A DNA stretch of 64,000 nt from contig OX597824.1 in the NCBI GenBank assembly GCA_951406725.2, forward strand, positions 59,892,001 through 59,956,000, written 5' to 3'. The notes under the pieces were generated by a model. The model saw nothing but the letters and a program-made list of their open reading frames with translations, had not been told where the DNA came from and made no database searches. Made by a program: the position numbers and the translations under genes. Source of the stretch: Octopus vulgaris. Its lineage: Eukaryota. This document shows positions 1 through 64,000 of the stretch, one piece after another; position 1 is the first letter of the stretch, and every line of letters starts with the position of its first letter.

Positions 1-440
1 AGGAAAGGCTGTGCACTGAGTCAATCCCACTCACTAAGCAACAGCAGCCATAATCCGAAAAGAAGTACAAGTCAGCATCATCGGTAACCACTGAGCCGCA
101 GGTTTTATGTCGGAGTTATCCCAGTTACCTGAGTTACCTTCTCCTAGAAGGATGCCCTAGGAGTCCTTCACTCCCAATGGTTTAACCGCGCGATCAGGTA
201 TTCAGTCCGATTATTTCTATGTCCCCGCGCATGATACAGCCTTAAGACATTTATTGGATGGCCGTTGACTCTCAAGAGTTCCTCTGCCCTTTGACGGGTT
301 TTGTTTTTCATCCTGTAGGGTGTCCAATAAACACCCTCCTCACCAAGCAAGCTGGTGGGGTTGCCGGTTTAGTCGCCGACGACCTGACCATGCAACAGAT
401 TGTACTAGGTTACATGTTACCAGTAGCACTCGAAAGTGAC
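1..440 (-). mobile_element. Probable 5' UTR/5' end of an RTE-clade LINE, continuing off the window start
   Basis: GC-richer structured block ending abruptly at an (AC)n/(TA)n tract. It contains CCTTCTCCTAG (137-147), which I recall from RTE 5' UTRs. No ORF lies in the window, so the clade call is inference. Confidence 0.4.
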
Positions 441-516
441 ATACATACACACACACATACACCTATATGTAAATATACATATATACATAGATCACATCCA
501 ATTAGGTGTGTATGTA

Positions 517-558
<42 letters not shown>

Positions 559-1433
559 TTTTCATCATCATTTTTACATTTGTATTTTGTATGCTTGCAG
601 AGTTGACCAAAGCTTCTCGAAATAGTTTTCTACACTCAGGTGCCATTGTCGACGCTAACCCTGTGTTGTAGTGAATTACCTCATTCCCCATTTTTATACA
701 TCAAGTAGCCATAAGGACAGAGACAACATAGCCACAGTTGAAATCTCACTAATGTAAAGAACCATGGAATCAAACACATAGGATTTAGTTGAACTTGTTA
801 AAAAGAGATTAGGTTTATGAGACAGGTTGTTGTTCTGATCCAGAGAATAAATTTTCACTATCATTAACTTATCTATTGCTGTGGTTTGGAGATGGACAAC
901 AAAATTTTATGCAAAATTTTGTGTGTGTGTGTCTTTGTGTCTTTGACAACCGGTGTTGGTGTGTTTACGTCCCCATAACTTACTGGTTCAGTAAAAGAGA
1001 AATAGAATAAGCAACGGGCTTTTAAAAAAATGTACTAGAATCGATTTAATTCTTTCGGCTAAAAATTCCTGGCAGTGCTCCCGCACAGTCTAATGAGTGA
1101 ACGACTAAGAAGATTAATAAAAAATAAATATGTATGGTAACCATACATGCTCACTCACAAAAAAAACGCGGTATAGTTATGTATATATGTAGCAATTTAT
1201 CTAAATAATTTTAATTAATTCTTAACATGAGACCCACCAATTCTAAACTCAAACCTATTGTTGCAGATCCACATAAACTGGTAACGTTGCAGTGTTTCAT
1301 CATTATGTGCCTTATTTTACTTGGAAAAGTAGTCTGTCAGATATTTTACTTGTTGGTGGTAAAACTTAGAAAAATCTTTTTGCTCTCCTTAGATCGATTC
1401 TCTTTCCATCTAATTCATGAAGGCTGCAATATA

Positions 1434-1598
1434 CTCTTTACTCTTTTACTCTTTTACTTGTTTCAGTCATTTGACTGCGGCCATGCTGGAGCACCGCCTT
1501 TAGTCGAACAAATCGACCCCAGGACTTATTCTTTGTAAGCTTAGTACTTATTCTATCGGTGTCTTTTGCCGAACCGCTAAGTTACGGGGACGTAAACA

Positions 1599-1600
<2 letters not shown>
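1434..1600. mobile_element. SINE-like dispersed repeat fragment
   Basis: (ACTCTTTT)n start followed by GACTGCGGCCATGCTGGAGCACCGCC...AAGTTACGGGGACGTAAACAC. A related degenerate copy lies in the opposite orientation at ~940-1110. Confidence 0.55.
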
Positions 1601-1637
<37 letters not shown>

Positions 1638-1650
1638 ACATATATATATA

Positions 1651-2607
1651 TCTCCCCCCTCCTCACCTATCCTTTCTCCCCCCGACCCCTACTTCTTCAG
1701 TCCTTCATCCTTTCACCCCCTACTCCCCTTCCCTTCTTCCCTCTTTCTCCCTCCCTCTTCCCCTTCCCTCTGCTCCCTCACTCCCTCTCTCCCCTTCTCT
1801 CTCCCCCTCTCCCTCTTTCCTCCTTCATCCCCCTCATCCCCTTCCTTCTCCCCCATCCTCTCCTCTCCCCCTTCTTCCCCTCCCCTTCTCTCCCCCTCCC
1901 CCTCTTCTCCTCACTACACCACATGACTTTACACATCACATCACATATGATGTGCCATACTAATACACACACCAACTAATACATACTAATACGTACTAAT
2001 ACATACTAGTACATACTAATACTTACACCAACCCTATACATACACACGTCCAGACCCCGCATACGCACTTATACTCTCTCTCACACACACACACACACCT
2101 ATACATACCAATACGTACTAATACATACTAATACATACTAATACATACACCAACCCCATACATACGCACGTCCAGACCAATCTTACGCACTAATACTCTC
2201 TCATACACACACACACACACACACACACCCTTATACATACTAATACATACACCAACCCTATACATACACACATCCAGACCCCTCCCACGCACTTTTAGCT
2301 GGTCCCTCAACCCACTTATCAACCCTATTATCTCCCCTTATTTCGCTCTCGCGTCTCATGTTTGATCTTTGACCTCTGGCCGAAATCAGATCGCCATGTT
2401 GATTCGTTAGCTACTGCACGCATTTTTTTTCTCTCCTTCTTTCTGTGTTTTTCTCTCTCTGTGTATCTTTCTGTTGAAGAGCGTAGGCTCGAAACGTTAA
2501 AGACTTGTTTTATTTATATTTCCTGAGCGCCATACTAATACAATTGTTCGTTTGTTTTCCACCTGCCTTCGTCTTTTGTTTATTTTCATAAAGCTTCCCG
2601 TTATATA
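1651..2607 (+). repeat. 5' pseudo-LTR of the Neptune-type PLE
   Basis: Near-identical to 6137-7090: C/T-rich tract, (ATACATACTA)n repeats, hammerhead, and the ending AAGCTTCCCGTTATATA. Confidence 0.9.
2466..2503 (+). ncRNA. Type I hammerhead ribozyme motif (variant core)
   Basis: TCTTT-CTGTTGA-A-GAGC(GTAG)GCTC-GAAAC-GTT-AAAGA. Stem I is TCTTT/AAAGA, stem II is GAGC/GCTC, stem III is the palindrome ACGT. The core has U at position 6 and an extra A after A9. Confidence 0.75.
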
Positions 2608-3223
2608 TTATGCGCTCACGTGGTCTCACTTTCATCCTATATTCTACCAATACCACTATCAACACTTACCTCTACCTTGGATTTTTTTTACCTCTTGGAT
2701 ACTTACCATTGGCTGCACCTCTCTTTCGCGGATCAAAGTGACTTTGCATTGATGTGAAATCCTTAAAAATATACCACGACGTCTACACATTTCTCACCTT
2801 GAACTTTCAACCTTGAACTTGTTCGCATAAACTGTCCCGTTTGTTGTATTTTTATTTCTTCTTATATTACCACTTTTTTTACATTCATTTCATGCTTCCC
2901 ACATTTTCCTGAATTTTTGTTCTCCTTTCCGTCTTTCTTCCCTCTCTGGATGTCCATACTCCGTTTCCTCTGCCTGCACCTCCCTTTTTTTGCCTCCCCC
3001 TCTCTCTGCTTCCCTTCTTTCTTTCCCTTTTCCGTTTGCCCCGTCTTTTCTGCCCCTATCGCTTACTTATCTAGTTTTTTCATACGATTATTATTTTTTT
3101 GTTTTTTTGAACGTTTGTTTTTTCCCCTTTTTTCGCTATCCTTTTTTTCTATTTTTTTCATACGATAATTTTTGTTTTTTGTTTTTTTTGTTTTTTCGAA
3201 CGTTTTTTTTCCGCTATCCCATC

Positions 3224-6130
3224 ATGCCGGATCCTAGGTCCTACCTCCTCACCCTCCATCACCGTTTGAAGGATCATCTACGTTCGCTTCCTGTATATTG
3301 CCTTCAGCCGTCCGTTAATCTCTCTCTACTTCTTTTTAAAAAAACCCGCTTCTCTAGCCATGTCTCTTTCCTAAGCCGCTGCCTACATCACCGACTCATC
3401 CCTAAAGGTTTCCGCCTCCACTTCCACCCTGCTCTCCACTCGGATTCTTCCATCTTACCCATACTCGGCACCACATCTTACCGCCTTATGCGGGCCACCA
3501 TTCGCTCCAATCTCTCCAAACTACATGCCATCAACCGCCTTCTTCCTCCTGCTTTCTCCACCTTCTTCTCCTCTCTGCCGCCTCTCTATGCTCCAAACAC
3601 GCTACGCTTCATTATCCATTTGAATCAACTCTTCCATCAATTTCTTTCTGATACCAAACTTCGTAAACTCCAATCACTCTTCCATTCCACCCTACCCGAC
3701 GCCACTACCCCAACTCCTCCACTACCCTTCTCCCCTCCCGATAGGCTCCATCCACCCACACCTAACCCCACTGCCCCTCCCTACAACCCCCTCTCCCCTC
3801 CCGTTAGGCTCCATCCACCTACACCTAACCCTACTGCCCCGCCCAACCACCCCCCACACACCTCTCCACTCCCTCCCCCTCAGACCTCCCCGAGACCTAC
3901 CACCCCTCCTACTTCTATTCCATCCACCCCTTCTCCACTTCCGTCTGTTGTTACCATTCCCCCCGATCTTCCCCTCTCTGCGGCTGAACGCTCCGTCCTT
4001 GGTAGGGGTCTGCGTTTCATCCCCCTCACTCCATCCTGTAAGGAATTCCAGACGCGAGTTGATGTCCACAGCTTTGTGCGCCGTGTCCGGTTGGGTGCGC
4101 ATTACCACGACTCGCCACCCACACCCAACGAAGAGGACGACTGCTTCACTGGCCTGGGCCGCCGACCATCCCCGTGGACGCCTGCCCCTGGCCAGATCCT
4201 AGCAGTGGATCTTTTCGCGGGCGCTTGTCAGCGTGCATTGGAGCGGTTCAACTTCTCCAGGCGCCAACGCCGCCTCAACATCTCCCCGGCTGAGCTCTTG
4301 GCTCTTCGTTCCCTCCAACGGCGCGCTGACATTATCATCAAACCGGCTGACAAGGGTGGAGCTGTAGTGGTGTGGCGCGCGGACCTCTATAGGGCCGAGG
4401 CTTTCCGCCAACTCAATGACACCTCCTTCTATTCCCCTCTGCCCTCTAACCCCACACGTAGCTACCAACAGACGGTATCCTCTACTGTCCAAGACCTCAT
4501 CTCGTCCTCCCGTCTCCCCCGCACCGCATCCAACCTAATTGTGCGAACCCCACGTACCCCCACCATTTACTTCCTCCCCAAAATCCACAAACCCAACAAC
4601 CCTGGCCGCCCCATCGTCTCCGCCTGTAACTGTCCCACGGAGCTCATCTCTAAATACCTCGACCGTGTCCTTGCCCCCCTAGTGGCATCTCTTCCCTCCC
4701 ACATCCACGATACCAACCATGCTCTCCGGCTTTTCAACTCTTTCTCCTTTCCTCCCGGCTCCTCCAAAATCCTTTTTACTATGGACATCCAAAGCCTCTA
4801 TACTGTTATCCCTCACCACGAAGGACTGCAGGCCCTTCGACACTTTCTTGACCTCCGCTCTAACCCTGTACCTGACACCTCCACACTCATTCGTCTGGCC
4901 GAACTTGTCCTTACTCTGAACTGCTTCTCGTTCGCGGGCGAGTTCTACCATCAGGTCTCGGGAGTGGCCATGGGAACGCGAATGGGCCCCAACTATGCGA
5001 ACCTGTTCGTTGGCTATGTTGAGGCCCAAATATTCTCTAATTTCACTGGTCTCACTCCTGAACTATATGGTCGTTATATTGACGACATTATCGGTGCCAC
5101 CTCACTCTCCCGCGAACATCTAGATTCCTTCCTCTCTTTCGTCCAATCTTTCCATCCAGCCCTCCACTTCACTTCCACTATCTCCAACACCTCTGTCTCC
5201 TTCCTCGACATTTCGGTTAGCATTCTTCACTCCACTCTTACCACCTCCATTCACTACAAACACACAGACTCACACTCATACCTCAACTTCTCTTCCTCCC
5301 ACCCAGAACACACCAAGCTTTCCATCCCCTATTCCCAATTCCTCCGTCTACGTAGGCTCTGTAGTGACGACCATGACTTTGAGACTCAGTCTCAACGTAT
5401 GGCTCACCACTTCACCCTACGTGGATACCCCCTCACCACTATCCACACCGCCCTTGCCAGAGCACGGTCCGTGGACCGTGTATCTGCTCTCTCTCCCCGA
5501 ACCCGCCCTGTAGTCTCCCGCCTCCCTTTCCCCTCACTTACCACCCCACGACCCTACGTCTCCAACGCACCATTCTTCGAGCTTTCCGTCATCTCCAGTC
5601 CGACCCGTCCACTTCACACCTCTTCCCTAACCGACCCCTCCCCTCTTTCAAACGAGCCCACAACCTTCGAGACCTTTTGGTCCATAGCTCCTTCCCTGAC
5701 CCTACCTCCCAACCCGGCTCGTTCCCCTGCTCCCGCCCACGTTGCCGCACTTGCCCTTACCTCTCCAACACCACCCGCCTCACTAGCACCCACCATCGAC
5801 CCTATCCCATCATCCACTCCTTCACCTGCACCTCCAGCAATATTATCTATTGCATCTCTTGCTCTCTCTGCAATTCCTTGTACATCGGACAAACGGGACG
5901 CCGCTTGGCTGACCGGTTCGCGGAACACCTTCGTGACATCCACCTTGCGAACGACACACCGGTCTCACGCCATTTCCGCTCCACCGGTCACTCCTTGCAA
6001 CACCTATCTGTGTTCGGTTTGTCCTTACACAGAGGCCATCCGGATTCCCGTTTGCGCCGTGAACAGGAATTAATCTTCTCTCTTCGCTCTTATACGCCAT
6101 TTGGTCTCAACTCTCCCCCCTCCTCATCTA
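3224..6130 (+). CDS. PLE reverse transcriptase + GIY-YIG endonuclease, split by a -1 frameshift near 5530
   Basis: RT motifs IKPADKGGAVV, LPKIHK..GRPIVS, TMDIQSLYT, GVAMGTRMGPNYANLF, GRYIDD and FLDI in ORF 2990-6073 (likely ATG 3224). The -1 frame continues LPFPLTYHP..., the linker CSRPRCRTC, NIIYCISC..LYIGQTGR..RFAEH and ..FGLN (ORF 5677-6411). The 3' end is approximate. Confidence 0.9.
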
Positions 6131-6136
6131 ACCCCC

Positions 6137-7086
6137 CTCTCCCCCTCCTCCCCTATCCTTTCTCCCCCCGCCCCCTACTTCTTCCGTCCTTCATCCTTTC
6201 ACCCCTACTCCCCTTCCCTTCTTCCCTCTTTCTCCCTCCCTCTTCCCCTTCCCTCTGCTCCCTCACTCCCTCTCTCCCCTTCTCTCTCCCCCTCTCCCTC
6301 TTTCCTCCTTCATCCCCCTCATCCCCTTCCTTCTCCCCCATCCTCTCCTCTCCCCCTTCTTCCCCTCCCCTTCTCTCCCCCTCCCCCTCTTCTCCTCACT
6401 ACACCACATGACTTTACACATCACATCACATATGATGTGCCATACTAATACACACACCAACTAATACATACTAATACGTACTAATACATACTAGTACATA
6501 CTAATACTTACACCAACCCTATACATACACACGTCCAGACCCCGCATACGCACTTATACTCTCTCTCACACACACACACACACCTATACATACCAATACG
6601 TACTAATACATACTAATACATACTAATACATACACCAACCCCATACATACGCACGTCCAGACCAATCTTACGCACTAATACTCTCTCATACACACACACA
6701 CACACACACACACACCCTTCTACATACTAATACATACACCAACCCTATACATACACACATCCAGACCCCTCCCACGCACTTTTAGCTGGTCCCTCAACCC
6801 ACTTATCAACCCTATTATCTCCCCTTATTTCGCTCTCGCGTCTCATGTTTGATCTTTGACCTCTGGCCGAAATCAGATCGCCATGTTGATTCGTTAGCTA
6901 CTGCACGCATTTTTTTCTCTCCTTCTTTCTGTGTTTTTCTCTCTCTGTGTATCTTTCTGTTGAAGAGCGTAGGCTCGAAACGTTAAAGACTTGTTTTATT
7001 TATATTTCCTGAGCGCCATACTAATACAATTGTTCGTTTGTTTTCCACCTGCCTTCGTCTTTTGTTTATTTTCATAAAGCTTCCCG

Positions 7087-7090
<4 letters not shown>
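6137..7090 (+). repeat. 3' pseudo-LTR of the Neptune-type PLE
   Basis: Direct repeat of 1651-2607, followed directly by (TA)n. Confidence 0.9.
6952..6989 (+). ncRNA. Type I hammerhead ribozyme motif, second copy
   Basis: Identical to 2466-2503. Confidence 0.75.
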
Positions 7091-7150
<60 letters not shown>

Positions 7151-7303
7151 GACGGGCTTCTTTCAGTTTCCGTCAACCAAATCCACTCACAAGGCTTTGG
7201 TCAGCCCGAGGCTATAGTAGATGACACTTGCTCAAGGTGCCACGCAGTGGGACTGAACCCAGAACCATGTGGTTGGTAGGCAAGCTACTTACCACACAGC
7301 CAC
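7151..7303 (-). mobile_element. tRNA-derived SINE fragment
   Basis: Minus strand reads GTGGCTGTGTGGTAAG (A-box-like) ... GGTTCAGTCCC (B-box-like). Confidence 0.65.
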
Positions 7304-7957
7304 AAAGAATCAACTGTTTTCAGCAGTCAGAAATTCAGAGACAAGTCACGTTGAATATGAAATCATTTACTGGTTGCTATTTCCACTAATTTAAGTAAAA
7401 CAAAAACGTATGTTATCTGGGTTTAGTCTTCGTCTTTTGCAATTAACTGCTTGCATTCTCTTGACATTCAAATGGAATGTTCCAGACTTTGAATGATAAT
7501 ATTGGTTTCAAATTCTCGCATAAGGCCTGCAGTTTTGTGGGAGGGATTAAGTTGATTACATCAAGCTGAGTGTTTAACTGATACTTATTTTATCAACCCC
7601 AAAAGAGTGAAAGCAAAGTCTACCTCCGTGCACTTTGAACTCAGAATGAGAAGAGCATTTTACCTGATGTGTTAATGATTCCGCCAGTTAGCTGTCCTAC
7701 TACAATAGATAATATTGACTTTGTTTATTCCACAATAACAATGACAAGCAGATAGTACGCATGACTGGTGACACATTACAGGTCGACCTTGTTTGATATA
7801 GGTATCAGAATGTACAACTGGTGACAGCAGTTGTGTTTCCAGTATGACATGCATTAAAAACAAAATTGTTATCTTCAAATTCAAAACTAGGTTAGATTAG
7901 ATGAATTCATTGGTAAAATAAAAAAAAAGTACTGATTTATTTTACAAAATATTTTTT

Positions 7958-8027
<70 letters not shown>

Positions 8028-8060
8028 GTGTATATCTTTGTGTAAATATATATGTGTCTA

Positions 8061-8111
<51 letters not shown>

Positions 8112-8177
8112 ACATATATGTGTGTATATATATGTATATATGTATATATATGTATATATATGTATATATATATATAT

Positions 8178-8710
8178 AATGATAAATCTCAGACCGAGTT
8201 ATAAGCAGTACCGGTAACACATCGTGACACATATTTCCCATTTGAATATGGCTAACCCCTAAGGGTGGATGCTACTGTAGTTTGTAGCCACAGGAAGATA
8301 TCTCCTCCAGCTTGCTATAGACACACTATCTGTTCCCTATCAGTATTTGTGAAGGGAAGTCACGATGTGTTACCGCTACTGTTTATAACTCGCTCTGAGA
8401 TTTATCATTGTTTGATTTCACTTTTTCAATATCAGTGTCAATCGACACAGGAAAAAGTATATGTATTTGTGAGGGAAACTGAATTCTCGTCGACAACTAT
8501 GATTGTCACACGCTGATGATAGGTAAACACCTTGAAACTCGAGTCCGTGTGTATCATAAGTTGAAGACGGAAGGATGACTTCCCTTCACAAATACTGATA
8601 GGGCACAGATAGTGTGTCTATAGCCAGCTGGAGGAGATATCTTCCTGGGGCTACAAACTACAGTAGCATCCATCCTTAGGGGTTAGCCATATTCAAATGG
8701 CAAATATGCG

Positions 8711-8714
<4 letters not shown>
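8178..8714 (+). mobile_element. Retrozyme-like non-autonomous hammerhead element: 351-nt monomer (8364-8714) plus an inverted partial copy (8178-8362)
   Basis: No ORF; central hammerhead. 8224-8362 is the reverse complement of 8576-8714, and 8178-8223 is the reverse complement of ~8364-8409. (TA)n lies on both sides. Confidence 0.75.
8507..8551 (+). ncRNA. Type I hammerhead ribozyme motif
   Basis: CACACG-CTGATGA-T-AGGT(AAAC)ACCT-T-GAAAC-TCGA-GTC-CGTGTG. Canonical CUGAUGA/GAAA core, GUC cleavage triplet, 6-bp stem I that extends further, palindromic stem III ACTCGAGT. Confidence 0.9.
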
Positions 8715-8768
<54 letters not shown>

Positions 8769-8936
8769 TTAGGGAATAAATCCAAATTTACAGGGAAAAA
8801 ATCAGATTAAGGATTAAATCCAGTTTTATAGTAAAATATTATAAAATATTATTAGAGACAAAACCACTATTTTGCAAAACAAACAAGGAAAGACTTAATC
8901 AATACATAAAATTTTAATAAATAGTCAAAAAAACCG

Positions 8937-8979
8937 CCACTACAATCGTTTCTTGTCTTGATCGACAATCTTCAGGTGG
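8937..8979 (-). ncRNA. Type I hammerhead ribozyme motif
   Basis: Minus strand: CCAC-CTGAAGA-TTGTC(GATCAA)GACAA-GAAAC-GATT-GTA-GTGG. Confidence 0.85.
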
Positions 8980-9564
8980 ACTTCAATCTAAAATATCAAT
9001 ATTTTAAAATATACAAATAATAATTTTAAAATAATTAAAGTATGAATGAAAAAATATAAATATATAATCCATATATAACCTATATATAATCCATATATAA
9101 TCAATATATAAACAATATATAAACTAACATAAACCTATCAACAATTAAATATAAAATATAAAATATAAAACAAAACAAAAAAAAAATAATAATAATATAA
9201 TAATAAACTATATATACACCCATACACATATACCTAATTATATATAACCAAATCTAACTACATACACTAAATCACACACCTATATATATATCCCTATACA
9301 TACACATAAAAACGTCTAGGCAACTATAAATAAATAAAATAGCTAAATACTTCAACACAATACTTATTCATACTCCCACACACACACACATACAACCCAC
9401 ATTCACGCTCTAGAAAACGGACATCACTCAAAATTATGAACGGAGAAATGGAATAAATGGAATTAAAAATTATATTCACTTGGTAAAACGAACACTACTT
9501 AAAAATTATGAATGAAACAATGCAATAAAACAACAGACATCGCAAATATACACAAATTACTACG

Positions 9565-12500
9565 AATTCCTTAACAAACCTACCATGATAAACCAAAACT
9601 CACAAAAACATATAATGATAAAATCTCCCTTTACTAAACTCTATAACATACCTATATAGCAATCCCCCTAACCTAAACATTCACACACAAATACACACAC
9701 GTAAACCACACACCCACGACATATACAAATACCCACACCACTTACACATACCAATACATACATATAAACCTCAACATATACTCCAAAAACCCACTCAACC
9801 CCACACAGACAAATAAACACAAAAATTAAGAATGGATTCTTTTATAAAACTACCATGATAAGCTAAAACTCACAAAACAGAAATGATAAAACCTCCCTTT
9901 ACTAAACACTATAACATACTTATATAGCAATCCCTTTAACCTATACATTCACACACAAAAACACACACACGTAAACCACACACCCATAACAAATACAAAC
10001 ACCCACCCCACTCACACACACCCACAAGTACATATAAGCCTCAACATATACACCAAACAAAATTACCTTACCAAGGAACTTAACATATGTATAAAAAGTA
10101 TAACCACTCTGGAAACGAACATCTCTAAATTAATGAATGGAGAAATGGAATAAATGGAATTAAAAATAATATTCACGTGGCAAAACGAACACCACTCAAA
10201 AATTATGAATGAAACAATGTAATAAAACAACCAACATCGAAAATAGACAAATTACCACGAATTCCCTAAAAAAACCATGATAAACCAAAACTCTTAAAAA
10301 CATATAACGATAAAATCTCCCTTTGCTAAACTCTATAACAAACCTATATAGCAATCCCCCTAACCTAAACATTCACACACAAATACACACACGTAAACCA
10401 CAGACCCACGACTTATACACATACCTATACTAACTTATAAACCTCAATATACACCAAAACCCACTCCCTCCCCACACAGACAAATTAACACATACATCCC
10501 AAAACCTAAATAACAAACCCATATACACATTCACACACAAACACACACACACGCAAAACACACACACACAACAGATACATATACTCCCTCACATATACGC
10601 ATATACATACTCACTAAACTCGATATATACAACAATATTTACACACCCACACTCATACAGATAAATAAATTATACAACTAAAAACTCACACACAATCTCA
10701 TATACATAAACACTCCTATGAAAACAACATTAAATACATCGTAATTAACCAGAATATAAAAAATAACAATATGACATAAGGATAAATAAAATACATACTT
10801 ACAAGTCAGTTTCAAATTATAAAGTGAAATTAAATTCTTAGCCGTTAAAAAAATCAAACCAAAATTACGTTACCATAGAAATAACTTATGTAAAAAAAGA
10901 ATACGCGTCATGGAAAGTAAACGTCATTTAAAATTATGAATGGAGAAAAAGAATAAATGGAACTAAAAACTATATCCACGTGGCAAACCAACACTACTTA
11001 AAAAAAAATTTATTATGAATGGATTCTTTAAAAAACTACCATGAAAAATCATTATATACATTTATGAGCTTTAGCTCACCTTAGCAGCTCTAACAAACAA
11101 CTTGCAGCAACCCAAACCTATTCTCGATGCCTACCTCACTACTACACTATTCCACTCACAATTCCAAGCAACGCTAGTCCACCACCCGGTTACAATTCCC
11201 AACCCCACCCATTCATTCACAATTTCAACGACGTTCGCCTCCACAGCACTACATATAAGCCTCAACATATACACCGGAGATTCACATCCGTGCGGATGGG
11301 TGAGAGTAATTCCTTAACAAACCTACCATGATAAACCAAAATTCACAAAAACATATAATGATAAAATCTCCCTTTACTAAACTCTATAACATACCTATAT
11401 AGCAATCCCCCTAACCTAAACATTCACACACAAATACACACACGTAAACCACACACCCACGACATATACAAATACCCACACCACTTACACATACCAATAC
11501 ATACATATAAACCTCAACATATACTCCAAAAACCCACTCAACCCCACACAGACAAATAAACACAAAAATTATGAATGGATTCTTTTATAAAACTACCATG
11601 ATAAGCTAAAACTCACAAAACAGAAATGATAAAACCTCCCTTTACTAAACACTATAACATACTTATATAGCAATCCCTTTAACCTATACATTCACACACA
11701 AAAACACACACGTAAAACACACACCCATAACAAATACAAACACCCACCCCACTCACACACACCCACAAGTACAAATAAGCCTCAACATATACACCAAACA
11801 AAATTACTTTACCAAGGAACTTAACATATGTATAAAAAATATAACCGCTCTGGAAACGAACTTCTCTAAATTAATGAATGGAGAAATGGAATAAATGGAA
11901 TTAAAAATAATATTCACGTGACAAAACGAACACCACTCAAAAATTATGAATGAAACAATGTAATAAAACAACCAACATCGAAAATAGACAAATTACCACG
12001 AATTCCCTAAAAAAAACCATGATAAACCAAAACTCCTAAAAACATATAACGATAAAATCTCCCTTTGCCAAACTCTATAACAAACCTATATAGCAATCCC
12101 CCTAACCTAAACATTCACACACAAAAACAAACACGTAAACCACAGACCCACTACTTATACACATACCTATACTAACTTATAAACCTCAATATACACCAAA
12201 ACCCACTCCCTCCCCACACAGACAAATTAACACATACATCCCAAAACCTAAATAACAAACCCATATACACATTCACACACAAACACACACACACGCAAAA
12301 CACACACACACAACAGATACATATACTCCCTCACATATACGCATATACATACTCACTAAACTCGATATATACAACAATATTTACACACCCACACTCATAC
12401 AGATAAATAAATTATACAACTAAAAACTCACACACAATCTCATATACATAAACACTCCTATGAAAACAACATTAAATACATCGTAATTAACCAGAATATA

Positions 12501-13037
12501 AAAAATAACAATATGACATAAGGATAAATAAAATACATACTTACAAGTCAGTTTCAAATTATGAAGTGAAATTAAATTCTTAGCCGTTAAAAAAATCAAA
12601 CCAAAATTACGTTACCATAGAAATAACTTATGTAAAAAAAGAATACGCGCCATGGAAAGTAAACGTCATTTAAAATTATGAATGGAGAAAAAGAATAAAT
12701 GGAACTAAAAACTATATCCACGTGGCAAACCAACACTACTTAAAAAAATTTATTATGAATGGATTCTTTAAAAAACTACCATGAAAAATCATTATATACA
12801 TTTATGAGCTTCAGCTCACCTTAGCAGCTCTAACAAACAACTTGCAGCAACCCAACCCATTCTCGAAGCCTACCTCACTACCACAATTCCAAAACGCTAG
12901 TCCACCACCCGGTTACAATTCCCAACTCCACCCATTCATTCTCAATTTCAACGACGTTCGCCTCCACAGCGCTACATATAAGCCTCAACATATACACCGG
13001 AGATTCACTTACACATCCGTGCGGATGGGTGAGAGTA
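9565..13037. repeat. Tandem duplication of a ~1.74-kb unit with internal sub-repeats
   Basis: AATTCCTTAACAAACCTACCATG begins at 9565 and at 11308. Both units end CATCCGTGCGGATGGGTGAGAGT. Confidence 0.9.
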
Positions 13038-14219
13038 TACATTGAGTGTAGTGATGGGGCTCCCATTACTATACACATTTGTACCTGTGTGGTAGTCTCC
13101 ATGTGTATATTCACGCACGGGTATAAATGCAGGGGGTACACGTGCACGTCATTAGCGTGTACCCCCTCACATGTACATATGCATGCTATTTGGGCTCGAT
13201 ATATGCAACAATGTAATCGCGCCCGCATACATGCATATGGGCGAGTTGCACAATCAAAAAACGCACACATGTGTGTGTGCGTTCCCTGGTTGTGCAATTC
13301 ACCCATCTTGGTGTGAGTGGGTGTAAACGTATCGCTGTGGATGTCGAGCTTGATACGTATGTATATGAGTGTGTATTGGGGGGTTGTATGTATTTATTGT
13401 GTGCATGTGCTTCACGCACGTGCGTCCATGTATGGATGAATATATTGGGATTGCTAAGTGGGTGTAAATTGGGTATGGAGGGGGAGTTTTGTCATTGTAT
13501 GGGTGTGGGTTTCATATGTGATGGTGGTTAGTTGGTAATTTTTGGTATGTTCTGTATATTTGGGTTAGTTATGTATTATTCTAGTGTGTATAATTGTATA
13601 CATATGATTGGTGTGAGTGGGATTACAACAATTTTTGGGGATGTATGTGTTTATTTATCCAAATGGGGCGGGAGTGGCCGTTAGGTGTATATGTTGAGGC
13701 TCACATGCAATTCCAGGTACAGCGAATGAAGTGGGCACTTATATTTGTTATGGGTGTGTATACTTTATATAACAGACAATACCCAAATAAAATCTGTCAA
13801 TTCAACATACCAAATAAAAAGCAAAAAACAAAGGGATCATAAACATTCACACATACATACAAAACTCAATAAAAACACCACTAAATAACACCCATCAACA
13901 TATAAATATATCCTCCAAAATACATATAACAAATGCATAATAAAAATTAAAAAAATACATAATAAAATAAAATTAAAATAAAAAAATAAAAAAATAAAAA
14001 AATATATAAATAAATAAAATAAAAAAAATCTAATATAAATTATTAAAGTTTTAACATACCATATACTGTTAAATTAATATACATTAAAATGAACTAATTA
14101 AAACAAAGAAATATCAATAAAGACTAACTATAATTAAAGCCTAGACAACATAACCAAAAATATATATATCTAAACTAATTTAAACTAAACTAAAGTAACC
14201 TAAAAGGGAACTATTAATG

Positions 14220-15962
14220 CTATTTATCATGAAACTTATTATATAGGTAAAGTAACTTATGTCTGCATTTTATTTTGCGCTCTTCACCAGTATTAAGTAA
14301 ATTATCATACTTATAAAATAAAATTTCTTTAAACTCATTAGAGCATAAATAACAACAATTAGCTCCTATAGTATATGATTTAGTTTTACAAATTATTTCC
14401 CAAATTAAACTATAATTAATATTTAGTGATTTAATACTCCAAATGTACTTACTAAGTCCGGTTGAGTTGATTAAGTTTTTATTTTTAAAAGAATTCATAT
14501 GTTGTGCGATTCTTAGTTTTATTTTTGAGGAAGTTGAACCTATATAAACCGCTTTTGTGTAATTATTATTCTTAAAGTTATTATCATGTAATGTAACTAT
14601 ACATTTATACACTACATCGTTAATATCACAATTATTATTTAATATACAATTAGATTTATCTCTACATGTACAATTAATATAAGTCTTATCATTATTAATA
14701 TTATTATCAAATAATTTCTTTTTATAAAAATTATTCAGTTTATATTTATTAAATGAAGAAATAATGTTACCAACATTATTAGTGGTAGAGTAACCAACTC
14801 CAAAATTATTAAAAGAGAAAATGTTTCTATATTTACGATTATCTCTAATAAATAGTTCTATAACATCTAAAATCTCTTTAATAATATTCGTTTTTACTTG
14901 ATCTCCATAAGGAACTATTAACCAAATTTTATTCTTATTAACCTTATTATTATTATCATTATTATAAATATATTTATAATTCTTTATTTTATTAAAATTA
15001 TTATCAGAATAATATCTATGTACAGCATTTAAGGAATTATTAATATTATTAAATTTATCAATATAATTATTATAATAATTATTAAATTTATTTTTATTTT
15101 TATTATTCTTATTTATATTATTATTATTATATTTATTATTATTATTATTATTATTATTTATATTTTTATCATTTTTATTTTTTTTTTTATAATATCTATT
15201 ATTTTTACCACTAAACCTAACAAAATTATAATTATTATTAGAAGTATCTCGAAAATTAACAATTAAATCTTTATCACTAATATTATAAAATTTAATATTC
15301 CTATTATAACCTGCCCCTCTAAGGGCCTCATTATAATAATTAGCATGTTTATTAAAAATCTCTATATCATAAGAGAGTAATGAAATACGTTTACTTATAT
15401 TATTAATCAACGATTTTTTAATAGAAAATGGGTGATTACTATTAACATTTATATATCTAAGGTTCTCATTAAGTTTATGATATGGTTGTGTTTTACCTGT
15501 AATAAGATTAAAATTAACATCTAAATAATTAACATTATAATTCTCCTTATATATAGTAATACTTAAACCATATCTTTTAAAGAAACTATATAGTTTTTTC
15601 TTATATACTTCTAGATTCCTATTAGTACAATTCTTTGTAACTAGTAGAAGATCGTCTCTATATAAACCACCCTCTATCTTAAGATTTTCTAATTGGAGTT
15701 CAGATAAAAGAAAAATACCTACTAAATCAGTAGCCTGTGCAGAATCTGGTGCTCCCATAGGTATATCAAAACAATCTCTAGTATCATTCCTAGCCCATAA
15801 TTTATTTTTATATTTAATTAGCGATTTCCTAGCCATTTTAATTACATTAACTTCTTCCCGTGACATACCCACTTTATTCATTGCGAAAATAAGCGCTTTA
15901 TTAAACACAATTTCATTAATAGAAGAATAATAATTATCTATATCTATTTGAATAAATTTATA
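14220..15962 (-). CDS. PLE RT (from motif A onward) + GIY-YIG endonuclease; 5'-truncated, open frame
   Basis: Motifs [91 protein letters not shown] and CRH. The upstream part of ORF 14220-16427 is microsatellite read-through. Confidence 0.88.
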
Positions 15963-15982
15963 TGTATATGTATATATATATG

Positions 15983-16019
<37 letters not shown>

Positions 16020-16094
16020 GTAAATATATATGTGTGTATATATATATATGTGTATATATATGTATATATGTATATATATATGTATATATATATG

Positions 16095-16129
<35 letters not shown>

Positions 16130-16190
16130 ATGTATATATATATATGTATATATATATATGTGTATATATATATATGTATATATATATATG

Positions 16191-16251
<61 letters not shown>

Positions 16252-16271
16252 GTATATATATGTATATATAT

Positions 16272-17370
16272 TGTTACGAGGGAACCTCCGAAAACTGTAC
16301 GGAATCCCTCAGACAGGCCCGACTCGATCAGCGAATGTTCTCGCCACGGAAACTCGTCGGAGAGGAGAGGAGAGACACAACAACAACAACCGCAGCAGCA
16401 CAGAGAGATACAGAGGCACAGAGGCAAGGCAACACTGGCAACACTGGCTTACATTCAACAACTAGTTTATATGACAATCAATGGTTACAACATCAAAGCA
16501 TTTAAGGCAAACAACAAATCAATACATCATACGGGTATACCACAGATCAAAGCATTTAACAACATGCATGTAACAATATAACAGTGTTCAGTAACGACAC
16601 AACAAGTCCAGATCAAATAATGTTCACGATACGTCACAGTCCAATCAGAACACTTCGATACATTATACAATGTTCGTATCACAACAATTCACGTTACAAT
16701 TCAACAAGTCCTTTACTGTTCTTTTCACCGTTCATTTCTTTTCACTGTCTCTTTACACCGTGACACGTATCAATACACAATCACATACCTTAATTCCTAA
16801 CTGAATCGCCAGTGTCCCATTCTGCTCTCATCTCTCTCTCAATACTGCTAAATCCAGCTTGCCAAACTCCTGCATCCCAACTTGCTTGCTCCTAAGATTC
16901 CACCTACTCGCTCTGACTTCCAGAATCCCACTTCGACGACCGACTCCAACTCCCAAGACCTCACTTCCTCTCTAACTGCCCTGCTCCCTTACTGCCCTGC
17001 TCCCTTACTGCCTATCTCTATCGCCTCAATCTGTCCCTTAGCCTTATACTCTATCTCTCTCACTTCTTTTCTTCTCTCTGCCCCTCATCCTCTCTTACTG
17101 CCAATACCCTCTAAATCTGCTCTTAGATTCCCTACTCTATCTTTCTCGCCCGCTGCCTATCACCCTCTCATGACAGCTCTGCCATACTCTCTATCTGCTC
17201 TCAGCCCTACTGCCTATCTCTCTCACGACAGCTCTCAGATCCCTTAATCTGTCTTCCTCTTCCACATTCTCTCTGACCCCTTCTCGACCGGCACAAGGGC
17301 AAAGGTCCTTCCAAAAGCCATTAGTCTCCCAGTAAACAAAGGGCTGTCCCTTTTCTTCCAGACGTGCCGG
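16272..17370 (-). mobile_element. Possible solo or partial LTR
   Basis: Non-coding block starting TGTTAC (minus-strand end ...GTAACA) next to (TA)n. The other end is not clearly defined. Confidence 0.3.
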
Positions 17371-17371
17371 C

Positions 17372-18750
17372 GAAACTGTAACCTAAATTGGTTGTAGAGT
17401 TTACAGTGGTTTCATAAATGATTGTCTCGGACATGCAAGCTCCATTTAGCGGGCACAAATTGTTATCCTTGCATGAACAACTGGTTTCATTTTGTAGTTT
17501 CGAGAAAAGAAATATTTAGCCCCTACAGAGGGGAATTTCAAGGCCAGGTTCAATAATCACTCCTTCAGATTCAGGCACTGGGATAAAAGGAAAACGACCA
17601 AATTATCTGGTCACATATGGTCTTTAAAAGATAAAGGTATCAGTTACAACATCGATTGGAAGATCTTAGCCAAGTGTAAGCCTTACACCAACGGCAGTGG
17701 TAAGTGCGGTCTTTGAGATATGGAAACAGGGCTCATCTGGAAAAGCAGCTTAGACCCTGCTACATGTCTAAATTCAAGATCTGAACCTTTCGGATCATAT
17801 TCACATGTGGCTAAATATTTGTTACGTTTTTGGTCCCCCATAAGATCACAGATAGAACTTGCTTTTTATCTCGTGTCCACGTAGAAGCGTTTTATCTCTA
17901 TACTTTTTATATATATTTCTTATATATTTTTTACATATTTTTACATACTTATTGAGATATATTTTTATATTTTTATTGCTTTATATATTTTTACACTTTT
18001 TTCCTGTATTTTACCTTCCACTCTGCATTTTTCTTGTGCATGTGCATATATAGACGTGCATATGAAATTTTCATGTGCATGTGTGTGTGTGCGGGTATGT
18101 ATATATGTATATGTATATGCACATGTGTATGGCTGCATATGTACGTGAGAGTCCACGCGAGTGTAAGTGAGCATATGCATATTTAGCATGTATGTTTTTA
18201 GAGGTGCATTTGAATATAACTGTGCGCGTATGGTTACGTGCACGTGTGTGTCTGTGTGTGTGTGTGTGCGTGTATGCGCGCGTGTGTGTGAATTTGTATA
18301 CGTGTAGATGCATGTTTGCATATATACGTGCATCTATTTGACGTATGTGTCAGTGCGCATGTGTGTGTTTCATGCGAGTCTGAGTGAACCTATACATATA
18401 GGTACATGTACGTGGGTGTGCGTGTGCGCATGTGTATGTATGTATGTATGTATGTATGTATGTATTATGTATGTACATGCACGCACACGCGATTGCTATG
18501 GGCTTTCTTACTCCTTTACTTTTTACTTCCTCCCCTTCGGTTTTTTCCCTCGTTTAACGGTCATCCTAATAGCTCTTTTGTCTTAATAACGGTCATTTAC
18601 ATAGTAATTTCCCTTTGTTTAAGAGTCATTTTCTGAGCATATTTTAATTGCCTCGATAACTGAAGAGATGCCGATGCAGGTTTCCGCCCCGACATCCGAA
18701 ACTCGGAGTTTTATTATGACAACCGAATAACTGTCACATACTATATTACA
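17372..18750 (+). mobile_element. Second Hydra-type PLE 3' fragment with a 5' inversion (degenerate)
   Basis: Minus strand 17500-17377 encodes TSCSCKDNNLCPLNGACMSETIIYETTV. Plus strand ~17520-17840 encodes TEGNFKARFNNH..LSGHIWSLKDKGISYNIDWKILAKCKPY..CGL*..CLNSRSE. A hammerhead follows, then (TA)n. Confidence 0.8.
18655..18715 (+). ncRNA. Type I hammerhead ribozyme motif
   Basis: GATAA-CTGAAGA-GATGCCG...CGACATC-C-GAAAC-TCGGA-GTT-TTATT. Confidence 0.7.
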
Positions 18751-18763
18751 AATATATATATAT

Positions 18764-18811
<48 letters not shown>

Positions 18812-18815
<4 letters not shown>

Positions 18816-18866
18816 ATAGAAGGAGCTTCTACAGGAAGAAGTCCTGTAGAAGCTCCTTCTATAAAA
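18812..18866. repeat. Perfect 25-bp inverted repeat with a 5-nt loop
   Basis: TTTTATAGAAGGAGCTTCTACAGGA-AGAAG-TCCTGTAGAAGCTCCTTCTATAAAA, lying between (TA)n tracts. Confidence 0.9.
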
Positions 18867-18935
18867 ATAAATTAATTTACTCTGCTATGTATTGAGTACC
18901 TTATTTACTGTGGTTAACCCCGACTCAACCCGGGA

Positions 18936-18978
<43 letters not shown>

Positions 18979-19064
18979 AAGGGTGGAAAGGAACACACGA
19001 GTTGATATATATGTAAAAATAAGTCAAAATAGAAAATGCTATAATAATTTTATAGTGAACATTT

Positions 19065-19102
19065 CAGTACCGGTTTCGGTCATTTTGAGACCTTTTCAAC
19101 TG
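19065..19102 (-). ncRNA. Type I hammerhead ribozyme motif with U3-A8 covariation
   Basis: Minus strand: CAG-TTGAAAA-GGTC(TCAAAAT)GACC-GAAAC-CG-GTA-CTG, about 90 nt from a (TA)n boundary. Confidence 0.7.
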
Positions 19103-19785
19103 TAACGATTAAATAATTAAATTTAGAAAAATTAGAAGAAAAGTTTTTTTAAGGGAATATTTCTATAGTAGTGTTCAGATATAAGTGGCATTCTGCTTAT
19201 AACTTTTTGTCGGTGTTCGTCCCTCACCACTGCTTATATCTGATTTCTTTTACAACAAATTTGTCGAAAACAATCCCATGTGACTAATGTTCAAAATGTT
19301 GAGATATTTGAATTAGATGTCTTGATTAGAGTTTTATTTTATTGATTATCTTTAAATCTTCTGAGCATTTGTTGTTTATGTTGCAAACTGGTAGAGTCAT
19401 TACAGCACAAGGAGAAAATGATTTGTAGTATGTCTTCTGACTCTTTGCCTTCTGTGTTGAAATCCTTATAAGTTCAACTCAGTTTTTCATCCTTTCAGGG
19501 TTGATGAAATAAAGTAGCAGTCAAGTACAGGGGTCAATGGTTTTGAGTAATCCAAGCCCTAAAAATTGTTGGCCTTGTGCCAAAATTTGGCAGTGAGATG
19601 GTAAAAAACCTTACCACACTGGACAAAATGCTTAGCAGCATTTCTTCTGGTTAGTTCAGATATTGGCAAGGGCAACTTTTCCTTATATCCTTTCAGGGTT
19701 GATAAAATAAGTACCTGTTAAACATTTGGAACGACTAGCAATCGACTAGTTTCCTCCCTTAATAACGTTTCAGGCTTTGTGCCAA

Positions 19786-19835
<50 letters not shown>

Positions 19836-20319
19836 AGGAACAATATAACCTTACTAAGTGTGTGGCAGTGTAACTATGTTGGAAAAATCCATACTAATCG
19901 AAGCGAAAACATGAATGCAGCATTAACCATGCTAAGGTGTGTACTACATGACAAAAACGTATGAAAGCTGTTCAATGAACCACGATGGAAGAAGTAGTAT
20001 ATGTTAGCAGAGTAAAGGTATAGTGAGTACTACTCGATACTGAGATGACCGGTACTGTTTTACAACTTGCGAAATAGTAAACAGTAAAGTGTGAGAGGAG
20101 TGACTCTATAACCCTGGAGATGCTGGACTCGAAAGAGGGAGAGCTATGATGCCAAAGCCCCGGAGACGTTGGATTCTTAGAGAGAGAGAAAAGTGATATT
20201 ATAACCTTGGAGGACTCTAAATCTACTTGCCACAATTCTCAGGAACAGAAAAAAATTGGTGCACGGGATTAATGACAGCAGCTGAGATACGAGGGGTACT
20301 GAATACATATCATGTGATC

Positions 20320-20570
20320 ACGTAACCAACCAGACTATTAGATGTTACACATTGCTGGTAACAATGCTCTTTGCATTGTTTTAGCCATCAAATGACGCCA
20401 CTCTGCTGGCTAAGCGAGCAGGCCAACATTCCCCTTTGATCGAAAAGTGACTGAAGCAACGTGAAATGAAGTGTTTTGCTCAAGAACAGAACGCGCCGCC
20501 CGGTCTGAGAATCGAACCTACGATCTAGCGATCGTGGGTGCAACAGTCTAACTACTGGGGCACGCGCCTT
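20320..20570 (-). mobile_element. tRNA-derived SINE
   Basis: Minus strand begins GGCGCGTGCCCCAGTAGTTAGA...GGTTCGATTCTC (A/B boxes), followed by TTCTTGAGCAAAACACTTCATTTCAC. Confidence 0.65.
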
Positions 20571-21399
20571 CACACCGAATGAAAGGAGGAAACTGCAGGA
20601 CAAAAAGGCTGCCGTTGTTTTCGTTTGATCTCTAGATTTGTTAGTCCAAGTCTTAGCAAATATGAACTAAAATTCTCAACAGACTTGGAGTGTTCTTGGT
20701 TGCATAAATGATCAGTTAGTTGTGGTACAGTAGCGGGGTATACTAGATGGTTGCCACGATAGACAAAGGTTAAAAGATATATGATGAAAGTTGCGTTCAG
20801 GCTGCGTATAATGATCACAAAACACTCGGGATCAATTAACAGAGTTTTTTTCTCCGCATAAATAATTTTCATGTTTTCATGTTTATTCGTGAATTAAAAA
20901 ATTATGACAACAAAGTTTACACACTGGAAAGAATTTTATGTAGCTTTTACAAATAGTTGATTTAAAAGGCTCTGTAATTAAGCTGCGGAAACAGGAGAAA
21001 ATATACTGGGATCCTGTCAGCGAACTGTAGCTGCGTGTCTAGATTCAGTGAGAGTCGTGATAACGACTGTTAAAAGCAACAAAATAAGTATGCAGTTAGC
21101 TTAGCTGCAGGCGGCGCTCAAAAGCCTTTTATGGAGAATATTCTAGATGCGTCTAAAAAGATGCATCATGTGATGTTTGGCTACTGACTTGTCTATAATT
21201 CGGCCGATCACTTGAAAACTGTTACTTAAATGTGATTTTAACTTGGCAATTCGTCGATTCGGTTTCAAATCTTGCTACTATACTGGTAAGGACGGACTCA
21301 AACAAGAGGGTAACAATAGAAAATTTTAAATTGCTCTATGTCGAGTTTAAAAATCCAGTCAAGATACTGTCAAAGAGTGTTGTAGGGAATTAGTAATAA

Positions 21400-22725
21400 T
21401 GGTACAACTCTCACACGTGATGAACGGAATAACCTAGTCACTATAAGTAAAGAGAAGTACGAAAAGTACCAGAGTTCGTAGTAGGCGGACAAGGAAAATT
21501 GAAATCATGTCGACCGCTCAAGTCGAAAAGGCATTAAAACCAATCTGGCAAGGGATTTCTTACTTTGCCAGAGAAAGAAAGTTTGGAACGGTAGAGCTGC
21601 AGTTCCGGGAGGTAGCTAATGCTAGGCTGCACTCGGCAACAGCCTTGGGAGGTGTGCTTCCAGAGTTAGGGTAGAAGATATACCCCCAGAAATTGATGTA
21701 GCCTGGCTAGCAGCTGTCATACTGCTGGGCACGAAAGAGAAGGTAGTAGTCCTCCAGGCCACCAGAGCACCCCATAAGAACTGGCAAGAGCAGAGCCCAA
21801 ATATGATAATGTAGGCGGCCCCGGAAGACCTTGAAAACATGGTCGAGACCATCACGGTCGAAGAGGTGACACTCAGGGTCAGAGCAAAAGGCAGAATCCC
21901 GCGATGCTATAAATGTGACCTGAAAGGCCACATTAGAGCGGACTGTCCGCCACCTGTGAAGATTAAAGAGAAACCCGAGAGCAGAAAGGAAATCACGACT
22001 TCACCACCAACGAAAACCAGTACCAGCGCCGAGGAAGAGGAGGTGAACGAGGGAAAGAACGGATGGGAAACGGCTGGGAAAAAAGAAGAAAGAGAAGTAA
22101 AAAAAGCACACTTTGTAAATGATGACCCTCATCCCACACCCACTCCACTCCCACCCACACCCACTCTACTCCAGCCTCCCCCTACAGACACCTACCCTCT
22201 CCATGCCTCACCTGACACAAAAAAGCACAAGCACACAGGAGCCCCAAACTTCCCCACTCTTGCATGTAAGAAAAAATATGTTATACTATACAACGGACGA
22301 AATGAAAACTTTATAATGAGATAGACTCGTAGGACAGAACGATAAAAGTGAATACTACAGAAGTTAGGGGATTGCCCAAGTTCTTTCAGTGTGTGGTGCC
22401 AGAGTATCTTTCGAGAGTAAAGGATTATGAGGAGGACTTTGATTGGTGGGTCAAGAAAATGGACACCAGTACAATACCAGAATGGGTAAGCTATTTTGAA
22501 CTTTTAAAGAAATTTAACATGGATATTCTTCGGAAAGAATAACTGTTACAGATAATGTTTTAAAATTTTGTATTAACAGGTTCAATGAAGTTGCTCGGAG
22601 GTGAGGCCGAATGGCTTCATTTCATTTATCATTTTATCTAATTCGTCCTTTCCAACCTTTTTTCTGTCCTCCACCATGTGGTGTCTCGTCTGTGTTAGGA
22701 ACTGTGTGGCCAATAAAAGAAAAAG
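21400..22725 (+). mobile_element. Degenerate Tx1/L1-group LINE derivative (ORF1 with zinc knuckle + 3' end)
   Basis: RKFGTVELQF, IPPEIDVAW and CYKCDLKGHIRADC (CX2CX4HX4C). Ends GTGTGGCCAATAAAAGAAAAA. Homologous to the ORF1 at 54690-53800 that lies next to APE/RT fragments. Confidence 0.65.
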
Positions 22726-23177
22726 TATGTAGTACGCAGTCGTGCTACTTCCACAGTTCACAGTGTGTCGTGTTGTTTCTATATTGGATGGCTTTATGAA
22801 GATACTGTTGAATTTGTTACTGTTTGTTGAACGCTGTTACCTGCTTAGCAGGTCTGTTGTTGGAATTCTGTGCTTTCCTCTAAGGGGGAAAGATTTGAAC
22901 GTTGAGTTTTTTCTTTCTTTTTTTTTTTTTTTTGAACTGTAACTTATTGAAAGTTTTTGTTTGTAAACTGTATCCTTCACCCTACGGGGGGGGGGACTGA
23001 ACTCGTGATTCTCATTTGCAAGAATTTTTCAAAAAATATTTTTCACTTTTGTGAGGAATTTATTTAAAAACAAATCTTGTTCTACTGTGCGAGGAATTTC
23101 TTTCTTTTCCTCCTTTGCAAGCAATTTATTTAAGAAATCTTTTTCTCCTGTCTGAGAAATTTATTATATATATATAT

Positions 23178-23550
23178 TTCTATACTTTACATTATCGAGC
23201 GATTACTGTTTCAATCTCATTCTGAGATTTAATTATGCTTACTGTTCGTTTTTCGACATCAGTGGCAGACGCCATTAGAAAAACTTATATCTATTTGCAA
23301 AGGAGCCTTCACTTTCATCGCTACCTGGTGGTTGCCGCCCGTTGACGAGGGACAAATATCCCGAAACTAGTTCGAGCGTATCACTCAGGCTTGCGAGGAA
23401 GGGATGGCCTCCCTTTGCAAATACTCCAAAGATACAGATATTGTGTTTAGAGCCAGCTAGAGACGAAGATCTCTTGGGGCTATAAAGCTACAGTAACAAC
23501 CCCCTCCCCAATGTGGTTAGCCATGATAAGATGGCTTCTATATTTTACAT
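23178..23550 (+). mobile_element. Second retrozyme-like hammerhead element (358-nt monomer with terminal direct repeat)
   Basis: TTCTATACTTTACAT (23178) and TTCTATATTTTACAT (23536) bound the element. It is colinear and homologous with 8364-8714, and is preceded by (TA)n. Confidence 0.72.
23336..23378 (+). ncRNA. Type I hammerhead ribozyme motif
   Basis: CGCCCG-TTGACGA-GGGA(CAAATA)TCCC-GAAAC-TA-GTT-CGAGCG. C3 is replaced by U; stem III is the palindrome ACTAGT. Confidence 0.75.
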
Positions 23551-23569
23551 ATATCTGTGTTTTTCTACG

Positions 23570-24235
23570 GAAAATTATGACAAACCAAAGTGTGGAAGTG
23601 GTAAAGGAACGAATGGTTCTAGAAGAGGCCAACATGGGTAACCAAACGAATGATGGAGTAAAAAATTTCGCTCCGGTAACCGCAGTCCATAAGGAAAGCC
23701 TTGAAATAACAAGGTCGGAATACCAAACGTTTTATGGCATGTTATCCTTGGATGGGGGCGATGTTTGAATCGTCACCCCGCAAGCGACATCACGACACAG
23801 ACTAAAAATAAATGTATAATATGCAAAACTTACGACGCAGAAAACAGAAAGATCGCTAATGTGACCAAAGAAAAAAATTGAAAAATGCCTCGGACCAGTC
23901 TGGAAGGATGTGGCGTATGTTGCCCGAGGCAGGAAGTTCTCCTCAATCGAGATTAGATTTGTAATGGCGGAAAAAGCCAGGGAGCACCCAGTACTCACAC
24001 TAAAAACAAAAGAGGTGGTACTCCTGCCTTGATATTTGGGATGCAGAACGTCCCGGATCAAGATGCAAGAAGTACCGCCAGAAATTGACGCTGCCTGGGT
24101 GGTAGCTGCTCTTTGTTATTCTTTTCATTTATTAATCATACTTTTACTCATTCGATTCTTTCTTTTTTCGGCCCCACGTGTAATGTCCTGTATCGTCCCC
24201 TCTATGTTCGGCTTTGTGTGGCCAATAAAGAAAAT
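23570..24235 (+). mobile_element. Degenerate Tx1/L1-group LINE derivative (ORF1 fragment + 3' end)
   Basis: ARGRKFSSIEIRF and VPPEIDAAWV. Ends GTGTGGCCAATAAAGAAAA, like 22700-22720. Confidence 0.6.
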
Positions 24236-25597
24236 AGTACGTAGTAGGCGGTCAGAGATAGTCATTTTATTTACTGGTTTTACTAAGTATATTGTATACT
24301 GAAGTAAGCGTTATAACAATCCAATATTCTAAGGACTATAACAAAGTGGTAGCATTTGACTTCATCGGAACCACACAAAGCTACGCCATTTCCACCGAAG
24401 CTTTTCGGAGAGAACATCTATCACGTACAATTTCCAATGATATCGCTGAATTTAGATCTGGTAAGGTGCTGATAAATTTTAATCAAATTTAAGCGAAATA
24501 GGGCAGCTAGAGGATTTACAGACTGATTGTGAAAAACCACAAGTATCTGAGGGGAGCCACACAAATTTTAATTCATACACGTACGATCACGATCATAATC
24601 TGTATATTTACTCTTTTAGCTAATTTCATCAGTATCTATACTAAACATGAAAATACTTGCATATTCCTTATCTTATTTAATCTGTTTTTATCTGGTTGCC
24701 TTTTCCACTTTAAAAAGCTTAAGAGTCACTAACAACGCTGCAAACAGATATTTTAAAAATTGAGTATGTACCAGTCACAAGGTTTCACGCTGGATAAAGT
24801 GACAATGATAAGAATATGTATTTGCTTTTGTTTTATTTGATGTATTCATTTATTTTCTTTTAACAAATTACACATTTTTAAATTTTAATTTTAGTAAATC
24901 CATTTAGCTTGTTCTAACTACGCATTTGTCTTTACTAAAACTTAATTTTATCTGCGTATATATAGTCGGTATTATAATCTGCAACAAATAACTTTTTATA
25001 TGGTAAATTTATTTTTCTTTCAACTAGTATCGTCTTCGTAGAATCCACTAAAATAATTTATGTGCCGAACGAGGTCACTAGCAAGATATATATAAAAAAA
25101 AGTTTTTGAGTGCCATTGCACTAAATGAAGTCACTGTCTCTCGATGTAGTGCTCTTAGTAGTCATCTGACTTAACATATCTTTAAAATTCTGCAGTTTAA
25201 TGATATAAAACAACGAAAAGGCAAACTTACCAAAATATCATGAATGTTAAATATAGCGAGTGCTGCTTCAGTGAGAGTGTTTGGTTTATCGGTAGGTGCT
25301 TAGTAATGTTGGCTTAACTACAACCGAAATCAAAATATGCATAAACACGTCGAAATATCACTAGTCACCGAGATTTAATACAGCACTAGAAGCTCAGTTA
25401 CGAATGCGCGGCACATTCATCAATGAATATACACAGAACATATGATATATTAATTTATTCACATGCAAAAACACGTGATATTTATATATGCAAAATTATT
25501 CAAAGGCAAGAAAAATGGCTATCGTTAATGAAGTCTTAATGCTCATTAAAAAGAAAGGCAGCGGGCTGGCAGAATTGTTATTGTACCGGGCAAAATA

Positions 25598-27540
25598 CAC
25601 TGTGCAACACTCAAAAAAGTGCAAGAGATCTGTGGCCATTTTTATATGCAAAATGACATGGGAAATCCATTTCTAGCCTTCTTTTTGTTGAATTAAACAT
25701 GGTTTCTACAGAATTGTCACTATATATACCCTTTTTGTCATTATTATTAAATAAAATTCTCTACCGCATTGTAAAATGGGTTTCAACCCAGGGCTAGAGG
25801 CCAATCTTAGTAACATCTATAATGTGATTCAAAGCTTGTATTTAATGTTATTTTTTATCTTTCAGATCTTATTTGTTTTCAACAATGAATGCAAGACAGT
25901 GCAAAAATGATCCAAACAGATTCTGTTATATCTGTGGGGAATTGACTTTTGCTAAAGAAAAGCGCAGTATTACACGCCATATCAAGAAAATATACAAGGT
26001 GTACTTCGATTGTTACTTAGGAAACCAGGATAAGTCATGGGCTCCTCGTGTGTTGCTTTACATGTGTGAAAACATTGAGTGCCTGGTATGCAGGAAAAAA
26101 TGTTCACATGAAGTTTGGTGTGCCAATCATTTGGCGTGAGCAGAAAAATCACTCTAATGATTGCTATTTCTGTCAGCATGACCTTACAGGCTGTACTACA
26201 GAAAAGAAAAAGAAACACATTATTTACCCAAATTTGCAATCAGCAATGTGCCCAGTAGAGTGCTCAGAAAATTTACCTGTGCCCAAACCTCCAGATCAAG
26301 AAATGCAGAGTTCCAGCAGTGCTGATGAACATTCCAGTGATGAATGTGTGGAGTCCAATGACCCAGAAAGCGAGAATAAACCAATACCATTTTCTCAAGA
26401 GGATCTAAATGACTTGTGCAGGGATTTCTATTTAACCAAAGAGAAAAGTGAGTTTCTGGCATCAAGGCTTCAAGAACGTAATCTTCTTGAGAAAGGAGCG
26501 AAGATAACACTGTACAGAAAACGTACAGAGGATCTGCTTGCATTATTCACCATGAAAAATGACTTATGCTTTTGTAATGACATCACTGAACTTTTTGAGC
26601 AACTAGAAATACCATATGATAAAACCAACTAGCGACTTTTCATAGATGCATCCAAAGACAGTATCAAAGCTGTTCTGTTACACAATGGTAACACTCTGCC
26701 TTCTGTTCCCATAGCTTATAGCACAACCATGAAAGATTCATAAGAAAATCTGAAAGCAATTCTAACAAGCATACAGTATGATGACCATACCTGGCACATT
26801 TGTGCAGATTTAAGGTTATGGCCATGCTTACTGGCCTTCAGTTTGGCTTTACTAAATTTTGCTGCTTCTTGTGCTTATGGAATTCCAGAGCAAGAGCTAA
26901 ACATTATATACGCAAGGATAGGCCGATCCGAGATGAAATTGAGCAAGGAAAACACATCATGCACAAACCACTTGTGAAAAGTGATAGATTTGTTTTTACC
27001 ACCTTTGCATATTAAACTTGGTTTGTTTAAGCAATTTGTGAAAGCCTTGGACAAGGAATCCTCCGCATTTGCATATCTTGCAGAAAAGTTCCCTTCCCTG
27101 AGTCACACTAAAATTAAAGAAGGTTTCTTCATAGGTCCCCAAATTCGAAAAATTGTACTTGATGAAACCTTCATCACACATCTCAAGAGAAAAGAGAAGC
27201 TTGCCTTTGAGTCATTCAAGAAAGTTTGCGATAACTCCCTAGGCAACCATCGTTCAAAAGACTATGTGCAAGCTGTGAATGATCTGCTGAGTCATTATCA
27301 TGATATGGGATATAACATGTCTCTAAAAGTTCGTGTGCTTCACTCTCATTTGGAATTTTTGCGGAAAATCTCGGTGATGTGAGTGATGAACATGGCGAAA
27401 GATTCCATCGGGGTATTTCAGTGATGGAACAACGATTCAAAGGAAAATGGAACCCTGGCATGTTGGCAGACTACTGCTGGGGTATAAAAAAAGAAGATGA
27501 CACTCTGCACAAGAGGCTTAGAAGGACAAAAGTTGTTTAA
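25598..27540 (+). mobile_element. Chapaev3-like (CMC superfamily) DNA transposon with a decayed transposase (25885-27540)
   Basis: CKNDPNRFCYICG, NQDKSWAP, WREQKNHSNDCYFC, FIDASKDSIKAVLLHNGN, LPPLHIKLGL, SDEHGERFH and MLADYCW across frameshifts and stops. Left end CACTGTGCAAC at 25598. The family name is from memory. Confidence 0.75.
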
Positions 27541-27571
27541 ACTGTCATGTGTATTTTTAATTCATAACCAA

Positions 27572-28362
27572 CTAGCAGTATTGCCCGGCTCGTGCGCTCG
27601 TGCGTTCTATGCACGCGCGAATTAAGCTAAATTTGGATGAAGTTCAATCAAAATTCAATTATTTTGGTTTTAAAATCAAGCATTTAATGCCCTCTATTTT
27701 TGTGCTTATGTGTTCCATTTCCTCAATAGGAAGTACGTAGAAGCGTTTCATAAATTTTTGTTGATCAAATAATTGCATTGTTGAATTATTCTTTTAGATC
27801 AGTATTTCTCAACTGGGATTCGGGGGAGAGTTTCAGGGAGTCGCTGCTAAAATTTGGTTAAAGTGATTCAAACTGCAGACTCAACGCAAAATGGTCACAT
27901 TTAATTCAAAGCGTTAAAAATGTTATGAAAACAATTGGTATGTGTTCAGAAAGTCCAAACGATTAATACGAAAAAACCCTCCAGGCAACATCCCGAAAAT
28001 TCATATCTTTGCCGAATTTCTACAATGTTTACGGCGATTCGTTTTTATATCTTGATTTTTTTATTTTTCATGCAATTTACGCATGCTTGCATGCGTGGTG
28101 AATACAGTTCAGGTCAGACAGCTGACTGAGTAAAGTTCACTATTCAATGCATGGGATAAGGCCTAAACAAACACATTATCGATTTTTGCACATGCGAGAT
28201 GAATTTCGGAACAGAAATAGCGCAGTTCAATTTTCATTCGCCTAAACTTTAAGTGACCCATTTTTGGTGGTTCTACGATTGGTTGGCTAGGAGGAGATGT
28301 GCCGGGAAGTTAAACACACAGACACATACACAGACACATAAGTTGAGTTTTATATATATAGA
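27572..28362 (-). mobile_element. Non-autonomous Helitron
   Basis: Minus strand 5'-TCTATATATA...GCCGGGCAATACTGCTAG-3', inserted between A and T. Confidence 0.65.
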
Positions 28363-29019
28363 TATATGTTTTGTTATACCAACTAAATTTTTGTTTTGTT
28401 TTTGTAACTTTCAGTATTTGCAATGTTCCTAACATTAAAAAATCTGGAAGGTATGACCTTTATCTCTTAGAAAATTATCATTTCTAGCAAAAGCAAAGGA
28501 AAATTTGTGAAGAAGTATAGTCGATACCATCGTCCCCAGTTCTTGACTAGTACTTTATTTTATCGACCTGGAAAGAATAAAATACAAGATCGAATTCGAG
28601 TGATTTGAAATCAGAATGTAAAGGGCTGTAAGAAGTACTACAACGCAATTTGTCCAACTCTTTAATGATTCTGCTGTTGCAAATTAAGAACGAAAAATGG
28701 GAATGAGGTTTAACCCGATAGATTTTTATGTATTAGAAATAAGAAAAAAAATTCTGTAATTCATTAAACTCTAGGACTGCGCTAACAATGATTATCTCCC
28801 TTGCTTTTGCATGTTTTACAAATGAAGACAGAAATACCGTATATACTCGTGTAAAAGTCGAATTTTTAGACCACTTTTAAGGTCAAATGTATGGGGTGGA
28901 CTATTACATAGATACTAGTTTTGAGGGGCTGAAATTCAAGCTAGCATCCGAAGTACCGTAACAACAGCAGAAGCCCACTCTGATCGTTAAGCGAATAAAA
29001 ACAATGAATTACAATAATA

Positions 29020-29390
29020 TTCTCTTCTACTCTAAACACAGGGCCTGAAACTTTGTGGGGAGGAGCCAGTTGATTAGATCGACACCATTACGTAACTGGT
29101 ACTTAATTTATCGACCCTGAAAGGATGAAAAGCAAAGTCGACCTCGGCGGAATTTGAACTCAGAGCATAAGGACAGACAAGGGGCTAAACACAGAAGGGA
29201 CAAACAAAGACAGACATAGGTATTAAGTCGATTACATCGACCCCAGTGCGTAACTGGTACTTAATTTATCGACCCCGAAAGGATGAAAGGCAAAGTCGAC
29301 CTCGGCGGAATTTGAACTCACAACGTAACGCAGACGAAATACCGCTGAGCATTTCGCCCGGCGTGCTAACGTTTCTGCCAGCTCGCCGCT
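29020..29390 (-). mobile_element. tRNA-derived SINE(s), partially duplicated
   Basis: Two copies of ACTGGTACTTAATTTATCGACCC..AAAGGATGAAA..CAAAGTCGACCTCGGCGGAATTTGAACTC. The same family recurs at ~7510-7690, 19470-19790, 28530-28670, 39600-39870 and 42440-42545. Confidence 0.7.
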
Positions 29391-29465
29391 TTGCAATGAA
29401 TTACAGTAATATTACCAATTCTATGCATCAAAACACACGTCCCAGTAAATAACAAAGCCAATACA

Positions 29466-30636
29466 GGTACTAGTCGCGTAGACTGGACCCGGTGCGCGCA
29501 CACGCGCATCCGCGCATCCGCACTAGCCAGTCGTAAGTCGATCCTACAGCAACTTGCGTATGCAAATGAGCTGATTGGCGCAACACTGCAAAAACTAAGT
29601 TAATAGCGAGCCCCTACTGAAGCTTAGGAAATATTTTTCAACGATATACGGTGAATATTATTTTAAAGACAATTGCGTTTTTTTTTTTTTCGTTACAAAA
29701 CAATTAGAAGCATTGAAAAACATTTTTTTTTCAAAGTAGACCACTACAGGCGACAATTCACTTGTGTTTACTTTGAATAGCTACGGCAAACTGCAGCATG
29801 AACATTCAAAAAAAAGTTTTAAAAAATTGGCTTAACCCCTCCCCAACAAGGTAATTTTACTGTAGGCTTCAACAGAAAAATCGGTTACTGGTGACAAGCC
29901 AACAACGTGGGGTCAGAATTTAGTTGCCTCGTATGAAATGGTTCACTGCGTTAACTTATGAGGCTCCTGTCAACGATCAAGTCTCTTCAATGTAAACTTA
30001 TAGTAACCAAATTTCCCCCACGTAGAAATAAAACATTTCTATGAAGTAAAGGGTTACTTTACGTCTGGTTAAAAATAAACTCCTTTGATCAGGTCTGCAC
30101 GACTAGGGCAGTCTTGGGACTGGGAACTGTTCAGCTGAAGTTAAAGACGAGAGTTCAGTTGGGTCTTTGGAGAATCTGAAAACAAGGAGCAAACACAGAC
30201 CTTGTACAACTTCGGTCAAGAGATATCTTCCACCCAGCTGCTAGAAATAGCAGCCGAATTTTTTTTTTAAAGTCAAACTGAACAATGCAGTATTGGATTT
30301 ACAACAAAGCGGGATGGCCACGACCAAAATGTCTAATAATTTAGGGTTGGTCAGGGGTTAAATTCCAGTTGAAAGAGAACGAGCATAGCTGAATGGTTAA
30401 CGAATTTTGCCGTAGCTATTCAAAGTAAACAAGTGAATTGTCGCCAGTAGTGGTCTACTTTGAAAGAAAAAAAATGTTTGACTGTCCTTAAGGTTATTTT
30501 GCTTTTTTTTTTTCAATGCAAGTCGCTGTAGGATCGACTACCTACGACTGGCTAGCGCGGATGCGCGGATGCGCGGATGTGCGGATGCGCGGATGCGCGG
30601 ATGCGCGCACCGGGTCCAGTCTACGCGACTAGTACT
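29466..30636. mobile_element. Mutator-like (MULE) non-autonomous element with long TIRs
   Basis: 9-bp TSD GCCAATACA (29457-29465 and 30637-30645). TIRs are GTACTAGTCGCGTAGACTGGACCCGGTGCGCGC.. and its reverse complement, with a further inverted block at ~29730-29790 / 30405-30465. Confidence 0.8.
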
Positions 30637-30753
30637 GCCAATACATAGCCCGCGTAGCTCTTATAAATATTTATACTTTCTCTTTTATTCGTATCCATCA
30701 AACTTAATAGACTAGCTGAGTGAATTCAGTTTATTTCTCATAATTATGTTATA

Positions 30754-31144
30754 CTAGCAGTATCGCCCGGCATTGCTCGGGTTTGTTTCGACCCGCTGGA
30801 ATTGGAATTTTTGAAAAGTAAAAATTTTGCTTTATGTAGCTTGTTATTCTCTTCAAGTGAACATTTTTCTGGTTGAAATACACCGAAAAGTGGCGACATA
30901 GCAGTGAAAAAATCGTAAAAAATAGGGATTTTCATAGAAAAAAGCACGTTTTTTATGTAAATAATTTTTGGTGTTAACATGGTCCGATTTGAATTTTATC
31001 TTCTACGGAAGGAAGAGCAACCCTTCTTCTATCATACTCTCAATTTTGGTCAACTTGCGCTGCAGGGTCTCAGAGGAGATAGTGTTAGTTGAAGGCTACC
31101 AAACCTGCCGCACACAGACAACTTCAGCTTTATGTAGAGAGAGA
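30754..31144 (-). mobile_element. Non-autonomous Helitron
   Basis: Minus-strand 3' end CCCGAGCAATGCCGGGCGATACTGCTAG (hairpin + CTAG); 5' TC. Confidence 0.65.
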
Positions 31145-31164
31145 TAACACACACACATTAATAC

Positions 31165-31207
<43 letters not shown>

Positions 31208-32779
31208 TGTATGGATGTATGTATGTAAGTATGTACATCTGTCCACTTCTTGCCATATTTTTATCCTTCACTTCCGACACACACACACACACACACTCAC
31301 ACACACGCACACACACGCACGCACACATACACACACACACCTTCTTAGCTTACAATTTCTTTCTTTCAACAATTGACAACTGAAGTACGCTCGCCAATGA
31401 ATACTACAAAAAAGTTAGCGACAGATCTCTGTTTCCTTTTTTTTGAGGATTGGTTTAAGCATTAATAAGAGAAAGTAGCAGAATGTGTGATGTTGAATAA
31501 GAGTTGCAGAAAGAGGATATGATAGTGGTATACACTTGCAAAGAGAAAGTAGGAGAAAGTGTGGTAATAGCAGGAGTAAAGCATTTGAAATGAGAGAGGC
31601 AAATCGTAAAATATTGAGTTTTCTCGAATTTTTGCTTAATTGGGGGTGAAATTGAAAAAAATGTATATGCCATGACCCAATCGAATCTACTTCGAAAAAT
31701 CATAGGTAAATTCCAATTGAAGAAGTTCTATATTGTACAATTGTATTAAAAACAAACTATGTCAGAGGCAGAGAAAATCTGCCTTTAATCATAAGAGATT
31801 ATCACCGATAACATATCTAGCCGGTACCAACATGCCACTACCTGCCGCAATACGGTGCATACAGCTGATACTTACTAGGCTTGTTTCACATAACTCTTCA
31901 ATAACATTACACTATTTTCCTATTCATGGTTAAAGTCATCACACGTGTATTATGGCACAGTATATTTGGAGTGCATTTTTATTTCTAATTAATTAAATGC
32001 AACTTAATGTTTTAAATACCAAAATTGATAAAAGAAGTAGTAGCAGAACACCACTTTCCACCACTAACAGTCTCCACCGAAAACGTTTTCTTCTTCGTGG
32101 CTGGATTAGAGACTACCATACTAATTTCTTTGTTGCGCTTTTATTTTTTTATAAGTTCAGTAAAGCTTAATGCCCAAAACATAAAACAAATATAAAAAAT
32201 GATTAATAATGTCAATAAAAACCAATAGATTATCAACTTTTTATTTATGCAAACAAAAAGTGAAGTAGAAATTTACGGTAATACAGCTTTACGGTACTAC
32301 ATCTTAAACATTTTACACACAAAAGTTCATCAAAATCAAAACAACCACACTGTTCATCATCTTCAGCACTGAATAAAGCCTCATAATCATCAGGATGAAT
32401 GATATCATCATAAGTATTCTCTTCATCTTCTGTGGGAATGAGATGAGCCAGAAGGAAAGGGCTGTGACATCAACGGTGAAGGGGCTTGACCGGGACAGGA
32501 AGGGCGAAAGAGGAAGTGAGGGAAGGAAGACACACACATAAGGATAAGCATATTAAAAGGGGTCCGTGGGAAATCTCATCCTCTTTTACCTTGGGTGCTC
32601 AAGACGAATGGACGTAAGGCGAGCAAGCTGATAGGGATAGGTACTAGCAACTGCTATCGTTAGGTACGCGGGCTGGGCGCAAGTTTTGGATCGAGTACAG
32701 TTGGACGGCAAAACGATGAGAAGGTAGGCGAATTGTTTCTTATTTCCCCGCATTACAGTTCCCTCGCACAACATCATCT

Positions 32780-33446
32780 TCGTTGTCCATAGCTAGAGGT
32801 AGCACATTATCCACTTCTTCGTTATCCATGTCATCCCATAAACAATCGTCTTCTGTACCATCTAACGCATTCGAAATTTCACATTTCTTGAATGATTTGA
32901 CAATAGTTTCAACTTTTATTTCCTTTCACGAATCAACGATCCATTCACAGACCAGAGGCAGTGATGGAGCCCGCGTACTACCTCCTTTCGTGTACGTTTT
33001 TTCTCCATTACACATCCAGTTAATCCACTTGATCCTCATCATGTTCTTAATTGGCTTATTGATGCTAACGTCTAATGGTTACAAAATACTTGTAAGTCTG
33101 CCGAGAATCACAGCTGTATCAGTATTTTGTGACTGGAGGCTATCAACAACATTCTTCACTAGATGTACTCTAAAAACTGATCCCACATGAGCAAACTCTT
33201 TTCCTTTCGTAGTCCACCAGGTCGTAAATGCCAAACTTCCTTTATCCATTTTGTACATCCACCTTCATCCATCCATCTTGGAAGATGCATATGGATGACA
33301 ATTCCTTTTGGAAATTTCTCCTTCGACACAGTTTTATCTTAAAAAAAACAACAACCATCGGTTTTAATTTAGTACCATCAGCCATACATGAAAGAACTAA
33401 AGTAACCTTACTTTTCTCGTAGCCAGTGGTTCTCATTAATACTGGA

Positions 33447-33447
<1 letters not shown>
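32780..33447 (-). pseudogene. pogo-type DDE transposase remnant
   Basis: TTGYEKSKVTLVLSCMADGTKLKPMVV, WMDE, PLDVSINKPIK and IVKSFKKCEISNALDGTEDD across frameshifts. Confidence 0.8.
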
Positions 33448-33508
<61 letters not shown>

Positions 33509-33919
33509 TGTGCATATATATATACATATATATGAATTATTTTGTTTTAAAAAATTATTTACCTTGTGTAAAAAAATCATTTATTTTGTGTTTTATTAAT
33601 TTTGCTTGGTAGTCGTTGTAGGATCGACTAGTCACGACTAGCTAGCGCGGATGCGCGAGTGCGCGCACCGGGACCACTCTTCTTAAATAGTACCATATAT
33701 ATATATATATATGGTATTTCGATATGACGCGACAAAATCAAAATGTGCCTCTGTCAAAGTAATTGTATGTTTAATTGCAGTAAAAAGCGTGAGATTATTC
33801 TATCTACACGCATGGTTTTCTGTTTCCTAATCTAAGCGAAATAATTTATGATTTATCTTTTTTTAGCCTTTTTAAAATTTATTTATCTATTTCTTTTTTT
33901 CTTTTTTTTTTTTAGCGGT

Positions 33920-34560
33920 ATCGAATCGGTGGTAAGATATTGTGTCTCCATCTAGTAGACCTTGTTGTGCTCTGTACTGATGTCTGGGATGTTGTGCGTG
34001 ATGTCGAGGTGTTGTTGTGTTGCTGATGAGTGATTGGTGTCTGTTGAGGTGATGACTCTCTGGAAGCACGCATTCTGTATGTGCCGTAATCTGCTGTGGG
34101 TGTTGTAGTTCTTGTGGGCCCCGTTACGTCTCAGCTGCTTACTAGATTCAGTCTCTATAATGTATGATCTTGGGGTTTCGGCTCTACTGACTACCTGTGC
34201 TGGGATCCAAGTTTTGGTTATGGGATCTTGAGCATGCACGTGGTGTCCTCCAAATATCTCAGGTAAGTATTGTGCATATTTGTTTTAATATTTCTGTCCT
34301 TGCTCTTGAGTGGCTGTTAGCTTTGCCCTTGTCTCTTCCTGGTCAAAGGAGGCTGGATCTTTGTTGGCAGGGTGGTTTTGTATTTCCTGCCACTCAGCAT
34401 TTCTGCTGGGGACTTCATGTCAGCCCTCAATGGTGTTGCTCGTAAGGACAGAAGTGACAGGTGTGGATCTTCCTTAGTTTCCCAGCATTTGACTAGTGTT
34501 TTCTTGACTGACTGTACTTGTTTTTCTATGAATTCATGACCTTTGGGGTATTGTGGCGAT
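33920..34560 (-). mobile_element. Gypsy-type integrase C-terminal remnant
   Basis: SPQYPKGHEFIEKQVQSVKK and QDPITKTWIPAQVVSRAETPRSYIIETESSKQLRRN. Confidence 0.65.
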
Positions 34561-34611
34561 ATTCAGTTTGGCTTTTTGTGTTCTTGTTTTGTTGTAATGG
34601 TACGGTTTTCG

Positions 34612-35010
34612 GGCGGAGGTAAAGAATGTGTGCACCGCCCGTTTTCGATGGAGTTGTTTTTTCAAAAATTTTTTCGGATTTCTAGGTTTTCGATATAGGA
34701 GAATACGATTTTCCCCAAAAATGCCGTTTTCAAAATTGTAATTCCCCCCACCCCCACCCCAACTTCTTAATTTTTAACTTTTTTTTTTTTCGATTTTTTA
34801 AATCCACATAGAAAAATACAGAGATTACGAATCTGGGATTTTTATTTTTTTAACTTCTAATTTTTCTTTAAGAAACACTCAATGCCCTTTCCAAATTTTG
34901 AAAACGTGATTTTTAGGCAAAATCGTATTCTCCTATATCGAAAACATAAAAAATTTTGAAAAAAAAAAACCCACCGAAAACGCGTGGTGTATACATTCTT
35001 TACCTCCGCC
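34612..35010. mobile_element. MITE with GG-starting TIRs (Merlin-like)
   Basis: GGCGGAGGTAAAGAATGT..ACATTCTTTACCTCCGCC. Flanks CGGTTTTCG / CAGTTTTCG give a 9-bp TSD with one mismatch. A related short copy lies at ~40836-40926. Confidence 0.7.
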
Positions 35011-36514
35011 CAGTTTTCGATCGCTGCCGCTATGTTACATCTTCTTTGGTTTGTGTTGGAACAATAAAACAACTTTTTGGAGGCTTTATTATGATTTTGC
35101 GTGTTTATTTACTTAGTATGTTTTTATGTTTAAATTGCCATAGCATTTTAAACTATTTTTCTCTGATAAAAGTAATCGGTTTGACTCCGATATAGTTCCA
35201 TAGATCATTGTAGCTGGGAGGAATCGTTAAATCGAATCTGCATCAAAGCAGAAAGGAATACCAGTGCAAATTATGTTATGCTATGAAACAAGAGCTGTAA
35301 TAAAAAAAAATAGATCAGTATGAAACTTACAGTAATAATATAATGTGAATGCATTTTGGCCTAGGTGCTATCGTATTCATGTTCACTACCAGTTGTCATT
35401 TCGTGGAATGCGTTCGCCACACGATTCTTATAAGGTAAGCAGTGTGTTGTATTCTGTGTATTTATTGTTCCCACAGAAATGGAAATAAAAAGCTGCAGGA
35501 TGTTATGTGCAGTTACCAGTAAATGTCCATAATATGTTGTAGAGTTGTTAATCTGGAGCAGGGATTCCCAAAGTGTGTTCTACAAAACCCAGGTTTCCCT
35601 GAAAGTTATCAGGGCTTCCACGTTTTTAAAAATAATGTCGAAGGATTCCACAGTAAAAAGCAATTTGGGAACCACTGATCTAGCGATTAACTAAATACTT
35701 TTAGACTTACTGAAGTCATGCCTCTGTACGAATTCATACAGTGGTGTTTGCTGTTGTTCGCTGATAGTGTTGTCTGTAAAACACGTTTCTCAACATGTAA
35801 ACAGATGAGCGTATGACGCATGTGTTTATTGTATTTGGAGATGAAAATATAAATGTCGTATGGAAACCACTGATCTAGCGATTAATTGAAGTTTTTAAGT
35901 TTACCAAAGTCATGTCTTTGTACGAATTCAGGCAGTGGCGTTTGCCAGTGTCCGCCAGAAGTGCTGTCTGTGAAACACGTTTCTCATCATGTAAACAACG
36001 AGTGTATGATACATGTGATTATTGTGCTTGGAGATGCATGCAGGCTTGCAGCATATCCTGTGCATACATTTTAGTAATGGTGATGTAGCACCCATCAACA
36101 GATGTGAAGTGCTCGCTATTAAATGGTATTTTACTATAAGCATCAAACATTCCACCTATAGAGCAGGCTACAGTAAGGTATCCACACAATTTTGTAACTG
36201 TTATTTCTACATACAGGATAATATGGTACCTTGACCCACAAATGTTGTCCTGTTGTTCTTGAAATACTAGGGTCGACTTTTATACGGAGTGTATGGAAAA
36301 TTCCCAATGTTTTGACAAAAAAATAGGAGTTCGACTTTTACATGAGATCGACTATTACTCGAGTATACACGGTATATATTCTTGCATGTAAATACCTGAA
36401 ACATCACGTGTTCTGCATACAATTGACTAGATGAAAGTACGACGTATTTTCAAATGGTTTCTTAGCAACTATTCATATATTGATGTAGTACTCTAGGTGA
36501 ATCTAACTTTCACT

Positions 36515-38550
36515 GAGCAGAAGGAATTTACACTGTCATTATGTGTGAGATGTTTTTGTTTTGACTTATCTAGGCTTAAATACCCGAATATCGGCTCCAG
36601 AACCCTTTTCGTTCCAGGTCGCTTGACCTCGTGATTAAACGAGCCTGTTGTTTGTATTGGTCGGTTTCCAGCTGTCCAATCGTGTTGGCGCAACAGTTCA
36701 TTTTACCTTACACGGTAAATTAATTTGTATGGCAATCATTGTATTCTAGAACAGAGAGTAAATCGTCGCTTACCAGTTCGTTTTCAATTTCACGTCGCTT
36801 ATACCATTTTATATATTTCCCTCATTTACCACCAATGGTTATAATTGGTGACCCCTGACGTGAGTGATTTAGTGAGTCCATCTTCATGATTGCCTCAACA
36901 TTATCAGCTCTATCACATGTGGAAAGCTAAGAATTTTTTCAGCGGTCAAGTTTTCCATTTTATCAATGACTTGCAGAGCCTTTACCTAAGGACTTCTTTG
37001 CAGCTAAGGTCTTTGCAGTTTTTCACGCGAAAATCTTGACGGCTATATCATCCTAACAACTTTTTGGTAGCTCTCTTCATGTTTCATTCTTACACAGCGT
37101 CATCTACTTGCTGAAAATAGCAGTAAAATGCGCGGTTACATTTCTTGATGCCTCCTTACTCCCAGTTCAGCACTTTTCGTCACCTACCCGCTTCTCTTGG
37201 CCTGAGAATGTGGGAGCACTGGCCTGTCTTCAATTGCACGGCACCTTTCAGTCACCCTTACTCACTACTCCGACTTCACTTGTCGGTTACCTTGCATGGC
37301 AGCGTCTTCAAGCAATGACCGCTCGACTAGATGCCCTGTCTCGACTGCCGATCCTGCAATCTTCGAACTGCATTCCATATTTTGGTGCTCATTTTCAATA
37401 AAAACTTGTCTTCTACTGTGCTATTTTGGATTCCGGCATCTTATCATGACGCTTGTAGAACTATCCTTTGCCATATACAACGTTATTTACTAACATCTTC
37501 AAGTGAATTCTTTGTACACAATGAACTTTTTGCGTGTTTGTACTTTCAAAAGACTGGCTTTATACATTTTCACATGTTTCCACTTTTCAGGACCCCTTTT
37601 TTACATTGTTCCTGTTTTTGATTATTAAATATTTTCTTCAAACATTTTTGACTCAAATATTTTTTGCTCAACGTTCATACATACATACATACACATATGC
37701 TTCCTGCTTTGTACTATCGACTCTAACACATCAATACTGAGCGTTGAATTTTCCATTTGGTCCTGAAATATTTATTTTGCTTTGCTTTTCTTCTGCTTCA
37801 ACAGATTTTGGATAATTATTTTTTCATGGCGTGTCGCACTTTTGTCTATGACAAATATTCTGGCAGGGGAGTGACTGTAGCAGAAGTGATTTACACTGTC
37901 GCTATGTGTGAGATGTTTTCGTTTTGACTTGTAGTGATGGCAGTATGTGACAATTTTACAAATGCATGCGAGAAAGAGGAGTCACCATCTTGTGCATAAA
38001 ACGACAATAAAAATAAGAACTTGTGAGCCGTTCATAATTAGTCATAACATATTTATTACTGGATGTAATGCGTTAACATATATGAATGGTTTGAAAGAAA
38101 AGGCTTGTAACATACATGAACATACTTTGCAACCACAGGTCTCAATCAAATGAGAATAAGCGCGCGTGCGGATCAGTGCGAGCAGCGTGGCTCAATGCAT
38201 ACGCCCATGAACTGACAAGCAAAAGGCGCAAGAAATTAGAAATTCGTTCGCTTTATATAAGGGCTGAACCGGCAGTCCCTGACTTCCACATCAACCGGAA
38301 ATTAATTGAAAGCTTCTACAATATTCGAGAAGGTCGAGGGAAATTACTTTTGTTAGATCCCTTTTTCGTTTTGCTTTCCTGCTTGACCGCTAGGGGTCAC
38401 TACAGATTCATCTAGGCTTAAATACCCGAATATCGGCTCTAGAGCCCTTTTCGTTCCAGGTCGCTTGACCTCATGATTAAACGAACCTGTTTCTTGTATT
38501 GGTCGGTTTCCAGCTGTCCAATCGTGTTGGCGCAACAGTTCATTTTACAC
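36515..38550 (+). mobile_element. Decayed Gypsy-type LTR retrotransposon
   Basis: LTR blocks shared between 36515-36706 and 37876-38550. PBS-like TGGTGACCCCTGACGTGA at ~36846, purine-rich GGCAGGGGAG before TGTAG at 37876, and eroded internal sequence. Confidence 0.75.
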
Positions 38551-41160
38551 AGTTTTAAGATATTTTAAGTTAAATATATGTACATTTTTACTGAATGGTA
38601 CATCGCTTTTATATGAACTTATTTCTACATCTAAACGAATGAGTGTTCTTTGTGAATTAGGCTTTAAAAGTGTACGTTTTGTACTGAGCGGTGTAACGAT
38701 TATTTGTATACTTATTTTTGGAAAATGTGTAATACCACCATGTTAACCAGTAATTCTCAACCTGGGTCGATATGGCCGTTGGGGGCTTTTATTATTATTC
38801 AATGGTTACGAGGGTCCACCGAGCAAAATAGCAATGACAGGGATCCATAGGTAAAAAAAATGGTTGAGAACCACTGATATAAACGAATGAGTGTGTTGTG
38901 CGAAGTATGCATTAAAGGTATTCTTGATTAAATAGATGTACATTTTTCTGTATGCTGTGCCAATTCTACATCGAACCTGTATATTATTTTCATAGAATTT
39001 GTTTGTGAGTGTGAAATGGCACCTTATCGTGTCGCTACGAATGTATTCAGGCTTGTTTATGTTTCTGGTGTTTATAGATTTCGAGTTGTAGTTACAGATT
39101 TATAATCCTATGCTAGCCATATAGCTGACCATAACAGGATTTTTGTCGAAGGTATAATATTTGTGCAGAGCAGAGAAGTTCATGCTATTAGTGTCAAATA
39201 GAGATACACATAAATTTCGGTGAAAATTACACCTGATAATTGTTGTATCATTGAAAAGAGAAATATTTTTAAAATCTTGATTCTGACAACAAGAGAACCC
39301 TGTCAAAAAGACATTTGAACAACGAGCTAAACTAGATTGGGCAAACCATAACAAATAACACCAGATGTACAACAGAAACATTATCTTGTTTAACCTTTCC
39401 AATAATCCAGAAGGCGATTAATTATACAGACGCACACTCACACACCTACAATGCACCTATATACGCTCACATATGCATACACAGCCTATTTATACACATA
39501 AGCAAACTCATACACACCCACACATTTTGGTACTAAATGTTTATACATAAGAACCATCACAGTGTTGGGTAGAAAATTTCGCAATATTAGTTCCGACGAA
39601 GGCGGCGGGCCAGCGGAAACGTTAGCACGCCGAGCGAAATGCTTAGCAGTATTTCGTCTGTCTTTATGTTCTAAGTTCAAATTCCGCCGAGCTCGACTAT
39701 GCCTTTCATCCTTTCGAAGTCGATACATTAAGTACCAGTTGCGTAATGGAGTCGATCTACTCGACTGGACCTCTCCCCCAAAATTTCTGGCTTTATGCCT
39801 AATGTAGAAAAGCATATTAGTTCCGACTCTTGATGTTCTGAGTTCAAATCTCGCCGAGGTTTACTTTGCCTTTCGTCCTGATGTGGGGAAGGCTTCATAA
39901 AATGTACCAATCCATGACAGATTGACGAAACTGAATATTTTGCAATTTGTATTTCAGTTCTATATGTTCTGTCAGCAGCACCTGAGAAGGCACAAGTTCC
40001 GAACTGGATTGGCCCACATCGGTTGTGTGGAGGGGCGATATTTACATATATGAGCAACTATGACTGGCTGAGGCTCTAAAAATAAATGTTCATGCGTGTT
40101 TATAACCTAGATTCATTTCTTCTTAGAGAGACTTGTTTTAATATTGCAACCGTACACCTGATGGCCTTTTTTTTCTAGTTGCACTGCTCCTGAGCACTGT
40201 ATACAACACTTTCCTCCTTCATTGTTTAATGTGCATAATTGGAATGCACTCAAGTAAATATCTGTTTCAGACTTAGAGAAATATATGAATGTGCGTTTAC
40301 AAAACCTCCCAAACGTAAACATGCGTGAAAGGGGTGTGTGTGTACACTTAGAGTGCTGTATTGCATAGCAATGTTACCTCCCTTCGCGGCGTCGTTTATA
40401 TCAACAAATATTGATATCTAAAACAAAGAAAACGTTTTATAAGCAGAGGTAATTTTCACTGCATTCCATTGTCGAGTTTAAAAATTGCCAGAACAGTCCT
40501 CTTTTACGTTCGCCCTCTTTCTACTGTAAGTATTTTTTTTTTAAGCATTCAACTTTTATGATTCATGCCTCATCCTTGTTCATATGATACAAACTTTATA
40601 AAGTGATTTGTATTGAAAACTTCCATCAAAATATCATGTTTATTTCAAATGTTAAGGTGGTTGTTTAACTCCAGGTCATCTCAAGGCCAGCTGACCTGTA
40701 ATCAAAGATATCCCTGTTGGCTATCGCTACCTCATTCTTTCTCTGTACCAGAGGCATGTCTGACTGCAGAGTCGCTACGGGTCGCATATTTTTAAATACT
40801 GGTTTACAAGATTTCTTTATTTCTGAGTAAAAATCGGCGAAAGTACAGAATACGCACACCCGGTGTTTACTGTCAGGTTTTTTGTTATGCTAAAAACGGG
40901 CTGTATACGTATTCTTTACTTCCGCCTAAAAATCTTTTAAAAGCTTATATATGTTCATCAATAATTGTTTTTATTATGAATATTTTTTTTCCCTGTTTTC
41001 AAACCTAGCTACGCCACCCGTGGGCCGCATGTATAATTTGAGCGAGATTTCACTGCTGTTTCCAACGTTATAGAACTTTCCTTATTGATTCGTTATCTTT
41101 TGTATTGATATAATGCTTATGTTAAAAAAGTTGTCCAGACAAGTCGTCTCTATAATAAAA

Positions 41161-41607
41161 GGCGGGATTTCGGATCAGGAGCCCACATAACCTGGATTTT
41201 CTCAACTTTGACGGAGGTTTTTCCAATTTTTCTTTATTTGTATCCTGTGTTGAAATTTCAGCGAATGATGAGAGAGGGGCATTTTTTATGGAAAAAAAGT
41301 TTAGGAGAATTCGCGATTTTTTTTTCTTTCCATCTCACCCTCCCCCGCCTCCGGACCGATTTTAGCCAATGTTTTTTTTTTGTTTTTTTTATGCGCTACA
41401 CACTTAAAAACAATGGAAGAAGCCTTTTCGGTGAAGAAAAAAAATTGTGGGGGAGGTGAAAAGATCATAAATTATCCTAAATAATTTTCATAAAAAGATG
41501 TTCAAATCATTTCACTGTCAATGGTAAAAAGAAAAAGATATTGGAAAAATCTCCGTCAAAACGGAAAAATTCCAACTTATGTGGACGTCCTGATCTGAAA
41601 CTCCGCC
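41161..41607. mobile_element. MITE with long imperfect TIRs (Merlin-like)
   Basis: GGCGGGATTTCGGATCAGGA..CCACATAA versus TTATGTGG..TCCTGATCTGAAACTCCGCC. Confidence 0.65.
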
Positions 41608-42849
41608 ACCTGAGGGCCGCATTTTTGTTTGAAAGAGCTGTGTGTTTGATATGCCTGCTGTTCAGTGTAATTTAAGTGAGATTTCACTGCTATTTCCATC
41701 ATGACATTTGTGGTGATTTTAATGTTTATGTTGTTAGTCGATATAATAAAATATCAAAATAAATAAAATAAATACTTGATGATAATGATGACTTTACTTA
41801 ATCTCAACTCCTCCCACACAAACACACACACTCCCCATTAACTTCCCCTTTGCACAATTAAATTCTTCTTTTCTTTTGTCATTTTATTGTATGCCACATT
41901 CTGGAACACTTTCTGATAGACAGATTTGTGATTTACATTTTAAAGAGATGTTTACCATTCTGTAGAAACTTTTCTGTTCAACATGGGAATTAAATAAATT
42001 CGAGAGAAAAAGAAGACTTTCAGCAGTGTATTTTCAGTGATGGTGAGTTTGAGCAATTTTTTTCCCATTGGGATATTTCGACTCAGGCTAGAGAATGATG
42101 ATCCCCTTTGCCAAGGAAAGAAATATTTACTTAGAAAATATACTGACAAAATGAAGTGGTCCTCAGTTTGGGTTTTGCATGACATTTTTTTTCAACTCCC
42201 ACACAAAACAGATAGAAATATGCCATTTTAGTTAGAAAATGTGCCGCAGCCATTTGTTTTATGGATAGAAGTGGTAGCAAGAGCCCTTTTGGTCCCGTTA
42301 TACTTCAAATAAAGCAACTGAAATTATTGCTTTATTGATATTTTTTTCAAAATTCCAATCTATTTTTCAAACTTCAACTTGTGTAAGACATTGACAAAAT
42401 ATTTTGCAAGAACAAACCATGTTTAAAGGAATGGAAAACATTTCATCTTTCCAGAGTTGATAAAAAGAGTACCAGTTGAATACTGGGGTCGATGTAATTG
42501 ACTTACCCCTTCCCTCGATCTTGCTGGCCTTGTACCAAAATTTGAAATTATCATTATTATTACTATATGTTTGTCTGCTGCTTTGTATTTATACAAGTTG
42601 ACTCTGAGTCTCATGCAGAGACCTCAAGAGACTACAAGTTCAAGTTGGTTTTATGACTAGGGTACCATATTTTTGGTTTTGCACCAAGTATTGTTCTAGA
42701 GAATGACTGTCAAAAAATAAGAAAATTAAAAATTGGTTTTAAAAATAATTTGATGATAATATGATCTTAAGATGACTATAAAAGGAGTTTGCTGTTATGT
42801 ACATTTAAAAGTATTTTGATATTGTTTACAGATTAAAACATTTTTGGAA

Positions 42850-43600
42850 TAACGTAGACAATATTTTTCGTAGTATATGAGCAGTTCCCACAACCACTAT
42901 TTTTTTAACTTCTTCTAGTTTTGGATTTCCTGGTATCAGAGATAGGTAACAGTCAGCCCCTTTTGCTATCACTCCTCAGGCACCTATAACAACAGGTATT
43001 GTTCTAGTCTTGAGGTTCCACATTTTTCCAATTTCTACTTCAAGATCTTTATATTTGCTCAGTTTTCAGTAGGTCTTGACAGATTCCTTTATGTCAATTG
43101 GGACAGTCATATTGATGAGGAAGCTAGATTTTTGTCTGAAATCCTTCAATATAATGTCTGGCTTATTTGCATCTATCTTTCTGTCTGTTTGAACAGTAAA
43201 GTTCCAAAGGAGTGAGACGTGATCATTTTCAAGCACTGGGGTGGTTTGTTACCACCAGTTTTTATCAAGGGGCAGGTTCAGATCCTTGCAAATTCCCAGT
43301 GAATATACTGTGCCACTCTATCATGCCTATTGAGGTATTTTGTGGGTGCGAAAAGGCTGCACATGGAGACAATATGATCAATGGTTTCTGCTTAAGATGT
43401 TGACCTGGTAGCTTCTTATAGGTAAGCATTGATCCTGGGCTGCTAAACCTTTCTGTCTCTGATTTTATGCCAGATGATAATCATTGTTAACATCAGCATT
43501 ATTAGCTCTCTTTGGGTATTTGCCATTGAGAGGTTTATATATTTATTTATTTAATTTGCTGTTTATCAGTGAGAATATCTAAGGCAACAGTTTTAGCATG
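42850..43600 (-). mobile_element. R4/Dong-type LINE 3' remnant (restriction-like endonuclease region)
   Basis: NFTVQTDRKIDANKPDIILKD..LINMTVP, KYKDLEVEIGKMWNLKTRTIPVVIGA and LNGKYPKRANNADV on the minus strand. Confidence 0.7.
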
Positions 43601-44454
43601 CACTTAGTTTTTTCTGTACTTGTTTCCAGTACATCCAATTCTGGGACTTGCTGTATTTGGAATTCACTTAGATATTTCCTTACCTGTTTTGTATTGAATA
43701 TGGGGTTTTCTTGTTTTTGTGCTTTAATAGAAGTTTTAGCATCCAGTCATCAGAATTTTTCAGTTAAGTGTTTAGGCCAATTGTGGCAATCTTTAGTGTC
43801 AATTCACGTTTTCATGAACCACCCGTCTGTGGTTTTGGCAATGGTGAGAGCATCAAGACCCTCGTTCATTGTCAAACTTTTGTCTGTATTTGTGTTTACA
43901 AATTCCATTAATTCTCTGTTCTCATTCTGTTGAACTGTAGTTCAGAGGCTCTTGGGAGAGATATTGTTCAATAAGTTCCGTCACTTGTGATTGTTGTTAT
44001 TTTGGTTCTTTTTGTTTCAGCTTCTCCTGTTGCAGATCTTGTTGTGTCTCTTGCTGTTGCTGAGAATGCTGTTTCTTTCTTTGATGTTGTTGTAGTTGAT
44101 TTATCTCTTGTTGATGTTGTTGTAGCTTCTGCTGCTGCTACTGAGGTTGTTGGCTTGCAGCTTTGGTTTCAAGATTGGCTGCCGTGAAACAACTCAGTTT
44201 TGTGCCCACAAACTTTTGGGATTTAGGGGTTACGTCTGTATTTTCTCTCCCCTTTTTCTGAGAGTCACTCAACGATCATCCACTTGGGTGGTTTTGTCTC
44301 ATCTGGGGCCCTTTCTATATCCATGGAGTTGTTAGTATTTCCCATGGCCTTATTTCCTCTCTGATCCAGTGTTTCACATTATGGTTGCTGCTGCTTTCCT
44401 CTTTGGGATTGCAATGGATTTGGCATGAGAATGTGAATAATAATAAGAAGAAGA

Positions 44455-45028
44455 GCTCTCAGAGAGCATAAACTTCTGCCAAGGCAACACTAATGACCTC
44501 TCAGCGATTAGCTGGAGATGATTTTTAAAATGAGAATATCTGAAATAAACTCGACTGCTCTCACAAACTAAAAATGAACCCGACTACTCTCAAAAATTAA
44601 GTAAAACAAACCGGAAAAATAATCCAGAATTCTTGTCCTGTACCTGATCAATTCCAATGGTAGTCAAGGAATGTGAAAGTAGCTGTAGAAAATTTAGTAA
44701 CAGTAATAAATAGTTTATCCTTATCTAATACAAGCCAACGTTAACAAATTCACCATACAAAATAGTCACAGCCTAAAGGGAGATAATTGAGAAAGACTTG
44801 AAAGTTAATGTAAGATTGTAATCATGTAAAATAAATATAACAAATAATCCAGAATCCTTGTCCTGTACCAGATTGATCCAAAATCTAATCAATTTGTACC
44901 AACCATGAGGACAAACATCCCTGAAAGTTTCATCCAAATCCATCCTGTGGTTCTTGAGATATCTTGTCCACGGACAAACAAACACAACTTAAAACAATAC
45001 CTCCACCTTTGCTAAGGCAGAGGTAATA
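44455..45028 (-). mobile_element. Helentron-associated (DINE-1/HINE-like) non-autonomous element
   Basis: Minus strand starts TTATTACCTCTGCCTTAGCAAAGGTGGAGGTATTGTTTT..GTTTGTTTGTCCGTG..GGATTTGGATGAAACTT. A sub-terminal inverted match lies near 44472-44484. Confidence 0.55.
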
Positions 45029-45034
45029 AATAAA

Positions 45035-46070
45035 TGGGTTACAGCAAATATTCTGCTCAATACCACAGATGTGCTTGTCGCTTGCTTGACCTTAACCAGT
45101 TGTGCATGTCCCACAGTGGCTGACGATAAGTGCATCTCTGATTCCAAGCAGAAGTAGTGAGGAAGCATCATAGCCATGTGTTGGGTGGAATTCTTTAGGG
45201 CTTGGATAATTCACCTTTGGAAACATGGGTGTTTCATTTAACCCTTATTCAGGGACCTTTTGAGTGGGATGGGTTAATCAGCCTGAAGAAAATTCTTACT
45301 GGGCCCTACTAGCAAGGTCATTTGCTGTTTACATTGATATGAGATCACCATCTCATGCATATATGGTTGTGCTGTATGTGCCGTATGGGTATACTGGGCT
45401 TTGTATATTTTACCCCAGTGTCACTTTTATGGCATACACTGCGCTCTCACTCAATAATAATGATGATGATGATGATAATAATAATAATAATAGTAATAAT
45501 GATAATAATAATGATAAATGCCCTGATGCAGTACCAGGCAGTGGTTCTCATGGCTTCTCATCTTAGCTGATTGGAAGTGTTATCTTGTACATTGTTTTGC
45601 CTTAGTATAAAAGATGGCTACAGCAAATATTCTGCTCAGCACCACAGATTTGTTTGTCACTTGCTTGACCTTACCCAGTTGAACATGTTCCTTAATGGCT
45701 GACAATATGTGCACCTCTGATCACAAACAGAAGAATTGGGGGAGCATCATGGTCATGTGTTGAGAGGAATTCTTTGGGGTATCAGTAATTCACCTCTGGA
45801 AACATGGGTGTTTCATTCTATATCCTTAAACAATCCTTATTCAAGCGACCTTTAGAGCAAGATGAGCTAATTGACCTGAAGAAAATTCTGACTGAACCCC
45901 ACCTGCACTGTTAATCTTGATATGAGATCACCATGTTGTGCACATATGGTTGTGATGCATGTTCCTGGTGTACCATTATCAGCCAGGTAGTCATAATGAG
46001 TTTACTGGGCTTCATATATTTTACCCCAGTGTCACTATGATGGTGTGCACTGTTCTCTCACTTACTAATT
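45035..46070. repeat. Two tandem diverged copies of a ~450-bp dispersed repeat with (AAT/GAT)n tails
   Basis: TACAGCAAATATTCTGCTCA..ACCACAGAT at 45040 and 45619; the copies are colinear to TTTTACCCCAGTGTCACT. Confidence 0.75.
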
Positions 46071-46153
46071 ATGATAATAATAATAATAAAGATGATAATA
46101 ATAATGATAATAATTTCTTTTTATTTTCAGGTATTTGAAGATTTTCCTCCTGA

Positions 46154-47683
46154 ATGGCTGCGTTGTGGTGGAAAATGTCTAGCAGCATAGTATGGCTGTT
46201 TCTCATAACTGCAAATAAAATTGTTGAAGCTGACAACATCTTGTTTTTGTCATGGCCACTTTTTAGTCATGCACAAGGTATGGCTTATGTAGCTAAAGAA
46301 TTGAGCAAATATTCTCATACATGTTACTACCCCATGACAGAGAAACTCGCTGAGAGTTTCAAGTCCTTTGAAGGGATAAAAATTATACCCATGAAAAATA
46401 ATCCAAGAGTTACCTACTTTGAGAAAATATCAACCCAACAATTTTCAAAGAATTTCAGTGTAACTTGGAAAATGATCTCACAAGAAATCCATGCTATTTG
46501 CGACAGCTTTTTACTGGACCAGGAATGGTTTCAGTCACTAAAAGCAGTCAATGCTACAATTGCTGTTGTAGATTATGTTTTTATGAGTAACTGTCTGGCT
46601 ATTATACCATACAGACTATCCATTCCATATGTGTTCCAAGGAATAAGCCCAGAACATCATGCAATTACTCGAACACCATGGCATGCATCTGTTTATCCCA
46701 GCATGCTGACATTTTATTCAGACCAAATGAATTTCTATGAAAGAATGGTAAACCATATCCTGACAGTGCCTTCATATTTTCTCACACTAATGGGAAATCC
46801 TGCAAAAAGTGTTAAAGCTTATGCTCCAGAGAAACCTGAAATAAGTTTTGAAAATTTGATGCATCAGGCTGCTTTATATCTTTCTGAGACTGATGTATTA
46901 TTAGAGTTTGCATCACCTTCACTTCCTAATGTTAAACATATTGGTGGCCCAGCAACACGACCAGCAGCACCATTGAAAGGGGACCTACATAAGTTTGTAG
47001 AAAAATCTAATCATGGAATCATTGTTGTTTCATTTGGCAGTTTTCTGGACAATTTCCCAGAAAAACATTTAGAGAAGTTGGAAATAGCTTTTAAAGAAAT
47101 AAAATATGATGTCATTTGGAAACATTCAGCTCCAAAGTTCATTGCATCAAACATCTTCTTAACAAAATGGCTACCACAAAATGATCTTTTGGGTCATCCA
47201 AAAACAAAACTCTTTATTACACACTGTGGTAACAATGGGCAGTTTGAGGCTCTCTACCATGGAGTGCCTATGCTTGGTTTTCCAGTCTTTGGTGATCAGT
47301 TTCACAATGGACGTCGAATACAAGTAAAGGGATATGGAATTCCTATGGATATATATAATTACACTAAAGATGAGCTTGTTTCAACCATTAATGAACTGAT
47401 TGTAAATCCCAAATATAAAAACAAGATTAAACAAGCAAGTGAAATATTCCGTTCCCGTCCTGAGACTCCTGCTGCAAGAGGTGCACGCTATATAGACCAT
47501 GTTATTAAATATGGTGGAGATTACTTAAGATCAACCTGTCAAACTATGCAACTTTACCAATTTCTCATGCTGGATATATATGCTGTGTTTCTGGCTGTAA
47601 TTATTGTCTCACTGTGTTTGGTAAAATTTGTCATTCAAAAATGTTACCGATGTTGTTGTGTAAAAAAGAAGAAAATGGATTAA
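46154..47683 (+). CDS. UDP-glucuronosyltransferase (UGT, GT1 family), 509 aa, single coding exon
   Basis: N-terminal signal peptide and putative catalytic His in LFSHAQ. UGT signature WLPQNDLLGHPKTKLFITHCGNNGQFEALYHGVPMLGFPVFGDQ, C-terminal TM helix and dilysine KKMD. Splice acceptor TTTCTTTTTTATTTTCAG ends at 46130; AATAAA follows the stop. Confidence 0.97.
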   Translation: MAALWWKMSSSIVWLFLITANKIVEADNILFLSWPLFSHAQGMAYVAKELSKYSHTCYYPMTEKLAESFKSFEGIKIIPMKNNPRVTYFEKISTQQFSKNFSVTWKMISQEIHAICDSFLLDQEWFQSLKAVNATIAVVDYVFMSNCLAIIPYRLSIPYVFQGISPEHHAITRTPWHASVYPSMLTFYSDQMNFYERMVNHILTVPSYFLTLMGNPAKSVKAYAPEKPEISFENLMHQAALYLSETDVLLEFASPSLPNVKHIGGPATRPAAPLKGDLHKFVEKSNHGIIVVSFGSFLDNFPEKHLEKLEIAFKEIKYDVIWKHSAPKFIASNIFLTKWLPQNDLLGHPKTKLFITHCGNNGQFEALYHGVPMLGFPVFGDQFHNGRRIQVKGYGIPMDIYNYTKDELVSTINELIVNPKYKNKIKQASEIFRSRPETPAARGARYIDHVIKYGGDYLRSTCQTMQLYQFLMLDIYAVFLAVIIVSLCLVKFVIQKCYRCCCVKKKKMD

Positions 47684-47862
47684 AATAAAAAATAATTTTA
47701 CAATTATAAAAACTTTATCAATAAAATAGTAATAAAATCTTCTTTGTCATTTATTTATCTATTTATTTATTTTTTGAGAATTTTATATCGGATACAGTGA
47801 ACAATAGCATTGTTGGCTTAGATTCTATTGGTTCAAACATAGGTTCCCTCTTTTGTCTAGTG

Positions 47863-48417
47863 CAAGGGTCGGGGAACTTTTTGAACCAGTTACCCCAAAA
47901 TATATTTATTTATGCCGAGGTTACCCCCACTTGATTTGAAAGGAAATCCTAGATTCTTTGAATTCATAGGGCTTATTGAATCTATTTATATGGGGAATAC
48001 AATTATAAATATAAGAAATATAAAATAAATTAATATCTGCATTATGAAACAAAAGGATTTTTCTAGAAACTTTTTCACTTCAGGTTTTGGGAAAATGATG
48101 TGATTTCATTTTTGTTACAATTACATCAGAATTGGGACATTTTGATGCCAGAGCAATTTGGATACAGTCTTCAGGGTTCAATCAATTACACTGCTTTGTT
48201 TTTATGTTCATTTGAGTGGAAAATTCTTGTTCGCAAAGGTAAGTTGTTGCAAAAGGCAATAAATTTTTGACTGCTTCCTCATGCCAGAAGAACAATTTCT
48301 GTCATAAGGAACACGTTTTTTATATAATTTTACTTATGTCTAATGAATCTTCATTAACCCCACAAATTTTAATTTTGAACCCACTTGAAGTAATTTACCC
48401 CTGTTCACCGACTCCTG
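47863..48417. mobile_element. hAT (Charlie-like) MITE
   Basis: 8-bp TSD GTCTAGTG on both sides. TIRs CAAGGGTCGGGGAAC / GTTCACCGACTCCTG. Confidence 0.8.
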
Positions 48418-48875
48418 GTCTAGTGCATCATCTTTGACTTTGTAGCAGGTGACAATAATAATGATTTTGTCATCGTCCTTGAATGTGACAGCTTCCTGCA
48501 CTACCTACTTGGCTATATGGGTAACCTACTCTCAGATATTCTAAGTATCTCAGTAGATAGACTATATGCCATTCATATCTTTATATCTTTAATTGCTCTA
48601 GCCGTCATACAATTAAGATGAATGGTTGGTCCCTCTGTTAGATCTTACTCTCGGAAGATGTTCGCCTGTGTGTTCTCCTCATTGAACAAGCTTTCAACAT
48701 AACATTTCTCTCTCTCTCTTTCTTTTAAATGTCAGAAGAGCAAGTATGCTATTATCCTATACACACTTTTCTGTTATGTCGCATTTCATTTGAGTCCTAT
48801 GATCTTGCAAACTGGAATATTTCATGCTGTAGAACACTGGCAAAATTCTTATTTTTTATGTCTCCCCTCAGTACT

Positions 48876-49890
48876 AGTGATGGTAAATTTTGATATTTTC
48901 ATTAAGAAAAAAACAACTCGAATTTTTTGCGTGGAATCAAGTACCCGGACCTCCTAATGTGCCATAAACCCCCTATTTTTGTTTGGAAAAGTGGGGGAAC
49001 CGGACCCACCCCATCCCGGAATCATTAGAATTTTTTTTTTCTGTTGAATGAATTAAGGTAACCTCCTAATATGCCACGAAATCCATTTTTTGGGGGTGCC
49101 GGAAATGGGGTGAGGTGGAACCCCCAGAAATTTCACCCCATCCCCATTGGGAAGTACACCCGCACGATTTTCACTGAGAAAAAAAAACTCAGATTTTTTG
49201 CGTAGAATCAAATACCCTTACCTCATAATGTGCAACAAACCCCTTAGTTTTGTTCGGGGAAAAAAAAGAGTATGGGAAACCAGACCTCCCATCCTGGAAT
49301 CAGTGGAAATTTTTTTCGTTGACTGAATTACGGTGACCTCCTAATGTGCCTCCAGTGATTTTAAGAGGTATGAAAAATATTGTTTTAATATTATACTTTT
49401 ACTTGTTTCCCACACAAACACTAACGTGTTTTTTAGATGAATTTTGTATCCTTCTTTATCTATCAGACTTCATTACCACTAACCTCAGCATTTTCACCCA
49501 TTCTTTTCAACTTGTTTGAATTTTCAATCTAATGCAATCCACACTCTCTCAAAAACGTATTTCTGCAAAATATTATCTAAAAATGTGGGCAAAGAAAGAA
49601 ACAGTAAAAAATATTTCTGAGGGTTTCACACCCTGTTTTCCAAACCAAAAAAGGTGTTTTGTAGGACATTAGGAAGTCACTGTAATTCAGTTCAATGGAA
49701 AAAAAAAATTTCCAACGATTCTGGGATAGGGAAGTGCCCAGTTTCCCACCCCACCTTTCTTTCCAAACAAAAAATAAGGGGGTTATGACACACTACGAGG
49801 TCAGGATACTTGATTCCATGCAAAAAATCTGAGTTTCCTTTTCTTAGTGAAAATCATGCGGGTGGAAAGTATCAAAATTTACCCCAGTCA
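48876..49890. mobile_element. Non-autonomous DNA element with internal direct and inverted repeats
   Basis: GGTAAATTTTGATA at the left and TATCAAAATTTACC at the right. A ~280-bp internal repeat (AAAACTC..TTTTTTGCGT.GAATCAA.TACC) recurs and appears inverted at 49670-49850. Confidence 0.5.
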
Positions 49891-50710
49891 TCTAGCTTCT
49901 TATTATAGTTTTCTGTTACCCAGTTTTTCCAAACCTATCTCTTCATTGTTATTCTTGTCTTCTTCACTGTGCCACCACCATGTTACCATCAGTCTGGCAG
50001 GGACCTTGCTCCAACCATTGAATTTGGTGTACAGCCCTGGAAGTTTATCTCTAAGAACCTTCAGTTGTCCTTTAAGTTTCCATCTCGTTTTGTCAACTGG
50101 AACTTTTCTTAATTTCTGACTATTCAATGGATCTCTGAGCTTCTATAGCTTCCTTCTTCAAACTATTTTGTTCTCTGAGTCCATCTAGCTCTTATTTTGA
50201 AGTTACTTATATCTATGTTGGGTAATACTTTCTTCACCAAGGAAAGACTTAATATCACTGGGAAGGATGAAGTCTATCTGGCTTGTGTATTTACCAGATT
50301 AATACGTGATCAGGTGGCTGATTAATTTCCTGGAGTTAATGTTGCAAATTGTTAAGTCATTAGCATCACACCACTCATTCTAATTTGTACGAAATACACT
50401 GAGCTCTCCCACACACACCAAGATTTCCGAATATATCGACACAAACTTTTCAACGGTGCATTCACTATTATATACACTGACGTACAGTGTATAATACTGT
50501 CCCACTGAATATGGCCAATAATATTCCAAAACGCCACTGGGTAGAAAACGAAATCAGTGCACTGATAAACGCTTGGCACATTCACCATAACGGTTGTGTA
50601 AAAGCTAATGTCTACGGTAAAATCGCTGAAAAATTAGCGTCACAATCCTTTTACAGATCGAAAACAAAATAAAAGAAATCACAAGATCATTTCATACTTT
50701 ACACAAGCAC

Positions 50711-52305
50711 ATGGCATCACTAGAAGCCATACTTTCCAACGGATGTAGTGCACCAACTGACCCAGCTCCAACAGGTCAGGGGTCACTTCAACGACCTGCT
50801 AGCCAGCAACAAGCAACATCCTCATTGATATCGTTATCTGACCTAATTCCACCCAACACTACCGTGGCAAGCCAGGACTCACTACCACAACAACAGCCTG
50901 CTACTGCTACTACATTGGAAGCCCCTTGTTTGGCACCACTATCTGACCGGAATCCACCCAGCCCTATTGTTGCAAGTCATGTTTCACTGCCGCTACAGCA
51001 ACAACAACAACAACAGTCTGCTACTGCTACTACAATAGGACCACTAACCAACGAGCCTGTCAGTATAGAAAAACATGTACTACGCCCACGACAAAAACCC
51101 TGTCGTTACGATTCTCAAGGCAACTGTAGATTTGGTCCCAGCGGCACCAACAACAAGGGACGTTGTGCTTTTTTCCTTCCTACCTTACGACGTAGACTTG
51201 TTAGGGGCACCTGCCCATATGGTATAACGGGAAAAATCTGCCCTCACCTCCATCCCAAATACTGTCCTAAATACAGAGTCCATGGCCCTGATCCTAAATA
51301 TGGATGTACCTTCATCCATCCTAAACTGTGCCAAACTTCTGTGTCACTAAGGATGTGCTTGAACCCAGAATGCAACTACCACCATCTGAAGGGCACAAAA
51401 CGATCGAAAAATAAATATAAACAGCAACATAGGAGACCTACGACAACAACAAAAACAAAATACAACCACCTTTCACCTCCTACAACCAAACAACGAAGAC
51501 AGAACTATGGAAAAACCATAACATAAACATGAACTATGTCTCCTCTGACCAAGTGACAAACCAAAGAGGCAACTCTTTTTTACTAACTTATCTAGAAAAT
51601 ATGAAGGCCGACCTAAGCCAGGAGATCCAACGAGCTATCAGCAACTATTTATGCAAATCACAAGGAACACTCACCCACTACCAACTAGAAAACATACACA
51701 CAGCTCCATACAAAAACTACCCTCATTGCTACCACTGAACAACTTAAAACATAACTTAGAACAATGCAAACATCAAACTACCCTTACCTCGACATTCCTG
51801 TTAAATGTACGTGGCATCAACCCATGAATCATTGCCCAAAAATGGAAAATCCCATATATAGAGAGTTAGCTTGCCGAAACGGCACATTGCTTCCCTTTTT
51901 TTATCCTTACTGAAACTCACCTAAACAACACCCGCATGGATGCCGAGGTGAAAATAAAAGATTTCACCATCGTCCGTGCAGATTGCACAGACCGAAATAA
52001 AGGGGGGACGACCATCTTTCTCCATGACTCCTTTTCAGTTGATGCCAAGGACATATTTGCCAATGGCTATTGTGAATCTATATCACTATTCAACAAGGCC
52101 AAAGACATAATCATTGATGGTTTTTACAGGCCTCCCCAAGCACCTCTAAAGTGCTTTCAAACGTGCCTCAACAAAATCAAGTCTTTCCTTCAAAAATACA
52201 ACTCCGGAAACATACTAGTGATGGGTGATTTTAATCTCCCTCATATAAACTGGCCCACAAATACTCTGAAGTTAAGCAAATGCTCTACATCAGATAGGCA
52301 TGTGT
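50711..52305 (+). mobile_element. CR1/L2-group LINE 5' part: ORF1 with tandem CCCH-like zinc fingers + APE endonuclease start of ORF2 (decayed, 3'-truncated)
   Basis: ORF1 carries CPYGITGKICPHLHPKYC..CTFIHPKLC..CLNPECNYHH. ORF2 carries LLNVRGIN, LTETHL, RNKGG, FYRPP and VMGDFNLPHINW. Confidence 0.75.
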
Positions 52306-54704
52306 CCGTCCTGATGCGTCAAAGACTTGATCGTGGTTTTGTTTCCACGTCATGTCTCTATCGTTCAGGCCTATCGGACGGCTTTAGTTCCTTCGTGTTT
52401 TAGCGCACGAGCCTTAGCTCTGACAACGCACCCTTCGTGTTTCGCCTCAAAGAAATTGCCAAGGGCCATTCTCGCCGCTAACACGTCGGTCGTGATGCTT
52501 TTACTAATAGCCTCTTCTAGTTTGCTAACTAGTTCTCCCTCTAATCTATTTCTTTCTATTGCTAAATCTTTGCTAAACGCTATCGATTCTACTGTAATCG
52601 CTCTCTTCAGAGCGATTCACCACCGGTTGACACTAGCTCCCGTCAACTGCCGCTTAACTAGTTCACTAATCTGGTCCCTGTAATCTTTGCGAGCCGGTAA
52701 AGACGCATTCAACTTCCATTAACAGGGTCCCTGTCTACGGGTCTTATTTAAATCGACCGAGCATATCACAAATTTGTGATCTGTGTAGCTGACCAATTTA
52801 AATTGTGGACAACTTATGCTATTCCTATCTTCTGACCTAACAAATACTCTATCTAAATGTGACGTGGATGACCCGCTGTGGTTGCTCCATGCCCACACTG
52901 GCACATCAGGGAAAACCAGTCGATACCTGTCAGAAAGTTGGAAAATCCTGAGCAGGTTTTCGAGGCATTTACACCCCTTCTACTATGTACTAAACCCACA
53001 GTCTTTCCGTGCATCCAAAATACTATACCAGTCCCCCACTAGTGCGAGACGTTCCCAAGAATGTTTCTAGACGCCTAAAGAAATCTAGCCTTCCAACCCC
53101 TGTTGGAGCATGATCCGCCACCAGTCTAAAGGCGCCACCTTCGCTGCCATTCATGTCCAGGACCACCACCCTACCACTCGGCTCCAGGAAGATAGCCCGT
53201 GCTTGGAGATCCAAGGATTTCCGGAGTAGCACTGTTACACCGCCACCCGCTCCCAATAGACCACAAGATGAGAATACCTCGTAGTCCTCGAAAATGGATG
53301 TTAGAGGACCTCGATTTTCGAGAAGCTCAGAAGTTCCGGGCCTCTTTAAAAGCGAAAATTTTTTAAAAGGCCCTTTCAACAGCCTTTTATCAACAGATTT
53401 TTTTAAATCCCCACACCACCTGGGATTTTTTTTATTACAGCTTTATAAACATCTGACGACGTTTTAATTAGAAGTCTGCCCTTGGGGGTTTTGAGGATGA
53501 AATCCTCAAATTCCTTTCCCCCTGTCTCTATTTTGTTTTTGTTTTGACTTACAAAATTCATCAATATACAGTGAAATTGATGGATACATTTCGTCAACAG
53601 TCAGATGAATATTTTTGAAGTTCTGTAATTGGTTGTTTCTGTGATTTTATGATGTTACTGTTTTTGAAGTTGTTGATCTTGTTCTTGTTATTTTTGTTGG
53701 AGTGGCTGTGAATTGTGTTGCAGTTGTAGTTTCAGAATAAGGCTTTGTTGATTTCTTAGAGTAGAGCTACCCATTTTTGTCACTGTGATCCATTGATTGT
53801 TCAGCTCTTCTTTCTCCATGTCATTGTAGTTGATGTTGGTTTAGGAGGAAAAGCATTCAGGAGAAACTTGCTTTTCCGTAGCAACCGAAGGTGGACTCTT
53901 TCTTTGTCTTGGTTTGGGAGCGGGTGTGGGAGTACGTGTAGGAGTCTTGAGCACTTGCTTATGATTTTGCACTCGTGGTGTTTGTAATGTTGGCAGCAAT
54001 GGGACTTTATTTTTCCTTGTTTCAGGACAGAAAGCCTTTAAGTGATTTACAGATCCACATATGTGACATCTTGGCTTTCTACCCTCCATGAATACTGACA
54101 GATGAGCACCATCCGAGAGATCGATTAGATCGGGCAGCTGGTCGATATGGTCCTACCTGCATTGCAAGATCAGTTCTATACCTATATCTAACCAGTTTTG
54201 GTTAACTAGTTTCTTGACCTCCAATATTGTGACTTCGTCTTCTTCTAAATTTGCTAAAACGGCCGCCACTAACCAGATAATGGATATTTCTGGCGGCACA
54301 TTCAGCACCCTAATCTTGGCAGGGCATTGGCCGTGATAGCTGGGGATTAAGAAAAAGTTGTCATTCCTCAAAGTGGTTGCGGAATTACATCTAGCTTCTT
54401 CTTCTGTTCCAAATCTCATCTCAATAGTTCCAAACTTCTTTCCTAGGGTGATGTGGGCCTTTTGTTCCAAAACGTGCCCAAGGCATTTTTGTACTTCCCT
54501 CTCAGGAGCATTTTCCACCCGCCAAGATTTGACTGCGATATTTTCTATCACGTCGGATGGAGGGTTTAGAGCCGCCCTTTTCCCATCTCTTTTTACAATC
54601 TTTCTTACCAATTTTAATTCTTCTTCATCTACGTGAAAACTTTCCATATTTCCCGCCGCAGACGCAGAAGCGATATTTACGTTTTTATGTTTCATTTCAT
54701 TCGT

Positions 54705-54757
<53 letters not shown>

Positions 54758-55955
54758 GGTGGTGGTGGTGGTGGTGGTGGTGGTGGTGGTGGTGGTGGTG
54801 GTGGTGGTGGTTGTTGTTGTTCTTGTCGACACCAAAAGTTTTGACGTTGCTTAGAGACGAAGCATTTTTCGCCATCGTCCTACCTCTCCAGGAGCCCAAC
54901 CACAAACTCACTGATTTATCGGAGTTGACTTTAGCCCCTACAACTGACTCATATTCCTTTAGGATAGTACCGACGGTCTCCATTTCGGACGTATCCGACA
55001 CCATGACAGTGATGTCGTTCGCGTATACCGACACTGCCCTTCCTTGTCTCAGTTCGAAAAGAATGCCCCTTAGCTGTTCCAACTTCCACAGTAGTGACTC
55101 GAGTGCCAATACGTACAGAAGAGGTGACACATCGGGCAGCCCTGACGGACAGGGCGTGCGATGCCAAACGGTTCCGATACTGGTGCCACTGTGCATTGTA
55201 GTGATCCAGCTTCAGAAAATGGGTCCGAAACTGCCTGTTTTCAGGACGGTTTCCAAGTAGCGATAGTCGACCCTATTGAATACTTTCGATTGATCAAAAT
55301 TTATTAGAGCACCCCCGAAGCCAGTTTTAGTCCTAGCCCTCTCTATGATGTATCGCATAAGGTGAAGGTTGTCGTGGATAGACCTGCTCGGGATTGCGCA
55401 CGTTTGCGCTTCTCCGATCAGGCTACAGACAACAAGTGCCAGCCTCTTCGCTCACACCTTGGCCAAAATCTTAAACTTTGTGCTTAGCAGAGCAATGGGC
55501 TGAAAATTCCCTACTACATCTCCATTATCGGCGTCCTTCCTCATTAGTGTCACCGCATCTCGGCTAACAGCACTAGAAATTCTCCCGTTCTGTTTCCAGT
55601 TGCAGTAGACGTCTGCCAAGAGATCACCAAACAAATCTGGCATGAATACATAGAATTCATAGGGCAGACCATCCAAACCGGGTGATCTGCAACTTGTGCA
55701 ATCGCTCATCGCCTCCCGAATTTCAGCGGCTGTTATCGGTTTTTCACATGACCTCGCGTCAGCTGCCGAGAGCCACGACAGGCCGTCCAGATGCGAACGA
55801 AAGTTCAGTACCGTCGTTGACCCCTCACCATCTCCAAACAGCTGCGCGAAGTGCTGCTGAAAAGCTGCACACATCTGCTCGGAGCCGAGTAGCACGCGCT
55901 CATCTCGATCCGTCAAAGACTTGATCGGAGTTTTGTTCCGCGTCTCCACCGTACA
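52306..55955 (-). mobile_element. Two head-to-tail Tx1/L1-group LINE remnants (RT fragment | microsatellite | ORF1 + APE fragment)
   Basis: RT: SPGLDGLPYEFY, QPIALL, DQSKVFNRVD, SPLLYVLALE and YANDITV (55955-54850). ORF1: KKFGTIEMRF, VPPEI and CHICGSVNHLKAFC (54690-53800). APE: GGGVTVLL, HLDRVFV and TDHKFV (53290-52310). Confidence 0.75.
54705..54820. repeat. Compound (GTT)n(GGT)n(GTT)n microsatellite
   Basis: Read directly from the sequence. Confidence 0.95.
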
Positions 55956-56896
55956 GCACGATATTGGTTCAAGAATTTCGTAGCGGTGACGAGAGCTTTG
56001 AAGATGATAAACGCAGTGGTCGGCCATCGGATGTTGACAACGATCAACTAAGAGCCTTAGTCGAAGCCAATCCACGCATTACTGTTCGAGAGATTGCTTC
56101 CGAATTAGACGTAACATATACGACAATTTCCAACCACTTAAAAGAGATTGGGAAAACAAAAATACTTGAGAAATGGGTGCCGCATGAACTGAACGACAAA
56201 AAAAACGCCGTTTTGAAATGTCATCTTCCCTTCTTTTACGACCGGATTGTGACTTGCGATGAAAAATATATTCTTTACTACAACCGGTGACGCTCAGTGG
56301 TTGGACGCCGATGAAGCTCCACGGCACTTCCCGAAGCCAAAATTGCACCAAAATAAGGTCATGGTGACTGTTCGGTAGTCTGCGTTCGGTTTCATCTATC
56401 ACAGCTTTTTGGATCCAGGTGAAACCATTACGTCGGAGAAGTACTGTCAGCAAATGGATGAAATGCATAAGAAACTCCGACAACAGCCAGCATTGGTCAA
56501 TAGAAAAGGACCAATTCCTCGTCACGACAACGCTCGGCCGCACGTCACACAACTGTCCCTGCAGAAGTTGGACGATTTGGGCTACGAAACTCTGCCTTAT
56601 CCTCCATACTCACCAGACCTCTCGCCTACCGACTACCACTTTTTCAAGCGTCTCAACAACTTCCTGCGTGAGAAATGCTTCAAAAAAACAAGATGATGCC
56701 AAACTTCTTCAACGACTTCATCGTCACCAGAACGCAGGATTTTTATGCTACTGGCATAAATAAACTTGTTTCACGTTGGCAAAAGTGTGTTGATTCTGAT
56801 GGTGTTTATTTCGATTTATATAACTTTGTTTGAGCTGAGATATGTGCATCTAAATTTAAAGGTTAAAAACCGCAAGAACTTTCTTGACAACCTATT
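55956..56896 (+). mobile_element. mariner transposon, 5'-truncated, decayed transposase
   Basis: EFRSGDESFEDDKRSGRP, WVPHEL, RIVTCDEK, HDNARPH and YSPDLSPTDYHFF. 3' TIR-like AAAACCGCAAGAACTTTCTTGACAACCTATTA. Confidence 0.9.
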
Positions 56897-56926
56897 ATGA
56901 AATAAAACATACATATATGTATGCAC

Positions 56927-56957
<31 letters not shown>

Positions 56958-57329
56958 TGTATGTATGTATGTATGTATGTGAAGCCCAGTTACAACTACA
57001 GCCAGCTATTACCAGTAAAGGTTTTAGTTGCCAATTTTGTACAAGACATTGTAGATCTTTAGCTGGGCTAAAAAGTCACATTCGATCACAGCACCAGTAA
57101 CAGTTATGCTTCGTGCAATGGCCATACTCGATAACGAAGGGGCAGCCATAATAATAATGCATGTATGTATGTATGTATGTATGTATGTATGTATGTATGT
57201 ATGTATGTATGTATGCATGCATGCATGCATGTATGTATGTATGTATGTATGTATGTATGTATGTATGTATGTATGTATGTATGTATGTATGTATGTATGT
57301 ATGTATGTATGTATGTGTATATACGTATA

Positions 57330-58508
57330 CAGAGTACGTGAGTTATTTCAGAACAACACTTTTAAGGATCATATGTGGGCCAAACATTAAGTAAATATTC
57401 CCTTTTTTCAGCCCCAGCATGAAACTATTGAATGTAACATAGACAATGGAAAGGTATGCCGTTCTCGTCATCATCGGTGCCAACCACGACGATTCTGAGA
57501 TTACAACTTTCTTAAATGCCATCAAGTTCTTTGTGTTTAAGATCAGAAAAAAGCTCCTAACCTTTGACGGGAATGTGTCTTTTGTGGCCCAATAGAATAA
57601 AATATCTTCAATTGTCAGACATGGTTATAAAAATCAAGTTTGTCCGACAAGTTCAGGGCATTGACAAATCAATGAGAGTCATTGGCAAACATCTCTATGT
57701 GGTGTGGCTCAAAGATTAGACACGATGTGCATGAAAATATCAGGCACAAATCCTATGTTATTAGAAAAGGAAAGTTCATGTCCAAGAAAACCCAAAAGAA
57801 TTGCGTGATTTAGTTTAGAAACGCTTGCTGAACAAACTCAAGTAGTCCAAGGAACCCAAAATGCTTTGGTTTTTCAAGTGAGAAGAATTTTGCCCGAGAT
57901 CAGAAAATGAACGTGCGAATGACAGATGATTTTGCACCAGCCCTTCTGAAGTCCTCGCTCTTATACACACATCAAGTTCCCATCGTCTGTGATAGTCTTG
58001 GAAATCGTTAGCAATGAGGGTCCTGCCATGCTTCCTCACTGTTCTTAGGGTCAATGTAACAGCCCCCATCGAGACAATGGTAGTTAAGCCGTGGATTAAA
58101 GAAGTTGCTCGAAGGCGGCCGTACGCGTTCCATCAAGATTCTGCCTTTTACACAAACTGCACAAGCCAGGAGTGGATGGCCGAACATTTTTATGATCATG
58201 TCACACCACACTATTGACCTCCTAACGTCGTTAAGAGGGAGACTAACAAGTAAGCCCCCAATACCAAGGACTTGTTGATGTCTGCAATTAAGGGCGCATT
58301 TAATCGTTTCAGAAACTTTATCGAAGTAGTAATAGAGACTGATGTCCTTACCAAAATAGTAATGGAGACTGATGTCCTTTTTGTTGCATAAGTTTTTGCT
58401 ATGTGCATGCAAGAATGTGTACCAAATTCTATATAAATATAAAGGATTTTCTAATAAACAGCATGGCTTTTTAATTTATTTTTTTCTCTTAATAGCTGAC
58501 GTACTGTG
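57330..58508 (+). mobile_element. Decayed Tc1/mariner-superfamily element
   Basis: TIR-like ends CAGAGTACGTGAG / CTGACGTACTGTG. Remnant VVKPWIKEVARRRPYAFHQDSA..SQEWMAEHF. Confidence 0.6.
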
Positions 58509-59399
58509 CGGTGGGGGGTGAGTCCGCACATGCTCGTACATAGATACACAGATATATGTACACAAGAATATAAAAACATACATATATGTATGCATGTATG
58601 TATTGAAAACACACTAATATCTAAGATTAATATTATTGATTACGAGATATTTCTCTATAAGTTCTTTATATCCAGTTTGGAATAATAAAGTTTTAAGTCT
58701 CTTAACGATTCGAGACCTTGACCTCGTCATCTAAATTCAACAATGATAATAATAGAGTATCGTTGTATCATAGGAATGTTAGAACTGATAAAACTGCCAT
58801 CGCTGGATTTAGAATAGTTTAACTTTTAACTCCTGGCTATTTTCATATTGTATTTCACGTGCGCTGTGTTTTTTTGTGTTTTATTTTTAATAAAGATTAA
58901 CTGTAATTAATCTTCAAATTCTATAGACGATATCTCTTCTGCCAAGCTTTGTTTTATACATTGTATTAAATGTTAACATTAATAAACTTTGTTCCAGACA
59001 AAATTTGATAAAAGATCGCTCTCATTGTGAGAATCAACATAAATAGGAATTTATTTAAAACAACGCATGGTTTGACAGAAGCAGGTCATTAATAAATGTT
59101 TAAATAGATAATATAAAAGAAAAGATACAGCTGTTGCCATAAAATAAGAAAAACGATATTGCATTGTACGCGTGTGTGTACGTGTATGTGTATGGAAAAA
59201 TATATGTATTTACAGATGTATTAGCCTCAGATTTGGGGTTTCCACATTTATGGTCTTACCCTTTGCCCCTGGGTAAGAGATAGGTGTGTAGCGTGACACA
59301 AGAAGCCAGTGCCATTTAGCACGAGATCTCGCCGGCAGCCATTACCATGTCCGAGACCACAGAGAAGATCTCGTGGGCAACATCTATTTAATGAGGCGT

Positions 59400-60050
59400 A
59401 TTAATAAAATCCATCCTCTCATGCATTCGCGCTCGCGCTGAGCAACACTGCAAACTGGCAGCTCACAGCAGATTCTGGTCCTGTTCTAACTTCACCCGTT
59501 ATCTCCAGAGGTAATGTACCTCACATGAACGGAGCTGTAACGAACTACGCGCTGCCATACAGATAGTCGCCGGAAGCGAACCCCATGAACGAGAACTAAA
59601 TAAACAACCATTGAATTGCATCCGCTTGTAAGCTTCTTTCGAGTTCCAGATCCTAAGACTACAGAAAATAATTGCAAAGGGAGAACGAGAAAACTCTACA
59701 AGTATCATGAACCTTCGAGTCCCATTATAGGTGTTTCATCTGGGACTTATTTGCTTTCTTCCCACGACCAGGTGTTGCAATAAATGGCAGGATCATTGCT
59801 TCTGTAGCTGAACGGAACAAAATCCTGACGTATCGGGACCTGTCAGTGAACTGTCTCTTCCAGCCTGTGGCGTTTGAGACGTCTGGAGGGACTGGACCGC
59901 TAACAACGAAGTTCTTGTCATCGTTGGTGGCTCGCCTTACTGAGGTGTCAGGTGATAACCGTGAGGTTGCTCGGCTGTTCCAACGTCTTAGACTCACCAT
60001 CGCTCGTGGTAATGCCGCGAGCGTGTTGGCCTGTTTCAGTAGGTTCCGTT
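59400..60050 (+). mobile_element. CRE-clade non-LTR retrotransposon 3' remnant (restriction-like endonuclease)
   Basis: AERNKILTYRDLSVNCLFQPVAFETSGGTG..SGDNREVARLFQRLRLTIARGNAASVLAC. Confidence 0.7.
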
Positions 60051-60529
60051 GAACCTTGTGGTGTGCGACCAGTTGAGACATTTGGTGTTGAACTGGTGTT
60101 TATTTTTTTGTTCTTTCTTCCTCTTTCCTTCCTTTTCTCTCCCGGTTCTGGATTTTTATTTTTAATGTGGTTTTGTATTTTATATGTATCATATATACAC
60201 GTGTTATATTCCAATAAAAGCAAATATCTATTTGAAAACAGCATCATATTAATTATTATATGGTACTGCATGTAGCCAACTCTATACTTTTCGCATTTGG
60301 TATCCAATACAGTGAAACGACCAGCAAATTTGCTGCCAAAATGGCGACAGCTCCCTGTCAACATACTGTCCGAACACGAGAGCTTAAAAATAAAGAAAAA
60401 GCGCTGGTGTCGCTCCCACAGCATTAACACCACATAATATAAGCTGCCCCAAAGAGGTCTAACATTTAGAAGTTATCTTGAATTAATCTCAAATCCCCTA
60501 CTCTTCTGGTATCTACGTGCCCATGAAAC

Positions 60530-63198
60530 TGTAACGAACTTAGTGAATATATCTTCTCTTGTACTTTCGGGGTACAAGAGGCAATCACTAGCCGTTGCTT
60601 TAATAATCCAGAATTCTACCAGTCAGAAACAACAAGACGCAGACGTAAAAAATATATATACTACTTTATTCTCTAATGTGGTAACAGTAACAATAAGTGG
60701 TTATCTGGTATCCCTTTGGTATAAATGTGTCAGTGCTGAACATTATCGCTGTAAAATAAGAAAGTGTTCAAATGCAAAACGACACTGGTCAAAGATGGCG
60801 TCCGGAACAGGGAGATGTGGTCTGCAACAATTTGGTTAAAGGCCTTTTGGTATGGTGCTACTAGAATCAAGTTCGGACGGAGAAAAAATATACGTGACCG
60901 TCGCCTTCAGTCGCTGCTGTCTCAAGTCGCTGCTTGCTGGACGCTGGTGGTCAACGTCTTACGATCCCCTTGCCTCGGCTAACTGCTACGTAGGCAAAAG
61001 GGTTCTTCTTCCGGTGGTGAAAGCACCAACCCCGCACGCGCGAAATACAAATGGACGGTGCGCGAGCGCGCGCCGTTGTATAGGATCACTACAGAGCTCC
61101 ACCCCAGTGCGTAAGCACGACACAAAATTCCCTGTAGTGACTATAAAACTCAAGGTGGATACCAGATAACCAAACAGCACACAATATAATAAAATGGCAA
61201 AATTTATAACATACACAAGAAATTTACTAAAGGAAAAAAAATACTCAAAATGAGCAAAATTCAAAAGTGCATGCATGAAAGTGTATACGTCACAAAGTAT
61301 AAACCCTTCCGCTGAAAGGAGCGGAGGGAAAGCAAAACTCACAGTCAATGAACCTAGGCGAAATTAAAATCCAACTTCTCTAAAGGTGGTTGGTCCTGCG
61401 AAATAGCAGTTAAATCAATTGCTGCAGGAGAGGAAATGGAATCGACAGATAGATCACTAGTAACACAAAAGCAAAAGTGCAAGCATGCTGGTGTGATGCG
61501 CGACACAGATAATTTTCTCTGTTAATTACGTGACCAACAGGAGTCTAACAGGGAAAAATAATTACGCCCATACATAGGCGCAGCGCATGTGAACATCCGA
61601 CATTCTATGAGTCGGGAAAAGAATTAAGCTAACGCAAACGTGTTGCAAAAAACAAGGCAATACACGTGCGAAGCAAAGGCGCATGAAATGCAATAGTGCT
61701 TCCCAGACCGAAAAACAGCAATGAATATGCCAGTAGTTGAGCGATTATATGCCTCGTTCGTACAGGAACAAAGGTATGGCATGCCGGCGCGTTATAATGG
61801 ACAAACAACCCTCTCTATGTATACGTGACCCCTAGGGTCTATAGAAATGAGGTGTGTCCACAAAAGGCATATTTAGCATGGAAAAAACAAGCGAGAAAAG
61901 CATGTGTGACGTATGTATGTGAGAGATAGCATTTATGTGTGTGTACGTGTGTGCGACAAAAATACATACAAGGTGAAATGCGAGCAAAAAAATAAATACA
62001 GCGCATAGAAAAATGTCTCTCAAGGCTATCTCAGACAATGGAGTTAATTTACCAGTCTCTAATAGCCTGATGCACAATAGCAGTTCGTTCTGTAACAGAA
62101 TGTTGAGATCACAAATGCAGATGCCGATTGGACACATATCGTGTAACGGTTGTGGCTTCAATGCTGTGACAGGTTAACTGGAACAGAAGAATCTCGTAGA
62201 TAGACGGTGCTGTTAATCCTTGGTGTGCATATGCACAAACAGCGTGCACGCTAAAGTTCCGCGAGTTGCTATGTACATCTTGTGGAGGTCGACGGTGTTG
62301 AAAAGCGACGGTGGTGGAAAGGCGACTGTAGTGGACTTGAGACAACATCGTTCTTAGTGATGATGGCGACGAAGATAACGACGACGTGAAGTAGAAAGAC
62401 GACGATGGCGATGACGAAGGTGGAGAAAAGGCATCGTTGATATGATGGCGTTCGTCATCATGGCTGTAGAATAAGAAAGAGGCTCCTTCTACAACTGTTT
62501 GTGGTGGCCGGAAACAAATCGTCGAAAGATGATGACTGCGTAGAGTTAAATCGTGTTCCGACTTCGCAGAAAAACTGGATGTCTTTGTTGTTAAGTGATC
62601 TCTGGTTTTAGACCAGAATCACGTCGGGGTCACCACTGTAACGAACTTAGTGAATATATCTTCTCTTGTACTTTCGGGGTACAAGAGGCAATCACTAGCC
62701 GTTGCTTTAATAATCCAGAATTCTACCAGTCAGAAACAACAAGACGCAGACGTAAAAAATATATATACTACTTTATTCTCTAATGTGGTAACAGTAACAA
62801 TAAGTGGTTATCTGGTATCCCTTTGGTATAAATGTGTCAGTGCTGAACCTTATCGCTGTAAAATAAGAAAGTGTTCAAATGCAAAACGACACTGGTCAAA
62901 GATGGCGTCCGGAACAGGGAGATGTGGTCTGCAACAATTTGGTTAAAGGCCTTTTGGTATGGTGCTGCTAGAATCAAGTTCGGACGGAGAAAAAATATAC
63001 GTGACCGTCGCCTTCAGTCGCTGCTGTCTCAAGTCGCTGCTTGCTGGACGCTGGTGGTCAACGTCTTACGATCCCTGCCTCGGCTAACTGCTACGTAGGC
63101 AAAAGGGTTCTTCTTCCGGTGGTGAAAGCACCAACCCCGCACGCGCGAAATACAAATGGACGGTGCGCGAGCGCGCGCCGTTGTATAGGATCACTACA
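60530..63198 (-). mobile_element. Young non-autonomous Gypsy-type LTR retrotransposon
   Basis: Near-identical ~560-bp LTRs at 60530-61093 and 62637-63198 (TGTA...TACA). PBS TGGTGACCCCGACGTGATTC (62635-62616) matches the tRNA-Trp 3' end, and PPT-like TGGGGTGGAG lies next to the other LTR. The 1.54-kb interior has no retroviral ORF. Confidence 0.9.
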
Positions 63199-63249
63199 AA
63201 AGTTTGTTATTTAAAACAATGTATATATGTATAAAGCTGTATCTTTTCA

Positions 63250-63907
63250 ACAAATTCAAGCAAGGTTTAGCAGATTCGGTTGAGCATCAAATATAATATT
63301 TTGCTTAACCTATTTACTGTTACTTTCCTAAAGTAAACCTCTTTCTGTATGCATGTTCATAAATCATACAAGACATCACTGTGTCACGTGTAATACGAAT
63401 TTCAAAGAGCTTTCAGGACTCAAAAGCCACTTACAGGTTCATGCACGAAAGAAAAACAAAACCGCCTTAAAAGAAGTGGACAAGCTTTGAATAAGAGGAG
63501 ACCACATTTCTCGTTATTCATTGTGTTGAGTGCCATTTCCGTTTGTCCACTCAATCGCGTACATATATACACACCCAAAATGTGTGTGTGTGTGTGTGTG
63601 TGTATTATGAATAATGCATTGTTTGAAGTAATACGTATATAGAGAATTTCTATGAATTGATCACTAAGTCGCTATCATTCGAGCAATGCTTTCTAGCATG
63701 CACGAACACGTAGGCAGCTCTTGAGTCCCGAAAGCTGTTTGAAATTCGCATTACATGTGACACAGTGTTGTCTTGTATGAGTTATGAACATACATACAGA
63801 AAGTAGGAGAGGGAGGGGGAAGGTTTACTTAGAAAAATAACAATAAATAGATTAAGCAAAATATATCCGATGCTCAACCGAATCTGCTAAACCTTGCTTG
63901 AATTTGT
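63250..63907. mobile_element. MITE-like element with a 39-bp perfect inverted repeat
   Basis: ACAAATTCAAGCAAGGTTTAGCAGATTCGGTTGAGCATC (63250-63288) and its reverse complement (63869-63907), extending imperfectly inward. Confidence 0.7.
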
Positions 63908-64000
63908 AATTTTAAGAACGTTCTAAAATTTGATTTCAGTTACCTTCCCTGTAAATAAGAAACATGCCAGTTATCGCCCTTAATAGACTGGCACCTTGCT

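Follow-up and report, generated by a model that had tools for sequence, protein, structure and literature searches.

Hammerhead motifs of Penelope-like elements and small non-coding units crowded within 22 kb of the Octopus vulgaris genome

Hammerhead motifs and their coding hosts

The window, the 64-kb stretch of Octopus vulgaris DNA analysed here, contains exactly seven hammerhead motifs, as found by a descriptor scan of both strands that allowed up to two changes in the core and demanded stems I and II and a paired stem III. Their cores lie at 2471, 6957, 8513, 18660 and 23342 on the forward strand and at 8975 and 19099 on the reverse strand. All the hammerheads claimed in the initial annotation were recovered, with stem III strings as listed there, and its statement that the remaining 40 kb holds no such motif was upheld, the scan giving zero past 23.4 kb. 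Core order and stems I and II agree with the type I topology that had been assigned to 7/7 motifs, none of which has the permuted order of type SGC or CSG. Sixty block-wise dinucleotide shuffles yielded, per 64 kb, 0 motifs with a perfect core, 0.23 with one change and 0.85 with two changes. Rfam gave one weak hammerhead match in the window (HH9, 19049-19113, 19.7 bits vs a gathering score of 52), and its other matches there were microsatellites scored as miRNA families. The core is canonical in 3/7 motifs (elements B, C and D) and departs by one change in A and F, with U6 in both copies of A and U3 with G8 at 23342; E, at 19099, has the U3-A8 core, which has already been described (PMC4209133, PMC3088659).

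Since the motifs at 2471 and 6957 belong to identical pLTR copies of a single element, A, the seven motifs represent six insertions. Their hosts are two Neptune-type Penelope-like elements (PLEs), two Hydra-type PLEs and two non-coding units of ~355 nt, which bears out the proposed Penelope-type nature of the hammerheads. The hosts had been regarded as Penelope elements and hammerhead-bearing satellites; only B and F are non-coding, and four of the six are coding PLEs or truncated 3' ends thereof, so satellites are not the majority. An ORF with RT and C-terminal GIY-YIG was found for A and C, and EN or RT-EN remnants lie upstream of D and E. The PLE architecture (tandem pLTRs, an inverted 5'-truncated arm and an optional tail) was seen across A, C, D and E.

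Element A (1655..7094, forward strand) has the structure pLTR-ORF-pLTR, with pLTRs (1655-2608 and 6141-7094) that share 99% identity. It is preceded by (CA)n and (TA)6 and followed by (TA)n from 7088. The RT and GIY-YIG ORF of the window copy is broken by a frameshift near 5.5 kb, and Pfam recognized RVT_1 (E 1.2e-7) and GIY-YIG (E 0.0012) in two separate frames; another copy (L216) holds both domains within one 948-aa stop-free stretch, with Pfam matches to RVT_1 and, weakly, to GIY-YIG. The protein includes DKG, Cx4CxxC and a pair of cysteines within the GIY-YIG core. The hammerhead of the 5' pLTR (2466..2503, forward) has the core CUGUUGA (U6), an extra A ahead of stem II and the stem III ACGU; that of the 3' pLTR (6952..6989, forward) has the same sequence, with a TA tract 104 nt downstream. 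Element E (18974..19196, reverse strand) is a solo 3' pLTR of a Neptune-type PLE that ends at the TA tract 18938-18973 and carries a hammerhead at about 19063-19104 (reverse) with the stem III ACCGGU. In copies L183 and L186, RT and EN lie immediately upstream, and the protein there shows a Cx4CxxC linker as well as a pair of cysteines within the core of GIY-YIG; the inverted arms of E are 25 nt shorter. E therefore appears non-coding within the window, yet it is the pLTR of a coding element at other loci. Both elements resemble Neptune-clade PLEs as described by Cervera and de la Pena (2014, PMC4209133) and Craig et al. (2021) in Cx4CxxC, in the type I hammerhead of the pLTR and in its short palindromic stem III. 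Element A further shares the extra base ahead of stem II and differs in its core, with U at position 6. The Neptune clade is marked by DKG, a Cx2-5CxxC linker and CCHH in the endonuclease, and A and E may be placed in it by their motifs, with DKG read in A only, as the loci of E do not reach that region, and the linker also present in Nematis.

Element C (8761..15960, reverse strand) is a 5'-truncated Hydra-type PLE with TA fields at either side. Its RT-EN ORF (14220-15960, reverse) is followed by a long, internally repetitive 3' region that includes a 1743-nt duplication, and then by a 3' pLTR with the hammerhead (8937..8979, reverse; canonical core, stem III ACGAUUGU) and a tail of ~75 nt. 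The tandem repeats at 9.4-13 kb, considered as a separate hammerhead satellite, proved to be this 3' region. ORF and hammerhead are collinear in further copies, one of which (L218) has the order hammerhead-ORF(839 aa)-hammerhead with a spacing of 5996 nt. Its translation contains DKT, CxCx5C, CxxC and CxH, with RT and YIG motifs recognized by eye; the 839-aa protein had no RT match in Pfam. Copies of C, which occur in tandem and inverted arrangements, end at two points, near 7125 and near 7200. A target duplication of >100 nt around C, suggested by a 21-mer common to the two TA fields, was not established, as the fields are otherwise unlike and the duplications measured are of 8-14 nt. Element D (17390..18751, start approximate, forward strand) is a decayed 3' end of a Hydra-type PLE that stops at the TA tract from 18752, with a hammerhead of canonical core (18655-18715, forward) near its 3' end. 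It carries a broken GIY-YIG remnant similar to the endonuclease of C (tblastn, E 1.6e-7); its closest copies have 87-92% identity, with inverted pieces among them.

Judged by motifs, from which the clade names are taken, C agrees with the Hydra clade and has no CCHH, and D would join it solely through likeness to the endonuclease of C. The features of C that recall Hydra-clade PLEs as described by Craig et al. (2021, PMC8557442) are the C-terminal GIY-YIG, DKT, the CxCx5C linker, CxxC, CxH, the canonical hammerhead and insertion in (TA)n. Hydra elements are, however, generally <3 kb according to that description, while C has a unit of ~6.0 kb, a repetitive 3' region of ~3.5 kb and a clear pLTR. 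Assignment of C to Naiad was discarded because its endonuclease is C-terminal.

Stem III and variant cores

The initial annotation described the tiny stem III as mostly palindromic, which is correct except for two imperfect palindromes (ACGATTGT and ACTCGGAGT). In a search that imposed no demand on stem III, 5/9 distinct strings (26/30 motifs) were perfect palindromes of differing sequence. According to an energy model, stem III of the monomer either cannot close or requires +2.1 to +6.0 kcal/mol, and the intermolecular duplexes reach -1.7 to -10.7 kcal/mol; stem III is thus predicted to be stable as a dimer only.

When positions 6-7 and 17 were allowed to vary, the A-type motif matched the genome exactly at 13,010 places (control, 0); these include a young family with copies of 99-100% identity. 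Position 6 is T in 98 of the 100 matches listed, among which position 7 is T in 42, C in 25, A in 23 and G in 10. Targeted literature searches, with Lunse et al. 2017 outside their reach, returned no prior report of a U6 core variant. The variant cores (U6 in A; U3 and G8 in F) could be catalytically dead relics within a pLTR retained for protein binding or priming, a reading to be taken seriously even if we would not bet on it. A natural A6C variant is reported as a poor cleaver (PMC3088659), and hammerhead mutants of an anole PLE are described as still inserting in vitro (PMC11167929). A relic is harder to reconcile with a position 6 that stays T while position 7 differs among subfamilies, and with palindromes of different sequence that arise when stem III is left free.

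We tentatively propose, as a combined scheme that may well prove wrong, that the U6 Penelope hammerhead still cleaves, either as a dimer or with the help of its own RT protein, that the stem III palindromes act as a family self-recognition code favouring homodimers, and that a PLE dimer, priming at two fixed sites, writes the non-coding circles B and F into TA tracts. If so, the specificity between helper and passenger would be open to direct test.

Insertion beside (TA)n and crowding of the motifs

Every host had been said to abut (TA)n. With the six window loci excluded, 3' ends lay in TA in 14/15 copies of A, 16/19 of B, 13/15 of C, 8/15 of D and 14/15 of E, so that the claim stands, far over the background of 10.8%, for five of the six families, but not for F, which is mostly not TA-ended (4/15) and whose window copy contacts only (TA)6, on its 5' side. 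The remaining 3' ends of D were in CA (4) or in neither (3). In 800 kb of content-blind blocks, a TA tract was located at most 200 nt downstream of 15/30 strict motifs vs 12.7% (P 8e-7, the motifs not being independent). TA targeting by such elements has already been published, including a (TA)n preference of Hydra-1_Obim from octopus (File S1 of PMC8557442).

The cluster comprises five strict insertions in 21.9 kb vs 0.6 expected (Poisson P 4.0e-4). It is ~8x the mean and exceeds all 40 random blocks after collapsing tandem copies (maximum 2), although about 51 such stretches are expected by chance in 2.8 Gb. Two pairs within it are placed tail to tail, B and C across one common TA tract and D and E ~220 nt apart. 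These features, together with the real 8-14-nt target duplications of B and F, the kilobase TA arrays that adjoin 3' ends of C (L208 and L209) and the tendency of PLEs to insert in or beside existing copies (PMC6765202), are what the initial annotation's self-reinforcing hotspot would look like, in which insertions lengthen or duplicate (TA)n and attract more, by one machinery common to all families. We nevertheless consider it improbable, since it fails a dispersion test and two flank tests. The 22 strict insertions of the 800-kb background (40 blocks) show no overdispersion, with a mean of 0.55 and a variance of 0.56 per 20 kb, and the 100 kb to each side of the cluster hold only 3 and 1. 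With the six window loci again left out, 3 motifs of other families were counted where 5.2 were expected at up to 5 kb from 20 B copies, and 7 where 6.3 were expected at up to 1.5 kb from 90 copies, that is, no enrichment beside 110 loci (10 seen vs 11.5 expected) in tests that rely on 10 events in total and detect only motifs still fitting the strict descriptor. The first 100 A-type matches listed on C1 vary at the Mb scale (40, 8, 20 and 27 per 5 Mb; P 5e-5) and include a near-significant excess of gaps <10 kb (9 vs 4.4-5.2 expected, P 0.06-0.07), and elements may therefore cluster mildly over short range.

In TA density the cluster matches the genome average, 21/40 random blocks being as dense, and its difference from the remaining 40 kb of the window is due to that part being unusually TA-poor. 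Motif numbers across blocks are not predicted by TA count (Spearman 0.20, P 0.22), and targets are in large excess, with a strict hammerhead end on just 18/569 TA fields. Nor does a single targeting and processing machinery hold for all hosts, as they span two unrelated protein clades whose members barely align, the proteins of C and A giving a weak BLAST alignment.

We therefore favour, with a probability of about 0.8, the reading that the seven motifs are the ordinary type I hammerheads carried by six insertions independent of one another, of which four come from coding PLEs of two clades and two are non-coding ~355-nt retrozymes likely copied by PLEs, and that their accumulation within 22 kb likely reflects a chance maximum of an element- and TA-rich genome. 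The PLE RT-GIY-YIG protein would nick an AT-rich or (TA)n target, and reverse transcription would prime at either of two internal points on tandem or circular RNA, often once per strand, giving back-to-back arms. Repair would duplicate about 4-7 TA units, so that one tract turns into two; with tracts already present at about one per kb, a single extra target is not enough for a runaway hotspot. Coding families would each rely on an endonuclease of their own, and B and F would borrow theirs from a putative PLE helper, for which young families whose long ORFs are intact (L216, L218) are candidates. The hammerheads may cut slowly as homodimers via the palindromic stem III, or with the help of protein. 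The cluster would then be an ordinary sample of a huge population, which would amount to some 100,000 strict motifs should the 31 per 800 kb apply genome-wide, in a group whose hammerhead ribozymes, to judge from a literature term search on cephalopods, appear little described. What stands out is a U6 core variant copied en masse, with an activity that is easily assayed, target duplications of 8-14 nt that are normally invisible inside microsatellites, and non-coding units bearing Penelope-type twin ends.

Non-coding units with Penelope-type ends

Element B (8179..8714, forward strand) consists of a circularly permuted non-coding unit of ~352 nt (8363-8714) and an inverted arm set back to back with it (8179-8362); the TA field that surrounds the insertion extends over 7963-8178 on one side and 8715-8760 on the other. 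Its hammerhead (8507..8551, forward) has a canonical core and the stem III ACUCGAGU. Element F (23177..23555, forward) is a permuted non-coding unit of ~360 nt whose hammerhead (23336-23378, forward) has the stem III ACUAGU. They are related families (68% identity over 325 nt), with longest stop-free stretches of 63 aa in B and 70 aa in F, and neither resembles A, C, D or E significantly at the DNA level (lowest E-value, 0.24). The 33-nt core region of the B hammerhead has 54 exact copies. Both have the structure of non-LTR retrozymes, small non-coding units repeated in tandem, every unit containing a single type I hammerhead.

That the non-coding units bear insertion footprints of the Penelope style, as had been supposed, is supported for B and F by target duplications and fixed twin arm ends. 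Of the B and F loci, 10/56 lie between informative 8-14-nt direct repeats vs 10/439 permuted pairs, and the back-to-back arms end at unit position 355 (one arm) and 46-56 (the other) in 15/23 B loci and at 378 and 62-65 in 4/6 F loci. It is very unlikely that B and F are solo or tandem pLTRs of an unsampled coding PLE, or SINE-like repeats moved by a LINE: E also looks non-coding in the window and is the pLTR of a coding element elsewhere, and the copies scored were 40/2808 and 40/1499 candidates, but in copies of B and F the unit end joins the unit start directly with no ORF between them, F copies are tandem and inverted without an ORF, no in-line ORF was present among 20 B loci (10 kb) and 36 B and F loci (3.3 kb), PLE-protein matches near B lie on the opposite strand or across a TA tract and never in line, and twin fixed ends with inversions are PLE-like.

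Animal non-LTR retrozymes, as described in PMC7229834 and bioRxiv 10.64898/2026.07.22.740005, share with B and F the tandem arrangement of non-coding units of 350-360 nt, the single type I hammerhead per unit, the low GC and the target duplications >4 nt, and their mobilization by PLEs has been proposed (PMC7229834; Li, Clavereau and Pollet 2026). Unlike those retrozymes, B and F mostly have 1-2.5 units, inverted arms, two fixed ends and microsatellite sites, show no homology to the PLE pLTRs compared here, and are known here from DNA copies. The word octopus is absent from the main texts of both sources. The twin ends of B, F and C match the two internal RT start sites that produce the tail of PAc Poseidon in vitro (Frangieh et al. 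2024, PMC11167929), for which an AT-rich target cut on both strands and a predicted protein dimer are also reported; that element belongs to another clade, and the target reported for it is AT-rich (ATT), not (TA)n. The joint of unit end and unit start in B was also observed in contigs of three runs presumed, but not recorded, to be RNA, as well as in genomic copies and in a large run of unstated kind.

Hammerhead motifs and their coding hosts

Scanned on both strands with a motif descriptor, the window showed seven hammerhead-like motifs, all at 2.4-23.4 kb; the initial annotation, which had reported these seven and none in the remaining 40 kb, was right in its observation of the motifs, down to the coordinates and stem III strings. 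Per 64 kb, shuffled controls contained no motif with an unchanged core, 0.23 with one core change and 0.85 with two, and an Rfam search detected one motif, weakly. Because the motifs at 2466 and 6952 belong to two copies of the terminal repeat (pLTR) within a single element, the seven motifs represent six insertions (A-F), all of them new members of already known element kinds.

Element A (1655-7094, +) has the structure pLTR-ORF-pLTR, with reverse transcriptase (RT) and GIY-YIG endonuclease (EN) matches split over two frames; in its copy at locus L216 both lie within a single 948-aa stretch. The protein carries a DKG motif and a Cx4CxxC linker and is therefore Neptune-type by motif. E (18974-19196, -) is the 3' pLTR of a second Neptune-type element; among 15 other loci of the family, RT-EN lies upstream in two and inverted alongside in a third. 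The host of the 8937 hammerhead is not a satellite: this motif and the ORF at 14220-15960 are parts of one minus-strand element, C (8761-15960), and the two stand in line in other copies, the one at L218 having an 839-aa ORF between hammerheads 5996 nt apart. The C protein, for which a Pfam search gave no RT match, carries DKT, CxCx5C, CxxC and CxH, given as Hydra-clade marks in the available part of PMC8557442. D (17390-18751, +) is a decayed 3' end resembling the endonuclease of C.

According to an energy model, stem III of the monomer cannot close or is unfavourable in all six insertions and the intermolecular duplex is favourable, the weakest being that of A (-1.7 kcal/mol). With stem III unconstrained, 1.2 Mb yielded 30 motifs, of which 26 had perfect inner palindromes of five different sequences; 21 of the 26 are the B string, from loci picked for B. 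Dimer cleavage at a low rate has been reported for such motifs (PMC4209133, in part; PMC6765202), as has protein-assisted cleavage for one of them (PMC11167929, in part). The U3-A8 pair in the core of E is a known natural covariation (PMC4209133 and PMC3088659, in the parts available). Judged by sequence, the oddity of the set is U6 in the core of A: this motif has 13,010 exact matches in the genome (2.80 Gb, 227 contigs; control 0), and 98 of the 100 A-type matches listed have T at position 6, position 7 being free. A natural A6C variant cleaves slowly (PMC3088659); a literature search, with Lunse et al. 2017 outside its reach, found no report of A6U. A further repeated hammerhead-like family, with four motifs and the core GUGAACA, occurs in three random blocks (L124, L139, L150), where G3 and C8 preserve the 3-8 pair by a compensatory swap.

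Non-coding units B and F

B (8179-8714, +) and F (23177-23555, +) have non-coding units of about 352 and 360 nt, respectively, 68% alike. No ORF was found between the repeats of their copies, the unit end passing straight into the unit start, and they fit the non-LTR retrozymes described in the available parts of PMC7229834 and bioRxiv 10.64898/2026.07.22.740005. No DNA likeness of either unit to A, C, D or E was found. A third B-related retrozyme occurs in a random block (L073:2100-4800) as a five-unit tandem and a two-unit inverted array of 353-359-nt period, and at L166 a family D 3' end joins directly to an F fragment starting inside the F hammerhead.

Direct repeats of 8-14 nt, informative at targets other than pure TA, occur at both sides of 10/56 B and F loci vs 10/439 permuted pairs. 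Back-to-back arms are present in 23/40 B loci, and in 15 of these 23 one arm ends at unit position 355 and the other at 46-56; F has twin fixed arm ends in 4/6 loci and coding C has two matching ends, about 75 nt apart. The PLE tail has been described as bounded by two RT start sites (PMC11167929, in part). Taken together, these observations give good support to insertion of B and F by some PLE protein. The proposal of one shared machinery holds for these two non-coding units only; the proteins of A and C align only at E 5e-4.

TA targeting and the density of insertions

Among copies outside the window, (TA)5 or longer lies just 3' of the element in 14/15 (A), 16/19 (B), 13/15 (C) and 14/15 (E) cases, compared with 10.8% of random stretches; these copies are mostly young, as they were chosen as top BLAST matches. 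Family D ends in TA in 8/15 copies and in CA in four more, and family F in TA in just 4/15; the adjacency to (TA)n proposed for every host is supported, as a preference well above background, for five of the six families, and F lies mostly elsewhere. Among the strict motifs of 40 content-blind 20-kb blocks, proximity to (TA)n was likewise found, 15/30 having a tract within 200 nt downstream vs a background of 12.7%. TA targeting is already published for this element class: the available part of PMC8557442 describes (TA)n insertion as a habit of almost all Hydra families and lists an octopus Hydra family with this preference, and for Neptune the linker has been proposed as its mediator.

The initial annotation further held that each insertion regenerates (TA)n, creating a self-reinforcing hotspot. 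Owing to the 8-14 nt duplications TA does remain on either side of an insertion; the runaway loop is not supported and such a hotspot is unlikely. In its favour, five insertions in the window carry a strict motif (E was left out, its core failing the strict descriptor) and random blocks have at most two, a single TA tract is common to B and C, and the first 100 listed A-type matches are uneven in density at Mb scale (P 5e-5) and include 9 short gaps, about 5 being expected (P 0.06-0.07). However, strict motifs in 800 kb collapse to 22 insertions with a mean of 0.55 and a variance of 0.56 per 20 kb, and at P 4.0e-4 per stretch about 51 stretches like this one are expected genome-wide. Other-family insertions showed no excess near 20 B copies, picked among exact matches in the order of their listing (3 vs 5.2 expected), or near 90 copies of six families (7 vs 6.3). 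The TA density of the cluster is average (20 tracts in 23.5 kb vs a random mean of 20.4 per 20 kb; at least 18 in 21/40 random blocks), and the final 40 kb have a single tract (0/40 blocks with one or fewer). Merely 18/569 TA fields carry a strict hammerhead end, so TA targets are in excess and not limiting. Insertions may be mildly clustered by region. Penelope-like families described as active, as well as TE hotspots, appear in a 2026 repeat annotation of O. vulgaris, the examined portion of which makes no mention of ribozymes (PMC13282606).

Other features of the window and copies

An identical 21-mer in the imperfect TA fields flanking B plus C (8037-8057, 16015-16035) possibly derives from a common ancestral tract. 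Regularly interrupted TA-rich arrays directly adjoin family C 3' ends at L208:634-4990 (about 4.4 kb) and L209:3645-5890 (about 2.2 kb); they could have arisen by ordinary expansion or by reiterative synthesis during insertion. A short piece between two TA tracts (18812-18937), with a long near-perfect hairpin at its start, lies within a stretch with matches in the random sample. SINE-like very high-copy repeats (1426-1595, 7151-7304, 28994-29414, 39581-39886) have 114-192 matches in 1 Mb of sampled loci, and the one at 7151 begins exactly at the 3' TA tract of A. At 45037-46114 there are two repeats of ~580 nt, 73% identical, each ending in (AAT)n and each with CTGAAGA, at which the descriptor scan found no type I fold. 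The TA-poor part of the window also contains an unbroken 509-aa UDP-glucuronosyltransferase ORF (46154-47683, +; PF00201, E 1.6e-81).
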